Below are positions 1 to 64,000 of a stretch of DNA of 64,000 nt, piece after piece (position 1 is the stretch's first letter; each line of letters begins with the position of its first letter). The notes under the pieces are model-generated. The model made no database searches. It had not been told where the DNA came from and saw only the letters and a list, made by a program, of their open reading frames with translations. This DNA comes from Deltaproteobacteria bacterium UBA2409 (GTDB taxonomy: Bacteria; Bdellovibrionota_C; UBA2361; DDRT01): contig DDRT01000001.1 of NCBI GenBank assembly GCA_002343185.1, positions 400,215 to 464,214 on the forward strand, written 5' to 3'. The position numbers were made by a program, and so were the translations under genes.

Positions 1-1
1 A

Positions 2-1435
2 ATGCTAGAGATCTCGGCTAATCCGGGGATATCACTTGAGGCCTCCGGAAAATTAGCAAATAAAGTCGAATTAGCAATCTTAAAGATACCCGAGGTTGAA
101 TCCATTGGACGCAGAACTGGAAGAGCTGATGATGACGATCACTCTGCTGGAGTGCATGTTTCGGAATTTGAGATCGCCTTAAAACCGTCTGAGCGAACTA
201 GATCTGAAATATTTGCTGAAATAAGACGAGTGACTAAAGAATCTCTTCCTGAAGGTGTATATCAAAGCTTAAGCCAACCAATTACTCACCGCCTAGATCA
301 TGTTCTTTCGGGTGTTAAGGCTCAGGTGGCTATAAAAGTATTTGGCCCGGATCTTCGTATACTAAGACAGCAGGCAGCTGAGATCAGAAATGCGGTTAAG
401 GGTGTTAAGGGGGTCGTAGATCTTAGAATGGAGGGACAAGTTTTAGTCCCTCAATATAAAATTTATGCGATGAGGCCAGAGCTAAAAGAGTATGGAATAA
501 TTCCAGGAGATCTAATCGAATCTCTAGAGACAATGTTGCAAGGGGTACCGGTAACCCGACTCATAGAAAAAGATCGTGCTTTGGATGTATTTTTAAGACT
601 TGATCAGGAGTCCAGGAAAGACATAGATGCTATTCGAGATCTTCCAGTCCATGTTCTTCCAACAGGGAAGGTTGTTTCTCTAAATGAAATTACAGATATT
701 TTTGAAACCAGTGGCCCCAATCTAATTGAAAGGGAGAATTTGCAACGGCGAATTGTCGTATCCTTTAATACCTCTGGTAGAGATCTTGAATCGATTATGA
801 AAGATATTAAGAGTCGACTTGAGTCTTCAATTAAACTGCCAGAGGGTTATTACTATGACTTTGATGGTCAATATGAGAGTCAACAAAAGGCAATGCGCTT
901 AGTTTTTCTATTGGGAGCGATTTCGATAGTAGCTGTATTTATTGTCTTATTTGCTCATTTTAATTCAGCTGTAATTGCTTTACAGATAATGGTTAATATT
1001 CCGCTGGCATTAATCGGATCAGTTCTAGCTATTTGTTTGACTGACAACACCTTTTCCGTTGCTACTTTAATAGCTTTTATAACTTTATGCGGAATAGCGT
1101 CTAGAAATGGTATTATGATGATCAGTCATTATTTACATCTGATGAAGGAGGAAGGGGAATCCTTCAGTAAGGAGATGATAATTCGAGGCTCTCTTGAAAG
1201 GCTCGTGCCTGTATTAATGACAGCATTCTCGGCAATACTTGCACTTAGCCCTCTTCTCTTTGCATATGATGAACCTGGTAAGGAAATTCTTCATACAGTG
1301 GCTGTTGTTATAGTTAGTGGGTTACTATCATCTACGTTGTTGGATATTTTTGTAACACCAGCAATATTTTATAAGTTTGGTAAGAAAAGTGCCGAGAGGT
1401 ATCTTCAAAAAGATAATGCACAGATTTTAAATTAG
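2..1435 (+). CDS. RND-family efflux transporter permease, heavy-metal (CzcA/CusA-like) type, C-terminal 477 aa. The gene is truncated at the window start.
   Basis: The translation has AcrB/CzcA-like C-terminal architecture: a periplasmic porter subdomain, then a 6-TM bundle (…IALQIMVNIPLALIGSVLAICLTD…, …AFITLCGIASRNGIMMISHY…) and a cytoplasmic tail. The ORF runs off the 5' edge of the window. Confidence 0.75.
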   Translation: MLEISANPGISLEASGKLANKVELAILKIPEVESIGRRTGRADDDDHSAGVHVSEFEIALKPSERTRSEIFAEIRRVTKESLPEGVYQSLSQPITHRLDHVLSGVKAQVAIKVFGPDLRILRQQAAEIRNAVKGVKGVVDLRMEGQVLVPQYKIYAMRPELKEYGIIPGDLIESLETMLQGVPVTRLIEKDRALDVFLRLDQESRKDIDAIRDLPVHVLPTGKVVSLNEITDIFETSGPNLIERENLQRRIVVSFNTSGRDLESIMKDIKSRLESSIKLPEGYYYDFDGQYESQQKAMRLVFLLGAISIVAVFIVLFAHFNSAVIALQIMVNIPLALIGSVLAICLTDNTFSVATLIAFITLCGIASRNGIMMISHYLHLMKEEGESFSKEMIIRGSLERLVPVLMTAFSAILALSPLLFAYDEPGKEILHTVAVVIVSGLLSSTLLDIFVTPAIFYKFGKKSAERYLQKDNAQILN

Positions 1436-1449
1436 AATTAAGTAGGAGA

Positions 1450-1860
1450 ATGTATATGAGATCTAAGTTGTTTTGTTTGCTGTTTTTAGCCGGCGTTGTG
1501 TATGCAGGCGAGGGGCATAATCATGAAGCTGCTATCGAGCCTGCGCCACATGGGGGTATTTTGAGAGACTCTCCGCCATATAAAGTAGAATTAGTTTTGA
1601 ATAATGATAATGCTAAAATTTATGTTTACGACAAAAATTTAAACCCAGTACCAAATAGCGAGCTAGGGAGCACTGCAGTTGGAGCCCTTGCGTTTCCCAA
1701 GGAAAGAAAAAAGAGAGAGGTAATTTTTAAGCTAAGTGAAAGTGCCTACGAAGGTGAAATGCCTGGGATAAGCGCCGTTCATCGATACGACTTACATGTT
1801 GATATAACCATTGATGGGAAAAAGGTGATCGGAGATTTTGGAGTAGATAATATTCACTAA
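1450..1860 (+). CDS. Small secreted protein (136 aa) with a His-rich N-terminal motif. Possible periplasmic metal-binding accessory of the efflux system.
   Basis: Signal peptide MRSKLFCLLFLAGVVYA, then GEGHNHEAAIEPAPHGG. The gene is tightly spaced between the RND pump and the outer-membrane factor (14 bp and 0 bp gaps). Confidence 0.4.
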   Translation: MYMRSKLFCLLFLAGVVYAGEGHNHEAAIEPAPHGGILRDSPPYKVELVLNNDNAKIYVYDKNLNPVPNSELGSTAVGALAFPKERKKREVIFKLSESAYEGEMPGISAVHRYDLHVDITIDGKKVIGDFGVDNIH

Positions 1861-3114
1861 ATGAGACAACTGTTTCTCGTATTAGGCTTTTCTGGGGCAC
1901 TCTTTGCTGATTCAATTAGAATTAGCATTGATGATATCCCACGCCTTGTGAAAGAAAAAAATAGACATGTGGAAGGTGCGGATCTTTTAAAAAAATCAGC
2001 CCAAGCTGGAAAAGGATACTTAACCCGCTCTTATCTGCCTCAAGTTAAAGCTTTTGCTGGTCATGAGGCTTTTAAGACTGGATCACTAGAAGCCAAAGAT
2101 GAGCCCGCTGCTGGAATAGATATTAGTGTTAATGTTTTCCGTGGAGGCAGAGATACTCTTGAGGACAGAATAAGAGATCTTAAGGCTGATATTGCTTCAT
2201 TTGAATCAAGTAAGACTTATTTAGAGGAGGTTTTAAAAGCCAGATCTGCATTTTGGAATCTTGTTGCGCATCGCGAAATTTACTCAATTTTAGAGGATTC
2301 AATTAAAAGTAATCGAACTGATATAAATGCAGCTCTGAAACGGATAGATGCTGGACTAGCAACAGACACTGACAAGCTTGAATTTGAAATGTACCAGGTT
2401 GAACTTGAACAGGAGCTTGCTCGTGCAAACCTTGGGGTAAAAGGATTTGAACTTGAGCTCTTGGTGCTTTTGGGATTACCAGATGGCACTCAAATTCAGA
2501 GCCAAAATGTGGTTACTCATGATCATAACGATGAACTTTTAAATAGCACTTTTAAAGCCGAACAAAACCCTTACTTAGAGTCGATAAAGCTAAAGAGCGA
2601 GGAATCTCTTCTAACTGAAGAAGTTGCAAGAAAATGGTGGATTCCCTCGGTAGATTTTTTCGCCTCACATGGGTTAGAAACCTTTCGAGAGCGTGAGTTT
2701 GAACAACAATCAGATAGAATGGAAAGTGTTGTAGGGTTAAGAGTTGAGGCTAATATATTTGATGGACATAATTCAGAGATAGAAGCGGAACAAAAAGCTC
2801 TTGAGGCAGAAGGACTTAGAGCGCAGCATTCGCAATCACTGATGGAGCTAAAGGCTCAGGTCGAGAATGCAAAGGCTCAGTTAGTTCTTAATCATGATTT
2901 AATCCATAAATCTGAAGAAGCAATAAGAATAGCAGGGGATTATCTTGAAAAAACAATCGATGAATACTCAAAAGGAGTTAAGAACTCACCTGATATGTTA
3001 TCAGCAAGAGAGAAAATTCTAGACTTAAAATTGCGCTTTGTTGCCCTTAGGAAGGACTATCAAATAGCACGTGCACAGTTGATATCACTTATTGGTGAGA
3101 CGTTTAGTAATTAA
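1861..3114 (+). CDS. Outer-membrane efflux protein (TolC/CzcC-like OMF).
   Basis: N-terminal signal peptide, then long coiled-coil/heptad regions typical of OMF proteins, and about 417 aa length. It immediately follows the RND pump gene. Confidence 0.55.
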   Translation: MRQLFLVLGFSGALFADSIRISIDDIPRLVKEKNRHVEGADLLKKSAQAGKGYLTRSYLPQVKAFAGHEAFKTGSLEAKDEPAAGIDISVNVFRGGRDTLEDRIRDLKADIASFESSKTYLEEVLKARSAFWNLVAHREIYSILEDSIKSNRTDINAALKRIDAGLATDTDKLEFEMYQVELEQELARANLGVKGFELELLVLLGLPDGTQIQSQNVVTHDHNDELLNSTFKAEQNPYLESIKLKSEESLLTEEVARKWWIPSVDFFASHGLETFREREFEQQSDRMESVVGLRVEANIFDGHNSEIEAEQKALEAEGLRAQHSQSLMELKAQVENAKAQLVLNHDLIHKSEEAIRIAGDYLEKTIDEYSKGVKNSPDMLSAREKILDLKLRFVALRKDYQIARAQLISLIGETFSN

Positions 3115-3206
3115 TTCGCTCTAAAATAGAGTCAATAAGTTACCGTGGCTTATAGCCGATACTGATAATGTTATTACAACACGACACAAAGTTATAAAAT
3201 TAGATC

Positions 3207-3365
3207 TTAAGCGTATACGTCTAATTTCTTATCCGAGCTTTGAACTGGCTGAGAAACTAAATCTATATCTCTTGCGTCCACTTCGCCGTCCCCATTCTTA
3301 TCGAATACGCGAGGATCTGGAGTCTCGACCTTTGGCCTGTATGTAGTTACTGCTTGAACTTCCAT
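3207..3365 (-). CDS. Hypothetical 52-aa peptide with a canonical EF-hand/dockerin-type Ca-binding loop (DKNGDGEVDARD). Not in the ORF track because it is under 60 aa.
   Basis: Manual translation of the minus strand gives MEVQAVTTYRPKVETPDPRVFDKNGDGEVDARDIDLVSQPVQSSDKKLDVYA. It is the only coherent ORF in a roughly 400-bp gap with no other ORF (3115-3525). There is a weak SD (AAGGT) 11 nt upstream. Confidence 0.2.
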   Translation of the reverse strand: MEVQAVTTYRPKVETPDPRVFDKNGDGEVDARDIDLVSQPVQSSDKKLDVYA

Positions 3366-3525
3366 GTTTTACAACTACCTTTTAGAGGAAAACCTTCTCC
3401 TCTATTTATGTATATCGGTGTGGTTTTAAAAACCTTTAGAGTTTATATTCGATCTGGCGCTAGTGCTGTTAACACATTGAATTTATTGGATTATTTATTT
3501 TCATTTGGTAAGAAACGGCTAAAAT

Positions 3526-5283
3526 ATGTACTCTCAGGGCTCAATGTTAGAAGAAATTAACGAATGGATTAATCAAAGTGCAAATAGACTTACCCCTTCG
3601 AAGATCATTTGGATTGATGGGTCAGACGCTGAAACATCACGAATTAATGATGAGCTTGTAAGAGACGGAACTTTTACAAAGCTAAGTGAAAGCCAATATC
3701 CAAATAGTTTCTGGGCAATTTCAGATCCTACCGATGTGGCAAGAGTAGAGGAGAGAACCTTTATTTGCTCAAGAGATCAAAATGATTCAGGACCTACAAA
3801 TTATTGGATGGCTCCTGAGAAGGCCTATCAAAGATTAAATGCCCTTATGTATGGCTGCATGAGAGGACGAACAATGTATGTTATCCCATACTTAATGGGG
3901 CCAGTTGGATCTCCTTATTCAAGATTTGGAATTGAGCTTACAGACTCTCTTTATGTTGTAGCCAACATGAGAATTATGGCTAGAACTGGTAAGAAGGCAT
4001 TAGATCATTTCTCAAAGTTTGGAGGAACCTTTGTTAAGGGTATTCATTCAATCGGAACTCTTGATCCAGATGAAAAGTATATCTGTCACTTCCCCGAGGA
4101 TGAAACGATTATTAGTTTTAACTCAAACTATGGTGGAAATGCCCTTTTAGGAAAAAAATGCTTTGCACTTAGAATTGCTTCAAGTCTAGCCAAAAAAGAA
4201 GGGTGGCTAGCGGAGCATATGCTTATTTTAGGTATCGAAAATCCTAAAGGAGAAAAGATCTATGTAGCTGCTGCTTTTCCATCAGCCTGTGGCAAAACAA
4301 ACTTAGCGATGCTAATTCCTCCAAAGTTATACCTTGATGCTGGATGGAGGGTAACAACAGTTGGTGATGACATTGCATGGATCAACATTGGCAAAGATGG
4401 AGTTTGGAGAGCAATAAATCCAGAATCAGGATTCTTTGGAGTTGCTCCAGGAACTGCCATGGATACAAACCCAAATGCAGTAAAGACTTTCCAAGCAGGA
4501 AACACAATTTTTACAAATACTGGTCTTGATTTAGACACCATGACTCCATGGTGGGAAGGTTTTACAAAAGAAATACCTAAAAAACTAAGAGACTGGAACG
4601 GAAAAGATTGGACAGGTGAAAAGAAATGCGCTCATCCAAACTCAAGATTCACAACACCTGCTTCTCAGTGCCCTAGTATGGATAAAGATTGGGAGAGCCC
4701 AGAGGGTGTTCCGATCTCTGCAATAATATTTGGCGGAAGAAGAGCAAGAGCGGTTCCTTTAGTCTTTGAGGCTAGAGACTGGCAGCATGGAGTTTTTTTG
4801 GGTGCAACAATGGCTTCAGAAATGACTGCTGCTGCAGCTGGCACTTTAGGAGAGTTAAGACGAGATCCGATGGCTATGAAGCCATTTATCGGATATCACG
4901 TAGGTGATTATTTTCAGCACTGGCTTGACGTTGGAAAAGATGCAGCACCAAAGATATTCCATGTAAATTGGTTTAGAAAAAATTCTCAAGGAAAATTCCT
5001 TTGGCCAGGTTTTGGAGAGAATATGCGGGTTCTTGAATGGATATTTGATCGGGTAAAAGATCAAACAGAAGCAGTAAAGACGCCCTTGGGCTGGGCTCCT
5101 CAAAAAATTAACACCGAGGGACTAGATATATCTAAAGAAGATTTAGCTGAGCTGTTGTCAGTAAAATCTGAAGAGTGGGGTGATGAATTAAAATCACAGG
5201 CTGAATTCTTTGAAGAGATAGGGACGAAACTTCCTAGAGCTCTATGGTACGAGCATGAAGCGCTAAAAAAACGGCTTGGATGA
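3526..5283 (+). CDS. pckG: Phosphoenolpyruvate carboxykinase (GTP-dependent).
   Basis: GTP-PEPCK hallmarks are present: kinase-1a P-loop AAFPSACGKTNLAML, and C-terminal nucleotide-binding motifs WFRKNSQGKFLWPGFGENMRVLEWI. Length is 585 aa. The true start may be a few codons downstream. Confidence 0.9.
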   Translation: MYSQGSMLEEINEWINQSANRLTPSKIIWIDGSDAETSRINDELVRDGTFTKLSESQYPNSFWAISDPTDVARVEERTFICSRDQNDSGPTNYWMAPEKAYQRLNALMYGCMRGRTMYVIPYLMGPVGSPYSRFGIELTDSLYVVANMRIMARTGKKALDHFSKFGGTFVKGIHSIGTLDPDEKYICHFPEDETIISFNSNYGGNALLGKKCFALRIASSLAKKEGWLAEHMLILGIENPKGEKIYVAAAFPSACGKTNLAMLIPPKLYLDAGWRVTTVGDDIAWINIGKDGVWRAINPESGFFGVAPGTAMDTNPNAVKTFQAGNTIFTNTGLDLDTMTPWWEGFTKEIPKKLRDWNGKDWTGEKKCAHPNSRFTTPASQCPSMDKDWESPEGVPISAIIFGGRRARAVPLVFEARDWQHGVFLGATMASEMTAAAAGTLGELRRDPMAMKPFIGYHVGDYFQHWLDVGKDAAPKIFHVNWFRKNSQGKFLWPGFGENMRVLEWIFDRVKDQTEAVKTPLGWAPQKINTEGLDISKEDLAELLSVKSEEWGDELKSQAEFFEEIGTKLPRALWYEHEALKKRLG

Positions 5284-6200
5284 GGTTGTTTCTAAGTATA
5301 GTAAGCTGGAACAGCGAGACACACTTAAAAGTTCTCCTTCCAAAGCTTATCTCTGCTTCAAGCGGATTAGCCAAGATATTTCTATTTGATAATGCATCTA
5401 CAGATGACTCAGTAAAGATTGCAAAAGAGCTTGGAGTAGAAGTGTTCGCTTCATCAGTAAATATAGGGTTCACTGGGGGGCAGAATGAGGGGGTTAGAAG
5501 ATTTTTAGAAGATACAAGCTATGAGATTTTTTGCACAGTGAATCCCGATATTGATCTTGATAGGGAAACCCTAGTGAGATTGGCCACAATACCACACGAC
5601 GTTGTAACTCCGAAAATACTTAGACTTGATAATAATTTTGAGCGAACAAATATTATTGATGCAGCAGGAATGATCTTAAACAGTTCACTTAGGCACCTTG
5701 ATAGAGGTAGTAATGAGGTTGATCGTGGTCAGTATGATAAAGAAGAGATTGTATTTGGTGGAACAGGAGCGTTTTTTGTTTTAAAAAGGCAGGCAATCCA
5801 AAAGCTTTTGCTCGGAGTAGATAACAAAATACAACTCTTCGATGAAGCTTTTTTTGCCTACAGAGAAGATGCAGATCTTTGTTGGAGAATGAGAAGAAGA
5901 GAGATAAAAGTTCACTACACCCCTTCAGTAATAGTTTATCACCAAAGAAAAGTTCTACCAGAAAATAGAAAAGAGGTGTCAACTGATATTAATAGCATGA
6001 GTGTAAGAAACAGATTTTTACTTCAGGTAAATAATTGGATATTTCAAGACGGAGGATTTCTTCAGGGGATTATTTTTAGAAATCTACTAGTAATCATAGG
6101 AGTAATTTTATTCGAACGAAGCTCGATTAAAGGAATAAAAGAGTTCATAGGCCTACTTCCAAGGGCTTTAAAAATAAGAAAAGAGAATCTTCATGGCTAA
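5280..6200 (+). CDS. Glycosyltransferase family 2 protein.
   Basis: GT2 N-terminal signature: SIVSWNSETHL…FDNASTDDS… and a DxD-like region (NPDIDLDRE). The start overlaps the pckG stop by 4 nt. Confidence 0.6.
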   Translation: MRLFLSIVSWNSETHLKVLLPKLISASSGLAKIFLFDNASTDDSVKIAKELGVEVFASSVNIGFTGGQNEGVRRFLEDTSYEIFCTVNPDIDLDRETLVRLATIPHDVVTPKILRLDNNFERTNIIDAAGMILNSSLRHLDRGSNEVDRGQYDKEEIVFGGTGAFFVLKRQAIQKLLLGVDNKIQLFDEAFFAYREDADLCWRMRRREIKVHYTPSVIVYHQRKVLPENRKEVSTDINSMSVRNRFLLQVNNWIFQDGGFLQGIIFRNLLVIIGVILFERSSIKGIKEFIGLLPRALKIRKENLHG

Positions 6201-6933
6201 TGTAGTAATTACTGGTGCTTCGTCTGGTATTGGAGAGTTTCTAGCAAGAGAATTTAGTCGCCGTGGAGATAAAGTTCTTCTTATTGCACGTAGAGAGGAA
6301 AAGCTAAGAAAGATTTCTAAAGAAATCAACGGTGAATATAGGGTTGTCGATCTTTCAAGTGAAGAAGAAACAAAAAAATTAGCAGATTATCTAAAGACAA
6401 GACGAGTAGACATCTTAGTGAATAATGCAGGTCGTGGTTCTTTTGGTTTTTATGAAGATCAAAATGATGACCTGCTAATGATTAAGTTAAACACGATTGC
6501 ACCTACAATCTTATCTCAGGCTGTAATTCCTCAGATGAAAGAAAGAAGAAGTGGAAAAATTGTTTTTATCTCTTCAGTCTGCGCCTTTGTTCCTCTTCCG
6601 TTTATGACTACCTATGCAGCAACAAAAGCTTTCAATCTCTTTCAGGGAAGAGCGCTTAAATGTGAATTAAATCAATTTGGAGTTGGTGTTGTAACTGTGT
6701 GCCCAGGACCAGTTAATACAGAGTTTGGTGGAGTTGCAAGAGTTCCTGGCTCCATGACCGGACTTCCCCGTGACGGAGTTGAGAGTGTTGCAAAAGAAAT
6801 CTTAGAAAAAATTGATCAGGAGATTATTCTTCCCGGAGTTTGGGGTAAGTTTTTAGGAACACTAACTAGACTATCTCCGAATCTTATTTCAAGTAGAGTT
6901 GCTTACAGGTTTTTAAGGCCATTGGTTGGATAA
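6193..6933 (+). CDS. Short-chain dehydrogenase/reductase (SDR).
   Basis: TGASSGIG Rossmann motif near the N-terminus, NNAG motif, and the catalytic Y-x3-K (YAATKAF). Confidence 0.8.
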   Translation: MANVVITGASSGIGEFLAREFSRRGDKVLLIARREEKLRKISKEINGEYRVVDLSSEEETKKLADYLKTRRVDILVNNAGRGSFGFYEDQNDDLLMIKLNTIAPTILSQAVIPQMKERRSGKIVFISSVCAFVPLPFMTTYAATKAFNLFQGRALKCELNQFGVGVVTVCPGPVNTEFGGVARVPGSMTGLPRDGVESVAKEILEKIDQEIILPGVWGKFLGTLTRLSPNLISSRVAYRFLRPLVG

Positions 6934-6950
6934 AAAGAAGTCTAGTACTA

Positions 6951-7063
6951 GTCTGGTCAGTCTTTCTTGTCCCCCGTAGCTTCAGCGGTGGGGGAAGACT
7001 GACCTTAGCCTTAAGGACTGGCTAAAGCCAGTCCAGACATAGATTAAAACCTGACCAGGCAGG
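6951..7063. repeat. Family-2 palindromic intergenic element (MITE/REP-like) with terminal inverted repeats GTCTGGTCAG … CTGACCAGGC.
   Basis: It contains the hairpins GGTCAGTCTT…AAGACTGACC and GGACTGGCTAAAGCCAGTCC plus the shared core CTTCAGCG. Related copies are at 51648-51739 and 35773-35858. It lies between convergent genes. Confidence 0.6.
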
Positions 7064-7068
7064 TAAAA

Positions 7069-8151
7069 TTAAAACAAAGCGCCTCTTGCTATCACCATTC
7101 GTTGGATCTGGTTTGTTCCTTCAACAATCTGAAGCATCTTTGCATCACGCATTAACTTTTCAACTTTGTACTCTTTTATGTAACCAGCTCCACCAAGAAG
7201 TTGAACGGCATCAGTTGTAATCTTCATGCAAGAATCGGTGGCAAAACACTTTGAAGCTGAAGCTAGTAGTCTTGAGTCGCCTTTATTAGTTAGCTCTAAA
7301 GCAGCTTTTTCTGTGATGGCTTTTGAAGCTTCAAGCAGCATAATCATATCGGCAAGAATAAATTGTAGTCCTTGGAAATTTTTTAGTTTCTCTCCAAATT
7401 GAGATCTTTCGTTAAGATGAGCTTTCGCTAGCTCTATGGCACTTTCAGAAATTCCGTTCGCACAGGCTGCAATATTGATCCTTCCACCCGATAGACCTGA
7501 TAGGGCAATTTTATAACCATCACCATTTAGAAGATTTTTTGTCTTAGCATTGTTTAGAGTTAACGATGCAATTGGAGAGAGCTCGCACCCCATCTTTTTT
7601 TCTGGAGGGGATATCACTAAGCCTTCAGAGTCTTTATCAACTAAAAATGCGGAGATTTTTTCATCAAGCCTTGCGAAAACAAGATATACATCTGCAAATC
7701 CTGCACTTGTTATGTAGCATTTCTCTCCACTTAGAATGTGCAGATTATCAGATTTAATAGCTTTTGTTTTTAGATTTGAGGCATCAGAGCCAGCGCTTGG
7801 TTCGGTTAATGCAAATGCAGCTAAAAATTCCCCGCTAGCAAGCTTTGGAAGGTAATGTTTTTTTTGCTCCTCTGATCCAAAGCGTTCAATGATCCCTGAA
7901 ACCATACTGTGTACTGAAAGAAAGATCGCAGGACCTAAGTCAACTTTTGAGATCTCTTTATAGATCTCAGCGCAAACATTAGGCTTACATTCAAGACCAT
8001 TAAATTTTTCAGAGATATTTATTCCAGTAAGCCCTTGTTTAGCCATGGAATTCCAAAGCTCCTTTGGTACTGTGTTATAGTGCTCTTCAGATTGGTACTT
8101 TGGGATCTCTCTTTCAGCAAAAACTTTTGTTACTTCAATTAGCTCATCCAC
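7069..8151 (-). CDS. Acyl-CoA dehydrogenase family protein.
   Basis: ACAD fold motifs are present (…EPSAGSDASNLKTKA…, C-terminal …RDAKMLQIVEGTNQIQRMVIAR…). Length is 360 aa. Confidence 0.8.
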   Translation of the reverse strand: MDELIEVTKVFAEREIPKYQSEEHYNTVPKELWNSMAKQGLTGINISEKFNGLECKPNVCAEIYKEISKVDLGPAIFLSVHSMVSGIIERFGSEEQKKHYLPKLASGEFLAAFALTEPSAGSDASNLKTKAIKSDNLHILSGEKCYITSAGFADVYLVFARLDEKISAFLVDKDSEGLVISPPEKKMGCELSPIASLTLNNAKTKNLLNGDGYKIALSGLSGGRINIAACANGISESAIELAKAHLNERSQFGEKLKNFQGLQFILADMIMLLEASKAITEKAALELTNKGDSRLLASASKCFATDSCMKITTDAVQLLGGAGYIKEYKVEKLMRDAKMLQIVEGTNQIQRMVIARGALF

Positions 8152-8161
8152 AAAGGGTAAT

Positions 8162-8650
8162 CTAACCGTTCGGAATTAAGATTGGAATACGGCTAGATTG
8201 CTCAAGTTTCGAAGCTACATGACAAAGAGCATCAGCATGAAGAGCTATCTTTTCAAACGATACCTTGAAGGCCGAAAGATAGGCATGCTCTTCGTGAAGA
8301 GTAAGTGGGTCTGGAGAGGCTGGCCCCCATAAAGAATGGCAGAATGGATTTTCTTCTGTTGCTCTTGAAAGCTGAGAAAGCCTCTTTTCAATTAGTGAAT
8401 CTATATGTACCCAAAAATCACAATAAGGGGCGTGAATTAGAGATAAACCATGTCGCCAAAGAAATACGTTTCTTTCGGTCTCTGCTAAAAACCACAGTGG
8501 AAAAGGAGATCTTCTATCTTTTGATAAAGAAACCTCTAGAGGCTTTAGTGCATCTAATAGAATAGAGCCCAAGGGTACATTTTTGCACGCACTGTGTGCA
8601 ATTTTGTCCGTAACCTCAGAGATAACCCTTTCGGTATTAGTCTTAATCAT
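8162..8650 (-). CDS. Hypothetical protein (162 aa), apparently co-transcribed with the acyl-CoA dehydrogenase downstream.
   Basis: Clean ORF with a 10-bp gap to the next gene on the same strand. No recognisable motif. Confidence 0.35.
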   Translation of the reverse strand: MIKTNTERVISEVTDKIAHSACKNVPLGSILLDALKPLEVSLSKDRRSPFPLWFLAETERNVFLWRHGLSLIHAPYCDFWVHIDSLIEKRLSQLSRATEENPFCHSLWGPASPDPLTLHEEHAYLSAFKVSFEKIALHADALCHVASKLEQSSRIPILIPNG

Positions 8651-8735
8651 TTAATTTTATTCAGTTTTTAAACAATACAACTTGCGAGCAGCCTGTAACG
8701 AGCAACTTAGAGGCCAGTTGTGGTACAAGCTATAT

Positions 8736-9830
8736 GTGCGAATAGTTCATCTGGCAGATATTCATATAGGTTATAGAAAATACGCCAAAACTAATGCCCA
8801 AGGGATAAATGAACGAGAGGCAGATGTATCGGCCTCATTTAGAGAGGCTTGTGAAAGGATAGTTTTTTTAAACCCTGATCTTATTGTAATAGCAGGTGAT
8901 CTATTTCATACAGTAAGGCCATCGAATGCAAACCTTAGCTTTGTTTTTAGAGAATTAAAAAAGCTAACATCAAGAATAAAAGCACCAGTCGTAATTATAG
9001 CAGGAAATCATGAAACTCCTAAAAGAAACGATACTGGCTCCCCCTTATTACTTCTTAGAGAGATAGATAATGTATTTGTTGCAGAATCGAATTTAGAGTG
9101 GTTTACATTCTCTGACTTTGCTGTATGTGCACTTCCCCATGCAGCAGTAGGAACGGTTCAGGCGCACGAACTTAGAGCTAAAGACTCTTACAAGCGAAAT
9201 ATTCTGGTCTCCCATCTTCAGACAGGAGAAAGCTGGCTAAGTGATTTAGGGGGAGAAGAAAGACTTTTAAGTTCCTTAAATATTGGAGAGTGGGACTATG
9301 TTGCCTTAGGACATGTTCATTCGATGAAACAGGTTGCCTATAATGTTTTCTATTCAGGATCGCTCGAGCATACATCACTAAATATCTGGGCCGAGAATGA
9401 TTTAGCAAAAGGTTTTATTGAGTATGATCTTGATGAAAAAACCTGGAGGTTCCATGAGCTGAGCTCCCCAAGAGAAATTTTGGTCTTACCAACTATTGAT
9501 GTAACCGGGAAAAGTGTTGCAGAAACCCAAAGTGAAATCGTTGAGGCTTTATCTGTTAAAACTCTAAAAGGTAAGCTTGTAAAACTTGTGGTAAAAGGAA
9601 TAGAGCGAGAAGTTCTTCGTTCCTTAAACCATAAAGAGCTTAGACAATTTAGAGCAGAAGCCCTGCATTTACTTTTAGAATTTATTCCAGTTGGCAAAGT
9701 TGAAAGAGCAGCAGCAACTCCAGTTGGCAAACTTGAAGATGAGCTTTATAAGTTTTGTAAAAGCGAGCCACTAAAACTCCTATTTGAAAGATACTTTAAA
9801 GAGCTATCAAAAGAAGACGAGCTAAGATGA
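8736..9830 (+). CDS. sbcD: Exonuclease SbcD / Mre11-family nuclease subunit.
   Basis: Calcineurin-like phosphoesterase motifs: (V/M)RIVHLADIHIG, IAGDLFH, GNHE, GHVH. The track start (TTG 8682) is probably too far upstream. A GTG at about 8736 gives the canonical MRIVHLADIH N-terminus. Confidence 0.8.
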   Translation: MRIVHLADIHIGYRKYAKTNAQGINEREADVSASFREACERIVFLNPDLIVIAGDLFHTVRPSNANLSFVFRELKKLTSRIKAPVVIIAGNHETPKRNDTGSPLLLLREIDNVFVAESNLEWFTFSDFAVCALPHAAVGTVQAHELRAKDSYKRNILVSHLQTGESWLSDLGGEERLLSSLNIGEWDYVALGHVHSMKQVAYNVFYSGSLEHTSLNIWAENDLAKGFIEYDLDEKTWRFHELSSPREILVLPTIDVTGKSVAETQSEIVEALSVKTLKGKLVKLVVKGIEREVLRSLNHKELRQFRAEALHLLLEFIPVGKVERAAATPVGKLEDELYKFCKSEPLKLLFERYFKELSKEDELR

Positions 9831-11836
9831 AGCTTATTAAACTTGAACTTAAAAATTTCAGACAGCACAAAAATACAATACTAACTCTAAAAGATGGAGT
9901 TACAGGAATTCTTGGCCAAAATGGCTCAGGAAAGTCCTCATTAGTTGAGGCTATTTCGTTTTCACTCTACGGATCTAAATCAATCAGAGGAACGCTTGAT
10001 GAGCTTAAATCAAGAGACGAGCCAGAAGGTGTACTTAATGCAGCCCTTACTTTTGAGATCGATTCTACAGTTTATAGAGTTGAGAGAAGTCTTTCAGATG
10101 CCAAGTTTTTTGTTGGAGGAAAATTAGAAGTTAAAGGCTCAAGAGATGTAACTTCTAAAGTAGAGCATATCATAGGAATGAACTATGATGAGTTTGTTTC
10201 AACCTTTTATACAGAACAAAAAGGTTTAGAGTTCTTAAGTAGAAAAAAAGGTGGAGCAGAAAGAGAAAGATTTATAATGCGCCTTCTTGGCTATGATAAG
10301 GTAGAAAAAATTCAGGAAAAACTAAGAGACCAAAAACGTAATCTCAAATCAATGATCTCTTCACTAGAATTTGTTGACTCCTCTGAAGAAGACTTAAAGA
10401 GTGAGCTCAAAAATGAAGAGGAGATCTTAGAAGTACTTAAAAAACAGGAGAAAGGGCTTTCTATTAAGCTAAATGATGTCACTAAAGAGCAAGAGGAAGA
10501 GAAAAAAGCTCTTGAGAGAATTAGTAGTGGTAGAGAGGAGTTTTTAAAGCTTGATAAAGAGCGAAAAAGGCTTGAAGGTGTTTTAGATGAGCAAAAAAGG
10601 GCTCTTAGTAACTCAAAAATTGAAAACTTAAGAGCCTCAGAAGAGATAACTCAAGAACTTAATCAAGTCTCGAAGTTACTGGGAATAGGCGAAAAGGAAC
10701 TTTTAGATCTTGTTAAGAGAGTTTCAACAAATAAAGCTCAGCTTGAGTTAAAAAAGAATGAGAGGGACTCTAAAAGAAAAGCTCTGTTCGAAAGAAAAAA
10801 ATCAATTCTTTCAATTTCTAAGATAGAAGAGAGGTGTCCAACCTGTGGACAGAGCTTTGAAAATCTAGCAGATGCAATTTTGCACCTTGAGCAGGAAGAG
10901 AAAGTTATCGAGCAGATTATAATTGATGATTCTATAGTTAAAGAAGCCGAAAGCCTTCACAAACAAAAAAAGAAAGAGCTAGATACACTTAGATTGAAGG
11001 AAGCAACTCTTAAAACAGAGCTTCAATCGGCTCAAGAGTCAGAGAGGCTAAAAGAGATTAAAGAGAAAGCCGAACTTAGGATTAAAGAAACTAAGGGTTT
11101 TATAATTGAAATTGAAGGGAACCTTAAAAAATTAACATACTCTGAAGAAAAGTATCTCTCACAAAGAACAAGGTTAGAAGTTGTAACCTCGATCCTAACC
11201 AATTTAAGAATGGAACGATTAAAAGTTGAAGGAGACATTAAGGAGAGTCTTGGAAAAATCAATAAAATTGAAGAGATCTTAAAAAGACTTGTAGAGCAGG
11301 TTCAGATAAGAAAGTCTGGCCGAGAGGAGATGGCGCTTCTTGAGTCTGGAGATACAGTACTTTCTGAGTTTAGAAGCTACTTAACTTCAAGTATTAAACC
11401 TAGACTTTGTGAGCTTACATCTGAGTTTCTTTATGAATTAACCGATGCTCGTTATAGAGAGGCAATATTCTCAGAGGACTTTACCCCACAGATAGTCGAT
11501 GATGGAGAGGTTCTAACTGTAATGAGTGGTGGGGAGGAAGATATTCTTCATCTAAGTGTAAGGCTCGCACTATCGCAGCTTCTTGCAGAAAGAGCCGGAA
11601 GAGAGTTTTCATTATTGATTTTAGATGAGGTATTTGGCTCGCTTGATGAATTAAGAAGAAGTAATTTATTAGTTCTTCTTTCGGGACTTACAAACAGGTT
11701 TGAGCAGATATTAGTTATTTCTCACTTTGAAGATGTAAAAGATGCAGTAGATCACGTTGTTTTAATTCAAGTCGATGAAAAAACTGGTTCTAGTTTGGTT
11801 AGCTCAGCAGAGCTTGGAGTGGTGGTAAATATTTAA
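9827..11836 (+). CDS. sbcC: SbcC/Rad50-family ATPase, short 669-aa form.
   Basis: N-terminal Walker A GQNGSGKSS, central coiled coil with a CPTCGQ zinc hook, and a C-terminal signature/Walker B (LSGGEEDILHLSVRLAL…LLILDEVFGSLD). The start overlaps the sbcD stop by 4 nt. Confidence 0.75.
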   Translation: MKLIKLELKNFRQHKNTILTLKDGVTGILGQNGSGKSSLVEAISFSLYGSKSIRGTLDELKSRDEPEGVLNAALTFEIDSTVYRVERSLSDAKFFVGGKLEVKGSRDVTSKVEHIIGMNYDEFVSTFYTEQKGLEFLSRKKGGAERERFIMRLLGYDKVEKIQEKLRDQKRNLKSMISSLEFVDSSEEDLKSELKNEEEILEVLKKQEKGLSIKLNDVTKEQEEEKKALERISSGREEFLKLDKERKRLEGVLDEQKRALSNSKIENLRASEEITQELNQVSKLLGIGEKELLDLVKRVSTNKAQLELKKNERDSKRKALFERKKSILSISKIEERCPTCGQSFENLADAILHLEQEEKVIEQIIIDDSIVKEAESLHKQKKKELDTLRLKEATLKTELQSAQESERLKEIKEKAELRIKETKGFIIEIEGNLKKLTYSEEKYLSQRTRLEVVTSILTNLRMERLKVEGDIKESLGKINKIEEILKRLVEQVQIRKSGREEMALLESGDTVLSEFRSYLTSSIKPRLCELTSEFLYELTDARYREAIFSEDFTPQIVDDGEVLTVMSGGEEDILHLSVRLALSQLLAERAGREFSLLILDEVFGSLDELRRSNLLVLLSGLTNRFEQILVISHFEDVKDAVDHVVLIQVDEKTGSSLVSSAELGVVVNI

Positions 11837-11850
11837 GGCTGCTAGCATTT

Positions 11851-11882
11851 GTCTGGTCAGGCCTTCCGGCCTGACCCCCAAG
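11851..11882. repeat. Family-1 GC-rich palindromic unit (REP-like): GTCTGGTCAGGCC-TTCC-GGCCTGACCCCCAAG.
   Basis: Perfect hairpin GGTCAGGCC/GGCCTGACC. Same family as 25918, 30104, 35711, 41830 and 49657. It sits after the sbcC stop between convergent genes. Confidence 0.7.
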
Positions 11883-11914
11883 CTATTGAATTTCTCCCCA
11901 CCTCTTCTCTTGGT

Positions 11915-13111
11915 TTATGCAGCTAAGCCAGGATCGCTTCTTAGTGATCTAAGCACCGTAAGGGAATACATAAGATTTGCTGGAGACCATTCTTCTGGGA
12001 GGATAAAATGCTGATCTAGTAGTTCTTCAAATGACCGAACTGAATCTTCAAGGGCAAAAATAAGTTTATCCAAAGTATCTCCTACTGGAGCTTCAAAAAT
12101 TCTATTAAGCCTAGATACAATCGTCTCTGATTCGGTCTCACCTTCAAGTGGTACCATAAGAAGCATTCTATCTACTTTTAGTTGTTCGATAATATTCTGA
12201 GGTAGGAAATAATTAACAGCTTTGTATTTTAATATTATATCTATCGAGGCTAATAGATCGATATATAGGTTTCGGTATTCCTCAAGCAAATTTCCCTCAA
12301 ATGGTTTCTTATCTCCAAGGATATTTAGGAGGTCATGAATGCATTCTGTTATATTCCCTATCGTATGACCAAACTGTAGCACTCGTATTATTTCACCTGA
12401 ATGAGGCTTTGCCTCTATCATTACTCTAGATACAGTATCTAATAGCTCAAAATCGTTTAATATCTGAGGAGTGCGATCAATTCCACCCATGTCTGAAGCT
12501 CTCATATAAGAGTAAGAAATTACACCAAGTGAGCGGAGGAGCTTCTCTCTATATCTAAGATCATTAAATGTCGGTGGTTTTACTTTAGGAAGATTAAAAT
12601 CTTCTAATATCTGAAATGCTCCAGCGACTTTAAGATCAGAGTGAAGATCTTTAAGAATTCTAAGGGCGCAAATTCCCTTTACACTGTTAGGTAGACCGTC
12701 TAAATCTAATACAAGCTGATTGATTAGATATCTTCCTATTAGGCTCTCCCTATATGTTTGATTGGTTGTTACAAACTCATGAGGAAAAAGTTTGTCAGCG
12801 AGTTTGGCTATGTCTTGAAGATTCTCTTCAGTTGATTCTAAGTGTTCATGATCAATATCGGTGCTCATTTTTACCCGAAAACGAGTAAGCATTTTTGAAG
12901 TGTCACTAAAAATCGAAAGTACTATATTTTCGAAAACCTTAGCCTTTAAGGCAGTGCTTGCATCTTCTGAGACTGAGTCGCAGTAATTTCTAAAAGCACT
13001 GTAGGAGGCATTTACCCTTTCAACCTGCCTAGTTGCTAAATGTTTATTCTTACCAAAGGTGGAGTTATAAAGATCACCAACAATTTCTAAATTTGAAGAA
13101 ATTGAAATCAC
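11915..13111 (-). CDS. Hypothetical cytoplasmic protein (398 aa).
   Basis: Long clean ORF with no TM segments or recognisable catalytic motifs. It is upstream of queC on the same strand. Confidence 0.45.
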   Translation of the reverse strand: MISISSNLEIVGDLYNSTFGKNKHLATRQVERVNASYSAFRNYCDSVSEDASTALKAKVFENIVLSIFSDTSKMLTRFRVKMSTDIDHEHLESTEENLQDIAKLADKLFPHEFVTTNQTYRESLIGRYLINQLVLDLDGLPNSVKGICALRILKDLHSDLKVAGAFQILEDFNLPKVKPPTFNDLRYREKLLRSLGVISYSYMRASDMGGIDRTPQILNDFELLDTVSRVMIEAKPHSGEIIRVLQFGHTIGNITECIHDLLNILGDKKPFEGNLLEEYRNLYIDLLASIDIILKYKAVNYFLPQNIIEQLKVDRMLLMVPLEGETESETIVSRLNRIFEAPVGDTLDKLIFALEDSVRSFEELLDQHFILPEEWSPANLMYSLTVLRSLRSDPGLAA

Positions 13112-13183
13112 AAGGGAGTATTATATCAAGCATGATTTTCTTACTCTATTTAAGGGGTATCATGCCGAATTTACTTGATTTAT

Positions 13184-13825
13184 TTAGGCTAAGTATATTG
13201 TTGGGTCTATGATTTCTAAAAAAGCCTCTTTTCTTTCAACACAAGTTCCACATTTCCCGCAGTGAGCTTCTCCACCCTTATAGCAGCTCCAGGTAAGATC
13301 TAAGGGAGCCCCAAGCGCTAAGCCTTTCTTACAGATCTCCTTTTTTGAAAGATTTACATAAGGTGCATAGAGAGTAACTTTAAACCAATCAGAAAGTGGA
13401 AAAACATTTTTCATAGCTTCAACAAACTCTGGTCTACAGTCAGGATAGATAGTGTGGTCACCAGCATGTGCTGCATAAGCAACCCTGTCAAACTTTTCTG
13501 AGATTGCAAGACTTAACGCAATGCTTAAGAAGATCATGTTTCTGTTAGGTACTACAGTTTGTTTCATCGATAAATCTGTATAGTGGCCATCAGGTACTTC
13601 TAAAGAATCAGAAGTTAGAGCACTTTCTCCAAAAATTCCTGAGATCTCTTTTATGATATGTTTTACTCTTGCATGAGTTGCAATTTCTTTTGCAGCAGAG
13701 ATCTCTTTTTGGTGCTTTTGTCCGTAAAAAATTGAAAGCGCTAGCACTTCATCTCCTGTTGATAGAAGATCATAAAGCAGGGTTGTTGAGTCTAGGCCAC
13801 CAGATAGAAGAAGCACCGATTTCAT
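13184..13825 (-). CDS. queC: 7-cyano-7-deazaguanine synthase QueC.
   Basis: PP-loop SGGLDSTT at the N-terminus and a C-terminal Zn motif CYKGGEAHCGKCGTCVERK. The likely start is the ATG giving MKSVLLLSGG. The track ORF start at 13867 is an upstream GTG. Confidence 0.85.
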   Translation of the reverse strand: MKSVLLLSGGLDSTTLLYDLLSTGDEVLALSIFYGQKHQKEISAAKEIATHARVKHIIKEISGIFGESALTSDSLEVPDGHYTDLSMKQTVVPNRNMIFLSIALSLAISEKFDRVAYAAHAGDHTIYPDCRPEFVEAMKNVFPLSDWFKVTLYAPYVNLSKKEICKKGLALGAPLDLTWSCYKGGEAHCGKCGTCVERKEAFLEIIDPTIYLA

Positions 13826-13989
13826 TCGGCATACGGTCTCAAAGACGGCGATGAAATTAAAGAGCACGCTCTAACATGCTGAAGATATTGCAATTTATTG
13901 GGCTGATTTCTTTAAGGTACTTTAAATTGAACGACGGTTCATTTTTAGATGATTAAGGAAACTTTTTTAAGTAATCTCCGATTAGAACT

Positions 13990-15894
13990 ATGCGTATGCA
14001 GCAGCGAGGGGCTGGCACACTTTTACTAATGGCGATCTTGGTTCCTGTTTTATTTTATGGAACCACGGTTGTGCTGTCGCTGTATAATATAAATGTTAGA
14101 AGGGGAGACTTACAAAGTACCCTAGAGCGAGCTCTGATGAAGGGAGCAAGATATCTTCCAGATTCAAGCGAGGCCGTTAGAGTTGCAAAAGAAGATCTTA
14201 GAAATAAATTTGGAGATTCATTACAAGTCATCGAAAAGAATAGATCTCCTTACACTATAGCCTTAGCAGTCCAGCAAACAACAAATAGAAAATTTGCAGT
14301 ACCTCTTTTTAAGACCGAAAGAGAGGTTAATTATAAAGAAGCAGCGCAAGCAAGAGTTACTGCTCAACCTAAAGATGTTTACATCTTCTTTGAGAACAGT
14401 AGCTATCTTGCTCCTCCGATTGAAAATGTTGGAACATCTAGTGCTTTCTATTGGGGGCAATCTGTAAAAAGAAATACGGAGAATGGGAAGTGGACTAGAA
14501 GGAATGATTTTGGTTACTTCGATACATTTATTGGCGTCACCTCTGCAAAACTTTTAGAGTATAACTCTAGAGGCAGATACGGATTCTCAACTGGTCAAAA
14601 CGGGCTACGCCAATTAATGTCAGTAATAACCCCTCACTGGCAATCAGCAGATCTATTTAAAGACCAGTCATTAAGAGCTGGCAGATTAAGAACAGTCTTA
14701 CGAACTAATAATGCGATCTCCCAAGCAGTTTTTACCCAATCTTGCTTTAACCCTATTCTTTCTTCGTTAAAAAAAGCATCGATTCACCTTTTAGATCATT
14801 TCTCAAGCTTTGAATTAAACCAGGTAGCAGTTGAAAGTGGACCAATATCTGGAGCTTCTCCTGGGCAGGATAGACTTGGAATACACGCCGATTCTGGTAA
14901 GCCCTTTACAATTCAAGAGATGACACAAGGTGGAGATCCTCAGCGAGTTGGGATAGCGAACCTAGAAAATAATAGAGGTGAGAAAATCGCTCATAACCGA
15001 AATGTTGAAGATAATCATAGGCTAAGAGTCAGAGATCAAGAATGTTGGGCTGCTCACGAGGTTGCTACAAGAAGGTGGACTCAGAATCAGACTCAGTCAT
15101 TTTTAGGTTCTGGAGAGATTGGGTCTACTATTTACGCAATTCCAAAACTCCCTAACTATTTCCGAAATACAGGTCTTGGAGGAGTTGGAACTAATATTTC
15201 AACGCCAATTCTTAGAGAAAGAAGATATGGAAGTAGACCAGTTAAATTTCATTATGAACTTGAAAGAGGGTCTATAAATAATCTTAAAACGAGGGAAGCT
15301 ATTTGGTCACGCAGTGTTGCTGAAGATTACAATAATGATACTAGAACCTCTCATGATACGATTAATTTTGAGCGTATTGTTAATAGGATTATTAATAAGC
15401 TTGTAGAAGCAAACCCTTCTGGTAATTTAGTAAGTCGAAGAAAGCTTGCAGGAAAGGCATTAGAAAAAAAAGCATTTATTCTTCTAGGCGACACTCCTCA
15501 CCTTAACATTGGCAACGGAAGACTTGATAATCTAAGGAGTGCCGGAACCAATAAAGACAGGTATTTCGAGGCTCTAAGAGAACAGCTAGTTAGATTAAGA
15601 GATTCAATGAGGGGAAGAAGCGGACGACTTAGTGTTTTAATTGTTATTCCAAGACATGAGGGAAGTTATTCTCAGGAGGTCTGTACTAACAACTGGACGT
15701 TCCCAGGAGAGCTTGTTTGTCAGGCATTTAGATCGGATATGGCTTTACTTCGAGATGAGATCTCTTCATGGACAAGAAACTGGAACAAGGTAGAAGTCAC
15801 AACAATTCCAGCAACTGATGTTGGAACGCTTGCTCTTGATTTGCTTTCATCATTAATCTCAAGTGGACAAAACTATGTATTATCGGATGTATAG
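13990..15894 (+). CDS. TadG-like (Flp-pilus-assembly / pseudopilin-like) large protein, 634 aa.
   Basis: The N-terminus has a short polar leader, then G-x-hydrophobic helix (RGAGTLLLMAILVPVLFYGTTVVLSLYN), typical of TadE/TadG-family proteins. It is followed by two TadE-like genes. Confidence 0.4.
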   Translation: MRMQQRGAGTLLLMAILVPVLFYGTTVVLSLYNINVRRGDLQSTLERALMKGARYLPDSSEAVRVAKEDLRNKFGDSLQVIEKNRSPYTIALAVQQTTNRKFAVPLFKTEREVNYKEAAQARVTAQPKDVYIFFENSSYLAPPIENVGTSSAFYWGQSVKRNTENGKWTRRNDFGYFDTFIGVTSAKLLEYNSRGRYGFSTGQNGLRQLMSVITPHWQSADLFKDQSLRAGRLRTVLRTNNAISQAVFTQSCFNPILSSLKKASIHLLDHFSSFELNQVAVESGPISGASPGQDRLGIHADSGKPFTIQEMTQGGDPQRVGIANLENNRGEKIAHNRNVEDNHRLRVRDQECWAAHEVATRRWTQNQTQSFLGSGEIGSTIYAIPKLPNYFRNTGLGGVGTNISTPILRERRYGSRPVKFHYELERGSINNLKTREAIWSRSVAEDYNNDTRTSHDTINFERIVNRIINKLVEANPSGNLVSRRKLAGKALEKKAFILLGDTPHLNIGNGRLDNLRSAGTNKDRYFEALREQLVRLRDSMRGRSGRLSVLIVIPRHEGSYSQEVCTNNWTFPGELVCQAFRSDMALLRDEISSWTRNWNKVEVTTIPATDVGTLALDLLSSLISSGQNYVLSDV

Positions 15895-16744
15895 TAGAGG
15901 AGCAACAATCCTTGAGATCTGTATGGGAATGATGATCATTCTCCCTGCATTTGCAGTAATAGTTGCAATTTCAGCGTATCTCTCATCTGTGAAAAGTGCC
16001 CGGAATATCTCCTTGGAACTAACAAGAAGCGTTGATATGTCAATGCTTGTTACTACAATGGGAAATCAGGATGCCTTTGTTAATCCATCAAAACTTGTCT
16101 GGGAAGATGAACTTCCTATTTTAGCTGAAAAAGTTTTTAGGCAGATGGATAATTTCTCAATCCCTGAAGGAGCAAAAAAAGCAGTTGTATTTGTTGCGTT
16201 TGATATTGCTGTTCATAACCAAACAGGTGTAGCAAAATCGGCAGACCTTCAAATTCCCTGGGATACCCTTAAGACGATGGATGGTAAAAGACCAACCATT
16301 GTTCCTCATGGAGATAGAGAGCTTTTTCGAGGGTCAGAGCTTGATAGAACTCTTCTGCCGATTAAAAGTCTAGTTGATACAATGAGAACACAGTATCTAA
16401 CTACAAAACTTGGGCATGTTTTTAGATTTGCAATTCCAGCAGGCGTTAGAGGTGTTGAGCAAGTTGCATATTATGGCTCTTCTCACATTTATCGTCCTGA
16501 TCATGGAACAGGTGAAGGTTGGTCTAACTTAGATGTCCACTCAAACTATCTTAGAAAAGCTCCTATAGTAGCAGTGACTGTACAGATCGATTTAACGGAA
16601 ACAAGAACCGGGAAACTTTTATCGACCGTTGGTAACCTAGGGTGTTCAATAATTGGAGTTGATGCTAATGATTGCAGAGTTCGCTTACCATTAAATCTGC
16701 GAGTTGGATCTTCAAAGTTTATTGAACCTAGAAATGTTCTTTAG
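15875..16744 (+). CDS. TadE-like protein (about 290 aa).
   Basis: N-terminus SRGATILEICMGMMIILPAFAVIVAISAYL resembles the TadE N-terminal domain. The track start at 15863 overlaps the upstream gene, so an internal Met start is likely. Confidence 0.4.
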   Translation: MYYRMYSRGATILEICMGMMIILPAFAVIVAISAYLSSVKSARNISLELTRSVDMSMLVTTMGNQDAFVNPSKLVWEDELPILAEKVFRQMDNFSIPEGAKKAVVFVAFDIAVHNQTGVAKSADLQIPWDTLKTMDGKRPTIVPHGDRELFRGSELDRTLLPIKSLVDTMRTQYLTTKLGHVFRFAIPAGVRGVEQVAYYGSSHIYRPDHGTGEGWSNLDVHSNYLRKAPIVAVTVQIDLTETRTGKLLSTVGNLGCSIIGVDANDCRVRLPLNLRVGSSKFIEPRNVL

Positions 16745-17232
16745 TTGAAATCATCGTCATCTACGCCGTTGCCGTCGTAGTCTTTTTGTTTAAAATATGA
16801 TTTTGCTTTTAATGCTGAGTGGGCATCTTCAATAGTTACCTGAGCAGATCTTGTAACTGTGTAGCTTTCAGCAAAAATAACCCCATTAATAACTCCAGTT
16901 CCAATGAGCCGAGCAAGCTCTCTTCCTTGAATGGTTTCTCTAGTAATTGTCACATCAAAACAGGGGATCTTCCCATCAGAGCAGCTAAATGCAGCAGATG
17001 GAAGAAGTTTATTTAAAGACCGATATGCAGCCTGTCTTGCTTCAAGAATTCTCGAATCCTCAGAGTGAGATGAGCTAGAGGCTGGTCTTCTGTAATAATC
17101 ACTTGCTATCTCAATAGCGGTTTGGATTGCACTTGATGCTTTATAGAATCTAAATATCTCCACCATCCCAACAGATAGAACAATTAATGGGACAGCTACT
17201 AGAGCGGTTTCAAGTACGGCAAAGCCACGCAT
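16741..17232 (-). CDS. TadE-like pseudopilin (163 aa).
   Basis: N-terminus MRGFAVLETALVAVPLIVLSVGMVEIF matches the TadE-family G-A-x-x-E-x-A-L-x-x-P pattern. It is convergent with the previous gene (4-nt overlap of stops). Confidence 0.5.
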   Translation of the reverse strand: MRGFAVLETALVAVPLIVLSVGMVEIFRFYKASSAIQTAIEIASDYYRRPASSSSHSEDSRILEARQAAYRSLNKLLPSAAFSCSDGKIPCFDVTITRETIQGRELARLIGTGVINGVIFAESYTVTRSAQVTIEDAHSALKAKSYFKQKDYDGNGVDDDDFN

Positions 17233-17314
17233 TACCCCATAATTCTAACACCTTTTTGGTGCTAACCAAGCAAAATCGGAAAGCCTTTTATTTTACCCTT
17301 CTAGGTCGTAAGCT

Positions 17315-17662
17315 ATGGCGGATATGACTATTTTCTCTAAGATTATAGCTAAAGAGATACCTGCTGATATTCTTTACGAGGACGAAGAGGTGCTTGCCTT
17401 TAAAGATATTAACCCTAAAGCACCTATCCATGTACTTATAATTCCAAAAAAACCTCTTAAAGATATAGGTGAGGCAACAGCTGAAGATGCGGCAGTTTTA
17501 GGTAGATGTATGTTAGTAGCTGGTAAGCTTGCTAAGAACTTAGGGGTTGCTGAGAGTGGATATAGACTAGTAACAAATAAGGGAGAAGCTGCTGGCCAGA
17601 CAGTTTTTCATCTACACTTTCACCTACTTGGGGGAAGGGATTTTTCATGGCCACCTGGTTGA
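17315..17662 (+). CDS. HIT-family (histidine triad) nucleotide hydrolase.
   Basis: Histidine triad HLHFHLLGG near the C-terminus. Length is 115 aa. Confidence 0.8.
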   Translation: MADMTIFSKIIAKEIPADILYEDEEVLAFKDINPKAPIHVLIIPKKPLKDIGEATAEDAAVLGRCMLVAGKLAKNLGVAESGYRLVTNKGEAAGQTVFHLHFHLLGGRDFSWPPG

Positions 17663-17677
17663 AGGTAGTATTGAAAT

Positions 17678-18448
17678 ATGGAAGATACAGTTAGATATAA
17701 AAGAGATGATATCTCAGTAATTACAATCTATAGAGCAGAGCAGCTTAATGCTTTAAATGCAGATGTTCTAAAAGGGTTACTTGAAGCATTCGATAAAGTT
17801 GAAGATGGGTCAAAAGTAATAATTCTAAAAGGAGACGGTGAAAAGGCATTTGTAGCAGGAGCTGATATAACCTCAATGTCATCTTTAGGTGAAGGTGCAA
17901 TTAGGGACTACATAGAGCTCGGTCAGAAAGTAATGAGAAGGATTGAGACAGCTTCAGTTCCAGTGATTGCTCAAGTCCAAGGTTTTGCCTTAGGTGGAGG
18001 ATTAGAGTTAGCACTTGCTTGTGATCTAATTGTTGCTTCTGAAAAAGCTAAAGTAGGGCAACCTGAAGTAAATTTAGGAATAATTCCAGGATTTGGTGGA
18101 ACTGCAAGATTAATTCAAAGAGCAGGTGTAGGGGTAGCAAGAAGACTAATCTATACTGGAGATCTTATTACTGCTTCTGAAGCCCATAATTATGGAGTCG
18201 TAGATATTGTTACCCCTCATGAGGAGCTTGAAAGTACTGTCGCAGCGTTAGCAAAACGCATCTCAGAAAAAGGGCCATTAGCAGTTAAAAAAGCAAAAGC
18301 TGTTATCAGATCGATCTTTGAGCCGACACTTCATAATGGATTAAGATCTGAGGTTGAAGGATTTGTAGATCTTTTTGATTCAAAAGACAGAGAAGAAGGG
18401 ATGAGAGCTTTCTTACAAAAACGAGCACCTGTTTTTGAGGGTAAATAA
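17678..18448 (+). CDS. Enoyl-CoA hydratase/isomerase (crotonase family).
   Basis: Crotonase-fold motifs: AFVAGADI and the oxyanion region ALGGGLELALACDL. Length is 256 aa. Confidence 0.85.
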   Translation: MEDTVRYKRDDISVITIYRAEQLNALNADVLKGLLEAFDKVEDGSKVIILKGDGEKAFVAGADITSMSSLGEGAIRDYIELGQKVMRRIETASVPVIAQVQGFALGGGLELALACDLIVASEKAKVGQPEVNLGIIPGFGGTARLIQRAGVGVARRLIYTGDLITASEAHNYGVVDIVTPHEELESTVAALAKRISEKGPLAVKKAKAVIRSIFEPTLHNGLRSEVEGFVDLFDSKDREEGMRAFLQKRAPVFEGK

Positions 18449-18451
18449 TTC

Positions 18452-19612
18452 ATGAGCTGGGAGGATGGAATAAGTTTTGGCCTTTCTGAGGAAGTCATCG
18501 CTGTTAGAGAAACGGCTAGAAAGTTTGCCCTAGATGAAGTCCTACCACTTGCCGGGAAAATAGATCAGGAGCACTGGTTTCCTAGTGAGATAGTAAAAAA
18601 ACTTGGTAATTTAGGTTTCATGGGTGCCTGTATACCCAGTAAGTATAATGGTTCCGAGCTTTCGCAGGTAGCATATTGCTTAATAATTGAGGAGCTTGCA
18701 GCAGCTTGCGCATCTACTTCTATTATTGTGAGTGCACATCACTCACTTTGTAGCATCCCAATTTTAGATTATGGAACTGAAGATCAAAAAGAGCGATTTC
18801 TGAAACCGCTAGCATCTGGGGAGAAATTAGGGTGTTTTGCTCTTTCTGAACCAGGCTCAGGAAGTGATGCCGCCAGTATGACCTGTAAGGCAGAAAAGAA
18901 AGGGGATAGATTTATCATAAATGGAACAAAGAATTGGATAACTAATGGACCTCAAGCAAATACAGCTGTTCTCTTTGCAACAATAGATACAACAGCCGGC
19001 CATAAAGGAGTTACTGCCTTTGTTCATGATCTCAATATGCCAGGAATTTCAAGAGGAAAGTCTGAAGATAAGCTTGGTATCAGAGGCTCAGGAACTTGCT
19101 CATTAACGTACGACAACGTTGAGTTAAGAGCAGAGAATGTTTTAGGTGAGGTTGGTCGCGGGTTTAAAGTTGCAATGACCACTCTTAATGGAGGAAGAAC
19201 AGGAGTAGCAGCTCAAGCTGTAGGGATTGCTAGGGCTGCCCTAAGAGATGCCTTACAGTATTCAAAAGAAAGAAAAGCATTTGGAAGGGTTATTAACGAG
19301 TTTCAATCTATACAAAATTATTTGGCAGAGATGGTGAACCAGGTTGATGCAGCAAGATATTTAACAATTAGTGCAGCAGCAAAAAAAGATGCTGGCCTTG
19401 AATATGCTAGAGAAGCTGCACAGGCAAAACTTTTTGCATCCGAAGCAGCGATGTTTTGCGCGAATAAAGGAATTCAGATTCATGGAGGATATGGATACGT
19501 TACTGAGTATCCAGCTGAAAGGCATCTTAGAGATGCAAAGATCACAGAGATTTATGAAGGGACAAGTGAGATTCAAAAGTTTGTAATAGCATCAAATTTG
19601 GTGAAGGAATGA
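18452..19612 (+). CDS. Acyl-CoA dehydrogenase (short/branched-chain type).
   Basis: ACAD motifs [14 protein letters not shown] and a C-terminal [14 protein letters not shown]. Length is 386 aa. Confidence 0.85.
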
Positions 19613-21246
19613 GAAGATATTCTGATTGGTTTCAAAATAGATATAAGGCTCAAAAAGAAAGAAAGTCTAAGTTTGAGTCGATAAGCTTTAGAGAACAGCC
19701 TCCGATCGTGACTAATGAGCACCTAAACGGATTTTCTTATGATGAAAAGCTAGGACTTCCTGGGGAATTTCCTTATACACGTGGGATTCAACCAACCATG
19801 TATCGAGGAAAAATCTGGACAATGCGTCAATTTGCTGGGTTTGGAGGACCAGAAGATACAAATAAAAGATTTAAGTATTTACTTTCACATGGACAAACAG
19901 GACTTTCAACAGCTTTCGATATGCCTTGTCTCATGGGCTATGACCCAGATCATCCGATGAGTAAAGGTGAAGTTGGAAGAGAGGGGGTAAGTGTAGCCTC
20001 AATAGAAGATATGGATAGATTATTTGAGGGGATACCTCTTGATCAGGTTACGACTTCTATGACTATTAACTGCACTGCCACTGTTACACTTGCTTTTTAC
20101 TTTGCTATAGCAAAAAGAAGATCAATATCATTTGATAAAATTGGCGGCACAATTCAAAACGATATGTTTAAGGAGTTTATCGCTCAAAAAGAGTGGATCT
20201 CTCCACCGGCTCCATCAGTGAAACTTGTTTGTGATGTTATAGAATATTGCGCTGAGCTTGCTCCAAAGTTTAACCCTGTAAGTATCTCCGGGTATCACAT
20301 ACGAGAAGCAGGAGCGACAGCAGTTCAAGAGCTTGCATTTACCCTTGCTGATGGACTTGGATATGTTGAGCACTGCATTGGTCGTGGAATGGATGTTGAT
20401 AGTTTTGCACCACAGCTCTCATTCTTTTTTGATGTTCATAATGATTTCTTTGAAGAGATCGCTAAATTTCGAGCTGCAAGAAGGCTTTGGGCTCGAATGA
20501 TGAAAGAGAGATACAATGCCAAAAAACCAAAATCACTCATGCTTAGAACTCATGCACAAACTGCTGGTGTTAGCTTAACAGCCCAGCAACCGGTTAATAA
20601 CGTAGCCAGAGTTACAATGCAGGCTCTTGCAGCTGTTCTTGGAGGAGTTCAAAGTCTTCATACAAACTCCATGGATGAGACTCTATCTCTTCCAACAGAA
20701 GAAGCTGTAAAAGTAGCACTTAGAACTCAGCAGATAATAGCAGAGGAGAGTGGCGTTACTAACACAATAGATCCTCTTGGGGGTTCCTATTACATTGAAA
20801 AGCTTACTGATGAGATTGAAGCAGAAGCTTATTCTTATATCAAAAAAATTGATGAAATGGGTGGTATGCTAAAAGCAGTAGAGCTCGGGTATCCTCAAAA
20901 AGAGATCGCTGAATCATCCTATCAATTTCAGCTAAAAGTTGACTCAAAAGAAGAGGTTATGGTTGGGGTAAATAAGTATCAGGATGAGGAAGAGACACCG
21001 ATTCCGCTTCATGCAATTGATCCTGATGTTGAAAGGCTTCAAATTGAACGGACTAAAGCCCTTAAAGCTTCAAGAAATAAAGAGCTTTGGGAAAAGAGTT
21101 TTAAGGCTATCAAGCAGGCCTGTAAGGAAAATAGAAATGTTATGCCAAGTCTTGTTGATGGCGTAGAGCATGGAGTTACTTTGGGTGAGGTTAGTGACAT
21201 TTACCGAGAAGTTTTCGGTGTTTATCGGGATCCAGGGCTGGTATAG
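19609..21246 (+). CDS. Methylmalonyl-CoA mutase family, catalytic (N-terminal, TIM-barrel) subunit of a split enzyme.
   Basis: MCM-family substrate-barrel motifs: [32 protein letters not shown] and [13 protein letters not shown]. It ends before the B12-binding domain, which is encoded separately at 23830. Confidence 0.85.
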
Positions 21247-21291
21247 CAGTCTAGCTATCTTAAGAATTTAATTTCGTTAATATATACGGCT

Positions 21292-22398
21292 GTGATTGAT
21301 ACTGAAGAAACCCTATTTCGAATTGGCTTAGACGTAGCAAGGCAGAGGGTATTTACTACCTGGTACGATTCACCGGCTGTATTAATGGAGAATTTTCTAG
21401 CGCTGACCCATTTTTCTAAGTTCGGCGGTATGAATGGAAAAGGCATTCCATTCGATAGAGCCTGTCTTGATTCTGCTCCAAAGTACACAGACTGTAGGGA
21501 AATTTTAGGAGCGATTAATGAAGATCCATTAAACTTTGCATTCACCCCTGAAGAATCAATAAAGGCCATTAGAGATTGGTTTGAAACGATAGGCTCAAGA
21601 ACTGATATGAGCGTATCTGATGTTGCTAGAATTAGGTATGAGGCGAAGGCTATTCTTAATCACATAGATATCGTTGCTGTCTCTGAGGTGGATCTATATA
21701 GACCAGCTGTTAATAGAGTCTATCAGATGTTTAGCTATGAGCTTGATAGGCGATCTGAACCCTTTAAAAGCTTGCTAGAAAATCGTACTACGCCAGCAGA
21801 GTTTTTAGCCTATTTTGAATCATTTCCTAAGAGTCAGGATCCTTGGCAGCTTGATGATTTAGATATAATTGTGAGACATGTTCTAATTCGAGATAGTCAT
21901 TGTCGTACTTCAAATCGATCTAGAGGAAGACATGAGCGTGAATTTTCACAGACTCCTGTTAGAACTATTGTTCAATTTTTAAGGGACAATCCAGAGCTTG
22001 CTCCAAACTCTAATAGCTACTTAATTGATATAGGATCAGGTTGCGGAGTATCAACAGCAGTTTTTTCGCTTCTTACAGGATGTAAAGCCAAGGGGATTGA
22101 GATCGATCCTAGTTTACATAAAGTGGCAACTCGAATCTCAAAGTTTTTACCGATTGAGTTTTTAAATATAGATGCTCTTGACGCAGATTTTCAAGGCGCA
22201 ACGCATGTGTACTTTGCTTCTTCGCTTATATACTCGGCTACTCAGAAGTTGTTTAGACGCATAAGAGAAGCTAATATCGACGATGTTTCGCTACTTGTAT
22301 ACTGGGATATAAACACAGCACTTAGGGCCGATAAATCTTCCTCTAGAGAGATTCATCAGTACTCTTTGAATGATGTAGTCGAGCGGTTAAGAAAGTAG
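21292..22398 (+). CDS. Hypothetical protein with a C-terminal class-I SAM-dependent methyltransferase fold (368 aa).
   Basis: Motif I LIDIGSGCGVSTAVF, then an acidic post-I residue (KGIEID) and a motif-II-like ATHVYFASS. The layout loosely resembles DOT1-type methyltransferases. The N-terminal ~220 aa are unassigned. Confidence 0.45.
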   Translation: MIDTEETLFRIGLDVARQRVFTTWYDSPAVLMENFLALTHFSKFGGMNGKGIPFDRACLDSAPKYTDCREILGAINEDPLNFAFTPEESIKAIRDWFETIGSRTDMSVSDVARIRYEAKAILNHIDIVAVSEVDLYRPAVNRVYQMFSYELDRRSEPFKSLLENRTTPAEFLAYFESFPKSQDPWQLDDLDIIVRHVLIRDSHCRTSNRSRGRHEREFSQTPVRTIVQFLRDNPELAPNSNSYLIDIGSGCGVSTAVFSLLTGCKAKGIEIDPSLHKVATRISKFLPIEFLNIDALDADFQGATHVYFASSLIYSATQKLFRRIREANIDDVSLLVYWDINTALRADKSSSREIHQYSLNDVVERLRK

Positions 22399-22402
22399 CA
22401 GC

Positions 22403-23743
22403 CTAAAACCTAGCTCTAGTTCCTGTATCGGTAGTATTAGTTTTATGAATTGGAATTTGATGAACATGTATCCCTCTTGCCCTTAACTCACGAACCCAAG
22501 GATATTTAGTTAGCTTTTTTGGGAGTGCTGAGTATCTGTAAAATACAACCTGATTACTTGGAAAGTTAATATCTTCAGGAAATCTCACCCCAGAGATAAT
22601 AATTTTTGAGCCCGCTCTTAATTGAGATAACTTTTCTAATCTTGATTCTTTTGTGTCCCTTCCAGTAATCACAACTGGAAAATCATGAAAAATGTCGTTG
22701 GCTAATGAATCTAAAACGGCTTGTATTCTTTTAAGGTCTGTTTTTACATTTTTTGAGTAAACAATATGGATAGCATCAGGTCTTGAAATTTGATTCTCAA
22801 TTATAAGCCTTTTTAGAGTTAATTCTTTGGGGCTAAAATCACCTAAGATTTCATTGGTTTTTTGATGAGCCTCGTAGCTTATTACATTTTTAAGACCTTC
22901 ATCGCTTTTATGTTCTTCTAACCAGTTATTATCAAATGAAAAGAAATAATCTAGCTCTGGAAGAAGTGATTTTGCGGTTCGAATACAGAATGATCTTTGA
23001 TCGAAATATAAGGCCTTTCTAAAATCTCTTGGATCTAAGAGAGCTTCTAGTTTGTTATCAATGATGTATTTTATGAAGCCTCTTACATCCTCTTTCCCAA
23101 GAAACTCTTGAAGTTTATGAGATTCCATAACAAAGCTAGTTCTTTCACGAAGAGTTTTTAGTGACTTATCATCATGAGAGTCGATAATTTCCAGGGCTTT
23201 ATGTAGGCAATTTGCAAATGTAAATCCTAGTGCAGAGACACTTCTTTTGAATCTTGCTTCTCTTACATGCTCAGGAAGTTTGGCTTCAAAATCCCATGTC
23301 TCAATAGCACTATTTCCAGTTTGATAGAGCCATCTTGCCCAAGCATGTATAAGCCTTGTTGGATCAAAATCGGGTAATTTATTGTCTCGCTTGGCCCTGA
23401 GATACTCAATCAACTGATCTCTAAGATCATCGCTTGGCTCTAATTCAAATTTTTTTGGGACTACACTTCTTTTATCAATTCTGGTTAAGGCTTCTAAATC
23501 GCTCCACTTCCCTGGAATAATAGCCTTTATAACTGCCTCAAGTTCTCTAGGCTTTTGCTTTAAATGATCCTTTAGCCTCTCTATAACTTCATCCAAGATA
23601 GTCTCGGGCGAATCTTTAGGGAAAAGTGGCCTAAGAGCGCCGATCGCTCCCTTAGTGAGTTCTGTTCTCTCGTAAACAAACGGCTCGCCACGAACAAGTG
23701 ATACCCCATGGGTTGCTTTTCCTGTGACAACAGCAGTTTCCAT
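22403..23743 (-). CDS. Hypothetical protein (446 aa), convergent with the methyltransferase-fold gene.
   Basis: Long clean ORF ending 4 nt from the stop of the previous gene. No P-loop or other recognisable motif. Confidence 0.45.
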   Translation of the reverse strand: METAVVTGKATHGVSLVRGEPFVYERTELTKGAIGALRPLFPKDSPETILDEVIERLKDHLKQKPRELEAVIKAIIPGKWSDLEALTRIDKRSVVPKKFELEPSDDLRDQLIEYLRAKRDNKLPDFDPTRLIHAWARWLYQTGNSAIETWDFEAKLPEHVREARFKRSVSALGFTFANCLHKALEIIDSHDDKSLKTLRERTSFVMESHKLQEFLGKEDVRGFIKYIIDNKLEALLDPRDFRKALYFDQRSFCIRTAKSLLPELDYFFSFDNNWLEEHKSDEGLKNVISYEAHQKTNEILGDFSPKELTLKRLIIENQISRPDAIHIVYSKNVKTDLKRIQAVLDSLANDIFHDFPVVITGRDTKESRLEKLSQLRAGSKIIISGVRFPEDINFPSNQVVFYRYSALPKKLTKYPWVRELRARGIHVHQIPIHKTNTTDTGTRARF

Positions 23744-23829
23744 TAGAGGCCTAAAATTACTTCAATTTTGAGTGCTACTCTACTCCCCCCTTGATAACTT
23801 TTTAACTTAAGGCTTCAATAGGGTCTAAG

Positions 23830-24231
23830 ATGGAGCGCCCCCTTCGTATAATGATAGCTAAGCCTGGCCTTGATGGGCATGATAGGGGCGCAAAGGTTAT
23901 TGCTAGAGCGCTAAGAGATGCAGGAATGGAGGTTATCTATACAGGGCTCCATCAAACAGCAGATACGATCGTTCAAAGCGCAATTCAGGAAGATGTGGAT
24001 GCTATAGGTGTTAGTATTCTCTCTGGGGCTCATATGACCCAGTTTCCTGAGATTTTAAGCAGACTAAAAGAGCAAGGTGCTGAAGATATTCCAGTTTTTG
24101 GTGGCGGAATAATACCTAAAGAAGATATTGATAAGTTAAAATCCCTTGGTGTTAAAGAGATATTTATCCCAGGCACCTCCACTCAGGCAGTGATTGATTG
24201 GATTAAGTCCAACGTGCGTGCTAATCCTTAA
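23830..24231 (+). CDS. Methylmalonyl-CoA mutase family, B12-binding (C-terminal domain) subunit, 133 aa.
   Basis: Canonical cobalamin-binding DxHxxG motif ([11 protein letters not shown]) and a Rossmann-like B12 domain (GVSILSGAH…, FGGGIIP). Confidence 0.85.
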
Positions 24232-24258
24232 GAAACAAATTAAACTATTAGAATTCTA

Positions 24259-25917
24259 GTGGATAACTTAATAAAATTATCGGCACCAGCCGAGTATCAT
24301 CTATCTGTGTATGGTCCCGATGGTAGAATCTTTCGGAATCCATATCCTGCAGATGATTGTATATTAGAGAAAGACCACCAATATTATGCTGAGGCACGTA
24401 GAGCCGCATCATTTTATAAAGCTGCTCAGAGTAAGGCCATTGAAGGAATCAAGAAGATTCGAGGAACAATTTTTGGGGCAATTCCAAGTAGTGCAACAAT
24501 CGATAAAGTTGAGTCAAAAGAGTTTTTAGAAAACGTTATTAAAGAGGCAATTGAAAAAAATAAGGACAGGATCATAAATCTATTATCAGGAATAGACGAG
24601 ATTCAAGCGGATGATCTTACTTCCTTTGCAGCGCGAGTACTTCAGCTTGCCTTTTATGATATTAATCCTCAGCGAAAATTAAGGGTAAGAGTTGGGCGAG
24701 AACTAAGAGAGGAGCTCTTAGCGCACAGAGAAAATTATAAAGACAACGTTGGAGGGCTCAGCACTTTTTTAGGAGCGTTCCTGTCAAGGCTAGGTTTTAG
24801 AGCTAGGTGCTTTATATCGACTTCTTCTCACCATGATCTAAAGCAGGTATTTGAATCGATGCCTGGAGTTGAATTTGTTCAATCAGGAAGGGTAGTTGAT
24901 CCAAAAAATGTAACTCTTGACCGAGATGAACCAGGAAATATCGTCTGTAAAACAGAGTCGATAAATTTCTTAAATTTTTTCAGTGTGGAGGATCTAAGAC
25001 AGATCCCAGAACCTTTAAATGGCTCAACGCTTTCTGTCGATATAGTTGTTTCTAGAGATGAAGGAATTCCGAGTATTGATGATTGCTCGCGCGAGTTCTT
25101 AGAGGAGCTCTCGAAAGATATACCAGTCTATTTTCTTTCATCAGTCAACAAAGCTAGAACAGCAGAGGAGTTAAATAATTTTTTTGATAATATTAATGGG
25201 ATTCACTCAAGATTTTCCTGGGCATTTTCTTCTTTTATTCATTGGGATACTTTTGGAGCAGGTGTTCCACGGTTTAGAGAGAGGATCACCACTTTCTCTC
25301 TTAATACCGCTGAACTTCTAGATATAGTTAGAAAATTTGATACATGGTTCCCCTCTCTTCCTTGCTCAGTATCTAACAAATCTGAGATCAAAGAGCTTTT
25401 TACACCTCTCTGCGAAGGTGAGCCACATATTCAAAGCTCCGAGTGGATGGTTAATGGTGTCAGAGCCTTAGAGGCTTTATTCGGAAAAGAGGTAAATATC
25501 GTCCTTAGGGGTCACCATATTCATATTGCTAGTTATGCTAGCGCAGACAGATTTACAGAAGAAGAATGTGAACATTTAAGAGATATAAATATGTTCTCAC
25601 GAGCACTTGCTGCTCAGAAGGTTTTCTTTAAAGATGGACTTCCAAAATCTATCGATGAAGTTGGAATAATTGACTTTCCACTTACAGATGATGCGATTCA
25701 TTCATTTACAAGAGCAGCCAGACTCTTTGGTTATGAGGGGGAATTAAGGGAGAAATATTGGGTTAAAACAGATGAAGCTAGGCTAATAGTTTTAATTCCA
25801 ACCATGCCTTTTCTTGTAAGAAGTGGAACTGCTGGAGCAGGGGATAGTATGGACCTAGGTAGAGTTCTAGCAACTCAAGCTCTCCTCGGCGATAGGGTGG
25901 ATGTTAGGTTGATCTAG
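24259..25917 (+). CDS. Hypothetical protein (552 aa) with ribokinase-superfamily-like motifs. Possible sugar/nucleoside kinase related to ADP-dependent kinases.
   Basis: A GG-containing N-proximal motif (DNVGGLSTFLGAFLSRLG) and a C-terminal anion-hole-like GTAGAGDSMDLGRVLA, reminiscent of the GAGD motif of the PfkB/ADP-dependent kinase fold. It has a GTG start 28 nt after the B12 subunit stop. This call is tentative. Confidence 0.3.
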   Translation: MDNLIKLSAPAEYHLSVYGPDGRIFRNPYPADDCILEKDHQYYAEARRAASFYKAAQSKAIEGIKKIRGTIFGAIPSSATIDKVESKEFLENVIKEAIEKNKDRIINLLSGIDEIQADDLTSFAARVLQLAFYDINPQRKLRVRVGRELREELLAHRENYKDNVGGLSTFLGAFLSRLGFRARCFISTSSHHDLKQVFESMPGVEFVQSGRVVDPKNVTLDRDEPGNIVCKTESINFLNFFSVEDLRQIPEPLNGSTLSVDIVVSRDEGIPSIDDCSREFLEELSKDIPVYFLSSVNKARTAEELNNFFDNINGIHSRFSWAFSSFIHWDTFGAGVPRFRERITTFSLNTAELLDIVRKFDTWFPSLPCSVSNKSEIKELFTPLCEGEPHIQSSEWMVNGVRALEALFGKEVNIVLRGHHIHIASYASADRFTEEECEHLRDINMFSRALAAQKVFFKDGLPKSIDEVGIIDFPLTDDAIHSFTRAARLFGYEGELREKYWVKTDEARLIVLIPTMPFLVRSGTAGAGDSMDLGRVLATQALLGDRVDVRLI

Positions 25918-25983
25918 TGGGGGTCAGGCCGGGAGGCCTGACCAGGCAACTGCTAGCTTAGGCCTCCCGGCCTGACCCCCAAG
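25918..25983. repeat. Family-1 palindromic element, inverted dimer: GGGGGTCAGGCCGGGAGGCCTGACCAGG … AGGCCTCCCGGCCTGACCCCCAAG.
   Basis: Two hairpin units in inverted orientation form a roughly 65-bp super-palindrome immediately after the 552-aa ORF stop. Confidence 0.75.
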
Positions 25984-26036
25984 AATCCCTTTAGGGCTTT
26001 TCGCTTTAACGATTACCTCGTATTCTTAAAAGTACT

Positions 26037-26327
26037 GTGGAAAATTTTAATCCATTTAGTATTTTTCTGATCTGGCTTTTTGCAGGTGCAATCGTAGCTT
26101 TAGGCTTAAAGGAGCTACACACTATGCATGGTCAAAGAGCAGGGGTAAGTCAGGTTGAAGTAGACAGCCTTGTTAATAAACTTAAAGGCAATCAAAAGGT
26201 AATAAGACCTCAGTCTGGTGAGAGAGCTTCGTATGTTCCAGAAGAAAAAGTTCAAGAAACAGCCGACGGAGTTAGCAGCAAGGCTAAAGATATTATAAAT
26301 AAGATATTTCCAGGGCAGAAGCAGTGA
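26037..26327 (+). CDS. Small membrane-anchored hypothetical protein (96 aa).
   Basis: N-terminal TM helix (FSIFLIWLFAGAIVALGL). Followed by two lipoprotein genes with overlapping ends. Confidence 0.35.
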   Translation: MENFNPFSIFLIWLFAGAIVALGLKELHTMHGQRAGVSQVEVDSLVNKLKGNQKVIRPQSGERASYVPEEKVQETADGVSSKAKDIINKIFPGQKQ

Positions 26328-26764
26328 GAATTTTAGTCTTAGGGTTAGTAATACTATCAGGGTGTATCCTTGCCCCAGTAATGAAAGGTGTTCAAGACGC
26401 TGGGATCACTAAAAACGACAGAGCAGTAAAATTAGGTGAAAATCTCCGTGAATTTAAAGAAGCCCTTTACTGGGGGCAAACGCTAAGACTAAACAGCTAT
26501 CTACTTGAAGAAGGAAAGGAGTCCTTTACTACTGCCTATAAAGGAGTTGGTCGAACAGAAAGGCTTACCGAAACCAAAGTCGAAGAAACCGAAATTTCAG
26601 AGGATGGTTACTCAGCTAAGGTGCGAATGATGGTTAGATATTATAGGATCCCTCACTATACTGTAGTAGAACGAGTTGATACTCATGATTGGAAATATGA
26701 AGATGGTTGGAAAATCGCCTCAGTTGCAGTTGGTGACGAAGGTAACACTTCTCCTCTTCGTTAG
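26324..26764 (+). CDS. Lipoprotein (146 aa).
   Basis: Lipobox LVILSGC following a short basic N-terminus. The start overlaps the previous stop by 4 nt. Confidence 0.45.
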   Translation: MRILVLGLVILSGCILAPVMKGVQDAGITKNDRAVKLGENLREFKEALYWGQTLRLNSYLLEEGKESFTTAYKGVGRTERLTETKVEETEISEDGYSAKVRMMVRYYRIPHYTVVERVDTHDWKYEDGWKIASVAVGDEGNTSPLR

Positions 26765-27410
26765 TTTTTTAGGCTGCTCCGTAAAGACTGAGCAGAGTGA
26801 GGATGCTCCTGTTTCGTTAAGTGTACTTGAGGAGTTTAGAAATCAAGACACGCTTTCTATAAGAGCCTCTCTTGATTCAAAAGTAGATCCAGCACCTCAG
26901 GTTGCAGTGACACTAAAAACTCTTAACAAGGCAGAGATCGTTGGGGAGTCTCTTTATCCAATCAAGCAGCAAAGTTATCCATATGAGTTTACAATCTCGG
27001 CCTCAGCAAAAGATATGACTGATTATCAGCTTGGTCTTTTTTGGGGGGATGAGGCTGATGAATTTTTTCTTCGAGATGAGACTGTAAAAGAAGAGGAGAA
27101 AAAGGTTGAAGCACCAGAATTAAAGGTTGAAGTGGTGTCAACTAGTCCAAGCCCACTTCAATGTAGGGCTGGAAGCTGCGAAGGAGGGATAGAGATTAGT
27201 GGTCTTCTTAAAGGAGTTGGAAGTAATATAACTCTTTCAGTAGTTCTTATGGACGCAGATGGGGAGGAGGCTACTGAACCTGCAGAGGTAGATTTAGGAG
27301 AGCTTATAGTCGATGGAGAGGCTCCATTTGAACTAGGGATAGATCTTCCGTCTGGCGTTTCAGGCCATGATTTAACCGCAAAAGTTACAGTAGTTGATTT
27401 TACCCCTTAG
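26697..27410 (+). CDS. Acidic lipoprotein (about 235 aa).
   Basis: Lipobox VSFLGCS. The remainder is strongly acidic (many D/E). The true start is uncertain: the track start at 26676 overlaps the upstream gene by 88 nt, and several in-frame starts exist. Confidence 0.4.
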   Translation: MKMVGKSPQLQLVTKVTLLLFVSFLGCSVKTEQSEDAPVSLSVLEEFRNQDTLSIRASLDSKVDPAPQVAVTLKTLNKAEIVGESLYPIKQQSYPYEFTISASAKDMTDYQLGLFWGDEADEFFLRDETVKEEEKKVEAPELKVEVVSTSPSPLQCRAGSCEGGIEISGLLKGVGSNITLSVVLMDADGEEATEPAEVDLGELIVDGEAPFELGIDLPSGVSGHDLTAKVTVVDFTP

Positions 27411-27487
27411 AATTTGCGAAAACATTGCTTCGTTTGCCCTAAAACCTTCTATACTCAAAACTGATTTGCGTTTAGTATACGCAGTTC

Positions 27488-28813
27488 GTGAAAAAGGGGC
27501 TGTATATAAAAACTTACGGTTGTCAGATGAATGAATATGACACCCTTAAGCTCGAGAAAATTCTCGAACAAGACTATCAAAGTGTGCCCTGCCCAGAGAA
27601 TGCCGATTTAGTGCTGATCAATACCTGTAGTGTAAGAGAAAAGCCCGAGCAGAAGCTTTATAGTTTATTAGGGGAGCTCAGTGATCTTAAAAAAGCAAAA
27701 CCAGATCTTAAAATTGGTGTTTGTGGATGTGTTGCTCAACAAGAGGGCGAGCGAATAATTAAGCGAAGTAAAGCTGTTGATATTGTATTTGGAACGCATA
27801 ATCTATCTTTAGTCCCATCACTACTAAAGCAAAGAGAGTTAGGAGCTCCTCCTCAGGTTGCTGTAAATTACAGAGAGGATTGGGAGGATCTCCCTTTAGG
27901 CTTTTCTGAAACAGATAAAGTTTCAGTTTTTGTCTCTATAAGTAGAGGCTGTAATAAAAATTGCACCTATTGCATTGTGCCAACCACCAGAGGAAAGGAA
28001 GTTTCAAGATCTCTAGATGAGATAGAAAGAGAGGTGAAAATTGCAGTTTTTAGAGGTGCTAAAGAAGTTACTCTTTTAGGTCAAACGGTAAATAGTTACG
28101 GAAAAGATTTTACTCCAAGGCAGTCTTTTGCATCACTACTTGAGAGATTATCAAAAATTGATGGATTAGAACGTATCAGATTTACGAGTCCACATCCTCA
28201 AGAGGTAAAAGAGGATTTTATCGATCTTGTGACTAATAATCCAAAAGTTTGTAAGCATATTCATATGCCACTTCAATCTGGTAGTGACAGAATTCTAAAA
28301 CTAATGAATAGAAATTATAGGAAGAAGAGGTACTTAGAGATCATCCACGGCCTAAAAGAAAAAGTTCCTGATATATCTATAACAACCGATATTATTGTTG
28401 GTTTCCCAGGTGAAACTGAAAGCGATTATCAAGAAACATTAGAAGTGATGCGAGAAGTTGAATTTGATAATAGCTATTCTTTTATGTTTTCACCGAGACC
28501 AGGAACAAAAGCAGCTGAGATGAAAGAAGAGATATCTCAAAAAGAAAAGCTTTCAAGACTTCAAAATCTTCAATCTTTACAGTTTGAGATAACAAAGAAG
28601 AGGCTTGATTCTTGGGTTGGAAAACGTGGTGAGGTACTTGTTGAGGGAGTTAGTCCCTATCAAAATGATGATAAAGACACAGTTTATTATGGTCGCTTAA
28701 GTCAAAATATTACTGTCAATTTTCTTGGTTCAGAAGTTAAAACTGGTTCTATTCTTGATGTCGATATAACAGGAGCTTCAAAGTTTACCCTAAAAGGGGC
28801 GGTTTGCATTTGA
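27488..28813 (+). CDS. miaB: tRNA-i6A37 methylthiotransferase MiaB (radical SAM MTTase).
   Basis: N-terminal MTTase motif YIKTYGCQMNEYD, radical-SAM CNKNCTYC and a C-terminal TRAM region. GTG start. Confidence 0.85.
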   Translation: MKKGLYIKTYGCQMNEYDTLKLEKILEQDYQSVPCPENADLVLINTCSVREKPEQKLYSLLGELSDLKKAKPDLKIGVCGCVAQQEGERIIKRSKAVDIVFGTHNLSLVPSLLKQRELGAPPQVAVNYREDWEDLPLGFSETDKVSVFVSISRGCNKNCTYCIVPTTRGKEVSRSLDEIEREVKIAVFRGAKEVTLLGQTVNSYGKDFTPRQSFASLLERLSKIDGLERIRFTSPHPQEVKEDFIDLVTNNPKVCKHIHMPLQSGSDRILKLMNRNYRKKRYLEIIHGLKEKVPDISITTDIIVGFPGETESDYQETLEVMREVEFDNSYSFMFSPRPGTKAAEMKEEISQKEKLSRLQNLQSLQFEITKKRLDSWVGKRGEVLVEGVSPYQNDDKDTVYYGRLSQNITVNFLGSEVKTGSILDVDITGASKFTLKGAVCI

Positions 28814-28853
28814 ATAGACTGAAAACCCCTGTTGCTGTTATACTGAAGCTAGA

Positions 28854-29402
28854 ATGACAAAAGAGCCTGAGGCTATAGAGATGTTTGTTGGGGGTTTGGT
28901 GCTTGATCCAAATACACAGGCTCCAGTGGTGGTTTTAAAAGATGAAAGTGGCAGTATATCCCTTCCAATTTGGATAGGTGTTGCAGAGGCTACCTCCATT
29001 GCCAGTGTTCTTAAGCAGGTTCCCATGGCTAGACCTCTCACCCATGATCTTATGTCTGTCATGATTCATGAGCTAGGAGGAAGAGTTGAGCGGGTAATCA
29101 TTACGGAGCTAAAAGATTCAACTTACTTTGCAGAGATCTTATTAGCAGTGGGAGATAAAGCTTTCATACTCGATGCTAGACCCAGTGACGCCATTGGGAT
29201 GGCTCTTAGAGAACAGGCTCCAATCTATGTAAGCCAGGAAGTAATAAAACAGGCACAGGTTAAGTTTGAACCCCCTCCTCAGGAGGCTTCAGAGCCAACT
29301 CCAGAAGAAGAGCCTAAACAGGATCTTCAAGGGGTAGAGCGGGATAAATGGGGCGAAATACTAGAAGACCTCGATCCTGATGACTTTAAGTATAAGCAGT
29401 AG
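28854..29402 (+). CDS. Bifunctional-nuclease-domain (DUF151/BFN) protein.
   Basis: Motif ESGSISLPIWIGVAEATSIA matches the conserved LPIWIG…AEA core of the DUF151 family. It has an acidic C-terminal tail. Confidence 0.55.
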   Translation: MTKEPEAIEMFVGGLVLDPNTQAPVVVLKDESGSISLPIWIGVAEATSIASVLKQVPMARPLTHDLMSVMIHELGGRVERVIITELKDSTYFAEILLAVGDKAFILDARPSDAIGMALREQAPIYVSQEVIKQAQVKFEPPPQEASEPTPEEEPKQDLQGVERDKWGEILEDLDPDDFKYKQ

Positions 29403-29441
29403 CATAGACTTCCAGCCTCTTTTCGCGGTAAAAAGATTTTA

Positions 29442-30062
29442 ATGTCATTACTAGGTGAAATTAAAGGCCGTTACGAAGAGCAATTAACTGAAGATCCCGT
29501 TTTACAATGGTTTGAAAAAAACGGAAAAGCTATTTTTTATGGAATTCTGGCTATATGGGCTGCCTTTTATCTTTGGGGTCTCTATCAGGATACAGAAAAA
29601 AAATCTGCTAGAGAAAGAGCTGATAGCTTTGCAGAAGTACAAACACTTTACGATTCTTGGAGATCAGCAACGGAGGATAAGGATAAAAAGCTTGGTGAAC
29701 TAAAAGCTGCAATTTCAGCGATGAACAAGAACCCTTATCGAGCGATTGCACCTTTATATGAAACTCTAATAGCAATCGAAGAGAAAAAGCCAGCTAATCC
29801 TGCCAAGGCAGCGCCAAGTGAAATAAATACATTTTCAGAAGAGCTCCAACGTCTTGCAATAGCAAGATCTAAAATTGATCTTTCACGAGAAGAAGCAATT
29901 AAAGATTTAACAGAGCTTGCAAAAAGCTCAAAGTTTATAAGAGGAAATGCAGTAGCAATTCTAGAAGAGATTGCAGCTACAGAAGGCGAGAAAAATCTTG
30001 CTGCCGATCTTAAAAAGTCCTTACTAGAGGTGGAACCCTTTCAGAGTGCTGTGATTAGGTAG
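29442..30062 (+). CDS. Hypothetical membrane-associated protein (206 aa).
   Basis: One predicted TM helix (AIFYGILAIWAAFYLWGL) followed by a helical/charged domain. Confidence 0.4.
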   Translation: MSLLGEIKGRYEEQLTEDPVLQWFEKNGKAIFYGILAIWAAFYLWGLYQDTEKKSARERADSFAEVQTLYDSWRSATEDKDKKLGELKAAISAMNKNPYRAIAPLYETLIAIEEKKPANPAKAAPSEINTFSEELQRLAIARSKIDLSREEAIKDLTELAKSSKFIRGNAVAILEEIAATEGEKNLAADLKKSLLEVEPFQSAVIR

Positions 30063-30103
30063 GGTTGGGTTTTTTTAGGAAACTTCCCTCTCGCTGCTAT
30101 TTA

Positions 30104-30153
30104 CTTGGGGGTCAGGCCGGAAGGCCTGACCAGGCAAGGACTAGACTGGTCAG
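30104..30153. repeat. Family-1 palindromic element (one full unit plus a degenerate inverted partner).
   Basis: CTTGGGGGTCAGGCCGGAAGGCCTGACCAGG … CTGGTCAGGCTCCCCAAG. It lies between convergent genes. Confidence 0.7.
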
Positions 30154-30172
30154 GCTCCCCAAGTACTAACGA

Positions 30173-31450
30173 CTACCCTCTCGAAGATCTTAGCTCTGCT
30201 TTAATTGATCTTGATTCCAATCTTTCTTTTATTTTTTTAGCATGACGCTCATCTCTTACTTCTACAAGAAAACTAATGTTCGTATTTCCAGGTAAGTCGC
30301 AATAAACTCGATCATGAATAGTTTCGATAATTGAAGCGCCATTTTCTGCTAAAACAGTTGCAATTTTGGCTAAACTGCCTGGTCTATCAGGAACAGATAC
30401 TTTGAATGTTACAAGCCTGTTTCTTAAACCTAGATCTCTTGAGATTAGCCTTGAGAGCGAAGAAACATCAATGTTTGATCCGCAGATAAAAATACAGACT
30501 TTTTTTATTTTTTTAGGGAGTTCTCCAGTTAAAAGTGGAACTAGACTTGCTGAGCCGGCTCCTTCAACCAGCGTTCTTTCAAGTTCAAGTAAAGTGATTA
30601 CTGCATTTGCTATATGTGTTTCAGAAGCAATGAATGTTTTGTCTACCAGCTTTTTGATTAACTTTTCAGTTAGCATACCTCGAGTCTTTACAGCTATTCC
30701 ATCTGCGATAGAGGATGGCATGAGCATCCGCTTTGGGTCCGCAACCTCTTTTAACTGCGCATTGACTGCCCACTCTGATCTCACACCATAAAGTGGAATT
30801 TTTCCATTAAGTGCCAATCCAGTTCCAGAGATATATCCGCCACCACCAATTGGAACTATAAAACAATCAAAATCCTCTTTTTCTTCAAGAACCTCTAAAG
30901 CCGAAGTACCTTGTCCGGCGATAACTCTTGGGTCATCAAAAGCATGAATAATCGGAAGTGAGCGGTTTTTTGAAAGCTCCTGCACATGAGCTTGAGCTTC
31001 ATGAAACGTATCCCCAGAGAGTATCACTTCGGCTCCATGTTCAATTGAACGACGTACTTTAACGACCGGTGCAGTTCTAGGCATTATTAGGGTACAAGGT
31101 ATATCGAGCTTCCCTGCGTAGTAGCTTACGGCTAGTGCATGATTCCCAGCGCTAGCAGCGCACACCCCTTTTTTCTTTTCACTTTTTGATAGCTGAAGCA
31201 GGGTATTTAGAGCGCCTCTTTCTTTAAAAGAACCAGTTCTAAGTTTGTTGTCCCATTTACAGTAAACTTCCTTACCTGTTAGCTCACTTAAAAGGGGGCT
31301 GTAAGTTAAAGGAGTTGGTGTAATAAAATCGCGAATACGCTTTGATGCTTCAATTACATCTTTTTTAGATAGCATATACCTAAGATTATCGGTAAGAAGG
31401 GTTCGCGCATACTCTTTTTTTTCGGTATGATTTCTTTGTGGGAATTCCAA
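30173..31450 (-). CDS. ilvA: Threonine dehydratase (PLP-dependent, with a C-terminal ACT-like regulatory domain).
   Basis: PLP-lysine motif TGSFKERGALN, glycine-rich loop IVPIGGGGYISG, and a roughly 80-aa C-terminal ACT-like domain. Confidence 0.85.
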   Translation of the reverse strand: MEFPQRNHTEKKEYARTLLTDNLRYMLSKKDVIEASKRIRDFITPTPLTYSPLLSELTGKEVYCKWDNKLRTGSFKERGALNTLLQLSKSEKKKGVCAASAGNHALAVSYYAGKLDIPCTLIMPRTAPVVKVRRSIEHGAEVILSGDTFHEAQAHVQELSKNRSLPIIHAFDDPRVIAGQGTSALEVLEEKEDFDCFIVPIGGGGYISGTGLALNGKIPLYGVRSEWAVNAQLKEVADPKRMLMPSSIADGIAVKTRGMLTEKLIKKLVDKTFIASETHIANAVITLLELERTLVEGAGSASLVPLLTGELPKKIKKVCIFICGSNIDVSSLSRLISRDLGLRNRLVTFKVSVPDRPGSLAKIATVLAENGASIIETIHDRVYCDLPGNTNISFLVEVRDERHAKKIKERLESRSIKAELRSSRG

Positions 31451-32316
31451 AAGAGGTAAAAATAAGAGAAGTTGGCCCCAGAGAAGGCTTTCAGATCCTT
31501 CCTTTTGTTGTTGATACTGATAAAAAACTTGAGCTTCTCGGTGGCCTTGAAAAAACAGGGGTTTCTTATATTGAAGCCTGTTCTTTCGTAAGAGCCGATT
31601 TGGTCCCTCAACATGCAGATGCAGAAGAAGTAGTTAAAAGACTAAAAACTAAAGGCTTATTTGGGGCTCTTTGTTTAAATCAGTTTGGATATAAAAAAGC
31701 AAGAAATTTCTCGATTCTTGTTCATGAACCGTGGATTCATACATCTGTCTGTGAGGAGTTTTTGATTAAGAACTCCGGTAAAGATTTCAATAAAGAGAAA
31801 GAAACCTTCCCGGATTGGAGAGAGTTATTTAAAGAATTTCCTGGTGTTAAACTTATGGTTTCAATGTCATTTGGATCCCCAAAGCTGGGAACTATAAATC
31901 CTGATGATGCTTTTGTACGAATCAAAGATGTAGCATCACATTTCAAGGTCGAGGAAATATGCTTAGCAGATACAATCGGCATTGGAACTCCAAATCAGGT
32001 CTCTGAACTTGTTGAACTCTGTAAATCGCAATTTGATAAAGTTTCACTTCATCTTCATGATACAAACGGAGTAGGTATTGCTAATGCCTATGCTGGGCTT
32101 CTTTGCGGAGTTGATACCTTCGAGGCTTCAATTGGTGGATTAGGAGGGTGTCCTTTCACTAAAGGGGCAAGTGGTAATATCGCGACAGAGGAATTATTAT
32201 TTTTACTTGAAGGACTTGGTATTAAAACTGGAGTTAGTTTAAACGCCTACCGTGACCTCCTCCCTCTTGTGGCATCAATAACAAAAAAAGATCTTAAATC
32301 TTCCTTTTATCGTTGA
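31438..32316 (+). CDS. Hydroxymethylglutaryl-CoA lyase-like (DRE-TIM aldolase family) protein.
   Basis: N-terminal VKIREVGPREGFQ, and catalytic region ICLADTIGIGTP … HLHDTNGVGIANAYAGLLCG … GGLGGCPF. The GTG start overlaps the ilvA start divergently by about 13 nt. Confidence 0.7.
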   Translation: MGIPKEVKIREVGPREGFQILPFVVDTDKKLELLGGLEKTGVSYIEACSFVRADLVPQHADAEEVVKRLKTKGLFGALCLNQFGYKKARNFSILVHEPWIHTSVCEEFLIKNSGKDFNKEKETFPDWRELFKEFPGVKLMVSMSFGSPKLGTINPDDAFVRIKDVASHFKVEEICLADTIGIGTPNQVSELVELCKSQFDKVSLHLHDTNGVGIANAYAGLLCGVDTFEASIGGLGGCPFTKGASGNIATEELLFLLEGLGIKTGVSLNAYRDLLPLVASITKKDLKSSFYR

Positions 32317-32397
32317 AATATCGTTATTTCGTCCTTATAGAGGGGTTTGTTGAGATTGAAATTTTTATAGTATACTAAAATCACTTTTTAGAGGTTT

Positions 32398-32682
32398 ATG
32401 GCTAATTTATTTGCTCCATATAAAGGTTCTCGCCCAAAAGTGGTTGAGATAAAGGGTAATAGATTGATTATCGTAGCAAGAGATGAAGAGGTCTTTGATG
32501 CTGATTCTCTTGAAGCAATCGGTGCTGATGGGGTAAAGCGAGTTCGCGTGGATGGCCCAGAGGAGTATGCGCTTTTTAAACTTTGCTCTAGATATAATAG
32601 TGGAGTGATAGTTGCGTCTTCAGATATTGAACTGTCTCAGGTTTTAAGCGGACTCAAAACTGAACTTCCGTGGATTCAGTAG
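32398..32682 (+). CDS. Hypothetical small protein (94 aa).
   Basis: Clean ORF with no motif. Its stop overlaps the folK stop region (convergent). Confidence 0.3.
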   Translation: MANLFAPYKGSRPKVVEIKGNRLIIVARDEEVFDADSLEAIGADGVKRVRVDGPEEYALFKLCSRYNSGVIVASSDIELSQVLSGLKTELPWIQ

Positions 32683-33167
32683 ATTACACACTTTGATTTA
32701 ACCAATGATAATAGTTCCAAGACAGTTTTATTATGACTTGGGTGAATGAAATTAGGTGCGATCTCAGCTAAAGGTGCCAATACAAAATCTCGATTTATAA
32801 TCTCAGGGTGTGGAACTTTGCAATTTTCCTGATCGATGATCTGGTCCTGATAAAAAAGAAGATCAAGATCTATTAACCTTGACCCCCATTTTTCTATTCT
32901 TATTCTACCTAGCCTGGTTTCAATACTTAAAAGGGATTTTACTATTTCAGTGGGAGGCAATTCTGTTTTTACTTCTATAGCACTATTAATAAACTCAGGC
33001 TCAAATTGACTTACTCCATCTTTTGTCAGTGCCAGAGATTTGAACCATTTTGAGGCACTTATAATTATACCTACCTCATCTGAAATAAGTTTTAAGCACT
33101 GGAAAATAGCCTCAGGAGTTTCTGCTAAATTCCCCCCAATTCCTATAAAAACCTTCCCTTCCCTCAT
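32676..33167 (-). CDS. folK: 2-amino-4-hydroxy-6-hydroxymethyldihydropteridine pyrophosphokinase (HPPK).
   Basis: HPPK motifs: VFIGIGGNL, and GRIRIEKWGSRLIDLDLLFY … PHP. The likely start is the internal Met (MREGKVFIG). The track ORF carries a low-complexity N-terminal extension that is probably not translated. Confidence 0.7.
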   Translation of the reverse strand: MREGKVFIGIGGNLAETPEAIFQCLKLISDEVGIIISASKWFKSLALTKDGVSQFEPEFINSAIEVKTELPPTEIVKSLLSIETRLGRIRIEKWGSRLIDLDLLFYQDQIIDQENCKVPHPEIINRDFVLAPLAEIAPNFIHPSHNKTVLELLSLVKSKCVIY

Positions 33168-33192
33168 ATATTGGGTGGATAATAATCGATGT

Positions 33193-33855
33193 ATGACCAA
33201 AGAGATACTAGGGCTAGAAATTGGAGCTAAAGTCAAAGATGGCGAAGTGCTAGGTGTAGGCACCGGCTCAACTGTTGATGCAGCTATAATAGCAATCGGC
33301 GAAAGAATCAAAAAAGATAAGATAAAGGTTTTCGGAGTCACCTCGTCAAGAGAATCAAGCTTAAGATGCAGAGAAGTTGGTATTACCGTGTTAGAGCTTG
33401 GGGTTTCTATCGATTGGGGTTTTGATGGGGCTGATTTTGTTACACAGAAGCTTGAGTGCCTGAAAGGAAAAGGAGCTGCACTTTTAAGGGAAAAAATATT
33501 AGCCCACTCTCTTAATAAGTTTATAGTTATCGCTGACGATTCAAAATTAGTTTCAACTCTAGATAATCATCCAATTCCTGTCGAAGTGCTTCCTCCAGCT
33601 GAACTTTTAGTAAAAGCAGCTCTTAAAGAGCTTGGTGCTGCAGAGATAAAGCTTAGAGAAGGGACAGGAAAGTTTGGAGGAGTTGTTACTGAATTTGGTA
33701 ATATAATTTTAGATGTCAAATTTCCTAAAGTTTCAGAAGTTCTTTCAAAAGAGATCAAATGTATTACTGGAGTTGTGGATCACGGCCTATTTTTAAATGA
33801 AGCCTCTGAAGTTTGGATCGGCACTAAGAGTGGTGTACGAAAGTTTACGAGATGA
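33193..33855 (+). CDS. rpiA: Ribose-5-phosphate isomerase A.
   Basis: RpiA motifs [13 protein letters not shown] and [12 protein letters not shown]. The likely start is [12 protein letters not shown]. The track start at 33040 overlaps folK. Confidence 0.8.
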
Positions 33856-35711
33856 ACGACTATCTACTAGATGAAGAAGGTTATCAGGAACTTTATGAGA
33901 GATCCGTCAGGGATCCAGAAAATTTCTGGTCAGAGCAGGCTAGTTTGTTTTTAAGCTGGTTCAAGCCTTGGGAAAATGTTCTTAGATGGGATTATAAAAA
34001 AGGTCTTATTAAGTGGTTTGAGGGTGGAAAATTAAATGTTTGTTACAATTGTGTAGACAGGCATTTACCTAAAAGGGCCAATCAAGTTGCTATTCTTTGG
34101 GAGGGAAATGAACCTGGCGAAAATCGCTCAATCACTTATTTAGAGCTTAGTAAACTTGTTCAGAGATTTTCGAACGTTCTAAAAGATCACGGGGTTAAGA
34201 GAGGTGATCCAGTAATAATTTACATGCCAATGGTTCCTGAAGCAGCAATGGCAATGCTAGCTTGTGCCAGGATTGGCGCGGTGCATTCTGTGGTGTTTGC
34301 AGGGTTTTCTGCAGAGGCACTTAAAGATAGAATTTCAGATTCTGGAGCAAAACTTGTTATCACTGCCAACGAAGGACTTAGAGGAGATAAGGTAATTCCT
34401 TTAAAAAAGACTGTCGATGAGGCCAACCCCAAAAGAGTTTTAGTTTATAAAAGAACAAATTCTCCATGTGAAATGAAAGAAGGCAGGGATTTTTGGCTTG
34501 ATCTTGATTCCGCAAAAGATGGTTGTATGCCTGAAGAAATGGAGTCAGAGGATCCTTTATTTATTCTTTACACATCCGGCTCTACAGGTAAACCAAAAGG
34601 AGTGCTCCACACTCAGGCAGGTTATTTACTTTATACGGCGATGACCTTTAGATATGTGTTTGACTATAAGGATAGAGATATCCACTTTTGTGCTGCCGAT
34701 GTAGGTTGGATTACTGGACATAGCTATGTCGTGTATGGCCCCCTGGCTAATGGTGCAACGACTGTGATGTTTGAATCTATTCCAACGTATCCAGATCCAG
34801 GCCGATATTGGGATACAATAGAAAGGTTAAAAGCTAACACATTCTACACTGCTCCAACTGCTATAAGAGCGATTGCAAAAGAAGATAATAGCTTTGTAAC
34901 AAGGTACGATAGATCCTCTTTGAAAGTATTAGGCTCAGTCGGAGAGCCAATAAATAAAGACGCCTGGGAGTGGTATTCAGATGTTGTTGGTGAAGGGAGA
35001 TGTCCTGTGGTTGATACATGGTGGCAAACAGAGACGGGTGGAATATTAATTAGCCCATTACCTGGAGCGATTAAAACTAAACCTGGCTCTGCTACAAAGC
35101 CATTTTTCGGTATTAGACCAGCTTTACTTAAAGAAAATGGAGATCAGGTTTTAAACCCTGGTGAGGCGGGACGTCTTTGCATTGAATATCCATGGCCAGG
35201 TCAGGCAAGAACCGTTTGGGGAGATCATGAGAGATTTGTCTCTACTTATTTTTCTAGTTTCCCAGGATTTTATTTTACAGGTGATGCCGCAAAATTTGAT
35301 GAAGATGGTTATTTCTGGATCTCAGGACGAGTGGATGATGTTTTGAATGTGTCTGGTCATAGAATTGGAACAGCCGAGATTGAAAGTGCGATCGTTGCTT
35401 CTGGGATTGTTGCTGAAGCTGCAGTAGTTGGATTTCCACATGCAGTTAAAGGGGAGGGGATCTGTGCTTTTTGTATTCCAAAAGGAGAAGGAGACATTAA
35501 AGTTGTTATAGATTCCGTTGGAAAATTTATAGGAGGCTTTGCAAAACCTGATAAGGTAGTTTTTGTTTCAGGGCTACCTAAAACTAGATCGGGTAAGATT
35601 ATGAGGAGAATTTTGAGAAAGATTGCTTCTGGTGAAACTGAATCTTTAGGAGACACTTCAACTTTAGCTGATCCGTCAGTTGTTGAGGAATTACTCTGCA
35701 ATGTAAGTTAG
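33852..35711 (+). CDS. acs: Acetyl-CoA synthetase (AMP-forming acyl-CoA synthetase).
   Basis: AMP-binding signature [12 protein letters not shown], and later [13 protein letters not shown] and C-terminal [10 protein letters not shown]. Length 619 aa. Substrate (acetate versus propionate) is not resolvable by eye. Confidence 0.85.
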
Positions 35712-35886
35712 GGGTCAGGCTAGTTGAGGGTCAGGGCGAGAGGATAATGCCTGAGCAGGTTTTTAGACTTTAGGGACTGGTTTCCTACTTCGCCAACTTG
35801 TCCTTCGAAGCTTCAGCGAAGTAGGAGGCTATATAGGACAAGAAAGCCAGTCCAGACAAATTCTAGACTCTCCCGGCCTGACCCCC
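35711..35886. repeat. Composite repeat: a family-2 element (35773-35858) nested inside a split family-1 unit (GGGGTCAGGC … CTCCCGGCCTGACCCCC).
   Basis: Family-1 half-sites flank a core (GGGACTGG…CTTCGAAGCTTCAGCGAAGTAGGAGG…CCAGTCCAGACA) that matches the 6951 and 51648 elements. Confidence 0.65.
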
Positions 35887-35900
35887 ACAAGTAAGCGAAA

Positions 35901-36374
35901 CTAGTTATCTAGCTTTGACATTATTAGATCTGTAATATCCCCGTTCCCCTCACCAAAAAGTACAGGGCCTCTTGGCTGCTCACCTTTGTAAAGGACAAGA
36001 TCTATATCTTCTGATTTTGCATACGCCTCAATCTCTTTCATCGCTTTTTTTGTAAGCTCTTCGTTGAAGGCTGCAACCTGAGACTGGATAGAGTTTTCCG
36101 TTTCTTGAAAAAATTTACTCATTGCTCGTTGCTTCTCTTTAAAGGCTTTTATATCAGCTTCTTGTTTTGATTCACGCGCCTTCTTTTCTAGGGCAATTAA
36201 GGTAGCATTATCTTTCTCAAGCGAGGTTGTTGCAGCAGCAGATTTTTTATCAATCTCGGCACGCTTTACTTTCGCCTCTTTTGATTCATTTAAGATTCTA
36301 TTTATATCGACCGTAACAATCTTGTATTCGGCTAGTGAAAGGGTTGTTAACAGTAATAATGCAAGTATTCTCAT
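35901..36374 (-). CDS. skp: Skp/OmpH-like periplasmic chaperone.
   Basis: Signal peptide MRILALLLLTTLSLA, 157 aa, and a coiled-coil-rich K/E composition typical of OmpH. Confidence 0.55.
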   Translation of the reverse strand: MRILALLLLTTLSLAEYKIVTVDINRILNESKEAKVKRAEIDKKSAAATTSLEKDNATLIALEKKARESKQEADIKAFKEKQRAMSKFFQETENSIQSQVAAFNEELTKKAMKEIEAYAKSEDIDLVLYKGEQPRGPVLFGEGNGDITDLIMSKLDN

Positions 36375-36457
36375 ATGGCCATGGATTTTGTTCTATTTAA
36401 CAAGTTAGAGCAAGAGGAGGGGGGAGGAGTAAGGATTTGAGTAATATTCGGGGCACC

Positions 36458-36760
36458 TCACCCCTTTCTTGATTGAATAAGTTTATAGAGATGAGCTGCT
36501 AGTTTGTCTAATAGCTCAATAGTGTCTGTATTTGGATAGCTTAAGTCTAAAATAGCCTGACACTCTCTAAGAGAACCAAAAGCTATAGAGTAGAATCTTC
36601 TTTGATCAGGCCTTGTTTCTCTTCCTACCCCTTCAGCCAGATTAAGCACAATGCTAGAGGCAGCCCTTTTTAGCTGGTCAGCTAGATGTCTTGGAAGTGG
36701 CATAGCGGTTGCTTTTCGGTAAAACAAAACGGCGAGATTGTAAGTTCTAAAGTTTTTCAT
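36458..36760 (-). CDS. Four-helix-bundle protein ('23S rRNA intervening sequence protein' family; Avd-like).
   Basis: The 100-aa protein MKNFRTYNLAV…LNLAEG…FYSIAFGSLRECQ matches the conserved pattern of the TIGR02436/PF05635 family. Confidence 0.7.
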   Translation of the reverse strand: MKNFRTYNLAVLFYRKATAMPLPRHLADQLKRAASSIVLNLAEGVGRETRPDQRRFYSIAFGSLRECQAILDLSYPNTDTIELLDKLAAHLYKLIQSRKG

Positions 36761-36770
36761 AGTTTATAGA

Positions 36771-36821
36771 CTCCTTTTCAAAAAAAGTTCCTGCCCGGAT
36801 GAGAACTTTTTTTGAAAAGGA
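36771..36821. promoter_or_regulatory. Perfect 51-bp inverted repeat (20-bp arms, 11/12-nt loop) between the divergent four-helix-bundle genes. The outer arms are the two Shine-Dalgarno sequences.
   Basis: CTCCTTTTCAAAAAAAGTTC-ctgcccggatga-GAACTTTTTTTGAAAAGGAG. AAAAGGAG is 10-11 nt upstream of each start codon. Confidence 0.6.
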
Positions 36822-36833
36822 GATTCCTTGTTT

Positions 36834-37133
36834 ATGAAAAACTTTAGAACTTACAATTTATCCGTTTCATTCTACCGAAGTGCAACAGCAATGCCACTTC
36901 CAAGCCCTCTTAAAGACCAGCTTAAAAGGGCTGCTCTGTCAGTGCCATTAAATCTGGCAGAAGGTAGAGGGAGAAGAACCAGAGCTGATCAGATAAGATT
37001 CTTCAGTATAGCGTTTGGATCAGTCAGAGAGTGCCAGGCTCTATTTGACATAGCTGATCTCAAAGATACAGATACTTATAGACTATTAGATAGCCTTGCA
37101 GCATCACTATATAAGCTAATCAAGAAGGGGTGA
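36834..37133 (+). CDS. Four-helix-bundle protein (paralog of 36458-36760, same family).
   Basis: MKNFRTYNLSV…LNLAEGRGRRT…FFSIAFGSVRECQ is roughly 60% identical to the divergent neighbour. The start is taken at the second Met after the SD. Confidence 0.7.
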   Translation: MKNFRTYNLSVSFYRSATAMPLPSPLKDQLKRAALSVPLNLAEGRGRRTRADQIRFFSIAFGSVRECQALFDIADLKDTDTYRLLDSLAASLYKLIKKG

Positions 37134-37254
37134 GAATCCCCTTAGCTTTTCAGCTATCGGCTTTCAGCAAACGGCTCACGGCTTACGGAGATACGGAGAA
37201 CGGAGAGACAGATAACAGGGATAGACACACAAATAATTACGAATTTTAAACTAC

Positions 37255-38781
37255 CTAGCCCTCTTCCGGAATCCCACCTGGTAAATCAGGTAATTTTTGG
37301 TTTAAGAGTTCAACTACGGCACGAAAGACTCTTCGTGCTTCGAATGATACTGATCCGTTGTTGCCGCAATCTGCATATAAAGCAACTGGAGAATCATGGG
37401 CAGCTTCGATGGGAGAAACAGCAAAGCTCTTACTACCAAATGGGGAGTGAGCACTTTTCTTGCTTCCAAAACTTTGTACTTTGGTAAAACACTGAGCAAG
37501 TGGGGAGAGAGGATCAGTGATATCAAGTGATAACCCTTTTTCGACAACAGGGCCTCGTGCTGCAACAACTTTTGCAGTTCTTTTATCTGGGGAAACTACA
37601 ATCAGGGCAGATTTTTCAAATAAACCATCTTGAAGAAGTATAGATAAAAGAGAGCTTAAAAGTTCTTCACTAGACTGAACTGAGCTTAGTGAATCGAAAA
37701 GTGCTCCTACAATCTTATTACCTCTATTTCCTGGCATCTGTGGAGGTATCACCATCGAAGGTTTTGAAGAAGGTGGAGGCGCTGGTGGAAATTCAACCTC
37801 TGTAGTTACAACGGTAGTATCTGAGAGAAGTCCAAAAATCTCATCTTCAAGTGATGGAATAGATTGAGCTTCTATGGATCCCATTGATTGCTCTCTCAGT
37901 AAATCGGCTTTCTTTTTCTCTTCTATCATTCTTACCTGATAGAGGTATTCACTTGCTCTTTCGTAAACTTTTAAGTACTGGCCATCTGTCATTTGAAGTA
38001 GTCTTAAATGACTCTTTGAAGATAAAGTTTTTCCTGGAGCAAGCCTTTCCCATTTGTTATTATCAAAAGCATCAACCATTTCAGCCGCTGAGTTTACAAG
38101 TGGCTTCATAATTGCTCTTTCTGGAGCCCTGTTCATTGCTTCCCGATCTAGTGCAAAAAGAAGTGCCTCAGGTATTCCGTTTCTTCTAAGATATAATAAA
38201 CCCATTCTTTCAACATCAAATTTTGATTCTTGAGCCAGCCTGTAGTTAATCCCAGATCTACTAAGCTCTTCTGCTAATTCAACGTATTTTTCCTGAAAGA
38301 ATCCAACTGCAAGAAGTTCGCCCATTCCTACTAAGAGCCCAGCTGCCTGGCAGTCATCGCTAAGTTGCTTTGCTAGGGCTTCGGAAAGTATTCTTGATAC
38401 TATCGCTGTTCTTTTCATTCTGCTTCTATGTAGATTAACCCAGTGTTGAACCTCTTCGTTGTCAAATTGTGGACGATCCAAAAGACTCTCAAGGAGTTCC
38501 CTGACAACCTGAGAGCCAAGTCTAACTATAGCTGTTGTGGTAGATGTAATAGGAGGTCGTCCGCCAGAGAAATAAAGTGCGTTTGCCTGTTTAAGAAGTT
38601 CAATAACAAGAATAGGATCTTGAAGGCAACAAGTTGCTAAGTCTTCGACTCTCACTTTTGTGTCAGCGACTAGTTTTCTAGCCTCGGCCCAAATTAAACT
38701 GTCTGGAGGAAAATGTAGAGTAAGGGCACCTGATAGTCCTTTGACCCCTTCTGTCTGAACTTCGGATTCCTCGTCCTTCAT
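37255..38781 (-). CDS. HDOD-domain signalling protein (508 aa).
   Basis: The N-terminal ~250 aa resemble the HDOD (HD-related output) domain. The C-terminal half is unassigned. Confidence 0.5.
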   Translation of the reverse strand: MKDEESEVQTEGVKGLSGALTLHFPPDSLIWAEARKLVADTKVRVEDLATCCLQDPILVIELLKQANALYFSGGRPPITSTTTAIVRLGSQVVRELLESLLDRPQFDNEEVQHWVNLHRSRMKRTAIVSRILSEALAKQLSDDCQAAGLLVGMGELLAVGFFQEKYVELAEELSRSGINYRLAQESKFDVERMGLLYLRRNGIPEALLFALDREAMNRAPERAIMKPLVNSAAEMVDAFDNNKWERLAPGKTLSSKSHLRLLQMTDGQYLKVYERASEYLYQVRMIEEKKKADLLREQSMGSIEAQSIPSLEDEIFGLLSDTTVVTTEVEFPPAPPPSSKPSMVIPPQMPGNRGNKIVGALFDSLSSVQSSEELLSSLLSILLQDGLFEKSALIVVSPDKRTAKVVAARGPVVEKGLSLDITDPLSPLAQCFTKVQSFGSKKSAHSPFGSKSFAVSPIEAAHDSPVALYADCGNNGSVSFEARRVFRAVVELLNQKLPDLPGGIPEEG

Positions 38782-38906
38782 CAGTAATACAGTCGGCAGA
38801 TCGCCCTAAAAACTTTACGTAGAAAATATGAGTTTAGAGCAGCTAACCCACTGATTTTATTGATCCCTTGCAGGTAGCTCTTTTCGTAGGTACTCTCATT
38901 TTCGCT

Positions 38907-40298
38907 ATGAATACAAGAATTGAAAAAGACTCGATGGGTGAAATGGAAGTACCAAATGATGCACTTTGGGGAGCTTCAACGGAAAGAGCAGTCAGAAATT
39001 TCCCGATTAGCTCACTAAGATTCCAAGGCGCTTTTATATCTAGCTTAGGAACTATCAAGGCCGCAGCAGCTGAAGCAAATCAAAAACTGTCCTTGCTGGA
39101 TCCTGAAAGAGGTGGGCTTATTATTAAAGCAGCAGAAGAAGTTATCGAAGGAAAACTAAGTAATCACTTCGTGTTAGATATTTTTCAGACTGGCTCTGGA
39201 ACTTCTACAAACATGAACGCAAACGAAGTAATTGCAAACAGGGCACTTGAGATCTCAGGTAAAGGAAGAGGGGAGAGGAATTACATTCACCCTAATGATC
39301 ATGTAAATATGAGCCAGTCTTCAAATGATGTCATTCCTACTGCCATATCGGTTTCAGCATTATGCGAAGTAAAGAAAAATCTTTTGCCATCTTTAAAGGA
39401 GCTACATAAAGAGCTTGATTCGTGCTCAAGAAAATTTTCTGACGTGATTAAATCTGGAAGAACACACTTGCAGGATGCAACTCCTATTACTTTAGGACAA
39501 GAATTTTCAGGATATGCAGCTCAGATTGAACTTGGAATTGAGAGAATCGAGAGAGCTTTTGAGAGGCTTTCTGAGCTTGCTCTTGGCGGAACAGCCGTAG
39601 GGACTGGTTTAAACACACATCCAGATTTTCCAAAACTTGCGATTGAAGCGATCAGTAGAAGAACAGGGATAACTTTTAAAGAGACAAGAAATCACTTTCA
39701 AGCTCAAGCTGCACAGGAAAATAGCGTTGAGCTTAGTGGTAGCTTACGAGCTACAGCACTTTCTCTTCTAAAAATTGCAAATGACATCAGGATGCTTGGC
39801 TCAGGACCAAGATGTAACATCTTCGAACTTCAGCTTCCTGAGATTCAACCTGGTTCAAGCATTATGCCTGCCAAAGTTAATCCAGTTGTTTGTGAATCAG
39901 TTATGATGGGGGCTGCACACGTTGTTGGGTGTGACGCTGCTATAGTAGTTGGGGCTCAACATGGAAACTTCGAACTAAATACAATGCTTCCAGTTATTGG
40001 ATATAATCTCCTTTGTTCGATTGAAGTTTTAGCTGGAATTTCAAGAAACTTTGCACGTAAGTGCATCTCAGGTCTTGAGGCAAATAGGGATAAGTGTCTT
40101 GAGTACGCTGAGAAAAGCTTAGCCACCTGCACATCACTAGCTCCAATAATTGGATATGATGCGGCAGCTAAAGTAGCTAAACAGGCATATCTTGAAGATA
40201 AAACTGTGAGACAGGTCGTTGAAGAGCTTGGGCTTCTTGATAAGGATAAAGCTGCCCAAGCACTGAATCTTATGAATATGACAAAACCTGGGCTTTAA
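38907..40298 (+). CDS. fumC: Class-II fumarate hydratase / aspartate ammonia-lyase family enzyme (FumC-like).
   Basis: N-terminus EKDSMGEMEVP…LWGAST, signature FQTGSGTSTNMNANEVIANRA, and SS-loop GSSIMPAKVNPVVCES. The N-terminal motifs are FumC-like while the SS-loop is closer to AspA, so substrate assignment is ambiguous. The likely start is the internal Met (MNTRIEKD). Confidence 0.75.
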   Translation: MNTRIEKDSMGEMEVPNDALWGASTERAVRNFPISSLRFQGAFISSLGTIKAAAAEANQKLSLLDPERGGLIIKAAEEVIEGKLSNHFVLDIFQTGSGTSTNMNANEVIANRALEISGKGRGERNYIHPNDHVNMSQSSNDVIPTAISVSALCEVKKNLLPSLKELHKELDSCSRKFSDVIKSGRTHLQDATPITLGQEFSGYAAQIELGIERIERAFERLSELALGGTAVGTGLNTHPDFPKLAIEAISRRTGITFKETRNHFQAQAAQENSVELSGSLRATALSLLKIANDIRMLGSGPRCNIFELQLPEIQPGSSIMPAKVNPVVCESVMMGAAHVVGCDAAIVVGAQHGNFELNTMLPVIGYNLLCSIEVLAGISRNFARKCISGLEANRDKCLEYAEKSLATCTSLAPIIGYDAAAKVAKQAYLEDKTVRQVVEELGLLDKDKAAQALNLMNMTKPGL

Positions 40299-40759
40299 TG
40301 AACCATCCCACTTGCGCGGGCAACTTTTGGACCCTCATCAATAAAAGTGATTGATGTATCATCAAATCTGTTTCTTCGTCGTCTAATTTCATCGTGGAGT
40401 GTTCTTGCAAGGCGCATCCTAAAAAGTGCTCCGTGATAGTATGAATAAAGTGCTAAGCCTGACCCAAAAAGTGCAGTTGCAGATAAAAGTATAAGAATAG
40501 AAGCAAAGTATGGAAGTCTTATTAGTGAAGCTACTAATATGCAGGCCAGGCTAGTAGCAATCAAAGGGATATAAGTTGCATGAGAAAATCGCTTTCTATT
40601 TAAAAAAAGTGGGAATCTTGATGGTGAAGTAGAAAGAAGATCTTCTAAATATGACTCGAGGATTTCAACTGGAATAAATGAAACAGCTACTCTAAATCTA
40701 TTCGGATTTCCGTCACATGAAACTAAAGATGTGCCGATTACTTTGTATTGATCCCGCAT
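40295..40759 (-). CDS. Hypothetical membrane protein (154 aa, two TM helices).
   Basis: Central hydrophobic pair (LIATSLACILVASLI / ASILILLSATALFGSGLALY). Confidence 0.4.
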   Translation of the reverse strand: MRDQYKVIGTSLVSCDGNPNRFRVAVSFIPVEILESYLEDLLSTSPSRFPLFLNRKRFSHATYIPLIATSLACILVASLIRLPYFASILILLSATALFGSGLALYSYYHGALFRMRLARTLHDEIRRRRNRFDDTSITFIDEGPKVARASGMVH

Positions 40760-40922
40760 AACTTAGGAGATTGTACTTAATTCTTAAATCTTAGTCGAAG
40801 CGGAAACTTGGAAAATCGTAAGTAGCTGAAAAGATTAAGGGAGCCTTTTTAAGAGCTCCCTTAAACGCTGCGATACCCAGCAGCATGGGGTGTGTGTTGA
40901 GGGAAGTGTAAAACCTAAAAAC

Positions 40923-41267
40923 TTATGCAGCCTCCTTTATTTCGCTTCTCATTAAATACCATGGGGCAAGTCTGCTTTCTCCCCGTTTTGGCATGGCTTT
41001 AATCTGTTTGCTAATCTCTGTCTGATCTAAATCCAGCTGTTCGCATACCCAAGGAAACGAGAACTCTGGGTAAGGAGTCTCTGTTGGAGGATTAAATATC
41101 CAAGCCTCTGCTTCCTCAGAGTCCTTTCTATTGTTGCCAGCAAGATCGAGCATGGCGCGCTCTAGAACAGCTAGAATAAGCCTTCGTTCTGGAGAGCCAG
41201 TAGCATTTGGCTCATCATATGTGTCATCTTCGTTAGAAAACATAATTTCAAACCTTTCTCTCTTCAT
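40923..41267 (-). CDS. Hypothetical acidic protein (114 aa).
   Basis: Clean ORF. A hairpin (AAGGGAGC…GCTCCCTT) downstream at about 40838-40868 is a likely terminator. Confidence 0.35.
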   Translation of the reverse strand: MKRERFEIMFSNEDDTYDEPNATGSPERRLILAVLERAMLDLAGNNRKDSEEAEAWIFNPPTETPYPEFSFPWVCEQLDLDQTEISKQIKAMPKRGESRLAPWYLMRSEIKEAA

Positions 41268-41300
41268 ATCTTTAATGTTTATATAGACGAAGGAAGTAAG

Positions 41301-41825
41301 ATGTTATTCAACAATTTTCGAATATTTTTTTTCTTAAGTCTTTTCATGATGTTACAGAATGGCTTTTGTCAAAAGAAAGAAGAGCCTCCTAAGGAGCCTG
41401 AAGTTAAGCCATCTATAGCGGTTTGTAGAAGCGAAGTTAGGTATACATGGAAGCCAACAGGGGATGCTAAGGATTCCCCAGGCCTAGACGTTAGCTACGC
41501 CATAGTGGAAGCAAGAGGAGACTCGGAGGAAGAGGCTAAAGTAGCCCTTTCAAGGAGAGTAGCTGGGGAGAGAAGTGCGGCTTCAAATAGATGTCGTCAT
41601 ACTCATGAGAATCTAGCAGGATGTATCTCTACAAAGTACGCCTCAATGACGTCTATATTAAATGCTTTAAGTTTTGGTGCTCGTGGGGAACTTGAAAAAG
41701 CAATAGCTCAGGATTGCGGTAAGCAAACAGGAAGATGTCTTACCACTGCAAGCTCAGAGCCTGAGTGTTCAAAAGAAGAGATTATTGCTGAAGCCTCGGA
41801 GGCTGCTGCTGAGGAGAAGAAGTAG
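41301..41825 (+). CDS. Secreted hypothetical protein (174 aa).
   Basis: Signal peptide, then a Lys/Glu/Pro-rich region. Several Cys residues. Confidence 0.4.
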   Translation: MLFNNFRIFFFLSLFMMLQNGFCQKKEEPPKEPEVKPSIAVCRSEVRYTWKPTGDAKDSPGLDVSYAIVEARGDSEEEAKVALSRRVAGERSAASNRCRHTHENLAGCISTKYASMTSILNALSFGARGELEKAIAQDCGKQTGRCLTTASSEPECSKEEIIAEASEAAAEEKK

Positions 41826-41829
41826 CAAG

Positions 41830-41934
41830 CGGGGGTCAGGCCGCCCTATTGTTGCTTCATCCGCTGGCGCGGATGATAGAACCCTGACCAGGCAAGCATT
41901 ACGTCTGGTCAGGCCTTCCGGCCTGACCCCCAAG
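41830..41934. repeat. Family-1 palindromic element, dimer with an extra internal hairpin (CATCCGCTGGCGCGGATG).
   Basis: GGGGGTCAGGCC…CCTGACCAGG … CTGGTCAGGCCTTCCGGCCTGACCCCCAAG. It overlaps the last ~9 codons of the convergent 376-aa ORF. Confidence 0.7.
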
Positions 41935-43039
41935 TAGAACTCGTTGCACCAAGAAAATTTTCAAGAACAACTAGCTCACTAGAATGTTGTATTGCCTTAG
42001 AACCTGTCACTAGGTTCTCACCCTCTTTAATAATTGTTCCATCTTTTCTGATAAAACATGGCATTAGAGGTGGCAGTTTTCTGAGTTCATCCAGTATTGC
42101 AATCATAATGGAATCATCAGGATCTTTTAGTTTTAATGCCTTTCTTCGGAGTTCTAAAACATAATAAAGACCCTCTTGGAAAAGTTCTCGTATTGAGTTG
42201 CTTGAACTAGCTTTTTCAAGAGCAATGTTAATGCAGCCTACTATAAACTCTTCACCGATTTTTATCTGTTCAATCTCATAAAAGGGCAGATTAAAATGTA
42301 CGACCAAAGCATTTAAAATAAGTGCCAATTCTTCTCGGTCATCATCCTTAAAGTTAACAAGGAGACCTGCACTAGCTTTAAGTTCAGATTTTGGTTCTTT
42401 AAATTTATCAATTTTTTTCGGGCTTATAACTTCGGATGCAAACTCAAGATCTGGGATTCCTTCCGCAGCGAGCCTTTTTAGTTTGTCCTGGTAGCTATCC
42501 TCTTCTAATGCACTGGGGGTTGAAACTGTTGGTATACTCAAAACTTGATAAAAAACTTCAGGACTTGTTTCAAATAGAAGAGCTAAAATTCGACCTAAGG
42601 CAAAAAACTTATCAGGGTCTTCATGAGAGATTAAAATCCATGTGTGTCCCTGATCTGGTGTGTAAAAGCCTGGTGCCGGCGGAGCATCCGTAGGTTCTTC
42701 GTTCGTTTCTACAGTAACGTAAGCCGATAGGATTAAAGACAGAACTTTAAGATCAATAACTTTCAGTATTTTTTGGAGGATTGAAAGCCCACCTTCATCA
42801 TCGTCTAAGAGTAGCCATGAAAAGAAATTTTCTTCGCTAACTTTATCTTTATTCCATAAATCTAAGTCCAAAAAAGTTCTGGTCTGCTCCAGAGTTGCGA
42901 GCATTATAAGCTCTACTGAGCTCTCAAGCCCTTGATCTTTTATGCAATAATATAGTGTCTGAGCAGGTAGCGATTTTACAACCACCTCTGGAGCTTCAGC
43001 TGAATAGATAGTGGTTATTAGATCTTTTGATTTTATCAT
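41909..43039 (-). CDS. Hypothetical protein (376 aa), translationally coupled downstream of infC.
   Basis: The start overlaps the infC stop by 1 nt. No recognisable motif. The C-terminal codons lie inside the repeat element. Confidence 0.45.
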   Translation of the reverse strand: MIKSKDLITTIYSAEAPEVVVKSLPAQTLYYCIKDQGLESSVELIMLATLEQTRTFLDLDLWNKDKVSEENFFSWLLLDDDEGGLSILQKILKVIDLKVLSLILSAYVTVETNEEPTDAPPAPGFYTPDQGHTWILISHEDPDKFFALGRILALLFETSPEVFYQVLSIPTVSTPSALEEDSYQDKLKRLAAEGIPDLEFASEVISPKKIDKFKEPKSELKASAGLLVNFKDDDREELALILNALVVHFNLPFYEIEQIKIGEEFIVGCINIALEKASSSNSIRELFQEGLYYVLELRRKALKLKDPDDSIMIAILDELRKLPPLMPCFIRKDGTIIKEGENLVTGSKAIQHSSELVVLENFLGATSSTWGSGRKA

Positions 43040-43617
43040 TACTTCTTGCTTTGCTTAGCTGGAGCAAGAACTATATGAATCTGTTTTCCTTGAGTTGGAG
43101 AACGCTCATCAACCTGAGCAACATCAGCTAGGCGTTCGATTATCTCATTAAACTTCTTAACTCCAAGATCTACATACATAGCCTCACGGCCACGAAAGCG
43201 CATTGAAAACTTAACTTTATCGCCATCTCCCAAGAACTCTCGGGCATGCTTTAACTTAGTTTCAAGATCTCCAACATCAGTTCTGTATCTGATCCTTAAC
43301 TCTTTGACAGTGTTGTCGGTTCTCTTCTTTCTAGCCTCAGCCTCTTTCTTCTGCTCTCGATATTTGAACTTTCCATAGTCCATCAGCTTACAAACAGGGG
43401 GTTTGGCACCTGGTGCTACCTCGACTAAGTCCAAGCCTAAGGAATCAGCCTCCCTTAGTGCCTGAGCTATTCCGACTACTCCTAACTGCTCACCCTGAGC
43501 CCCAATGAGCCTCACCTCTCTAGCAGTTATTCTGTTATTTATTCTGTGTTGCTCATCTTGCTGAGCTGGGGGTCTGTTGCCCCTTGGACGCCCGCCGCCA
43601 CTTTGGTTACTAAACAA
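43039..43617 (-). CDS. infC: Translation initiation factor IF-3.
   Basis: Strong similarity to IF3 throughout (…EVRLIGAQGEQLGVV…DLVEVAPGAKPPVCKLMDYGKF…RFRGREAMY…IHIVLAPAKQ). It carries a basic Gly/Arg/Pro N-terminal extension. The true start codon may be non-ATG, as is typical for infC. Confidence 0.85.
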   Translation of the reverse strand: MFSNQSGGGRPRGNRPPAQQDEQHRINNRITAREVRLIGAQGEQLGVVGIAQALREADSLGLDLVEVAPGAKPPVCKLMDYGKFKYREQKKEAEARKKRTDNTVKELRIRYRTDVGDLETKLKHAREFLGDGDKVKFSMRFRGREAMYVDLGVKKFNEIIERLADVAQVDERSPTQGKQIHIVLAPAKQSKK

Positions 43618-43664
43618 ATATACCTCTCATAGATTCTCTATTGAACATTAACATGAAAAACAAA

Positions 43665-44633
43665 TCAATTGTTGACCATTCTTTCTATCGGCTCACTGGA
43701 AAGTTCCCTTAAGACCTCTAACCCCTTTACCCCACTATGAAACTTAATTCTATGTAGAAGGACACATGGCAAAAGGGTAACCAGATCATCCTCTGTAGCA
43801 TAGTCTCTGCCCTCAATCAGTGCCCAGGATCTTATTGCTCTTTGAAGCATTAGGGCTGCTCTTGTAGAGGCTCCAAATTGTATTAGGGGGTGAGATCTAG
43901 TTCGCTGAACGATATCCACAATTGCTTCCTGTATAGAGGGGTGTACCTTAACTGACCTAGCAAGCTTTTGAAGATCGAGAACCTCTAATCTTGAGGTAAC
44001 AGGATCTATATTCGATGCGTTATTTATTATTGCCTCTTCATTTTCAAGGATCTCCTTTTCGGTCTTTGGATCTACATAAGACATCGGGATCTTTAGAAGA
44101 AACCTATCTAACTGAACAGAAGGCAGAGGATGAGTGCCTGCAACGTCAAGAGGATTTTGGGTTCCTACAACAAAGAATAAGCTATCTAATGGATATGTAA
44201 CTGAATCGATCGTTACCTGTTTCTCAGCCATGCACTCTAAGAATGCTGCCTGGACTTTAGGACCTGTACGATTAATCTCATCCGCTAAAACTATATGTGC
44301 AAAAACTGGCCCATAAACGAATCTAAAATCCCCAGTTCTTGGTTCAAAAATATTTACTCCAAGAACATCACCTGGGAGAAGATCCGGTGTGAACTGGATT
44401 CTTCTAAATGGGGCTATGTAATCTTTTACCCCCTGTCCCTGAGAGATTAGCCTTCCAAGTGTTTTGCAAAGTGTCGTTTTTCCAGAGCCTGGGTAGTCTT
44501 CGAGTAATACATGACCGTCAGCAATTAGCCCACAAACAACGAGGGCGACTGTATCATCTCTGCCTCTTATGACGCTTTTTAGCCCTGATAGTATTTTATT
44601 AACAACAAGTTGACCCTGTTCGAAGCTTTCCAT
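43665..44633 (-). CDS. MoxR-family AAA+ ATPase.
   Basis: Walker A YPGSGKTT, Walker B LLADEINR, and MoxR-specific C-terminal helical region. Length 322 aa. Confidence 0.85.
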   Translation of the reverse strand: MESFEQGQLVVNKILSGLKSVIRGRDDTVALVVCGLIADGHVLLEDYPGSGKTTLCKTLGRLISQGQGVKDYIAPFRRIQFTPDLLPGDVLGVNIFEPRTGDFRFVYGPVFAHIVLADEINRTGPKVQAAFLECMAEKQVTIDSVTYPLDSLFFVVGTQNPLDVAGTHPLPSVQLDRFLLKIPMSYVDPKTEKEILENEEAIINNASNIDPVTSRLEVLDLQKLARSVKVHPSIQEAIVDIVQRTRSHPLIQFGASTRAALMLQRAIRSWALIEGRDYATEDDLVTLLPCVLLHRIKFHSGVKGLEVLRELSSEPIERMVNN

Positions 44634-44712
44634 GTATTTGGTGAAACTACAGTATATCAGCCTATTATAACAAGATATAGCTCTAGAAATATTACTTGGA
44701 TTAGGGGAGAAT

Positions 44713-45882
44713 TTGAATGATATGAAAGAATCAATAGTACTTTGTAGCCCTAAAAGAACCCCGATCGGAAGCTTTCTAGGATCGCTTTCTAGCCTTTCAG
44801 CTGTAGACTTAGGAGTCTCCTGTGTGAAGAGTGTTTTAGAAGAGAGTAAACCTTCAAAAGTTGATGAGTTAATTGCAGGCTGTGTCCTTCAAGCAGGTAC
44901 CAAGCAGGCTCCAGCTAGACAAATTGTGAAGGGAGTAGGGCTCCCAGATTCAACTCAAGCGATGACAATAAATAAGGTTTGTAGCTCAGGACTTAGGGCG
45001 GTTCAGTTAGCTGTGCAGAGTATTTTAGCAGGATCCAGTGAGATCATTATCGCTGGTGGAATGGAGAGTATGTCTCAGGCTCCTTATATTTTAAGAGGCA
45101 TGAGATCAGGCGCAAGACTTGGGCACTCAGAAGCTCAAGATGTAATTCTAATTGATGGCCTTTTAGATGCGTTTGATGGATCTCATATGGGGCTATGTGC
45201 AGAAGCATGTGCAGCAAAGTATGAATTCTCAAGAGAAGCACAAGATCGGTATGCGATTAACTCCTACAGGAAAGCTCAAAGTGCAAACTTTGAAGGTGAG
45301 ATTTCTCCTGTAGAGATCAAAGGTAAGAAGGGATCAGAGTTTATAAAAACTGATGAAGAGCCTACCAAAGTAAACTTTGAAAAAATTCCAGAGCTAAGAC
45401 CAGCTTTTGATAAGGCTGGAACAGTGACTGCTGCAAATGCATCATCAATAAATGATGGAGCATCTTTTATGATTGTAACAACTGAGAGTGTTGCTAAAAG
45501 AGAAGGGTTAACTCCTGTTGCAAGGGTTCTATCGATTGGTTGGTATGGACAAGAACCTAAATGGTTTACTACTGCTCCTGTTGGAGCAGTAAATATGGCT
45601 TTATCAAAAGCAGCCCTAAAGCTAAGTGATATAGATCTTTTTGAGATTAATGAAGCATTCTCTGTGGTAGCCCTTGCATGTCAAAAAGAGCTAGGCATTC
45701 CAGATGAAAAGCTAAACATTAATGGAGGAGCTGTAGCACTAGGGCACCCAATAGGAGCTTCTGGGGCACGAATTCTTACTACCCTGATCCATTCATTAAA
45801 GAGAACCGGAAAGAAAAGAGGAGCCGTAGGTATTTGTAATGGTGGGGGTGAGGCTACCAGTATTATCGTCGAAATAGCTTAA
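44713..45882 (+). CDS. Acetyl-CoA C-acetyltransferase (thiolase II).
   Basis: Thiolase signatures: active-site Cys region INKVCSSGLRAV, and C-terminal NGGAVALGHPIGASGARIL and GICNGGG. Confidence 0.85.
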   Translation: MNDMKESIVLCSPKRTPIGSFLGSLSSLSAVDLGVSCVKSVLEESKPSKVDELIAGCVLQAGTKQAPARQIVKGVGLPDSTQAMTINKVCSSGLRAVQLAVQSILAGSSEIIIAGGMESMSQAPYILRGMRSGARLGHSEAQDVILIDGLLDAFDGSHMGLCAEACAAKYEFSREAQDRYAINSYRKAQSANFEGEISPVEIKGKKGSEFIKTDEEPTKVNFEKIPELRPAFDKAGTVTAANASSINDGASFMIVTTESVAKREGLTPVARVLSIGWYGQEPKWFTTAPVGAVNMALSKAALKLSDIDLFEINEAFSVVALACQKELGIPDEKLNINGGAVALGHPIGASGARILTTLIHSLKRTGKKRGAVGICNGGGEATSIIVEIA

Positions 45883-45946
45883 TAATCCCTTATAGTTAGC
45901 ATAGTTTAAGAGCACTAGGAACTTTAACTCATACAATTGTTCTGTT

Positions 45947-46705
45947 TTGCCGATAGTCATATCCATGACAGATGCTCTGCCTACTCTATTTGTGTCTACA
46001 AGCAGACTTACTTGTAACAGCATGATAGAGGCTTTAAAGCCCGAATATCCATGTTCTCCAGTTTTGGTTGTGAATTCATTAGCAGAAGGATTTCAGCAGC
46101 ACTTGGAGCAAGAATTTAGATTATGTTTCGTCTTTGAAGGATTTGAATCAGAGTACTCTGCATTTTTTAGAGATATCAAAGCGATGGGACGGGATAAGAC
46201 CTGTCATTTTATTCTTGTAACAGAAACTGAAAAATTTAATCCGATATCAGAAGAGCTAAAAGAAACAGGATTTGCAGGTTGGATATGTAATCAGGTAACA
46301 AAAGGAGACAAGCAAACTGTTTGGGAACTTTTTGAAAGAGAAAGACAGGTAGAAGTTATAAAAGAGCGATGCGTCGATATGACTGAGACTGTAAGAGCTG
46401 CACTTCGAACGGTTGATACAGCTGCTAAACATTTGAAGCGCGGTAGATTTAAAAGAGTGGATCAGGTTCTTAAAACCTTTATTAAAGGAAGTACAAAACT
46501 TGATGATTCCGTGATGGAATCTTATCTTAAGGCTCTACAGCTTCAAAGTGACGAGGCTTCTCCATTTAAAAATCTTCATATGAAGGTTCCTGAGCCATGG
46601 AAGCAAAAACTTCCTGAGATGGAAGATGATGGTTACAAGGGTGTTAGTAACCGAACCTGGGAGAGACTCAGAAAGAGATGGGGTAAGCCTGGGGAAGAGA
46701 AGTAG
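45947..46705 (+). CDS. Hypothetical protein (252 aa).
   Basis: Clean ORF with no motif. Confidence 0.35.
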   Translation: MPIVISMTDALPTLFVSTSRLTCNSMIEALKPEYPCSPVLVVNSLAEGFQQHLEQEFRLCFVFEGFESEYSAFFRDIKAMGRDKTCHFILVTETEKFNPISEELKETGFAGWICNQVTKGDKQTVWELFERERQVEVIKERCVDMTETVRAALRTVDTAAKHLKRGRFKRVDQVLKTFIKGSTKLDDSVMESYLKALQLQSDEASPFKNLHMKVPEPWKQKLPEMEDDGYKGVSNRTWERLRKRWGKPGEEK

Positions 46706-46720
46706 GATGGCCTAACCTCA

Positions 46721-47302
46721 TCAATTCAACTGAAACTCAACTGGAATCAAAAGTGAGATCTGTTCTTGTTTAAATCCCTCAGGAAAATTTGGAAATGGTG
46801 CAGCTCTTTCTGCCATAAGTATAACTTCTGAATCAAGAACATCGTAACCAGAAGATTTTGAAAGCTCTGATTTTAAAAGACTCCCTGTATCTCCAATCGT
46901 GATTGATAGAATTGCGGTACCAGTAATCCCTCTTTTTTGTGCTGATCTTGGATAACGTTTTTTAGACTCAATACTTGAAAGAACTATCTGTTCGTAACTT
47001 GCAGAACCTAATTTAGATTCTTCCGATCTTACTTGAGGAGCTTCTACGGAAGCTGTTCTGGTACCAAAAGTATTTTCAGAAACTGGTTTAGAGGCTGTTA
47101 TCTTTTTAGAATTTATTTTAGTTGATTTGATTTTAGGTTTTTCCGTTGGAAGATCTTTTATAGGGATAGAAGGGGGTACCTTTTCCTCAAAGACAAGAGC
47201 AACATCTATTAGTTTCGTATGGGAAGTCTTTGCGGTGTCTAAATTGAAAATTATGGCTGCGTGAACGATAGTTGAGATAATAATTGACGCAAACCACTTC
47301 AT
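46721..47302 (-). CDS. TonB C-terminal-domain protein.
   Basis: N-terminal TM anchor, Pro/Lys-rich spacer, and a C-terminal TonB domain (…KRYPRSAQKRGITGTAILSITI…). Divergent from the TonB-dependent receptor gene. Confidence 0.6.
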   Translation of the reverse strand: MKWFASIIISTIVHAAIIFNLDTAKTSHTKLIDVALVFEEKVPPSIPIKDLPTEKPKIKSTKINSKKITASKPVSENTFGTRTASVEAPQVRSEESKLGSASYEQIVLSSIESKKRYPRSAQKRGITGTAILSITIGDTGSLLKSELSKSSGYDVLDSEVILMAERAAPFPNFPEGFKQEQISLLIPVEFQLN

Positions 47303-47470
47303 ATATTGCTTATATCATTTCATTGCTTGGCATATCAATTTAATCACTGGGTATTAATACTGAATAATATCAATAAGTTGCAAATATGATTGATGCGTAG
47401 GTTATATGTTTGACATATCGAGCAAGCATATTATACAAGATGCATTTAGTGAGTAACTAAAGGGAGTATT

Positions 47471-49657
47471 ATGTATAGAGTATTAGTAATTTTAATTATT
47501 TTAGCCTCTTCATTGATTGCAGAGGAGAAGAAAGACGAAAAGAAGTCAACAAATAGAATTTTGGTCTTATCTGATAAGGATCTTCTAAAAGTTGCTGGAG
47601 GTTCTGCAACACTGCTTGATGAGGAAGATCTTAAAGAAACAAAAGGAAGTGGTGATGATGTTCATCAGACACTAAAAAAAGTTCCTGGTGTTAACATCCT
47701 TGAAGAAGAAGGATATGGGCTAAGACCAAACATTAGTTTTAGAGGAACTCCACCTGAAAGAAGCAGAACAGTAACAATTATGGAAGATGGAGTTTTAAAG
47801 TCACCAGCTCCTTATACAGCACCATCAGCATACATTTTTCCAACATTTGGCCGAATGGAAGGACTTGAAATTCTAAAAGGGGCCTCTCAAATTAAGTATG
47901 GCCCTCAAACAATTGGCGGAAGTTTGAATATGCTCTCTGCAAAGATCCCTGAGGATCAGAGAATTTTTGCTCGCATTGAAGGTGGCGAAGATAGCTTCTT
48001 AAATGCTCATGCAAAATTTGGACAAGGATATGAAAACGGAGGATTCCTGCTTCAAGCATACGACACTCAAACTGATGGATTTAAAAAATTAGATAGCGGC
48101 GGTGACACAGGATTTGATCTAACTGACTTAATGGGTAAGTTTCAGATTAATACAGATAAGGCTGCTGATGTTTATCAGGAGCTTGAGTTTAAAGTTAACG
48201 ATATGACTCAAGATTCAGATGAGACATATCTTGGTCTTACAGAGAATGATTTTAGAGATGATCCATATAGACGTTATTCAGCAACTCAAAACGATAAGCT
48301 AGATATAAGTCAAGAATCATATCAATTAAGGCACTATATCCAGCCAAATGAATTAGTTGATCTAACAACTGTACTTTACAGAACAAAGTCTGCTCGTAAC
48401 TGGTACAAGTTAGATAAGGTTGGTGGAATAGGGCTCTCTGATATTATGAAGGATCCTTTAACTTATGCAGATCCATATTCTTGGATAACAGGAATGACTA
48501 GTCCTGATGATTCACTAGTAATTCGTGGAAATAACAGAAGATACGACTCAAAAGGCATACAATCTGTTCTTGGTGTTGAATTTGATACCGGATCAGTCGG
48601 CCATACAGTTGAGTTTGGTGCTAGGTATCACGAAGACGAAGAAGATCGTTTTCAAGCTGAGGACTCCTATAGAATGGAAAATGGCACTATGATCAGAACA
48701 AAACTTGGTGCTCCTGGTTCGCAGGAAAATCGTATTGGTGATGCACAGGCATGGGCATTCTTTCTTCAAGATACTCTTAAGCTAGATAAACTAACCCTGA
48801 CCCCTGGAGTTCGTTATGAACTTATCGACTACAGAAACCGTGATTTTGGAAAGCTTGATCCAACAAGAAGTGGATCAGCACTTACGACTTCAGAATCAGA
48901 AGTTGACGTAGTAGTGCCTGGGCTTGGCGCAACTTATGTTTTGACTGATTCTGTTTTACTTGTTGGTGGTGTTCATAAAGGGTTTGCCCCTCCAGGACCA
49001 CAGGCAACAAGTGATATTAAAGAGGAGGAAAGTGTAAATTATGAGGCAGGCCTTCGTTATGATAATCAGAGCTTATCTGGATCTTTAATCGGGTTTTTGA
49101 ACGATTATGACAATCTCTTAGGTGCTGATACTCTTGCTGCTGGTGGAACAGGTTCTGGAAATCTGTTTAACGCAGGTGAAGCAAGAAGCTACGGTGTTGA
49201 GACAGGCATTGGATACGATATTGGTAAATCTGCTAAACTTTCAGTAGGGCTGCCAGTATATGTTAGCTATACCTACACAAATGCTGAATTTAGAGATTCC
49301 TTTAATAGCTCACTTTTTGGCTCAGTTACTTCAGGAGATAAGCTGCCCTATATAGCTGAGAATCTTGTTTCAGTAGGAGTTGGGGTTGATTATCAGAAGT
49401 TCAAAGTTAGACTTGATGGACATTTCACTGATGAGATGCCTGTTATAGCTGGTCAAAGTGGACTTAGAACTGATGAGAAAACTGATGACAATTGGGTGTT
49501 TGACTTAGGTGCTTCATACGAAGTAGCTGAAGGAACAAGAGTTTTCTCAAAAGTAAGAAATCTCTTCGATGAAGAGTATGTTGCAGCTCGTCGACCTGCT
49601 GGAGCAAGACCAGGGCTTCCAACAACTGTGTTTGCAGGGATTGAGATAGACCTGTAG
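47471..49657 (+). CDS. TonB-dependent outer-membrane receptor.
   Basis: Signal peptide, plug domain (…VPGVNILEEEGYGLRPNISFRG…), and a long β-barrel region rich in alternating aromatic/Gly residues. Length 728 aa. Confidence 0.7.
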   Translation: MYRVLVILIILASSLIAEEKKDEKKSTNRILVLSDKDLLKVAGGSATLLDEEDLKETKGSGDDVHQTLKKVPGVNILEEEGYGLRPNISFRGTPPERSRTVTIMEDGVLKSPAPYTAPSAYIFPTFGRMEGLEILKGASQIKYGPQTIGGSLNMLSAKIPEDQRIFARIEGGEDSFLNAHAKFGQGYENGGFLLQAYDTQTDGFKKLDSGGDTGFDLTDLMGKFQINTDKAADVYQELEFKVNDMTQDSDETYLGLTENDFRDDPYRRYSATQNDKLDISQESYQLRHYIQPNELVDLTTVLYRTKSARNWYKLDKVGGIGLSDIMKDPLTYADPYSWITGMTSPDDSLVIRGNNRRYDSKGIQSVLGVEFDTGSVGHTVEFGARYHEDEEDRFQAEDSYRMENGTMIRTKLGAPGSQENRIGDAQAWAFFLQDTLKLDKLTLTPGVRYELIDYRNRDFGKLDPTRSGSALTTSESEVDVVVPGLGATYVLTDSVLLVGGVHKGFAPPGPQATSDIKEEESVNYEAGLRYDNQSLSGSLIGFLNDYDNLLGADTLAAGGTGSGNLFNAGEARSYGVETGIGYDIGKSAKLSVGLPVYVSYTYTNAEFRDSFNSSLFGSVTSGDKLPYIAENLVSVGVGVDYQKFKVRLDGHFTDEMPVIAGQSGLRTDEKTDDNWVFDLGASYEVAEGTRVFSKVRNLFDEEYVAARRPAGARPGLPTTVFAGIEIDL

Positions 49658-49756
49658 GTAAGCTGACTTGGGGGTCAGGCCGGGAGGCCTGACCAGACGT
49701 AGTGCTTGACTGGTCAGGCCTCCCGGCCTGACCCCCAAGTAGCCTGACCCCCAAAG
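49657..49756. repeat. Family-1 palindromic element, perfect inverted dimer plus an extra half-site.
   Basis: CTTGGGGGTCAGGCCGGGAGGCCTGACCAG-acgtagtgcttga-CTGGTCAGGCCTCCCGGCCTGACCCCCAAG-tag-CCTGACCCCCAAAG. It lies between convergent genes. Confidence 0.8.
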
Positions 49757-49757
49757 A

Positions 49758-51569
49758 CTAATTTATTTGTTCTTTAAAAATACTATCCACTAAGCTTCGC
49801 ATTACTGCCTCTTCATCTTGCCCGGATGCTCTTGAATTTTGAGTAGTTGGTCTAGAAGATACAAAACTTATTTCTAAAGTGTCGTCAGCTTTTTCAAATG
49901 AGATACTAAATAGCGAATCATCTGATACTTTAAATGGAGTTCTTGAAATCAACTGCCTAGTCCATCTCTCATTAGGAATTAATTTTACAGGCAGTCTATG
50001 ACCGTGATTTCTAAAGATAGCAGGAGATCGATTAAAAAGAAGTTGTCTGTACTCTTCCGAATTGTCAGCAAGAATATTTAATGCTTCTGTTCTTAGTAAC
50101 TCATCATATTTTGGCCTAAGCTTTGAGAGTACCTCATAAGTTAAAGCCTCATCTTCATTAATCTTAGCTTCATAGAGGTTATAAAAAGCTTGAGCATGAG
50201 CTCTTTGATCCAGGACTTTTTGTTTCTCTAATCTTGGAAGAATAAATGAACGTGGAATTGAGCTTAATAATCCTCCAAGTGTTGGGTACTCAAGCATTGA
50301 ATCAGTGTTTCTTATTTTCAGATCCTCAAAATCTCTAAGTGTTTCAATTAAAATCTGCTTTGCTTCACGTTCTAACCAATAGGCTCTTATGGATCTTTTT
50401 AAGTTGGCCCAAATCTCACTGGCTCTCTCAAGAATTGTGAGTTTGGTAGTTTTCACAATATTATTTTTGGCTCTTAAACTTTGGGCAAGTGATTGCATTA
50501 CCCCAGCCTGTAGATCTTCGATTGAAGTACCAATTTTCCCAAACCACTGCTTTTTTTCTAATGCCGCCTCAAAATGTTTTATGGCTCCATCAACATCACC
50601 TGAATAAAGTGCAACTCTTCCACGAGCTAGATGCACAAATGCTCTATGCTCTTCGCCATTTCTAAGTGGAAACTGAGCTACGCAGGCCTCAAAGTTATCA
50701 ATTGCTTTTTTTGCTCCCAGAAGATTTAGCTGATCCATATAGAGAAGTGCTAAATTCAATGCTGGTAAAATATGCTCACATCCATCCTGTTTACCTAAAG
50801 CTCTTGTGTAGGCGATCTCAGCATTTTTATCATCAAACATCTCCTCATAAACTTCACCCATATTGTTAAGCGGAGTAGCAGGATTTCCTAAACGTCCAAG
50901 TGATTCTTCAAGATCAATTGCAGCTTCAAAAATTGAAATAGATTCTTTTGGTTGCTGGTTCATTGAAAGTAGAATACCAAGCATATTTAAAGTTCTCCCG
51001 GGCTCAGCGCCTGACATAACTCCAGCTCTAGCAACTCTTATCGCATCTTGAATGTTTCCTAGTTTCATCATTATCCAGCTTCGTGAAGCAGGGTACCAGG
51101 CAGCCATATATCCATGTCTTGCAAACTCATCGAGCACCTCGAGCGCTTCTTGATAGAGATCTAAGTTTAGCTTCGATTGTGATCTAAGATTATAAAGGTG
51201 CATGTGAGTAGATTCTGTGAAGCTATCGTAATAGGGGGGTTCCCCAAACTGCTCATAAAATAAACTAAAAGCCTTTTCTACGTATCTTTCAGCAAGTCTA
51301 AAGTGTCCAACATAAGCCATATAATAGTGACCTAATAGACTATGTGCGCGGATATTCCTTGGATCTTTTTTGATAGCTTGAATAAGTCTGCTTCTCGCAT
51401 CAAGTGGTCTTTCATCCTGAAGAAGTGTAATTGCATCTAATAGAAGCTCATCAGCTGTTTTATCTTCAACAGGGATATTTTCATCAAAGCTTAAGTCAAA
51501 AGGATCAAATGGATCTTGGCAGAATCCATGAATGGTAAAAAGAAGAATCAGAATAACTTTTTTCACCAT
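49758..51569 (-). CDS. Secreted TPR-repeat protein (603 aa), last gene of the DUF58-transglutaminase operon.
   Basis: Signal peptide MVKKVILILLFTIHGFC, and multiple TPR-like helical repeats (AxxYxxLG…). The start overlaps the upstream gene stop by 7 nt. Confidence 0.5.
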   Translation of the reverse strand: MVKKVILILLFTIHGFCQDPFDPFDLSFDENIPVEDKTADELLLDAITLLQDERPLDARSRLIQAIKKDPRNIRAHSLLGHYYMAYVGHFRLAERYVEKAFSLFYEQFGEPPYYDSFTESTHMHLYNLRSQSKLNLDLYQEALEVLDEFARHGYMAAWYPASRSWIMMKLGNIQDAIRVARAGVMSGAEPGRTLNMLGILLSMNQQPKESISIFEAAIDLEESLGRLGNPATPLNNMGEVYEEMFDDKNAEIAYTRALGKQDGCEHILPALNLALLYMDQLNLLGAKKAIDNFEACVAQFPLRNGEEHRAFVHLARGRVALYSGDVDGAIKHFEAALEKKQWFGKIGTSIEDLQAGVMQSLAQSLRAKNNIVKTTKLTILERASEIWANLKRSIRAYWLEREAKQILIETLRDFEDLKIRNTDSMLEYPTLGGLLSSIPRSFILPRLEKQKVLDQRAHAQAFYNLYEAKINEDEALTYEVLSKLRPKYDELLRTEALNILADNSEEYRQLLFNRSPAIFRNHGHRLPVKLIPNERWTRQLISRTPFKVSDDSLFSISFEKADDTLEISFVSSRPTTQNSRASGQDEEAVMRSLVDSIFKEQIN

Positions 51570-53674
51570 CTTCTTTTAAACCACCAGTTGAAAATAGATT
51601 TTAGGTTGAACAGAGATCTAAATGTTTCAAATTTTGAAAGATTGAGACCTGTCTGGACTGGCTTTCCTATCCTACGTAGTTTTAGCGAAGTAGGAAGCCT
51701 GTCCTTAGTAAAGGTCAGTCTAAAGACTGACCAGACAGGATTTTTGTTTTTATACTTTTCTTCATTCAATAATTTTATAAACTCTTCGAGATCGGAACCA
51801 TGAGATTTACGAACTCTTTTAATAAAGTTTAAGCGAGTTTCCCCATAGTTTCGTTTAAATCCTATGTCCATAAGTTTAGCAAAGACTCCAATTTTAAGAA
51901 GGGATGGGAATAGTAAATACCCCTTCAGTAATAAGATCTTAGATAAAACAACAAAGAAGAATAATGTCGCAAACATGATTACTAATGCTGGCTTTAGCCA
52001 GGCAAATGAAAACGAAGTACTTTCGGAGTCTTTTTTAGCTGGAAGTTCAGGAACTAGCTCTTCAGCAGGGTTAACAAGATTCATAAGCTCTTCAAGTAAA
52101 CCTTGATCGACCTCAGTATCAGCATGGCTTTCAACCTGAAGGGGCTGTGTATCAAAGGCTATCCACCCATAGTCTTGAAAATAAACTTCGGCCCATGCGT
52201 GTCTGTCGCTCATTCTAAGTAATATATGTCCATCTTTAGCTTGGCTTAAGTCAGTAAGGTATCCAGTAGCGATTCTAGATGGAATTCCAATTGCACGAAG
52301 CAGATAAACAGTTGCATGGGCAATATGAACGCAGTACCCACGACCATCCCCAAAAAGATAAGGTGCAACTGGATCGTCCGATGCAGGATGGTTTGGAGTA
52401 AGAGTATAAATTGTAAACTGTGCAAGGTAATCCACGATTCTTTTAATAGAATCAAACGGAGTAGGGGAGTCAGCAGTAATTTTTTTTGCTAGCTCGTGAT
52501 ACCTGGGATCTGTGTGTGCTGCTAAGTAGTTTGCACGTTTATTGTTGTCCCAAAGTGGATCTCCGACTGGTGTGTTTCTTAGAGTTTCAAGCTTTAAGCC
52601 TAACGAAAATGAGAGTGCTCTATAGGCGCCACCTTTAAATCTTCCAGGATTAGGATTTTTGAGCGGGGTTAAAAGTTTTGGATAATCAATCGCAAATGGA
52701 TTTTTATGATCTGCTAAAAGATAGATCTCTTGGGTTAACTCAGATCTACTTATCACTTCCTTTCTAACTTGAGAAAATGAAACGCTTGGCGAATCTCGGC
52801 TTATATCATCGTCAATGCCACTTAAAACAAGCTCTTTACCATTATACTTTGAAAGTGCTGACTCTCTTAGATAAAGCATAGGCGATGTAGGGTTCATCGT
52901 ATAATCACTTTCAAGCCTTACAAGTCCTGCTGGTTGATTTGTGCTGCCTAAAGCTGATTCAAATGTTAGTGGGCTTAACCCTTCTTCTGAGCCTTGGCCA
53001 ACACCGTTACTAAAAAAGGCTTCTCCTTTTTCCTGATAGTATCTTGAGATTCCAAAGAATGAGAGATAGCCGATAAGTAGAAAAATAAATGTTGATAAGA
53101 AGATTCCAAATATTGAAAGTCGCTTGGAAATAGCAGCTCTTTGGTCATTAAATTGTCTAACAGAAAGCGCTCCATATATGACAGCTAGTAATGCCACGAT
53201 AACTCCAAATGCTGAAAATGTTGTTAGTGGAGAAACTCCTAACTGCCAGGAGAGATCATTTATAATTTTCGGCATATCAAGTTGTAGATTTCTGTGAGTA
53301 GCTAAAGAGCCAACTACAACCGTCAGTATCAGTCCAAGCTCTACTAAAAATGCAGCTCTATATTTTTTAACTGCCCAAGTTAGAATGAAAGTTAAAAAGA
53401 AGATAAACATTACTGCTTGAAGATGTAAGAATATGGAGTATGACTTTAAACTTGAATTTCCAAAGAGAGCTAAGATTAGGCCAACCAAGTTGATTGATAG
53501 GGCTCCTCCGATTGTTGTTATTAACAAAACACCAAGTAATTTTAGGTTAGAGGCTCTGCTGCCAACTATAACTCCACCTAAGATTCCAATCGATAGAATG
53601 GCAGGGTGAGTCCCGAATGGAAGCACAAAGTCCACTGCAACTATTGCCATTGTTAGAAGGAGAAAGCGCATCAC
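51563..53674 (-). CDS. Transglutaminase-like membrane protein (DUF3488 / TGase core architecture).
   Basis: Multi-TM N-terminus, and a TGase catalytic triad context (GRGYCVHIAHATVYLLRAIGIP … DRHAWAEVYF … WIAFD). The last ~60 codons run through the family-2 repeat at 51648-51739. Confidence 0.7.
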   Translation of the reverse strand: MMRFLLLTMAIVAVDFVLPFGTHPAILSIGILGGVIVGSRASNLKLLGVLLITTIGGALSINLVGLILALFGNSSLKSYSIFLHLQAVMFIFFLTFILTWAVKKYRAAFLVELGLILTVVVGSLATHRNLQLDMPKIINDLSWQLGVSPLTTFSAFGVIVALLAVIYGALSVRQFNDQRAAISKRLSIFGIFLSTFIFLLIGYLSFFGISRYYQEKGEAFFSNGVGQGSEEGLSPLTFESALGSTNQPAGLVRLESDYTMNPTSPMLYLRESALSKYNGKELVLSGIDDDISRDSPSVSFSQVRKEVISRSELTQEIYLLADHKNPFAIDYPKLLTPLKNPNPGRFKGGAYRALSFSLGLKLETLRNTPVGDPLWDNNKRANYLAAHTDPRYHELAKKITADSPTPFDSIKRIVDYLAQFTIYTLTPNHPASDDPVAPYLFGDGRGYCVHIAHATVYLLRAIGIPSRIATGYLTDLSQAKDGHILLRMSDRHAWAEVYFQDYGWIAFDTQPLQVESHADTEVDQGLLEELMNLVNPAEELVPELPAKKDSESTSFSFAWLKPALVIMFATLFFFVVLSKILLLKGYLLFPSLLKIGVFAKLMDIGFKRNYGETRLNFIKRVRKSHGSDLEEFIKLLNEEKYKNKNPVWSVFRLTFTKDRLPTSLKLRRIGKPVQTGLNLSKFETFRSLFNLKSIFNWWFKRRW
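51648..51739. repeat. Family-2 palindromic element with perfect terminal inverted repeats CCTGTCTGG … CCAGACAGG. It is embedded in the 3' end of the transglutaminase-like ORF.
   Basis: It shares the GGACTGG…AGCGAAGTAGGA…GGTCAGTCT…AGACTGACC architecture with the 6951 and 35773 elements. Confidence 0.65.
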
Positions 53675-54801
53675 TCTACTATTGTAGTTTCAAAACCTGC
53701 CTGTCTACAAACTGTAGCTAGCTCTACAGTTGGCTCTTCAATAATTTGGGTTTCCGAGTCAAATAGAAATCTGGCAAACCCTGATTCGCCAAAGCTCTTA
53801 AAGCTCTTTGATGGCAGGAATATATGAAGATTAGATATTCCCACCAGCTTTTCAACTTCATTACTTATAAACAAAGCCACAATTGCAGCATCTCCTATAA
53901 AATCTCTTAACTCTGTTACTAAGCTAGCCTCATCAGATTTGAAACTTGAACCAATTAAGCCAAGCTCAAAGCTTTCTGCTGTTTCAAAGGTTTCCTTTGA
54001 TCCGAGGCAGCCTGCACGAATTTTAGTTCCCGTAGCTTCAACTTCATAGGCATACTTTAAGGCAAGGCCTGCTAGATAATCATCATTTTTTCTAGCTGCA
54101 CAAAAAATAAGCACCTCGCCCTCTGGCGCATGAGAAAACTCAGGTTGTCTAGTTATTAACTCTCCACTCTTAGCAAATGTTTTCCAAAGAATTCGTTTCA
54201 TTGAGTCACCAGGTTGATATGGCCTTAAATCAAATGGCTCACCAAGTCTTTCTGTTGAAAGTGGGTAGGCGTCTCCTGGGATGATAGAAGACGAAAGTAT
54301 TGGGAGTGGACGAGTTTCAACTGAAGGAACTCTAGAGATTACTGAAGTTTTTATAGGAACAGATACTGTAGCACTAAAAAGCCTAAGTTTGTCTTGAATT
54401 TCAAAATAAACTCCATCAAGGAGCCACTCCCCTCTATGAGGGGTAAAAATAGTGAATTGGAGTATCTCTGATTCAGGGGAAATTCTTGTTTTATTTTCTA
54501 ACTTGTATGGGATATTTATATTCAGTCTTAAAAAAACATCAAATAGAAAGAAACTGGGAATCTCAACTTTAAAAGAAATTTTAGGAGGATTGATCGACGT
54601 TCCCTCAACAAGATCGTTAGCTAGCTCAATTTTAGGATAATATTTAATCTTAGTTATAAGTAGGTAGGAGCCAATTATAATAAAGCTCAGTAAAAGTGTT
54701 AAAAGAATCCCTGTAGTAATTAGATCCGAGTAGAACCATGATGGTACGATCAGGGTAACCAATCCAAGTAAAACTAAAAATCCAATACTACTAAGGCGCA
54801 T
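53671..54801 (-). CDS. DUF58-family protein (MoxR-associated vWA-like).
   Basis: DUF58 motif DLRPYQPGDSMKRILWK, N-terminal 2-TM anchor, and 4-nt overlap with the downstream transglutaminase gene. Confidence 0.65.
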   Translation of the reverse strand: MRLSSIGFLVLLGLVTLIVPSWFYSDLITTGILLTLLLSFIIIGSYLLITKIKYYPKIELANDLVEGTSINPPKISFKVEIPSFFLFDVFLRLNINIPYKLENKTRISPESEILQFTIFTPHRGEWLLDGVYFEIQDKLRLFSATVSVPIKTSVISRVPSVETRPLPILSSSIIPGDAYPLSTERLGEPFDLRPYQPGDSMKRILWKTFAKSGELITRQPEFSHAPEGEVLIFCAARKNDDYLAGLALKYAYEVEATGTKIRAGCLGSKETFETAESFELGLIGSSFKSDEASLVTELRDFIGDAAIVALFISNEVEKLVGISNLHIFLPSKSFKSFGESGFARFLFDSETQIIEEPTVELATVCRQAGFETTIVE

Positions 54802-55020
54802 AAGATCTCACTATAACAGAACGCCAGCTAAAGATGCTATCTTGCCAAGTATCGGTTCCCTATAAGCTCAGTATGTCTTTAGAGGCAAGTTTTACCGATA
54901 CTTTGTCTAGTTTATTTGTTGGGGATTTATTTGACCCGAGTGCTAAACTAGTAAGGGAGATAGTTTTGATGAGTAGTCTTTTTGAAGTTTAAAGCAAATT
55001 TCTACAGAGTCGACTTACGC

Positions 55021-56769
55021 TCAAGTGCCAAGCCCATTCATTTTCAATAAATCCCTAACCCTCTTTTTAAGAGGTAAAGATTCTTTAAAAACTCTTATTT
55101 TGCCCCCAGTTTCATTAGATTCAAAAACAGTAATGATAACTTTTCTATGAGATGGCATAACATCTTTAAAAGTCACAAAGCTCTTATTTTTAAATGACTT
55201 TTTTTGGATAGCTAGTGTTCGGATTTTAATCTCAGCATGCAAACCCTTAGCTAAATGGTTCGATCTAACAATCTGAATTCTGCCTGCTCTCTTTAGACTG
55301 CTGAATTTTAATCTTACCTCGAATGGATCGGCATGGATGGTTGGAGTCGGAATAGGAGAATTGGTATATGTTGGTGAATTGGTGGGGGTCGGTGAGCTGG
55401 ATGGTGTTGGGGAGTTGGTGGGTGAAACCGAGGTCGGAGTATTAGTAGGAGTTGACGTAGAAGTTGCTGGAAGATTAGTAGGGGTTGCTGTTCTGGTATG
55501 GGTTGGCGTTCTAGTAGGAGTAGCCGTTGCTGGAAGAATTGTTGGAGTTGGGGTTGCTGTAGCTGGAAGAGTTGTTGGAGTTGGAGTCGCTGTTGGCGTC
55601 CCCTCGCTTACACTTGCAAGACAAGAGCTATAGTTGTTATCCGCTAAAAACGAATTCCATGCATTCAAGCTCGCAGTGCTATATTCTCGGTCATTTCCAG
55701 TTGCTCCTGGAGACATTACGTATTGAGTTGGCTCTGAGTCGTGTCCACCAGTGCTTGCATTATATGCACTTAGAGTGTGAAACATTTCATGTTCGATAAT
55801 ACTAGCATTTCCAGCAATCGTACTGTAGTAGGTTATACTTCCTCCGCTGTTTGAACCAGTTTCTTGAACATGGCATACCATGGACATCGAATTAAATGGT
55901 AACCAAGTCATTAGCGCATAACCGATTGGCCCACTGCTGTAGTTTCCAAGTATAATGTGATTCAGATCTGAGATAATATTATATGTTGAAATATAGGATT
56001 TAAGAGAATTTACATTGGCAGTTATGTCCGTTCCTCCTGTAAAAGGTGAAGTAGTCGGGTTGAATGTTATCGAAAGGACATTAATTGTTGCTCCCAATCT
56101 TGTACGAATTCGCGCATCAACATGATTGATATATTGAAGCAGTAAATTTTCTGAATCTTGTCCCCATCGTTGATGATATTCAGGGGTGGTAAAAAATCTC
56201 ATTTCAATCTCTCTTAGATCGCCCCCATTCATTGTAGAAAAACCAGGATTGATATGAACATGATTATAGTTAGGGAGGCTCTCTGGGGAGTCAGATACAG
56301 GAACGTTCAAGGGGTGAGAAATAACTTTAATTTTGTCGATATGATTTTTTTTACTCAGCTTTTTATTTTCTGCAAACTTGATCGTAATTTGGCATACTCT
56401 ACTTTTGTTGCACCCTTCGTAGCTTGTTGTAATCCTGTATCCTTTCTTGCGCTTCTCAATAGCAATCCCAACGGGATAGTATTTCTTTTCTCTCCCTATT
56501 CTCTTAATAACTAAACCTTGAGCTAGGGCGATGTTTTCAATCGAACGAATCGTCGAGAAACGATTTGCTTCTATTGTTATATTGCCTCTCCCAGAAAATC
56601 TTTTTAATTTTCTATTACGTCCTAGTACTTTCATCAAAAGGGAAGTTGAGTTTGCTGATACAGTGTTTGTCCGCTCAAGTTTGCTTTTTAGGTTGGGGCT
56701 GATTAGTACTATCGGATCAGCATGGGCAACTAGTGAAAACATTAGCAGCACTACAAAGACTTGCCTCAT
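55021..56769 (-). CDS. Secreted zinc metallopeptidase (HExxH) with a Thr/Pro-rich linker and a C-terminal domain.
   Basis: Signal peptide [17 protein letters not shown], zincin motif [10 protein letters not shown], roughly 90-aa linker ([20 protein letters not shown]…), and a C-terminal ~100-aa basic domain. Confidence 0.5.
55340..55615. repeat. Low-complexity tandem-like codon repeats encoding the Thr/Pro linker.
   Basis: Reiterated ACN-CCN codon units. The + strand antisense reads as a spurious Gly/Val ORF. Confidence 0.6.
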
Positions 56770-56916
56770 TTAACTAAATTCGACACATGCTCCCCTTAAC
56801 CTAAGCACCAAAGGCTGAATTGTCGGAGGTTTTTCTAGGAATTTTTCCTATTAGACATTGAATTGTCCATCTTGAAGCACTTAGTTGCTCAAATGAGAGC
56901 GGGTCAATTGAATATT

Positions 56917-58575
56917 CTATCGAACCAAGTATGGCTCATTCTCAGCTGTGTCGTCAGCACTTGGGAATACCTTGGATCTGCAATCGATGCGTGCTCTGAC
57001 TAGATTGCACGGCCTTACTGATTCAGCAGGTGTTGTAAAAGAAAAAGGATTTTGAGTGCTCGGATTAAAGTCTTCTTGTATAAGCCCGGCGCAAGATCTA
57101 AGCTCTTCGCTCGTTGAGGATATACTTGGAAGTGAAGCTACACTCCCAATATCGAAATCATAAATGTAAGCAGTGATAAATCCTACAATCTTGTACTCTG
57201 TGCTTGCAGAGACTGTCCCAGAACAGCCTTCACTGGAAGCAATTATCGGAACTCTAGCTTTCCAAACATTCGAATCAGGCATAATTCCTAAATCTGGTGA
57301 GCAGCCACCATTTGATTCAAGGGCTACCCCTTGAAAATGATTCCAATCTGTTCCCCATCCGGTTCTAGCAGAGCCGCATACTCCAAATTGGTTTATTCGA
57401 GGTCTTCTTACATCCTCAGAACAAAAACTCTGATCTCTATCACTTATAAAAGATCTATTTGTAAATTGAATTATATCGGACTCTAAAGATCGAAAATTCA
57501 CACTACTTTCATTATGGCCCATTACTAGGTTAGAGAGCCTGTCTTTTAAGCTGATATCAGTTAATCCATTTTTTAAAACTCCAAAGGAGTCTCCGATTTT
57601 TGTATCTCCAAGGCAGCCATTTTCAGAATTAAGAATAGGAAGAACTGCGTCGATTGATGCTTCACCGACTACACCTGGAGCTCCGACTACCCCAAAATTT
57701 TGACTTGGAACCTCATAACTTGGTGATAGATAAGAGCAGCTATTTATGCTTAGCCCCTGAGGGGTTTCAATCGGCCCCGGCCCCCAGTTTAAATAATCCC
57801 AGTGCTCTACGTTTAGTGCAGTCATGACGTCCATCACATTTGGAATGAGAGAGTAATTAAAATCAGGAATGACGTTACAGTTTTCTCCTGGAGGACAGTA
57901 TCTATTTGATTCAGTAAAAAGCCTGTCAGCCCTACAGATCATTTTTTGGTCGAACCCTCCATCTTGGTCAAGCATTGAGCATAGTGGAATTGCAAAAGGA
58001 GCTGAGCATTCTCCTTTTGATGGTGGCTTTGCAACTGAAATACTTTCTGATGAAACCGAAAGTGCTCCATAAAGAAATGAGGGTAAGAAAGAGAGAATTG
58101 ATTCTCGCTCTAGACTTATTTTTAAAGCATTGTAAACCATAAAGTTTGGAGTGCCCGGGTTTAGCTCTTGCCACTCATGTTCAAGAACTTCAAATGAATC
58201 AATCCATCTGCCTCGCTCGATTTTTATTTTTACCCCTTCAGTCTCCCATTCAGTTGAATTTTGAGCCTCATCAAGACTTCCTTCGGACCCTGTTAGTTCT
58301 CGCTCTATATATCTTAGTGCTGTAATTCTTGATTTATTGAAACATTCTTTAGAAGAGCATGTCTCTCTAGCTCCAATTTTTGCAGAAATATCAGAAAGCG
58401 TTTGATACTTTACATCAAGGTATTTAATGTAAAGTAAAGATACTGCAAACGCTATAACAACTAAAAATACAGGAAGTATTATAACAAGGTATGGAAGAAC
58501 AATTCCATTATGTGCAGCCGACGGGGTTTTCAATTTTTCCAACAAAGCTCTTTTTAACCTGAGAAAGTGTTCCAA
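56917..58575 (-). CDS. TadG-like large pseudopilin-related protein (552 aa).
   Basis: N-terminal hydrophobic helix (IVLPYLVIILPVFLVVIAFAVSLLYI) after a short polar leader. It follows two TadE-like genes on the same strand. The start may be downstream of 58575 (overlap with the upstream ORF). Confidence 0.35.
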   Translation of the reverse strand: MEHFLRLKRALLEKLKTPSAAHNGIVLPYLVIILPVFLVVIAFAVSLLYIKYLDVKYQTLSDISAKIGARETCSSKECFNKSRITALRYIERELTGSEGSLDEAQNSTEWETEGVKIKIERGRWIDSFEVLEHEWQELNPGTPNFMVYNALKISLERESILSFLPSFLYGALSVSSESISVAKPPSKGECSAPFAIPLCSMLDQDGGFDQKMICRADRLFTESNRYCPPGENCNVIPDFNYSLIPNVMDVMTALNVEHWDYLNWGPGPIETPQGLSINSCSYLSPSYEVPSQNFGVVGAPGVVGEASIDAVLPILNSENGCLGDTKIGDSFGVLKNGLTDISLKDRLSNLVMGHNESSVNFRSLESDIIQFTNRSFISDRDQSFCSEDVRRPRINQFGVCGSARTGWGTDWNHFQGVALESNGGCSPDLGIMPDSNVWKARVPIIASSEGCSGTVSASTEYKIVGFITAYIYDFDIGSVASLPSISSTSEELRSCAGLIQEDFNPSTQNPFSFTTPAESVRPCNLVRARIDCRSKVFPSADDTAENEPYLVR

Positions 58576-58861
58576 GATATGGGGAAAAATTTACAGTAAA
58601 CTCTAAGAAAAGACCATCATTTCCAAACCTCTCCCCCTCAATCAATACAGAATCTCCGAGGTTTTGGTCTATATTCTCTCTAGCAACCTCAAGACATTCT
58701 CCTTCTTCTGCGATAGTGGTTTCTCTAAAGGCATTGAGCATAGCAAGTTCAATCTCTGATTTTTTAACCCAGCATGCTGTATAAATGAGGCTTCCAAAGA
58801 TTAAAGTAAGTATTATTGGAATTATGATAGTAGCCTCAAGTAGCACATTACCCCGTTGCAT
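58508..58861 (-). CDS. TadE-like pseudopilin.
   Basis: MQRGNVLLEATIIIPIILTLIFGSLIY matches the TadE N-terminal pattern. The start is set at the internal Met. The track ORF extends to 58966. Confidence 0.5.
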   Translation of the reverse strand: MQRGNVLLEATIIIPIILTLIFGSLIYTACWVKKSEIELAMLNAFRETTIAEEGECLEVARENIDQNLGDSVLIEGERFGNDGLFLEFTVNFSPYLGTLSQVKKSFVGKIENPVGCT

Positions 58862-59276
58862 GACGTATCCCCCTAGTATTGCAGCTCGATGTATTATTAA
58901 TAAGTCCACTCTTAAGAACTGCGGTTGATGAAACTTTGACGGGTAAAAGATTAAAAGCCCCACCATCTTTATTAATCTTAATATTTAGTCGTGCAGGGTT
59001 AGAAGAGGTGAGATTAATCTCAACATTTAATTCGGAGACCGGAATATGATCTGCCGACAAACTACTATATATTATGTCTCTTGTCTGTTGGCAGACAGTC
59101 TCATCTATGTTGCCGATTTTCATCACCTCAAATGAAGATCTTCTTAACGAATCTTGGATTGTTATCATTTGGTTTAAATTAAAAAGGGTATTAAGTGTCG
59201 TAAAGGTAAGGAAAATTAAAAGAGGTAGCCCAATAGCTGCCTCAATTAATGCTGCACCTTTTTGTGATGACACCAT
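58848..59276 (-). CDS. TadE-like pseudopilin (142 aa).
   Basis: N-terminus SQKGAALIEAAIGLPLLIFLTF. Confidence 0.5.
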   Translation of the reverse strand: MVSSQKGAALIEAAIGLPLLIFLTFTTLNTLFNLNQMITIQDSLRRSSFEVMKIGNIDETVCQQTRDIIYSSLSADHIPVSELNVEINLTSSNPARLNIKINKDGGAFNLLPVKVSSTAVLKSGLINNTSSCNTRGIRHATG

Positions 59277-59348
59277 GTTCAGATATCCAATAATGGATAA
59301 ATTCTGTGTCCTATAATCTTATTAATTTACTCAATATCCAAAGTATTC

Positions 59349-60707
59349 CTAGTTCCTCCTCCCTGTATTTCTTAGTAATCCTAAAGCAATTTGTGGCTGA
59401 TTATTAGCTTGAGCAAGAACAGAAGCCCCAATATTTTGGAGAATCTGTTTTCTTACTAGCTCTGCTGATTCATCAGCAATATCTGCATCCTTAATTCTGC
59501 TTTCTGCTGCTATTGTGTTTTCTCTGGCAGAGAATACCTGATTAAGAGCAACTCCAAGTCTACTCATCATCGCTCCAAATGTGCCTCTTAGAGTGTTAAG
59601 GCTATCTAGCCTGTTTCTTAGTATTGTTAAGCTGTCTCTACTACGCTGGGCGGTTTCAACTCCCGTAAAGTCTAAGGCGGTTTGGGTAGACTGATCCTGG
59701 TTTACTGAGAATGTAAGGCCACTAAAATCTAGATCTAAGTCAGCTGATGCACCATCCATTGTGAGACCTACATTGTAGGAAGTGCCAGAATTTGAAGATG
59801 TGCCAATCACTCTCCCTGTAGATTCATCGAAAGTAACAGTAAAGTCGTTACCGGAACCGAAAACACCTCCATCTGATACGGTAGCATAATCCCACTGACC
59901 ATTTTGGTTCTTAAAGAAAAGCGCAAAAGAGACAGCAACCTGACCTGAATTGGTATAAGAACTTCCAAAGCTTCCATCATCGCTATAATCGAAAGCCGCG
60001 ATTGCTATTTCATAGGAACGCCCATCACTTCCAGCAACGGTAGTATAGAAAACACCGCTAAAAACTGAAGAAGGATCTCCCCCACTTACAGCAGAAATTA
60101 TCGCATCAAAATCTGCCGCATCTAATTCGCCATCAACGTTTGAACCGTAGGTTCCGGATCGAATGGTACTAAGATTAAAATGCCCACTTAAAAAAGAAGT
60201 ATCACCAGTTCTAACACTTAAAAGTGAATTAGAAGCACCAGTAATTCCAGCTTGAAGTGTGAGTTCTCTTAGTCCATCAGATCTGTCTCCTCGAAGGAGT
60301 TTTAATCCATTAAAGATGGTTGAATCAGCTATTCTTGCAAATTCTTTCTGTAAGGCGCGGTACTCATTTTGAAGACTAGCCCTTTGGGTAGTTGAATAAG
60401 TTCCATTTGCTGATTGTTCAGCAAGTTCTAAAAGTCTTGTAACGATACCAGTTTGGCTACCTAGAGCTGAGTCAGCGATGTTTAAAAGCGATAGCCCATC
60501 ACTTATATTTCTTGAGGCTGTGCTATATAGCCTTGAATCAGCATTAAGAGATGTTGCAACTGCAAGACCTGCCGCATCATCGCTTGCTCTATTAATTCTC
60601 ATTCCAGAAGAGAGTCGTTCGTAGGTGCGCTCAAGCGAGCTTGTAGTATCGCTTAATCTTCTTTGAGCCCCTAGTGAGGGTATGTTTGCACCAATCCTTA
60701 TGCTCAA
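59349..60707 (-). CDS. fliC: Flagellin.
   Basis: Conserved flagellin N-domain (…LSSGMRINRASDDAAGLAVA…SRNISDGLSLLNIADSAL…) and C-domain (…LVRKQILQNIGASVLAQANNQPQIALGLL). TTG start preceded by AAGGAG. Confidence 0.85.
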   Translation of the reverse strand: MSIRIGANIPSLGAQRRLSDTTSSLERTYERLSSGMRINRASDDAAGLAVATSLNADSRLYSTASRNISDGLSLLNIADSALGSQTGIVTRLLELAEQSANGTYSTTQRASLQNEYRALQKEFARIADSTIFNGLKLLRGDRSDGLRELTLQAGITGASNSLLSVRTGDTSFLSGHFNLSTIRSGTYGSNVDGELDAADFDAIISAVSGGDPSSVFSGVFYTTVAGSDGRSYEIAIAAFDYSDDGSFGSSYTNSGQVAVSFALFFKNQNGQWDYATVSDGGVFGSGNDFTVTFDESTGRVIGTSSNSGTSYNVGLTMDGASADLDLDFSGLTFSVNQDQSTQTALDFTGVETAQRSRDSLTILRNRLDSLNTLRGTFGAMMSRLGVALNQVFSARENTIAAESRIKDADIADESAELVRKQILQNIGASVLAQANNQPQIALGLLRNTGRRN

Positions 60708-60735
60708 TCTGGCTCTCCTTAGCCGTTGCGTAAAA

Positions 60736-60763
60736 GAATCGGGATTAAGTTAGTGAGCTTTAG
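60736..60763 (-). promoter_or_regulatory. Candidate sigma-28 (FliA)-type promoter for the flagellin gene.
   Basis: Minus-strand reading: TAAAG-N14-CCCGATTC, versus consensus TAAA-N15-GCCGATAA. It lies about 30 nt upstream of the flagellin start. Confidence 0.35.
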
Positions 60764-60834
60764 CAATTTATGATTTTTCCAAAGTTTGATGTGAGCAAAT
60801 TCAAGTACTTAGCATATAAAAATGATTAAAGAAG

Positions 60835-60864
60835 ACGAAAAAACTTGCACAAAAAATTGTGCAG
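60835..60864 (-). terminator. Rho-independent terminator-like hairpin for the upstream (disrupted) gene.
   Basis: Minus strand: CTGCACAA-tttt-TTGTGCAAG followed by TTTTTTCG. Confidence 0.4.
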
Positions 60865-60899
60865 TTGGTTGAAGAAATTGAGCGATTAACAGATCGATC

Positions 60900-61680
60900 T
60901 TAGTGAGGGACTAATCCTTAAGTTTACTCATTAGCTCTTCTCTAAAGCTATCAATCCAATATTGTTTTACGTTCTCATCAAGATGTAAGACTGACCCTTC
61001 CCCATGTTTTTCTTTTAGATATGCTCTTTATCCCTCAAACATAAGATCCCCAACTCGATTAACTTCGGCTTCGACTGCCTCAATCCCGTTATTGTCCTTT
61101 GTACCGGGCAGAGTATAGTAATCCTTACCAGTCACAAGTTTAAAAGCGGTGTCATAGCACCTTGAGCTATTTGTTATTGTCATTTTATGGACTGGACCTT
61201 CATGAGTTTCGATAATAGCGGATTCATCCGGCCGGTCGCTAACATCTTTTATCTTGGCTCTACGTAGATCGTTTGCATAATTTATAGCTTTTTTAACATA
61301 TAATTCATCAATATCGTTTCCGAGCCCTGAAGAAGATCTAAAGATCTCGATATTCCGATCATCAATTTTTTTGACTTCTTCTACTAACCTATCTTTAATA
61401 CTTGGGACACGAGCAACAAAAATACGCTCTTCCTCTGATAGAGATCCTCCACCTGTTTCAAGGCGAGCATGCAGTGAAGTAAGTCTCTCTTGAATTAATT
61501 CACGAAGGTCAAGAATCTGCTCTTTTTTGTTTTAGTAGAGTCTGACTCTCCCCCAGCAACTTCTCTTAGTACTTTTATAACCGCATCTAGTTTTTCAACG
61601 TCTAAAGTAATGAGAGAGTAATCTCCCATGCACTTAGCTAGATCAGTAACTTTAGGAGTATTCTCTATCATGGTCCTCTA
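60900..61680 (-). pseudogene. Coding remnant interrupted by at least two frameshifts. No intact ORF of 60 aa or more, although protein-like translation continues across three frames.
   Basis: Manual translation, minus strand: MIENTPKVTDLAKCMGDYSLITLDVEKLDAVIKVLREVAGGESDSTKTKK then a frame change (at the A-run AAAACAAAAAAG), then NKKEQILDLRELIQERLTSLHARLETGGGSLSEEERIFVARVPSIKDRL…EAEVNRVGDLMFEG then another frame change, then RAYLKEKHGEGSVLHLDENVKQYWIDSFREELMSKLKD*. The upstream 62-aa track ORF (61652-61840) may be part of the same unit. Confidence 0.4.
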
Positions 61681-61935
61681 AGCATATGAGCTCGATAAAT
61701 CGCTCTAAGTTCTCTATCTCATTAATGGCGATTAGAATTTTTTGTATATCCTCATCCACTTTAGATGATATGCTCAAAAAATCTATATCAGTGTCTTTAA
61801 AGGATAAAACTTTCCCAATTTGAGAGTTTTTCTTATACACCCCTACTGTAGCTCTAAGTATAACTAGGAAAATCTTCTACACCTTACTAATCACTTTCAT
61901 CATTTTGAAAGTCTCAAGCGCTTAAATGTTCAGGT

Positions 61936-62493
61936 ATGGCAGTATTAGGCCGACAAAACCAACTAAGAATGAGTCAACGTGGCACCACAAGTAGTGTTTT
62001 TATAACTCAATGCCTAGTATTCATTGCAGCTTCCTTTTTAGTTACCTCAGCAAGAGAACAAGATCAAAGAATACAAAATCTGGATGCTTTGTTGCGAGTT
62101 GGTGGTGTCGGTAGTCTATATAGAGGGGAAAATGACCCGTCTCTTCCTAGCTCATTTGGTGGAGAGGGGCTTTGTTTTGCAGAAGTATTTGTTGATGATG
62201 CGACAAAGGATATAAGTATCGAGAGAACACAAGGCACTTGCCCTCAGTCAGAGTTAATTGAGGATCTGGTTATACAAAGAGTTTTAGAGTTTCCACACGG
62301 CCACTCTATGTTAGTTTTTGATCAAACTTTAGGGGTCCATACTGGTTTAATATTAGAGATGGCAGGGAGCATAAGTCAGAGATTAGTTGGACAGATGAGT
62401 GGAGCAATCGCTCTGCCAGGTGGCAATGTGTATCCAGGAGGAGGCCAGCAGATCCAAAACCCAGGGGAGGCTATACCTGGAATACCATCTTGA
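61936..62493 (+). CDS. Hypothetical secreted/membrane-anchored Gly-rich protein (185 aa).
   Basis: N-terminal hydrophobic segment VFITQCLVFIAASFLVTSA. The C-terminus is Gly/Pro-rich. Confidence 0.35.
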   Translation: MAVLGRQNQLRMSQRGTTSSVFITQCLVFIAASFLVTSAREQDQRIQNLDALLRVGGVGSLYRGENDPSLPSSFGGEGLCFAEVFVDDATKDISIERTQGTCPQSELIEDLVIQRVLEFPHGHSMLVFDQTLGVHTGLILEMAGSISQRLVGQMSGAIALPGGNVYPGGGQQIQNPGEAIPGIPS

Positions 62494-62495
62494 GA

Positions 62496-62729
62496 TTACT
62501 CAGGGCAAAGCTCAGGATCGCAATTTGATTCACATTTAAGACATAAATCAGAGCCTGAAAAAGTTTCACGAACATTTTCTTCTCTTCTTTGAAAAGCACC
62601 AAATAAAAACAAAGCTGCTAATGTCATCACTACAAGAATAAGTACAAATGCTAAAACTGATTCTGGAATAACAGCGCCGAGTTGTTTATCCGACTGGAGT
62701 GGCTTTATTGTCCCCCGTAGTTTTTTCAC
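62496..62729 (-). CDS. Small single-pass membrane protein (77 aa). Candidate Flp-family pilin-like protein with a Cys-rich C-terminal tail.
   Basis: Leader MKKLRGTIKPLQSDKQLG, then AVIPESVLAFVLILVVMTLAALFLFGAF (Gly before a hydrophobic helix, with Glu at +5 as in Flp/type-IV pilins), then CLKCESNCDPELC. 4-nt ATGA overlap with the upstream 409-aa gene. Confidence 0.3.
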   Translation of the reverse strand: MKKLRGTIKPLQSDKQLGAVIPESVLAFVLILVVMTLAALFLFGAFQRREENVRETFSGSDLCLKCESNCDPELCPE

Positions 62730-63955
62730 AATACTTGCATCGTATAAGTTAGATAGTTTCTGTAAAAGTTTAACGCCCTATCGTAAATATTAGGCTTAAT
62801 ATCAGGATTATATAAAAGATCCCGCCAAAATCTATTTACCTCGCTAGGTTTATACTCTCCTGTGCCAGGGTCGTAGCTATTCTGACAGTAGCTAGGATAT
62901 ATGAACTCTCCAGATTCATTTCTTTCACATGGTTCAATACTTAAGACTGAATTTAAACCAGGTCTACCAAGTTGATTATTTTCAAGGAGATCTTTGAGCT
63001 CAGTTGCTTCACTTAATTTTGTCATGCTGTATGGGAAGAGCACTAACCTGATAGGTCTTATTGGTCCTGCACTTCCGACAATGTTAGGAGTGCTAGTTTG
63101 GTACCATTCTCCAAGCTCTCTTACTAATCTAGAGGTTAGGTTGTGAGCAACTAAGATCAAGATTGGAAAATCGTTAATTCTATCTAGTTTATCCTGACCC
63201 TCAAATATTGAAATACTACCAGGCGCGACTGGGCCAAGAGCTCCAGGGTTACTAAGAGCCGATCCCCCTGACCAATACTGGGCTAGTCCTTTTATATCAG
63301 GGTCTATTCGTACGTCTTGTGTTTCTTTGCAGAACATATCTAAAAGAGAGCTGCGGTAAGGGCATAATCTAAGAGCACCTATCTGTGATAAGAGCTCCGA
63401 TGCTGTTACAGGAGGTATAATTTCTCCATCATATTGCCAGGAAATCTCAGATTGATTGATCTCAAACTCGGTTGCAGCGTTAAAGTTTGTAGGCTCTGTG
63501 ATTCTAGATACAGAGTATGGGGAGTTAAAAGGTTTGCCCCCACTAGCATAGAGATGAGTACACTGAGGGATCTGAGCTAATGTTAAAGCTCGAACCTCTT
63601 CGGCTCCTGTTGCTGCTGTAAGATTACCTCCAAGGCTTATTTTATTTAAAATCCCATTGATTTCATAATCATAACCTGAAACTTTGAACCCTCTGTAGTT
63701 AATGAGCGAGTACGGTGCTCTAAATGATTGTTTTGTTAAGTCCATGCCCTTCTCTACTGCCAAAGTTGGTGGCACGTTAAAGTCACCACTTTCTCCATCG
63801 ACTGTACTGTTTACAAACAGGACTTCAGTCGAATGTCTAAATCGTCCATCTCGGGCCAAAATTTCCATTAATGCAGATAGAAATGCATTTCTAACCATTG
63901 CAACTGGGTTAAGGCACGATTCTTTTCTGGCTGTAACTTCCGGAGGTTCTCCCAT
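62726..63955 (-). CDS. Hypothetical protein (409 aa or more; the N-terminus may extend beyond the annotated start toward the window end).
   Basis: Long clean ORF with no recognisable motif. Co-directional with, and overlapping, the small Cys-tail membrane protein. Confidence 0.45.
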   Translation of the reverse strand: MGEPPEVTARKESCLNPVAMVRNAFLSALMEILARDGRFRHSTEVLFVNSTVDGESGDFNVPPTLAVEKGMDLTKQSFRAPYSLINYRGFKVSGYDYEINGILNKISLGGNLTAATGAEEVRALTLAQIPQCTHLYASGGKPFNSPYSVSRITEPTNFNAATEFEINQSEISWQYDGEIIPPVTASELLSQIGALRLCPYRSSLLDMFCKETQDVRIDPDIKGLAQYWSGGSALSNPGALGPVAPGSISIFEGQDKLDRINDFPILILVAHNLTSRLVRELGEWYQTSTPNIVGSAGPIRPIRLVLFPYSMTKLSEATELKDLLENNQLGRPGLNSVLSIEPCERNESGEFIYPSYCQNSYDPGTGEYKPSEVNRFWRDLLYNPDIKPNIYDRALNFYRNYLTYTMQVL

Positions 63956-64000
63956 ATAACCTGTGGATTTTCTTGTTGTGAGGCTTGGAAGAGTAAGTTC

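What the first reader, a model, noticed from the sequence alone, without database searches (positions are those of the whole stretch)
56917..59276. Two separate TadG/TadE-like pseudopilin triads with no Tad secretion machinery nearby; the second sits beside flagellin
Locus 1 is 13990-17232 (634-aa TadG-like, 293-aa TadE-like, and a convergent 163-aa TadE-like gene). Locus 2 is 56917-59276 (552-aa TadG-like plus two TadE-like genes on one strand). Each encodes one large and two small proteins whose N-termini fit the TadE/TadG pattern: short leader, Gly, then a hydrophobic helix beginning G-A-x-x-E/L-E. Neither locus has cpaF/tadA, tadBC, rcpA or a prepilin peptidase within reach. Locus 2 is followed on the same strand by flagellin and preceded by a secreted HExxH protease. 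Duplicated minor-pilin modules detached from their machinery suggest either a dispersed Tad system or repurposed pseudopilin-like proteins. For the large ones, that could be vWA-type surface adhesins.
Basis: partly seen in the sequence, partly recalled or inferred. Interest (0 to 1): 0.55.

Follow-up and report, generated by a model that had tools for sequence, protein, structure and literature searches.

The report
Detached Tad pilus tip-pilin gene triads
The flagged genes most likely encode the three-protein cap ("tip") of a Tad adhesion/predation pilus whose assembly machine lies elsewhere in the genome, an arrangement already described in predatory bacteria, so this is an ordinary new example with a few unusual details.

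Summary
Locus 2 (56917-59276, minus strand) is a real three-gene operon with overlapping genes. It has two small TadE/TadF-type minor pilins, both with an invariant Gly-x4-Glu prepilin motif. The third gene is a 541-552 aa TadG/KilN-type large minor pilin.

The large protein has no direct Pfam hit. It belongs to a family of 226 clusters. Of 78 aligned members, 58 hit Pfam Tad (PF13400) and 17 hit Tad_C (PF09977). None hits vWA.

The triad recurs as a unit in Bdellovibrionota MAGs and other metagenome contigs, never beside Tad machinery. None lies anywhere in this 64 kb window.

This matches the detached "Tip" minor-pilin clusters of the Myxococcus Kil/Tad pilus and the dispersed tad genes of Bdellovibrio bacteriovorus.

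Locus 1 (13990-17232) fits only through its N-terminal motifs. Its large domain is an orphan.

Extras:
- A Flp-like pilin ORF lies at 62496-62729.
- Flagellin is linked to the triad in several lineages, with a sigma-28-like promoter upstream of it here.

Verdict: new member of a known kind. The vWA idea is not supported.

The parts
58848..59276 (-). Locus 2 gene A: a 142-aa TadE/TadF-type minor pilin. Leader MVSSQK, then G|AALIE and a hydrophobic helix.
   Evidence: ORF. Pfam TadE 20.9 bits, E 4e-4, just below the cut-off of 22.9. Orthologues sit in the same position in 9 loci with invariant Gly7 and Glu12. Homologues pass the TadE cut-off.
58508..58861 (-). Locus 2 gene B: a 117-aa TadE/TadF-type minor pilin (MQRG|NVLLE...). 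Its start overlaps the end of gene A by 14 nt.
   Evidence: Sequence and Shine-Dalgarno site. Nine orthologues share invariant G4, E9, P15, C56 and C116. Orthologues in L007 and L009 pass the TadE cut-off at 26.7 and 24.3 bits.
56917..58575 (-). Locus 2 gene C: a 541-552 aa TadG/KilN-type large minor pilin. It has a short basic leader, a conserved Gly without Glu at +5, a long alpha-1 helix, a small beta-sheet head, and a large Cys-rich distal domain. Its start overlaps the end of gene B.
62496..62729 (-). A 77-aa Flp-like small pilin ORF (leader, then G|AVIPES, a hydrophobic helix and a Cys-rich tail CLKCESNCDPELCP). It is a candidate filament or adapter pilin for the triad.
   Evidence: Motif scans. 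A 48%-identical homologue lies directly between flagellin and the triad in L001. No Pfam hit, so the assignment rests on motif and synteny only.
13990..15894 (+). Locus 1 large gene: a 634-aa protein with a TadG-like N-terminus (MRMQQRG|AGTLLL...) and an orphan C-terminal region.
   Evidence: Only 4 homologues, all at least 70% identical. hhalign matches the locus-2 large family only over residues 4-63, E 3.7e-5, probability 71%. No Pfam, NCBIfam or PDB sequence hit.
15887..16744 (+). Locus 1 middle gene: a 285-aa protein with a class-III signal (MYSRG|ATILE...). Its start overlaps the end of the 634-aa gene.
   Evidence: The motif is conserved in L004 and L005. hhalign to locus-2 small pilins matches only the N-terminus and is weak (E 1.6e-3). 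No Pfam hit.
16741..17232 (-). Locus 1 small gene: a 163-aa TadE-like protein (MRG|FAVLE...), convergent with the other two genes.
   Evidence: Pfam TadE 19.2 bits, E 1.3e-3, below the cut-off. Conserved in L004, L005 and L006 in the same position.
59349..60707 (-). Flagellin gene immediately upstream of locus 2 on the same strand. The gap is 72 nt with no terminator-like site. This is context and a possible co-transcription partner, not a pilus part.
   Evidence: Pfam Flagellin_N and Flagellin_C. No terminator-like site between 59349 and 59276. Flagellin is also adjacent in L002, L001 and L014, and within about 4-6 kb in L024 and L009.
60738..60762 (-). Sigma-28-type promoter-like site (TAAAG-N15-CCGAT), about 30 nt upstream of the flagellin start codon.
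   Evidence: The same motif sits upstream of flagellin in L002 and about 100 nt upstream of the second triad in L024. This is a consensus match only.

Best explanation
**What locus 2 is.** Locus 2 encodes the minor-pilin tip complex of a Tad (type IVc, Flp) pilus.

**Proposed mechanism (inferred).**
- The two small proteins are TadE/TadF-type prepilins. A TadV/CpaA-type prepilin peptidase would cut them after the conserved Gly.
- Their Glu5 would dock them under the next subunit in the filament.
- The large TadG/KilN-type protein has the same membrane-embedded alpha-1 helix but no Glu5, as expected for the subunit that caps a type IV filament.
- The three would form a heterotrimer that primes polymerisation of a Flp-type pilin. 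The machine doing this (TadA/CpaF, TadB/C, RcpA) is encoded elsewhere in the genome.
- The disulfide-rich distal domain of the large subunit would be displayed at the pilus end for contact with a surface or a prey cell.

**Other pieces.**
- The Flp-like ORF at 62496-62729 may be the matching filament or adapter pilin.
- Locus 1 is probably a second, structurally different tip set for the same machine.

**Shown here.**
- Gene structure.
- Family membership through homologues.
- The prepilin motifs.
- The fold model.
- Conservation of the triad as a unit.
- Absence of Tad machinery in the window.

**Inferred, not shown.** Processing, trimer formation, location at the pilus tip, and the existence of the machine elsewhere in the genome.
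For: **Operon structure.** The three genes overlap.

**Small proteins.**
- Gly and Glu+5 are invariant in 26 small proteins from 10 loci plus the window.
- 18 of these 26 hit Pfam TadE.

**Large protein.**
- Its family has 226 clusters.
- 58/78 members hit Tad/PF13400 and 17/78 hit Tad_C/PF09977.
- Gly is conserved in 69/78 and the +5 residue is never Glu.
- Ten Cys are conserved.
- The model (pLDDT 89) shows a long N-terminal helix, a beta-sheet, then a large domain.

**Conservation of the triad.**
- The small-small-large triad recurs in L001, L002, L003, L007, L009, L014, L020 and L023. In L024 the two small genes lie divergent from the large one.
- No Tad machinery was seen in those flanks.
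- L024 carries two tandem triads.

**Flp-like ORF.** In L001 its homologue lies directly upstream of the triad.

**Published precedent.**
- PMC12075869 describes four kilLMN (TadE/F/G-like) clusters in Myxococcus xanthus; one lies within kil-gene cluster II and three are separate clusters. They form interchangeable heterotrimeric tips. KilN has no PDB analogue and many disulfides, and small Flp adapters KilK/KilO are associated.
- In Bdellovibrio bacteriovorus the tad genes are dispersed, with a lone tadG whose depletion impairs prey invasion.
Against: **Sequence evidence is indirect.**
- None of the window's six proteins passes a Pfam cut-off on its own. Membership rests on homologues and motifs.
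- No Tad machinery, prepilin peptidase or Pfam-recognised Flp pilin could be shown for this genome, because only 64 kb is visible.
- Homology to Myxococcus KilN or to Bd0148 was not tested, because no sequences were available.

**Locus 1 is weak.**
- It links to the family only through about 40-60 N-terminal residues.
- It has a different gene order.

**Neighbourhood hints at other roles.**
- In the three closest loci the triad is followed at 36-42 nt by DUF58, transglutaminase and TPR genes.
- It is preceded by flagellin.
- Either neighbour could point to a different functional context.
Confidence: 0.75

Rival explanations
1. The locus-2 triad is not a pilus part. It is a pilin-like, membrane-anchored periplasmic complex that works with the DUF58, TgpA-type transglutaminase and TPR genes downstream. 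These resemble a MoxR/Bat-type envelope module, and the triad would sit where MoxR or vWA partners usually sit.
For: - The order triad, DUF58, Transglut_core, TPR on one strand is conserved in the window, L002 (80% identity) and L001 (44% identity). Intergenic gaps are only 36-42 nt in L001 and L002.
- MoxR (AAA_3) is in the window but about 5 kb from the TPR gene at the end of that module (about 9 kb from DUF58), at 43665-44633.
Against: - The linkage is absent from every more distant family member: L003, L007, L009, L014, L020 and L024.
- In the window itself a 582-aa protease gene separates the two groups.
- The invariant Gly-x4-Glu motif implies prepilin-peptidase processing and filament docking.
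- Pfam places the family in Tad/Tad_C.
Confidence: 0.07
2. The triad serves the flagellum, for example as a sheath or filament accessory, or for export or anchoring. It is co-expressed with flagellin for that reason.
For: - Flagellin is directly adjacent in the window, L002, L001 and L014. L014 is only 32-34% identical and has a different orientation.
- Flagellin lies about 4-6 kb away in L024 and L009.
- A sigma-28-like promoter precedes flagellin, and there is no terminator-like site before gene A.
- A sigma-28-like site also precedes the second triad of L024.
Against: - No flagellar protein family is detected in the triad proteins.
- The family signatures are Tad, TadE and Tad_C.
- Several family loci have no flagellin in their flanks (L003, L007, L020).
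- Shared sigma-28 or attack-phase regulation would explain the linkage without a shared structure. That point is an inference from general knowledge of Bdellovibrio attack-phase regulation, not tested here.
Confidence: 0.05
3. Locus 1 (13990-17232) is not a pilin module. Its three proteins only share generic signal-anchor-like N-termini, and the window therefore contains just one true triad.
For: - There is no Pfam hit for the 634-aa and 285/293-aa proteins.
- TadE scores only 19.2 bits for the 163-aa protein.
- Profile comparisons align only the first 25-60 residues, with probabilities of 2-71%.
- Gene order and orientation differ from every locus-2-type triad.
- The family is tiny: 4 homologues, all at least 70% identical.
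Against: - Both small proteins carry an Arg-Gly-x4-Glu motif followed by a hydrophobic helix and a helix-kinking Pro, and this is conserved in L004 and L005.
- In the window this motif occurs only in the triad genes and the Flp-like ORF.
- The large protein has the TadG-type Gly without Glu5.
- The one-large-plus-two-small composition is conserved as a block in three relatives.
Confidence: 0.3

Closest known systems
Myxococcus xanthus Kil (Tad-like) pilus Tip complexes KilL/KilM/KilN, Tip1 to Tip4 (Herrou et al. 2025, PMC12075869)
   Same: - Three-gene clusters encode two smaller and one large TadE/F/G-like minor pilin.
- There are several paralogous clusters per genome, most of them detached from the machinery genes.
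- The large subunit has a pilin-like N-terminus and a distal domain with no PDB analogue and many Cys.
- A small Flp-like adapter gene (KilO) sits beside one cluster. Here the Flp-like ORF sits beside the triad in L001.
   Different: - The paper's HMMs found Tip1-4 only in Myxococcota, so this family is a different sequence lineage.
- Direct homology to KilN was not tested.
- The large subunits here lack Glu at +5 throughout the family.
- The linkage to flagellin and to DUF58/TgpA/TPR has no counterpart in the passages of the Myxococcus paper read here.
- No functional data exist for this family.
Bdellovibrio bacteriovorus HD100 dispersed Tad system with a lone tadG (Bd0148), modelled with Bd0114/Bd0115 as a tip (PMC12075869 supplementary file list; bioRxiv 10.64898/2026.07.08.737194)
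   Same: - The closest taxonomically labelled relatives of the window's large protein are Bdellovibrionota MAGs.
- The tad genes are scattered.
- The tip pilin is encoded away from the machine.
- A Tad pilus is needed for prey invasion.
   Different: - In HD100 the isolated locus is described as a lone tadG. The modelled tip partners Bd0114 and Bd0115 carry gene numbers far from Bd0148 (their location in the main tad locus is my inference). Here the whole triad is detached, and there may be two.
- Sequence relationship to Bd0148 was not tested.
- The taxonomy of the window's organism is inferred, not shown.
Canonical TadE, TadF and TadG of Aggregatibacter, Caulobacter and Pseudomonas tad loci (Pfam PF07811, PF13400, PF09977)
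   Same: - The N-terminal class-III signal is Gly-x4-Glu in the small proteins.
- The large protein has a Tad N-terminal domain and, in part of the family, Tad_C.
- The same one-large-plus-two-small composition is present.
   Different: - Canonical genes sit at the end of the tad operon, next to tadA to tadD.
- Some TadG proteins carry a vWA domain, and this family does not.
- The window's own proteins fall below the Pfam cut-offs.
Type II secretion tip pseudopilins GspK-GspI-GspJ
   Same: - A heterotrimeric cap has one large subunit lacking Glu5 on top of two small Glu5-bearing subunits.
   Different: - It belongs to a different machinery and a different pilin class.
- There is no sequence relationship.
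- This is an analogy in how it works, not family membership.

Membership tests
TadE/TadF minor pilins (Pfam PF07811) | N-terminal class-III signal: short basic leader, Gly, Glu at +5, then a hydrophobic helix | tested here: met
   All four small proteins carry it. Gly and Glu+5 are invariant in 26 small proteins. In the window the motif is restricted to these genes plus one Flp-like ORF.
TadE/TadF minor pilins (Pfam PF07811) | Score above the Pfam gathering cut-off (22.9 bits) | tested here: inconclusive
   Window proteins score 20.9 bits (gene A) and 19.2 bits (163 aa), with no hit for gene B or the 293-aa protein. Positional orthologues pass at 36.6, 26.7 and 24.3 bits. Of 26 small proteins, 18 hit at E<=0.01.
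TadE/TadF minor pilins (Pfam PF07811) | Cleavage by a TadV/CpaA-type prepilin peptidase | not testable with these tools
   No peptidase A24 gene is in the window. The rest of the genome could not be read.
TadG / KilN-type large minor pilin (Pfam PF13400 Tad + PF09977 Tad_C) | Tad N-terminal domain | tested here: met
   The 552-aa protein has no direct hit. However, 58 of 78 aligned family members hit PF13400, best E 6.4e-10. L007 and L009 orthologues score 22.3 and 21.6 bits. For the 634-aa protein there is only an hhalign match to this region.
TadG / KilN-type large minor pilin (Pfam PF13400 Tad + PF09977 Tad_C) | Tad_C C-terminal domain | tested here: inconclusive
   17 of 78 family members hit PF09977, best E 5e-9. 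The window protein itself does not. The 634-aa protein shows no similarity beyond residue 63.
TadG / KilN-type large minor pilin (Pfam PF13400 Tad + PF09977 Tad_C) | Pilin-like alpha-1 helix and beta-sheet head followed by a large distal domain | tested here: met
Tip-type minor-pilin cluster (Kil/Tad, PMC12075869) | Three co-oriented minor-pilin genes conserved as a unit, possibly detached from the machinery and present as paralogous sets | tested here: met
   The triad is conserved in 9 independent loci without machinery genes in the flanks. L024 carries two tandem triads.
Tip-type minor-pilin cluster (Kil/Tad, PMC12075869) | Heterotrimer with an alpha-1 helix bundle, and a requirement for pilus formation | not tested
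Tip-type minor-pilin cluster (Kil/Tad, PMC12075869) | Sequence or structural homology to KilN or Bd0148 | not tested
   No KilN or Bd0148 sequence could be obtained. The paper's models exist only as long coordinate files in its supplement.
vWA-domain TadG-type adhesins | von Willebrand A fold with a MIDAS motif | tested here: not met
Flp/Fap pilin (Pfam PF04964) | Short prepilin with Gly-x4-Glu-Tyr and a Pfam match | tested here: inconclusive
   The 77-aa ORF at 62496-62729 has G|AVIPES followed by a hydrophobic helix. It has a homologue next to the triad in L001. It has no Pfam hit at E<=1e-3 and carries Ser instead of Tyr at +6.
MoxR / DUF58 / TgpA (Bat-like) envelope module | Conserved co-occurrence of the triad with DUF58 and transglutaminase genes | tested here: not met
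   The linkage holds only in the window, L001 and L002. It is absent in L003, L007, L009, L014, L020 and L024.

The most novel reading that the evidence does not exclude
In one lineage of Bdellovibrionota-like bacteria the pilus-tip triad has become a passenger of a flagellin transcription unit. It would be driven by a sigma-28-type promoter and followed by DUF58, TgpA and TPR genes. Tip pilins, flagellar filament and an envelope-remodelling module would then be made as one attack-phase package. In the more radical version, the triad has been recruited to a non-pilus role at the flagellated or sheathed pole. Separately, locus 1 would be a structurally new tip type whose 634-aa cap has no detectable relative outside one genus.
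Probability: 0.12. Interest if true: 0.55.

Novelty: new member of a known kind. Interest (0 to 1): 0.3.

Why it matters
It adds a sequence family of 226 clusters at 50% identity. These are TadG/KilN-like tip pilins that current Pfam and NCBIfam models largely miss in this clade. The family includes genomes with two or more sets, which supports the recent idea that Tad pili are customised by interchangeable tip complexes.

For annotation, these "hypothetical" triads can be named as Tad minor-pilin tip genes rather than vWA adhesins.

The recurrent flagellin linkage and the Flp-like ORF with a Cys-rich tail give testable leads on how tip sets are regulated and attached. No new principle is involved.

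Tried and rejected
**Structure and fold searches**
- AlphaFold with only 5 homologues gave an unusable model (pLDDT 34). It was redone with 78 sequences.
- The afdb50 fold library was unavailable. Foldseek on PDB found nothing.

**Homologue and locus searches**
- A third homologous-protein run with the 78-sequence profile returned only the known close hits, so no source names were obtained.
- The listing of cluster members gave no informative names or accessions (only one "hypothetical protein").
With a smaller alignment it gave only 4 loci, so no large-scale neighbourhood statistics were possible.
- P0001 itself was not on record for contig look-up.

**Locus 1 comparisons**
- Profile-profile comparisons of locus-1 small proteins with locus-2 small proteins matched only the N-terminal motif.
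- PDB sequence searches with both large-protein profiles were empty.

**Regulatory and RNA scans**
- Sigma-28-like motifs were sought upstream of every triad and found only before the second triad of L024.
- The sigma-70 promoter and terminator scans were uninformative.
- Rfam and tRNA scans of the window were empty.

**Ideas rejected**
- The vWA idea was rejected for the reasons given above.
- The idea that the triad belongs to the DUF58/TgpA module was rejected because the linkage does not extend beyond close relatives.
Full report
**1. What is in the sequence**

Locus 2 lies on the minus strand and consists of three overlapping genes.
- Gene A (59276-58848, 142 aa) begins MVSSQKG|AALIEAAIGLPLL.
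- Gene B most likely starts at ATG 58861, behind an AGGGGGA ribosome-binding site. It encodes 117 aa beginning MQRG|NVLLEATIIIP, and its start overlaps the end of gene A by 14 nt.
- Gene C runs from TTG 58575 or 58542 to 56917 (552 or 541 aa). Its start overlaps the end of gene B.

Locus 1 has a different layout.
- A 634-aa gene lies at 13990-15894 on the plus strand.
- A 285-aa gene overlaps its end (start 15887, MYSRG|ATILE).
- A convergent 163-aa gene lies at 17232-16741 (MRG|FAVLE).

The four small proteins have Gly-x4-Glu. The two large ones keep the Gly and the hydrophobic helix but have no Glu at +5.

A strict scan of all 118 ORFs of at least 60 aa in the window found this signal in three of the four small triad genes and in one further ORF. 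That ORF is a 77-aa Flp-like gene at 62496-62729. The 163-aa gene has the motif but missed the strict filter because of a second Glu later in the helix. The pattern is therefore not generic signal-anchor sequence.

**2. Family membership**

None of the six proteins passes a Pfam or NCBIfam cut-off directly. TadE scores 20.9 bits for gene A and 19.2 bits for the 163-aa protein, against a cut-off of 22.9. The others have no hit.

The word-indexed database returned only five relatives of the 552-aa protein and four of the 634-aa protein.

An exhaustive HMMER search with a profile of the 552-aa clade found 226 clusters at E<=1e-3, 117 of them at E<=1e-30. Most are 540-700 aa and align over their full length.
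- Of 78 aligned members, 58 hit Pfam Tad (PF13400, the TadE/G-like N-terminus).
- 17 hit Tad_C (PF09977) and 3 hit TadE.
- None hits vWA.

Of 26 small proteins scanned (22 from locus-2-type triads, 4 from locus 1), 18 hit TadE, best E 5.5e-10. Gly and Glu+5 are the only invariant columns apart from the start Met. Locus 2 is therefore a divergent but genuine TadE/TadF/TadG-type set.

**3. The large subunit**

- With the 78-sequence alignment, AlphaFold gave a confident model: pLDDT 89.2 and pTM 0.88.
- The model has a long helix (26-70), a second helix, a beta-sheet (about 107-181), then a large mixed alpha/beta domain.
- Foldseek on PDB found nothing, and PDB sequence search was empty.
- Ten cysteines are conserved across the family. 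The Gly is present in 69 of 78 members, and the +5 residue is always hydrophobic and never Glu.
- From established knowledge of type IV filaments, for example GspK, absence of Glu5 is expected for the subunit that caps the filament.

**4. Conservation and context**

The small-small-large triad is conserved as a unit in:
- close relatives L002 (80% identity) and L001 (44%);
- more distant contigs L003, L014, L020/L021 and L023;
- Bdellovibrionota MAGs L007 and L009;
- L024, where the two small genes lie divergent from the large gene.

- Planctomycetota carry longer relatives of the large protein.
- No T2SSE, T2SSF, secretin or A24 peptidase gene was seen in any of these flanks.
- None was seen on any sizeable ORF of the 64-kb window.
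- L024 carries two triads of this family side by side.
- L011 carries two large paralogues in tandem.

**5. Comparison with the literature**

Herrou et al. 2025 (PMC12075869) describe Myxococcus xanthus.
- It has four paralogous kilL/kilM/kilN clusters homologous to tadE/tadF/tadG. One lies within kil-gene cluster II and three are separate clusters.
- These form interchangeable heterotrimeric Tips of the Kil (Tad-like) pilus.
- KilN is a large pilin whose distal domain has no PDB analogue, and the Tips have many predicted disulfides.
- Small Flp-type adapters (KilK, KilO) are associated with them.
- The authors also model a Bdellovibrio tip from Bd0114, Bd0115 and Bd0148.

A 2026 preprint (10.64898/2026.07.08.737194) covers Bdellovibrio bacteriovorus.
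- Its tad genes are unusually dispersed.
- Depletion of that tadG impairs prey invasion.

The finding is thus the known kind of thing: detached Tad minor-pilin tip clusters in what is probably a Bdellovibrionota-like organism. The taxonomy is inferred from the nearest labelled relatives and is not shown.

**6. Locus 1**

- Its trio is conserved in three close relatives.
- Evidence that it is pilin-like is limited to the N-termini.
- hhalign aligns residues 4-63 of the 634-aa profile to the start of the large family (E 3.7e-5, probability 71%).
- The small proteins align only over the motif.
- The remainder of the 634-aa protein matches nothing.
- I rate it a probable second and structurally different tip set, at about 60-70%. 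The alternative that it is unrelated keeps about 30%.

**7. Neighbours**

Flagellin.
- It sits 72 nt upstream of gene A with no terminator-like site between them.
- A sigma-28-type motif, TAAAG-N15-CCGAT, lies about 30 nt before its start codon. The same motif precedes flagellin in L002.
- Flagellin is also directly upstream in L001. That contig begins with the flagellin C-terminus ...QPNIALRLLNGGRR*, followed by the Flp-like gene and the triad.
- It is adjacent and convergent in L014, and about 4-6 kb away in L024 and L009.
- This is more than I would expect by chance. However, the sample is small, and shared ancestry or shared sigma-28/attack-phase regulation would explain it.

Other neighbours.
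- The DUF58, TgpA-like transglutaminase and TPR genes follow the triad only in the three closest loci.
- The 582-aa HExxH protein is present only in the window. It is absent at this position in L001 and L002, so it is an insertion rather than a partner.

**8. Verdict**

- The TadE/TadG and dispersed-Tad interpretation is supported for locus 2 and plausible for locus 1.
- The vWA-adhesin suggestion is not supported.
- Novelty: a new member of a known kind.
- Interest is modest at 0.3. The only non-routine leads are the flagellin linkage, the Cys-tailed Flp-like ORF and the orphan 634-aa cap.

Noticed in passing
window 62496-62729 (-); L001 130-327 (+): A 77-aa Flp-like ORF has a G|AVIPES prepilin motif and a four-Cys tail (CLKCESNCDPELCP). 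Its 48%-identical homologue in L001 lies between flagellin and the triad. It has no Pfam hit. It may be the filament or adapter pilin, comparable to KilO.
   Followed up: partly
window 62726-63955 (-): A 409-aa ORF ends 4 nt inside the Flp-like ORF, so the two are probably co-transcribed. It has no Pfam or NCBIfam hit, no N-terminal hydrophobic segment and no homologue in any fetched locus.
   Followed up: partly
window 59349-60707 and loci L001, L002, L009, L014, L024: A flagellin gene lies adjacent to or within about 6 kb of the TadE/TadE/TadG triad in several lineages, in different orientations. L024's flagellin carries faint FG-GAP hits in its variable region.
   Followed up: partly
window 60738-60762 (-); L024 about 11900: A sigma-28-type consensus (TAAAG-N15-CCGAT) lies upstream of flagellin in the window and in L002. 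A similar site lies about 100 nt upstream of the second triad in L024. The window has only 4 such matches, against 1.3 expected by chance.
   Followed up: partly
window 59284-59299: A palindrome, TATCCA-TTAT-TGGATA, lies 8 nt upstream of the gene A start codon. It is kept as TATCCATATATGGATA in L002. It could be an operator or a small hairpin.
   Followed up: no
window 55021-56769 (-): A 582-aa secreted HExxH protein has a weak Reprolysin_5 hit (24.7 bits) and a long Thr/Pro-rich linker. It is inserted between the triad and DUF58 only in this genome. The antisense 98-aa ORF at 55337-55633 is a by-product of that repeat.
   Followed up: partly
window 49758-54801 (-) and 43665-44633 (-): A DUF58, TgpA-like transglutaminase and TPR gene block follows the triad. 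The MoxR-type AAA_3 ATPase that usually accompanies such a block lies about 5 kb further on. It is separated by a TonB-dependent receptor, TonB, an unannotated 252-aa ORF and a thiolase.
   Followed up: partly
window 61028-61840 (-): Three short ORFs (62, 58 and 51 aa) match successive parts of L002. Two of them fall within an intact 251-aa gene there (3473-4228) and one just upstream of it. This suggests a gene broken by frameshifts or stops between flagellin and the Flp-like ORF.
   Followed up: partly
L007 150-1739; L010 4395-8630: Large FG-GAP-repeat proteins lie directly upstream of family members. The one in L007 has a type IV pilin N-terminal methylation motif (N_methyl). These may be additional pilus-associated adhesins.
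   Followed up: no
L024 8937-14942; L011 106-5099: L024 has two complete triads of the same family side by side, the first with its small genes divergent from the large gene. A planctomycete contig (L011) has two large paralogues in tandem. Multiple tip sets per genome therefore occur in this family.
   Followed up: partly
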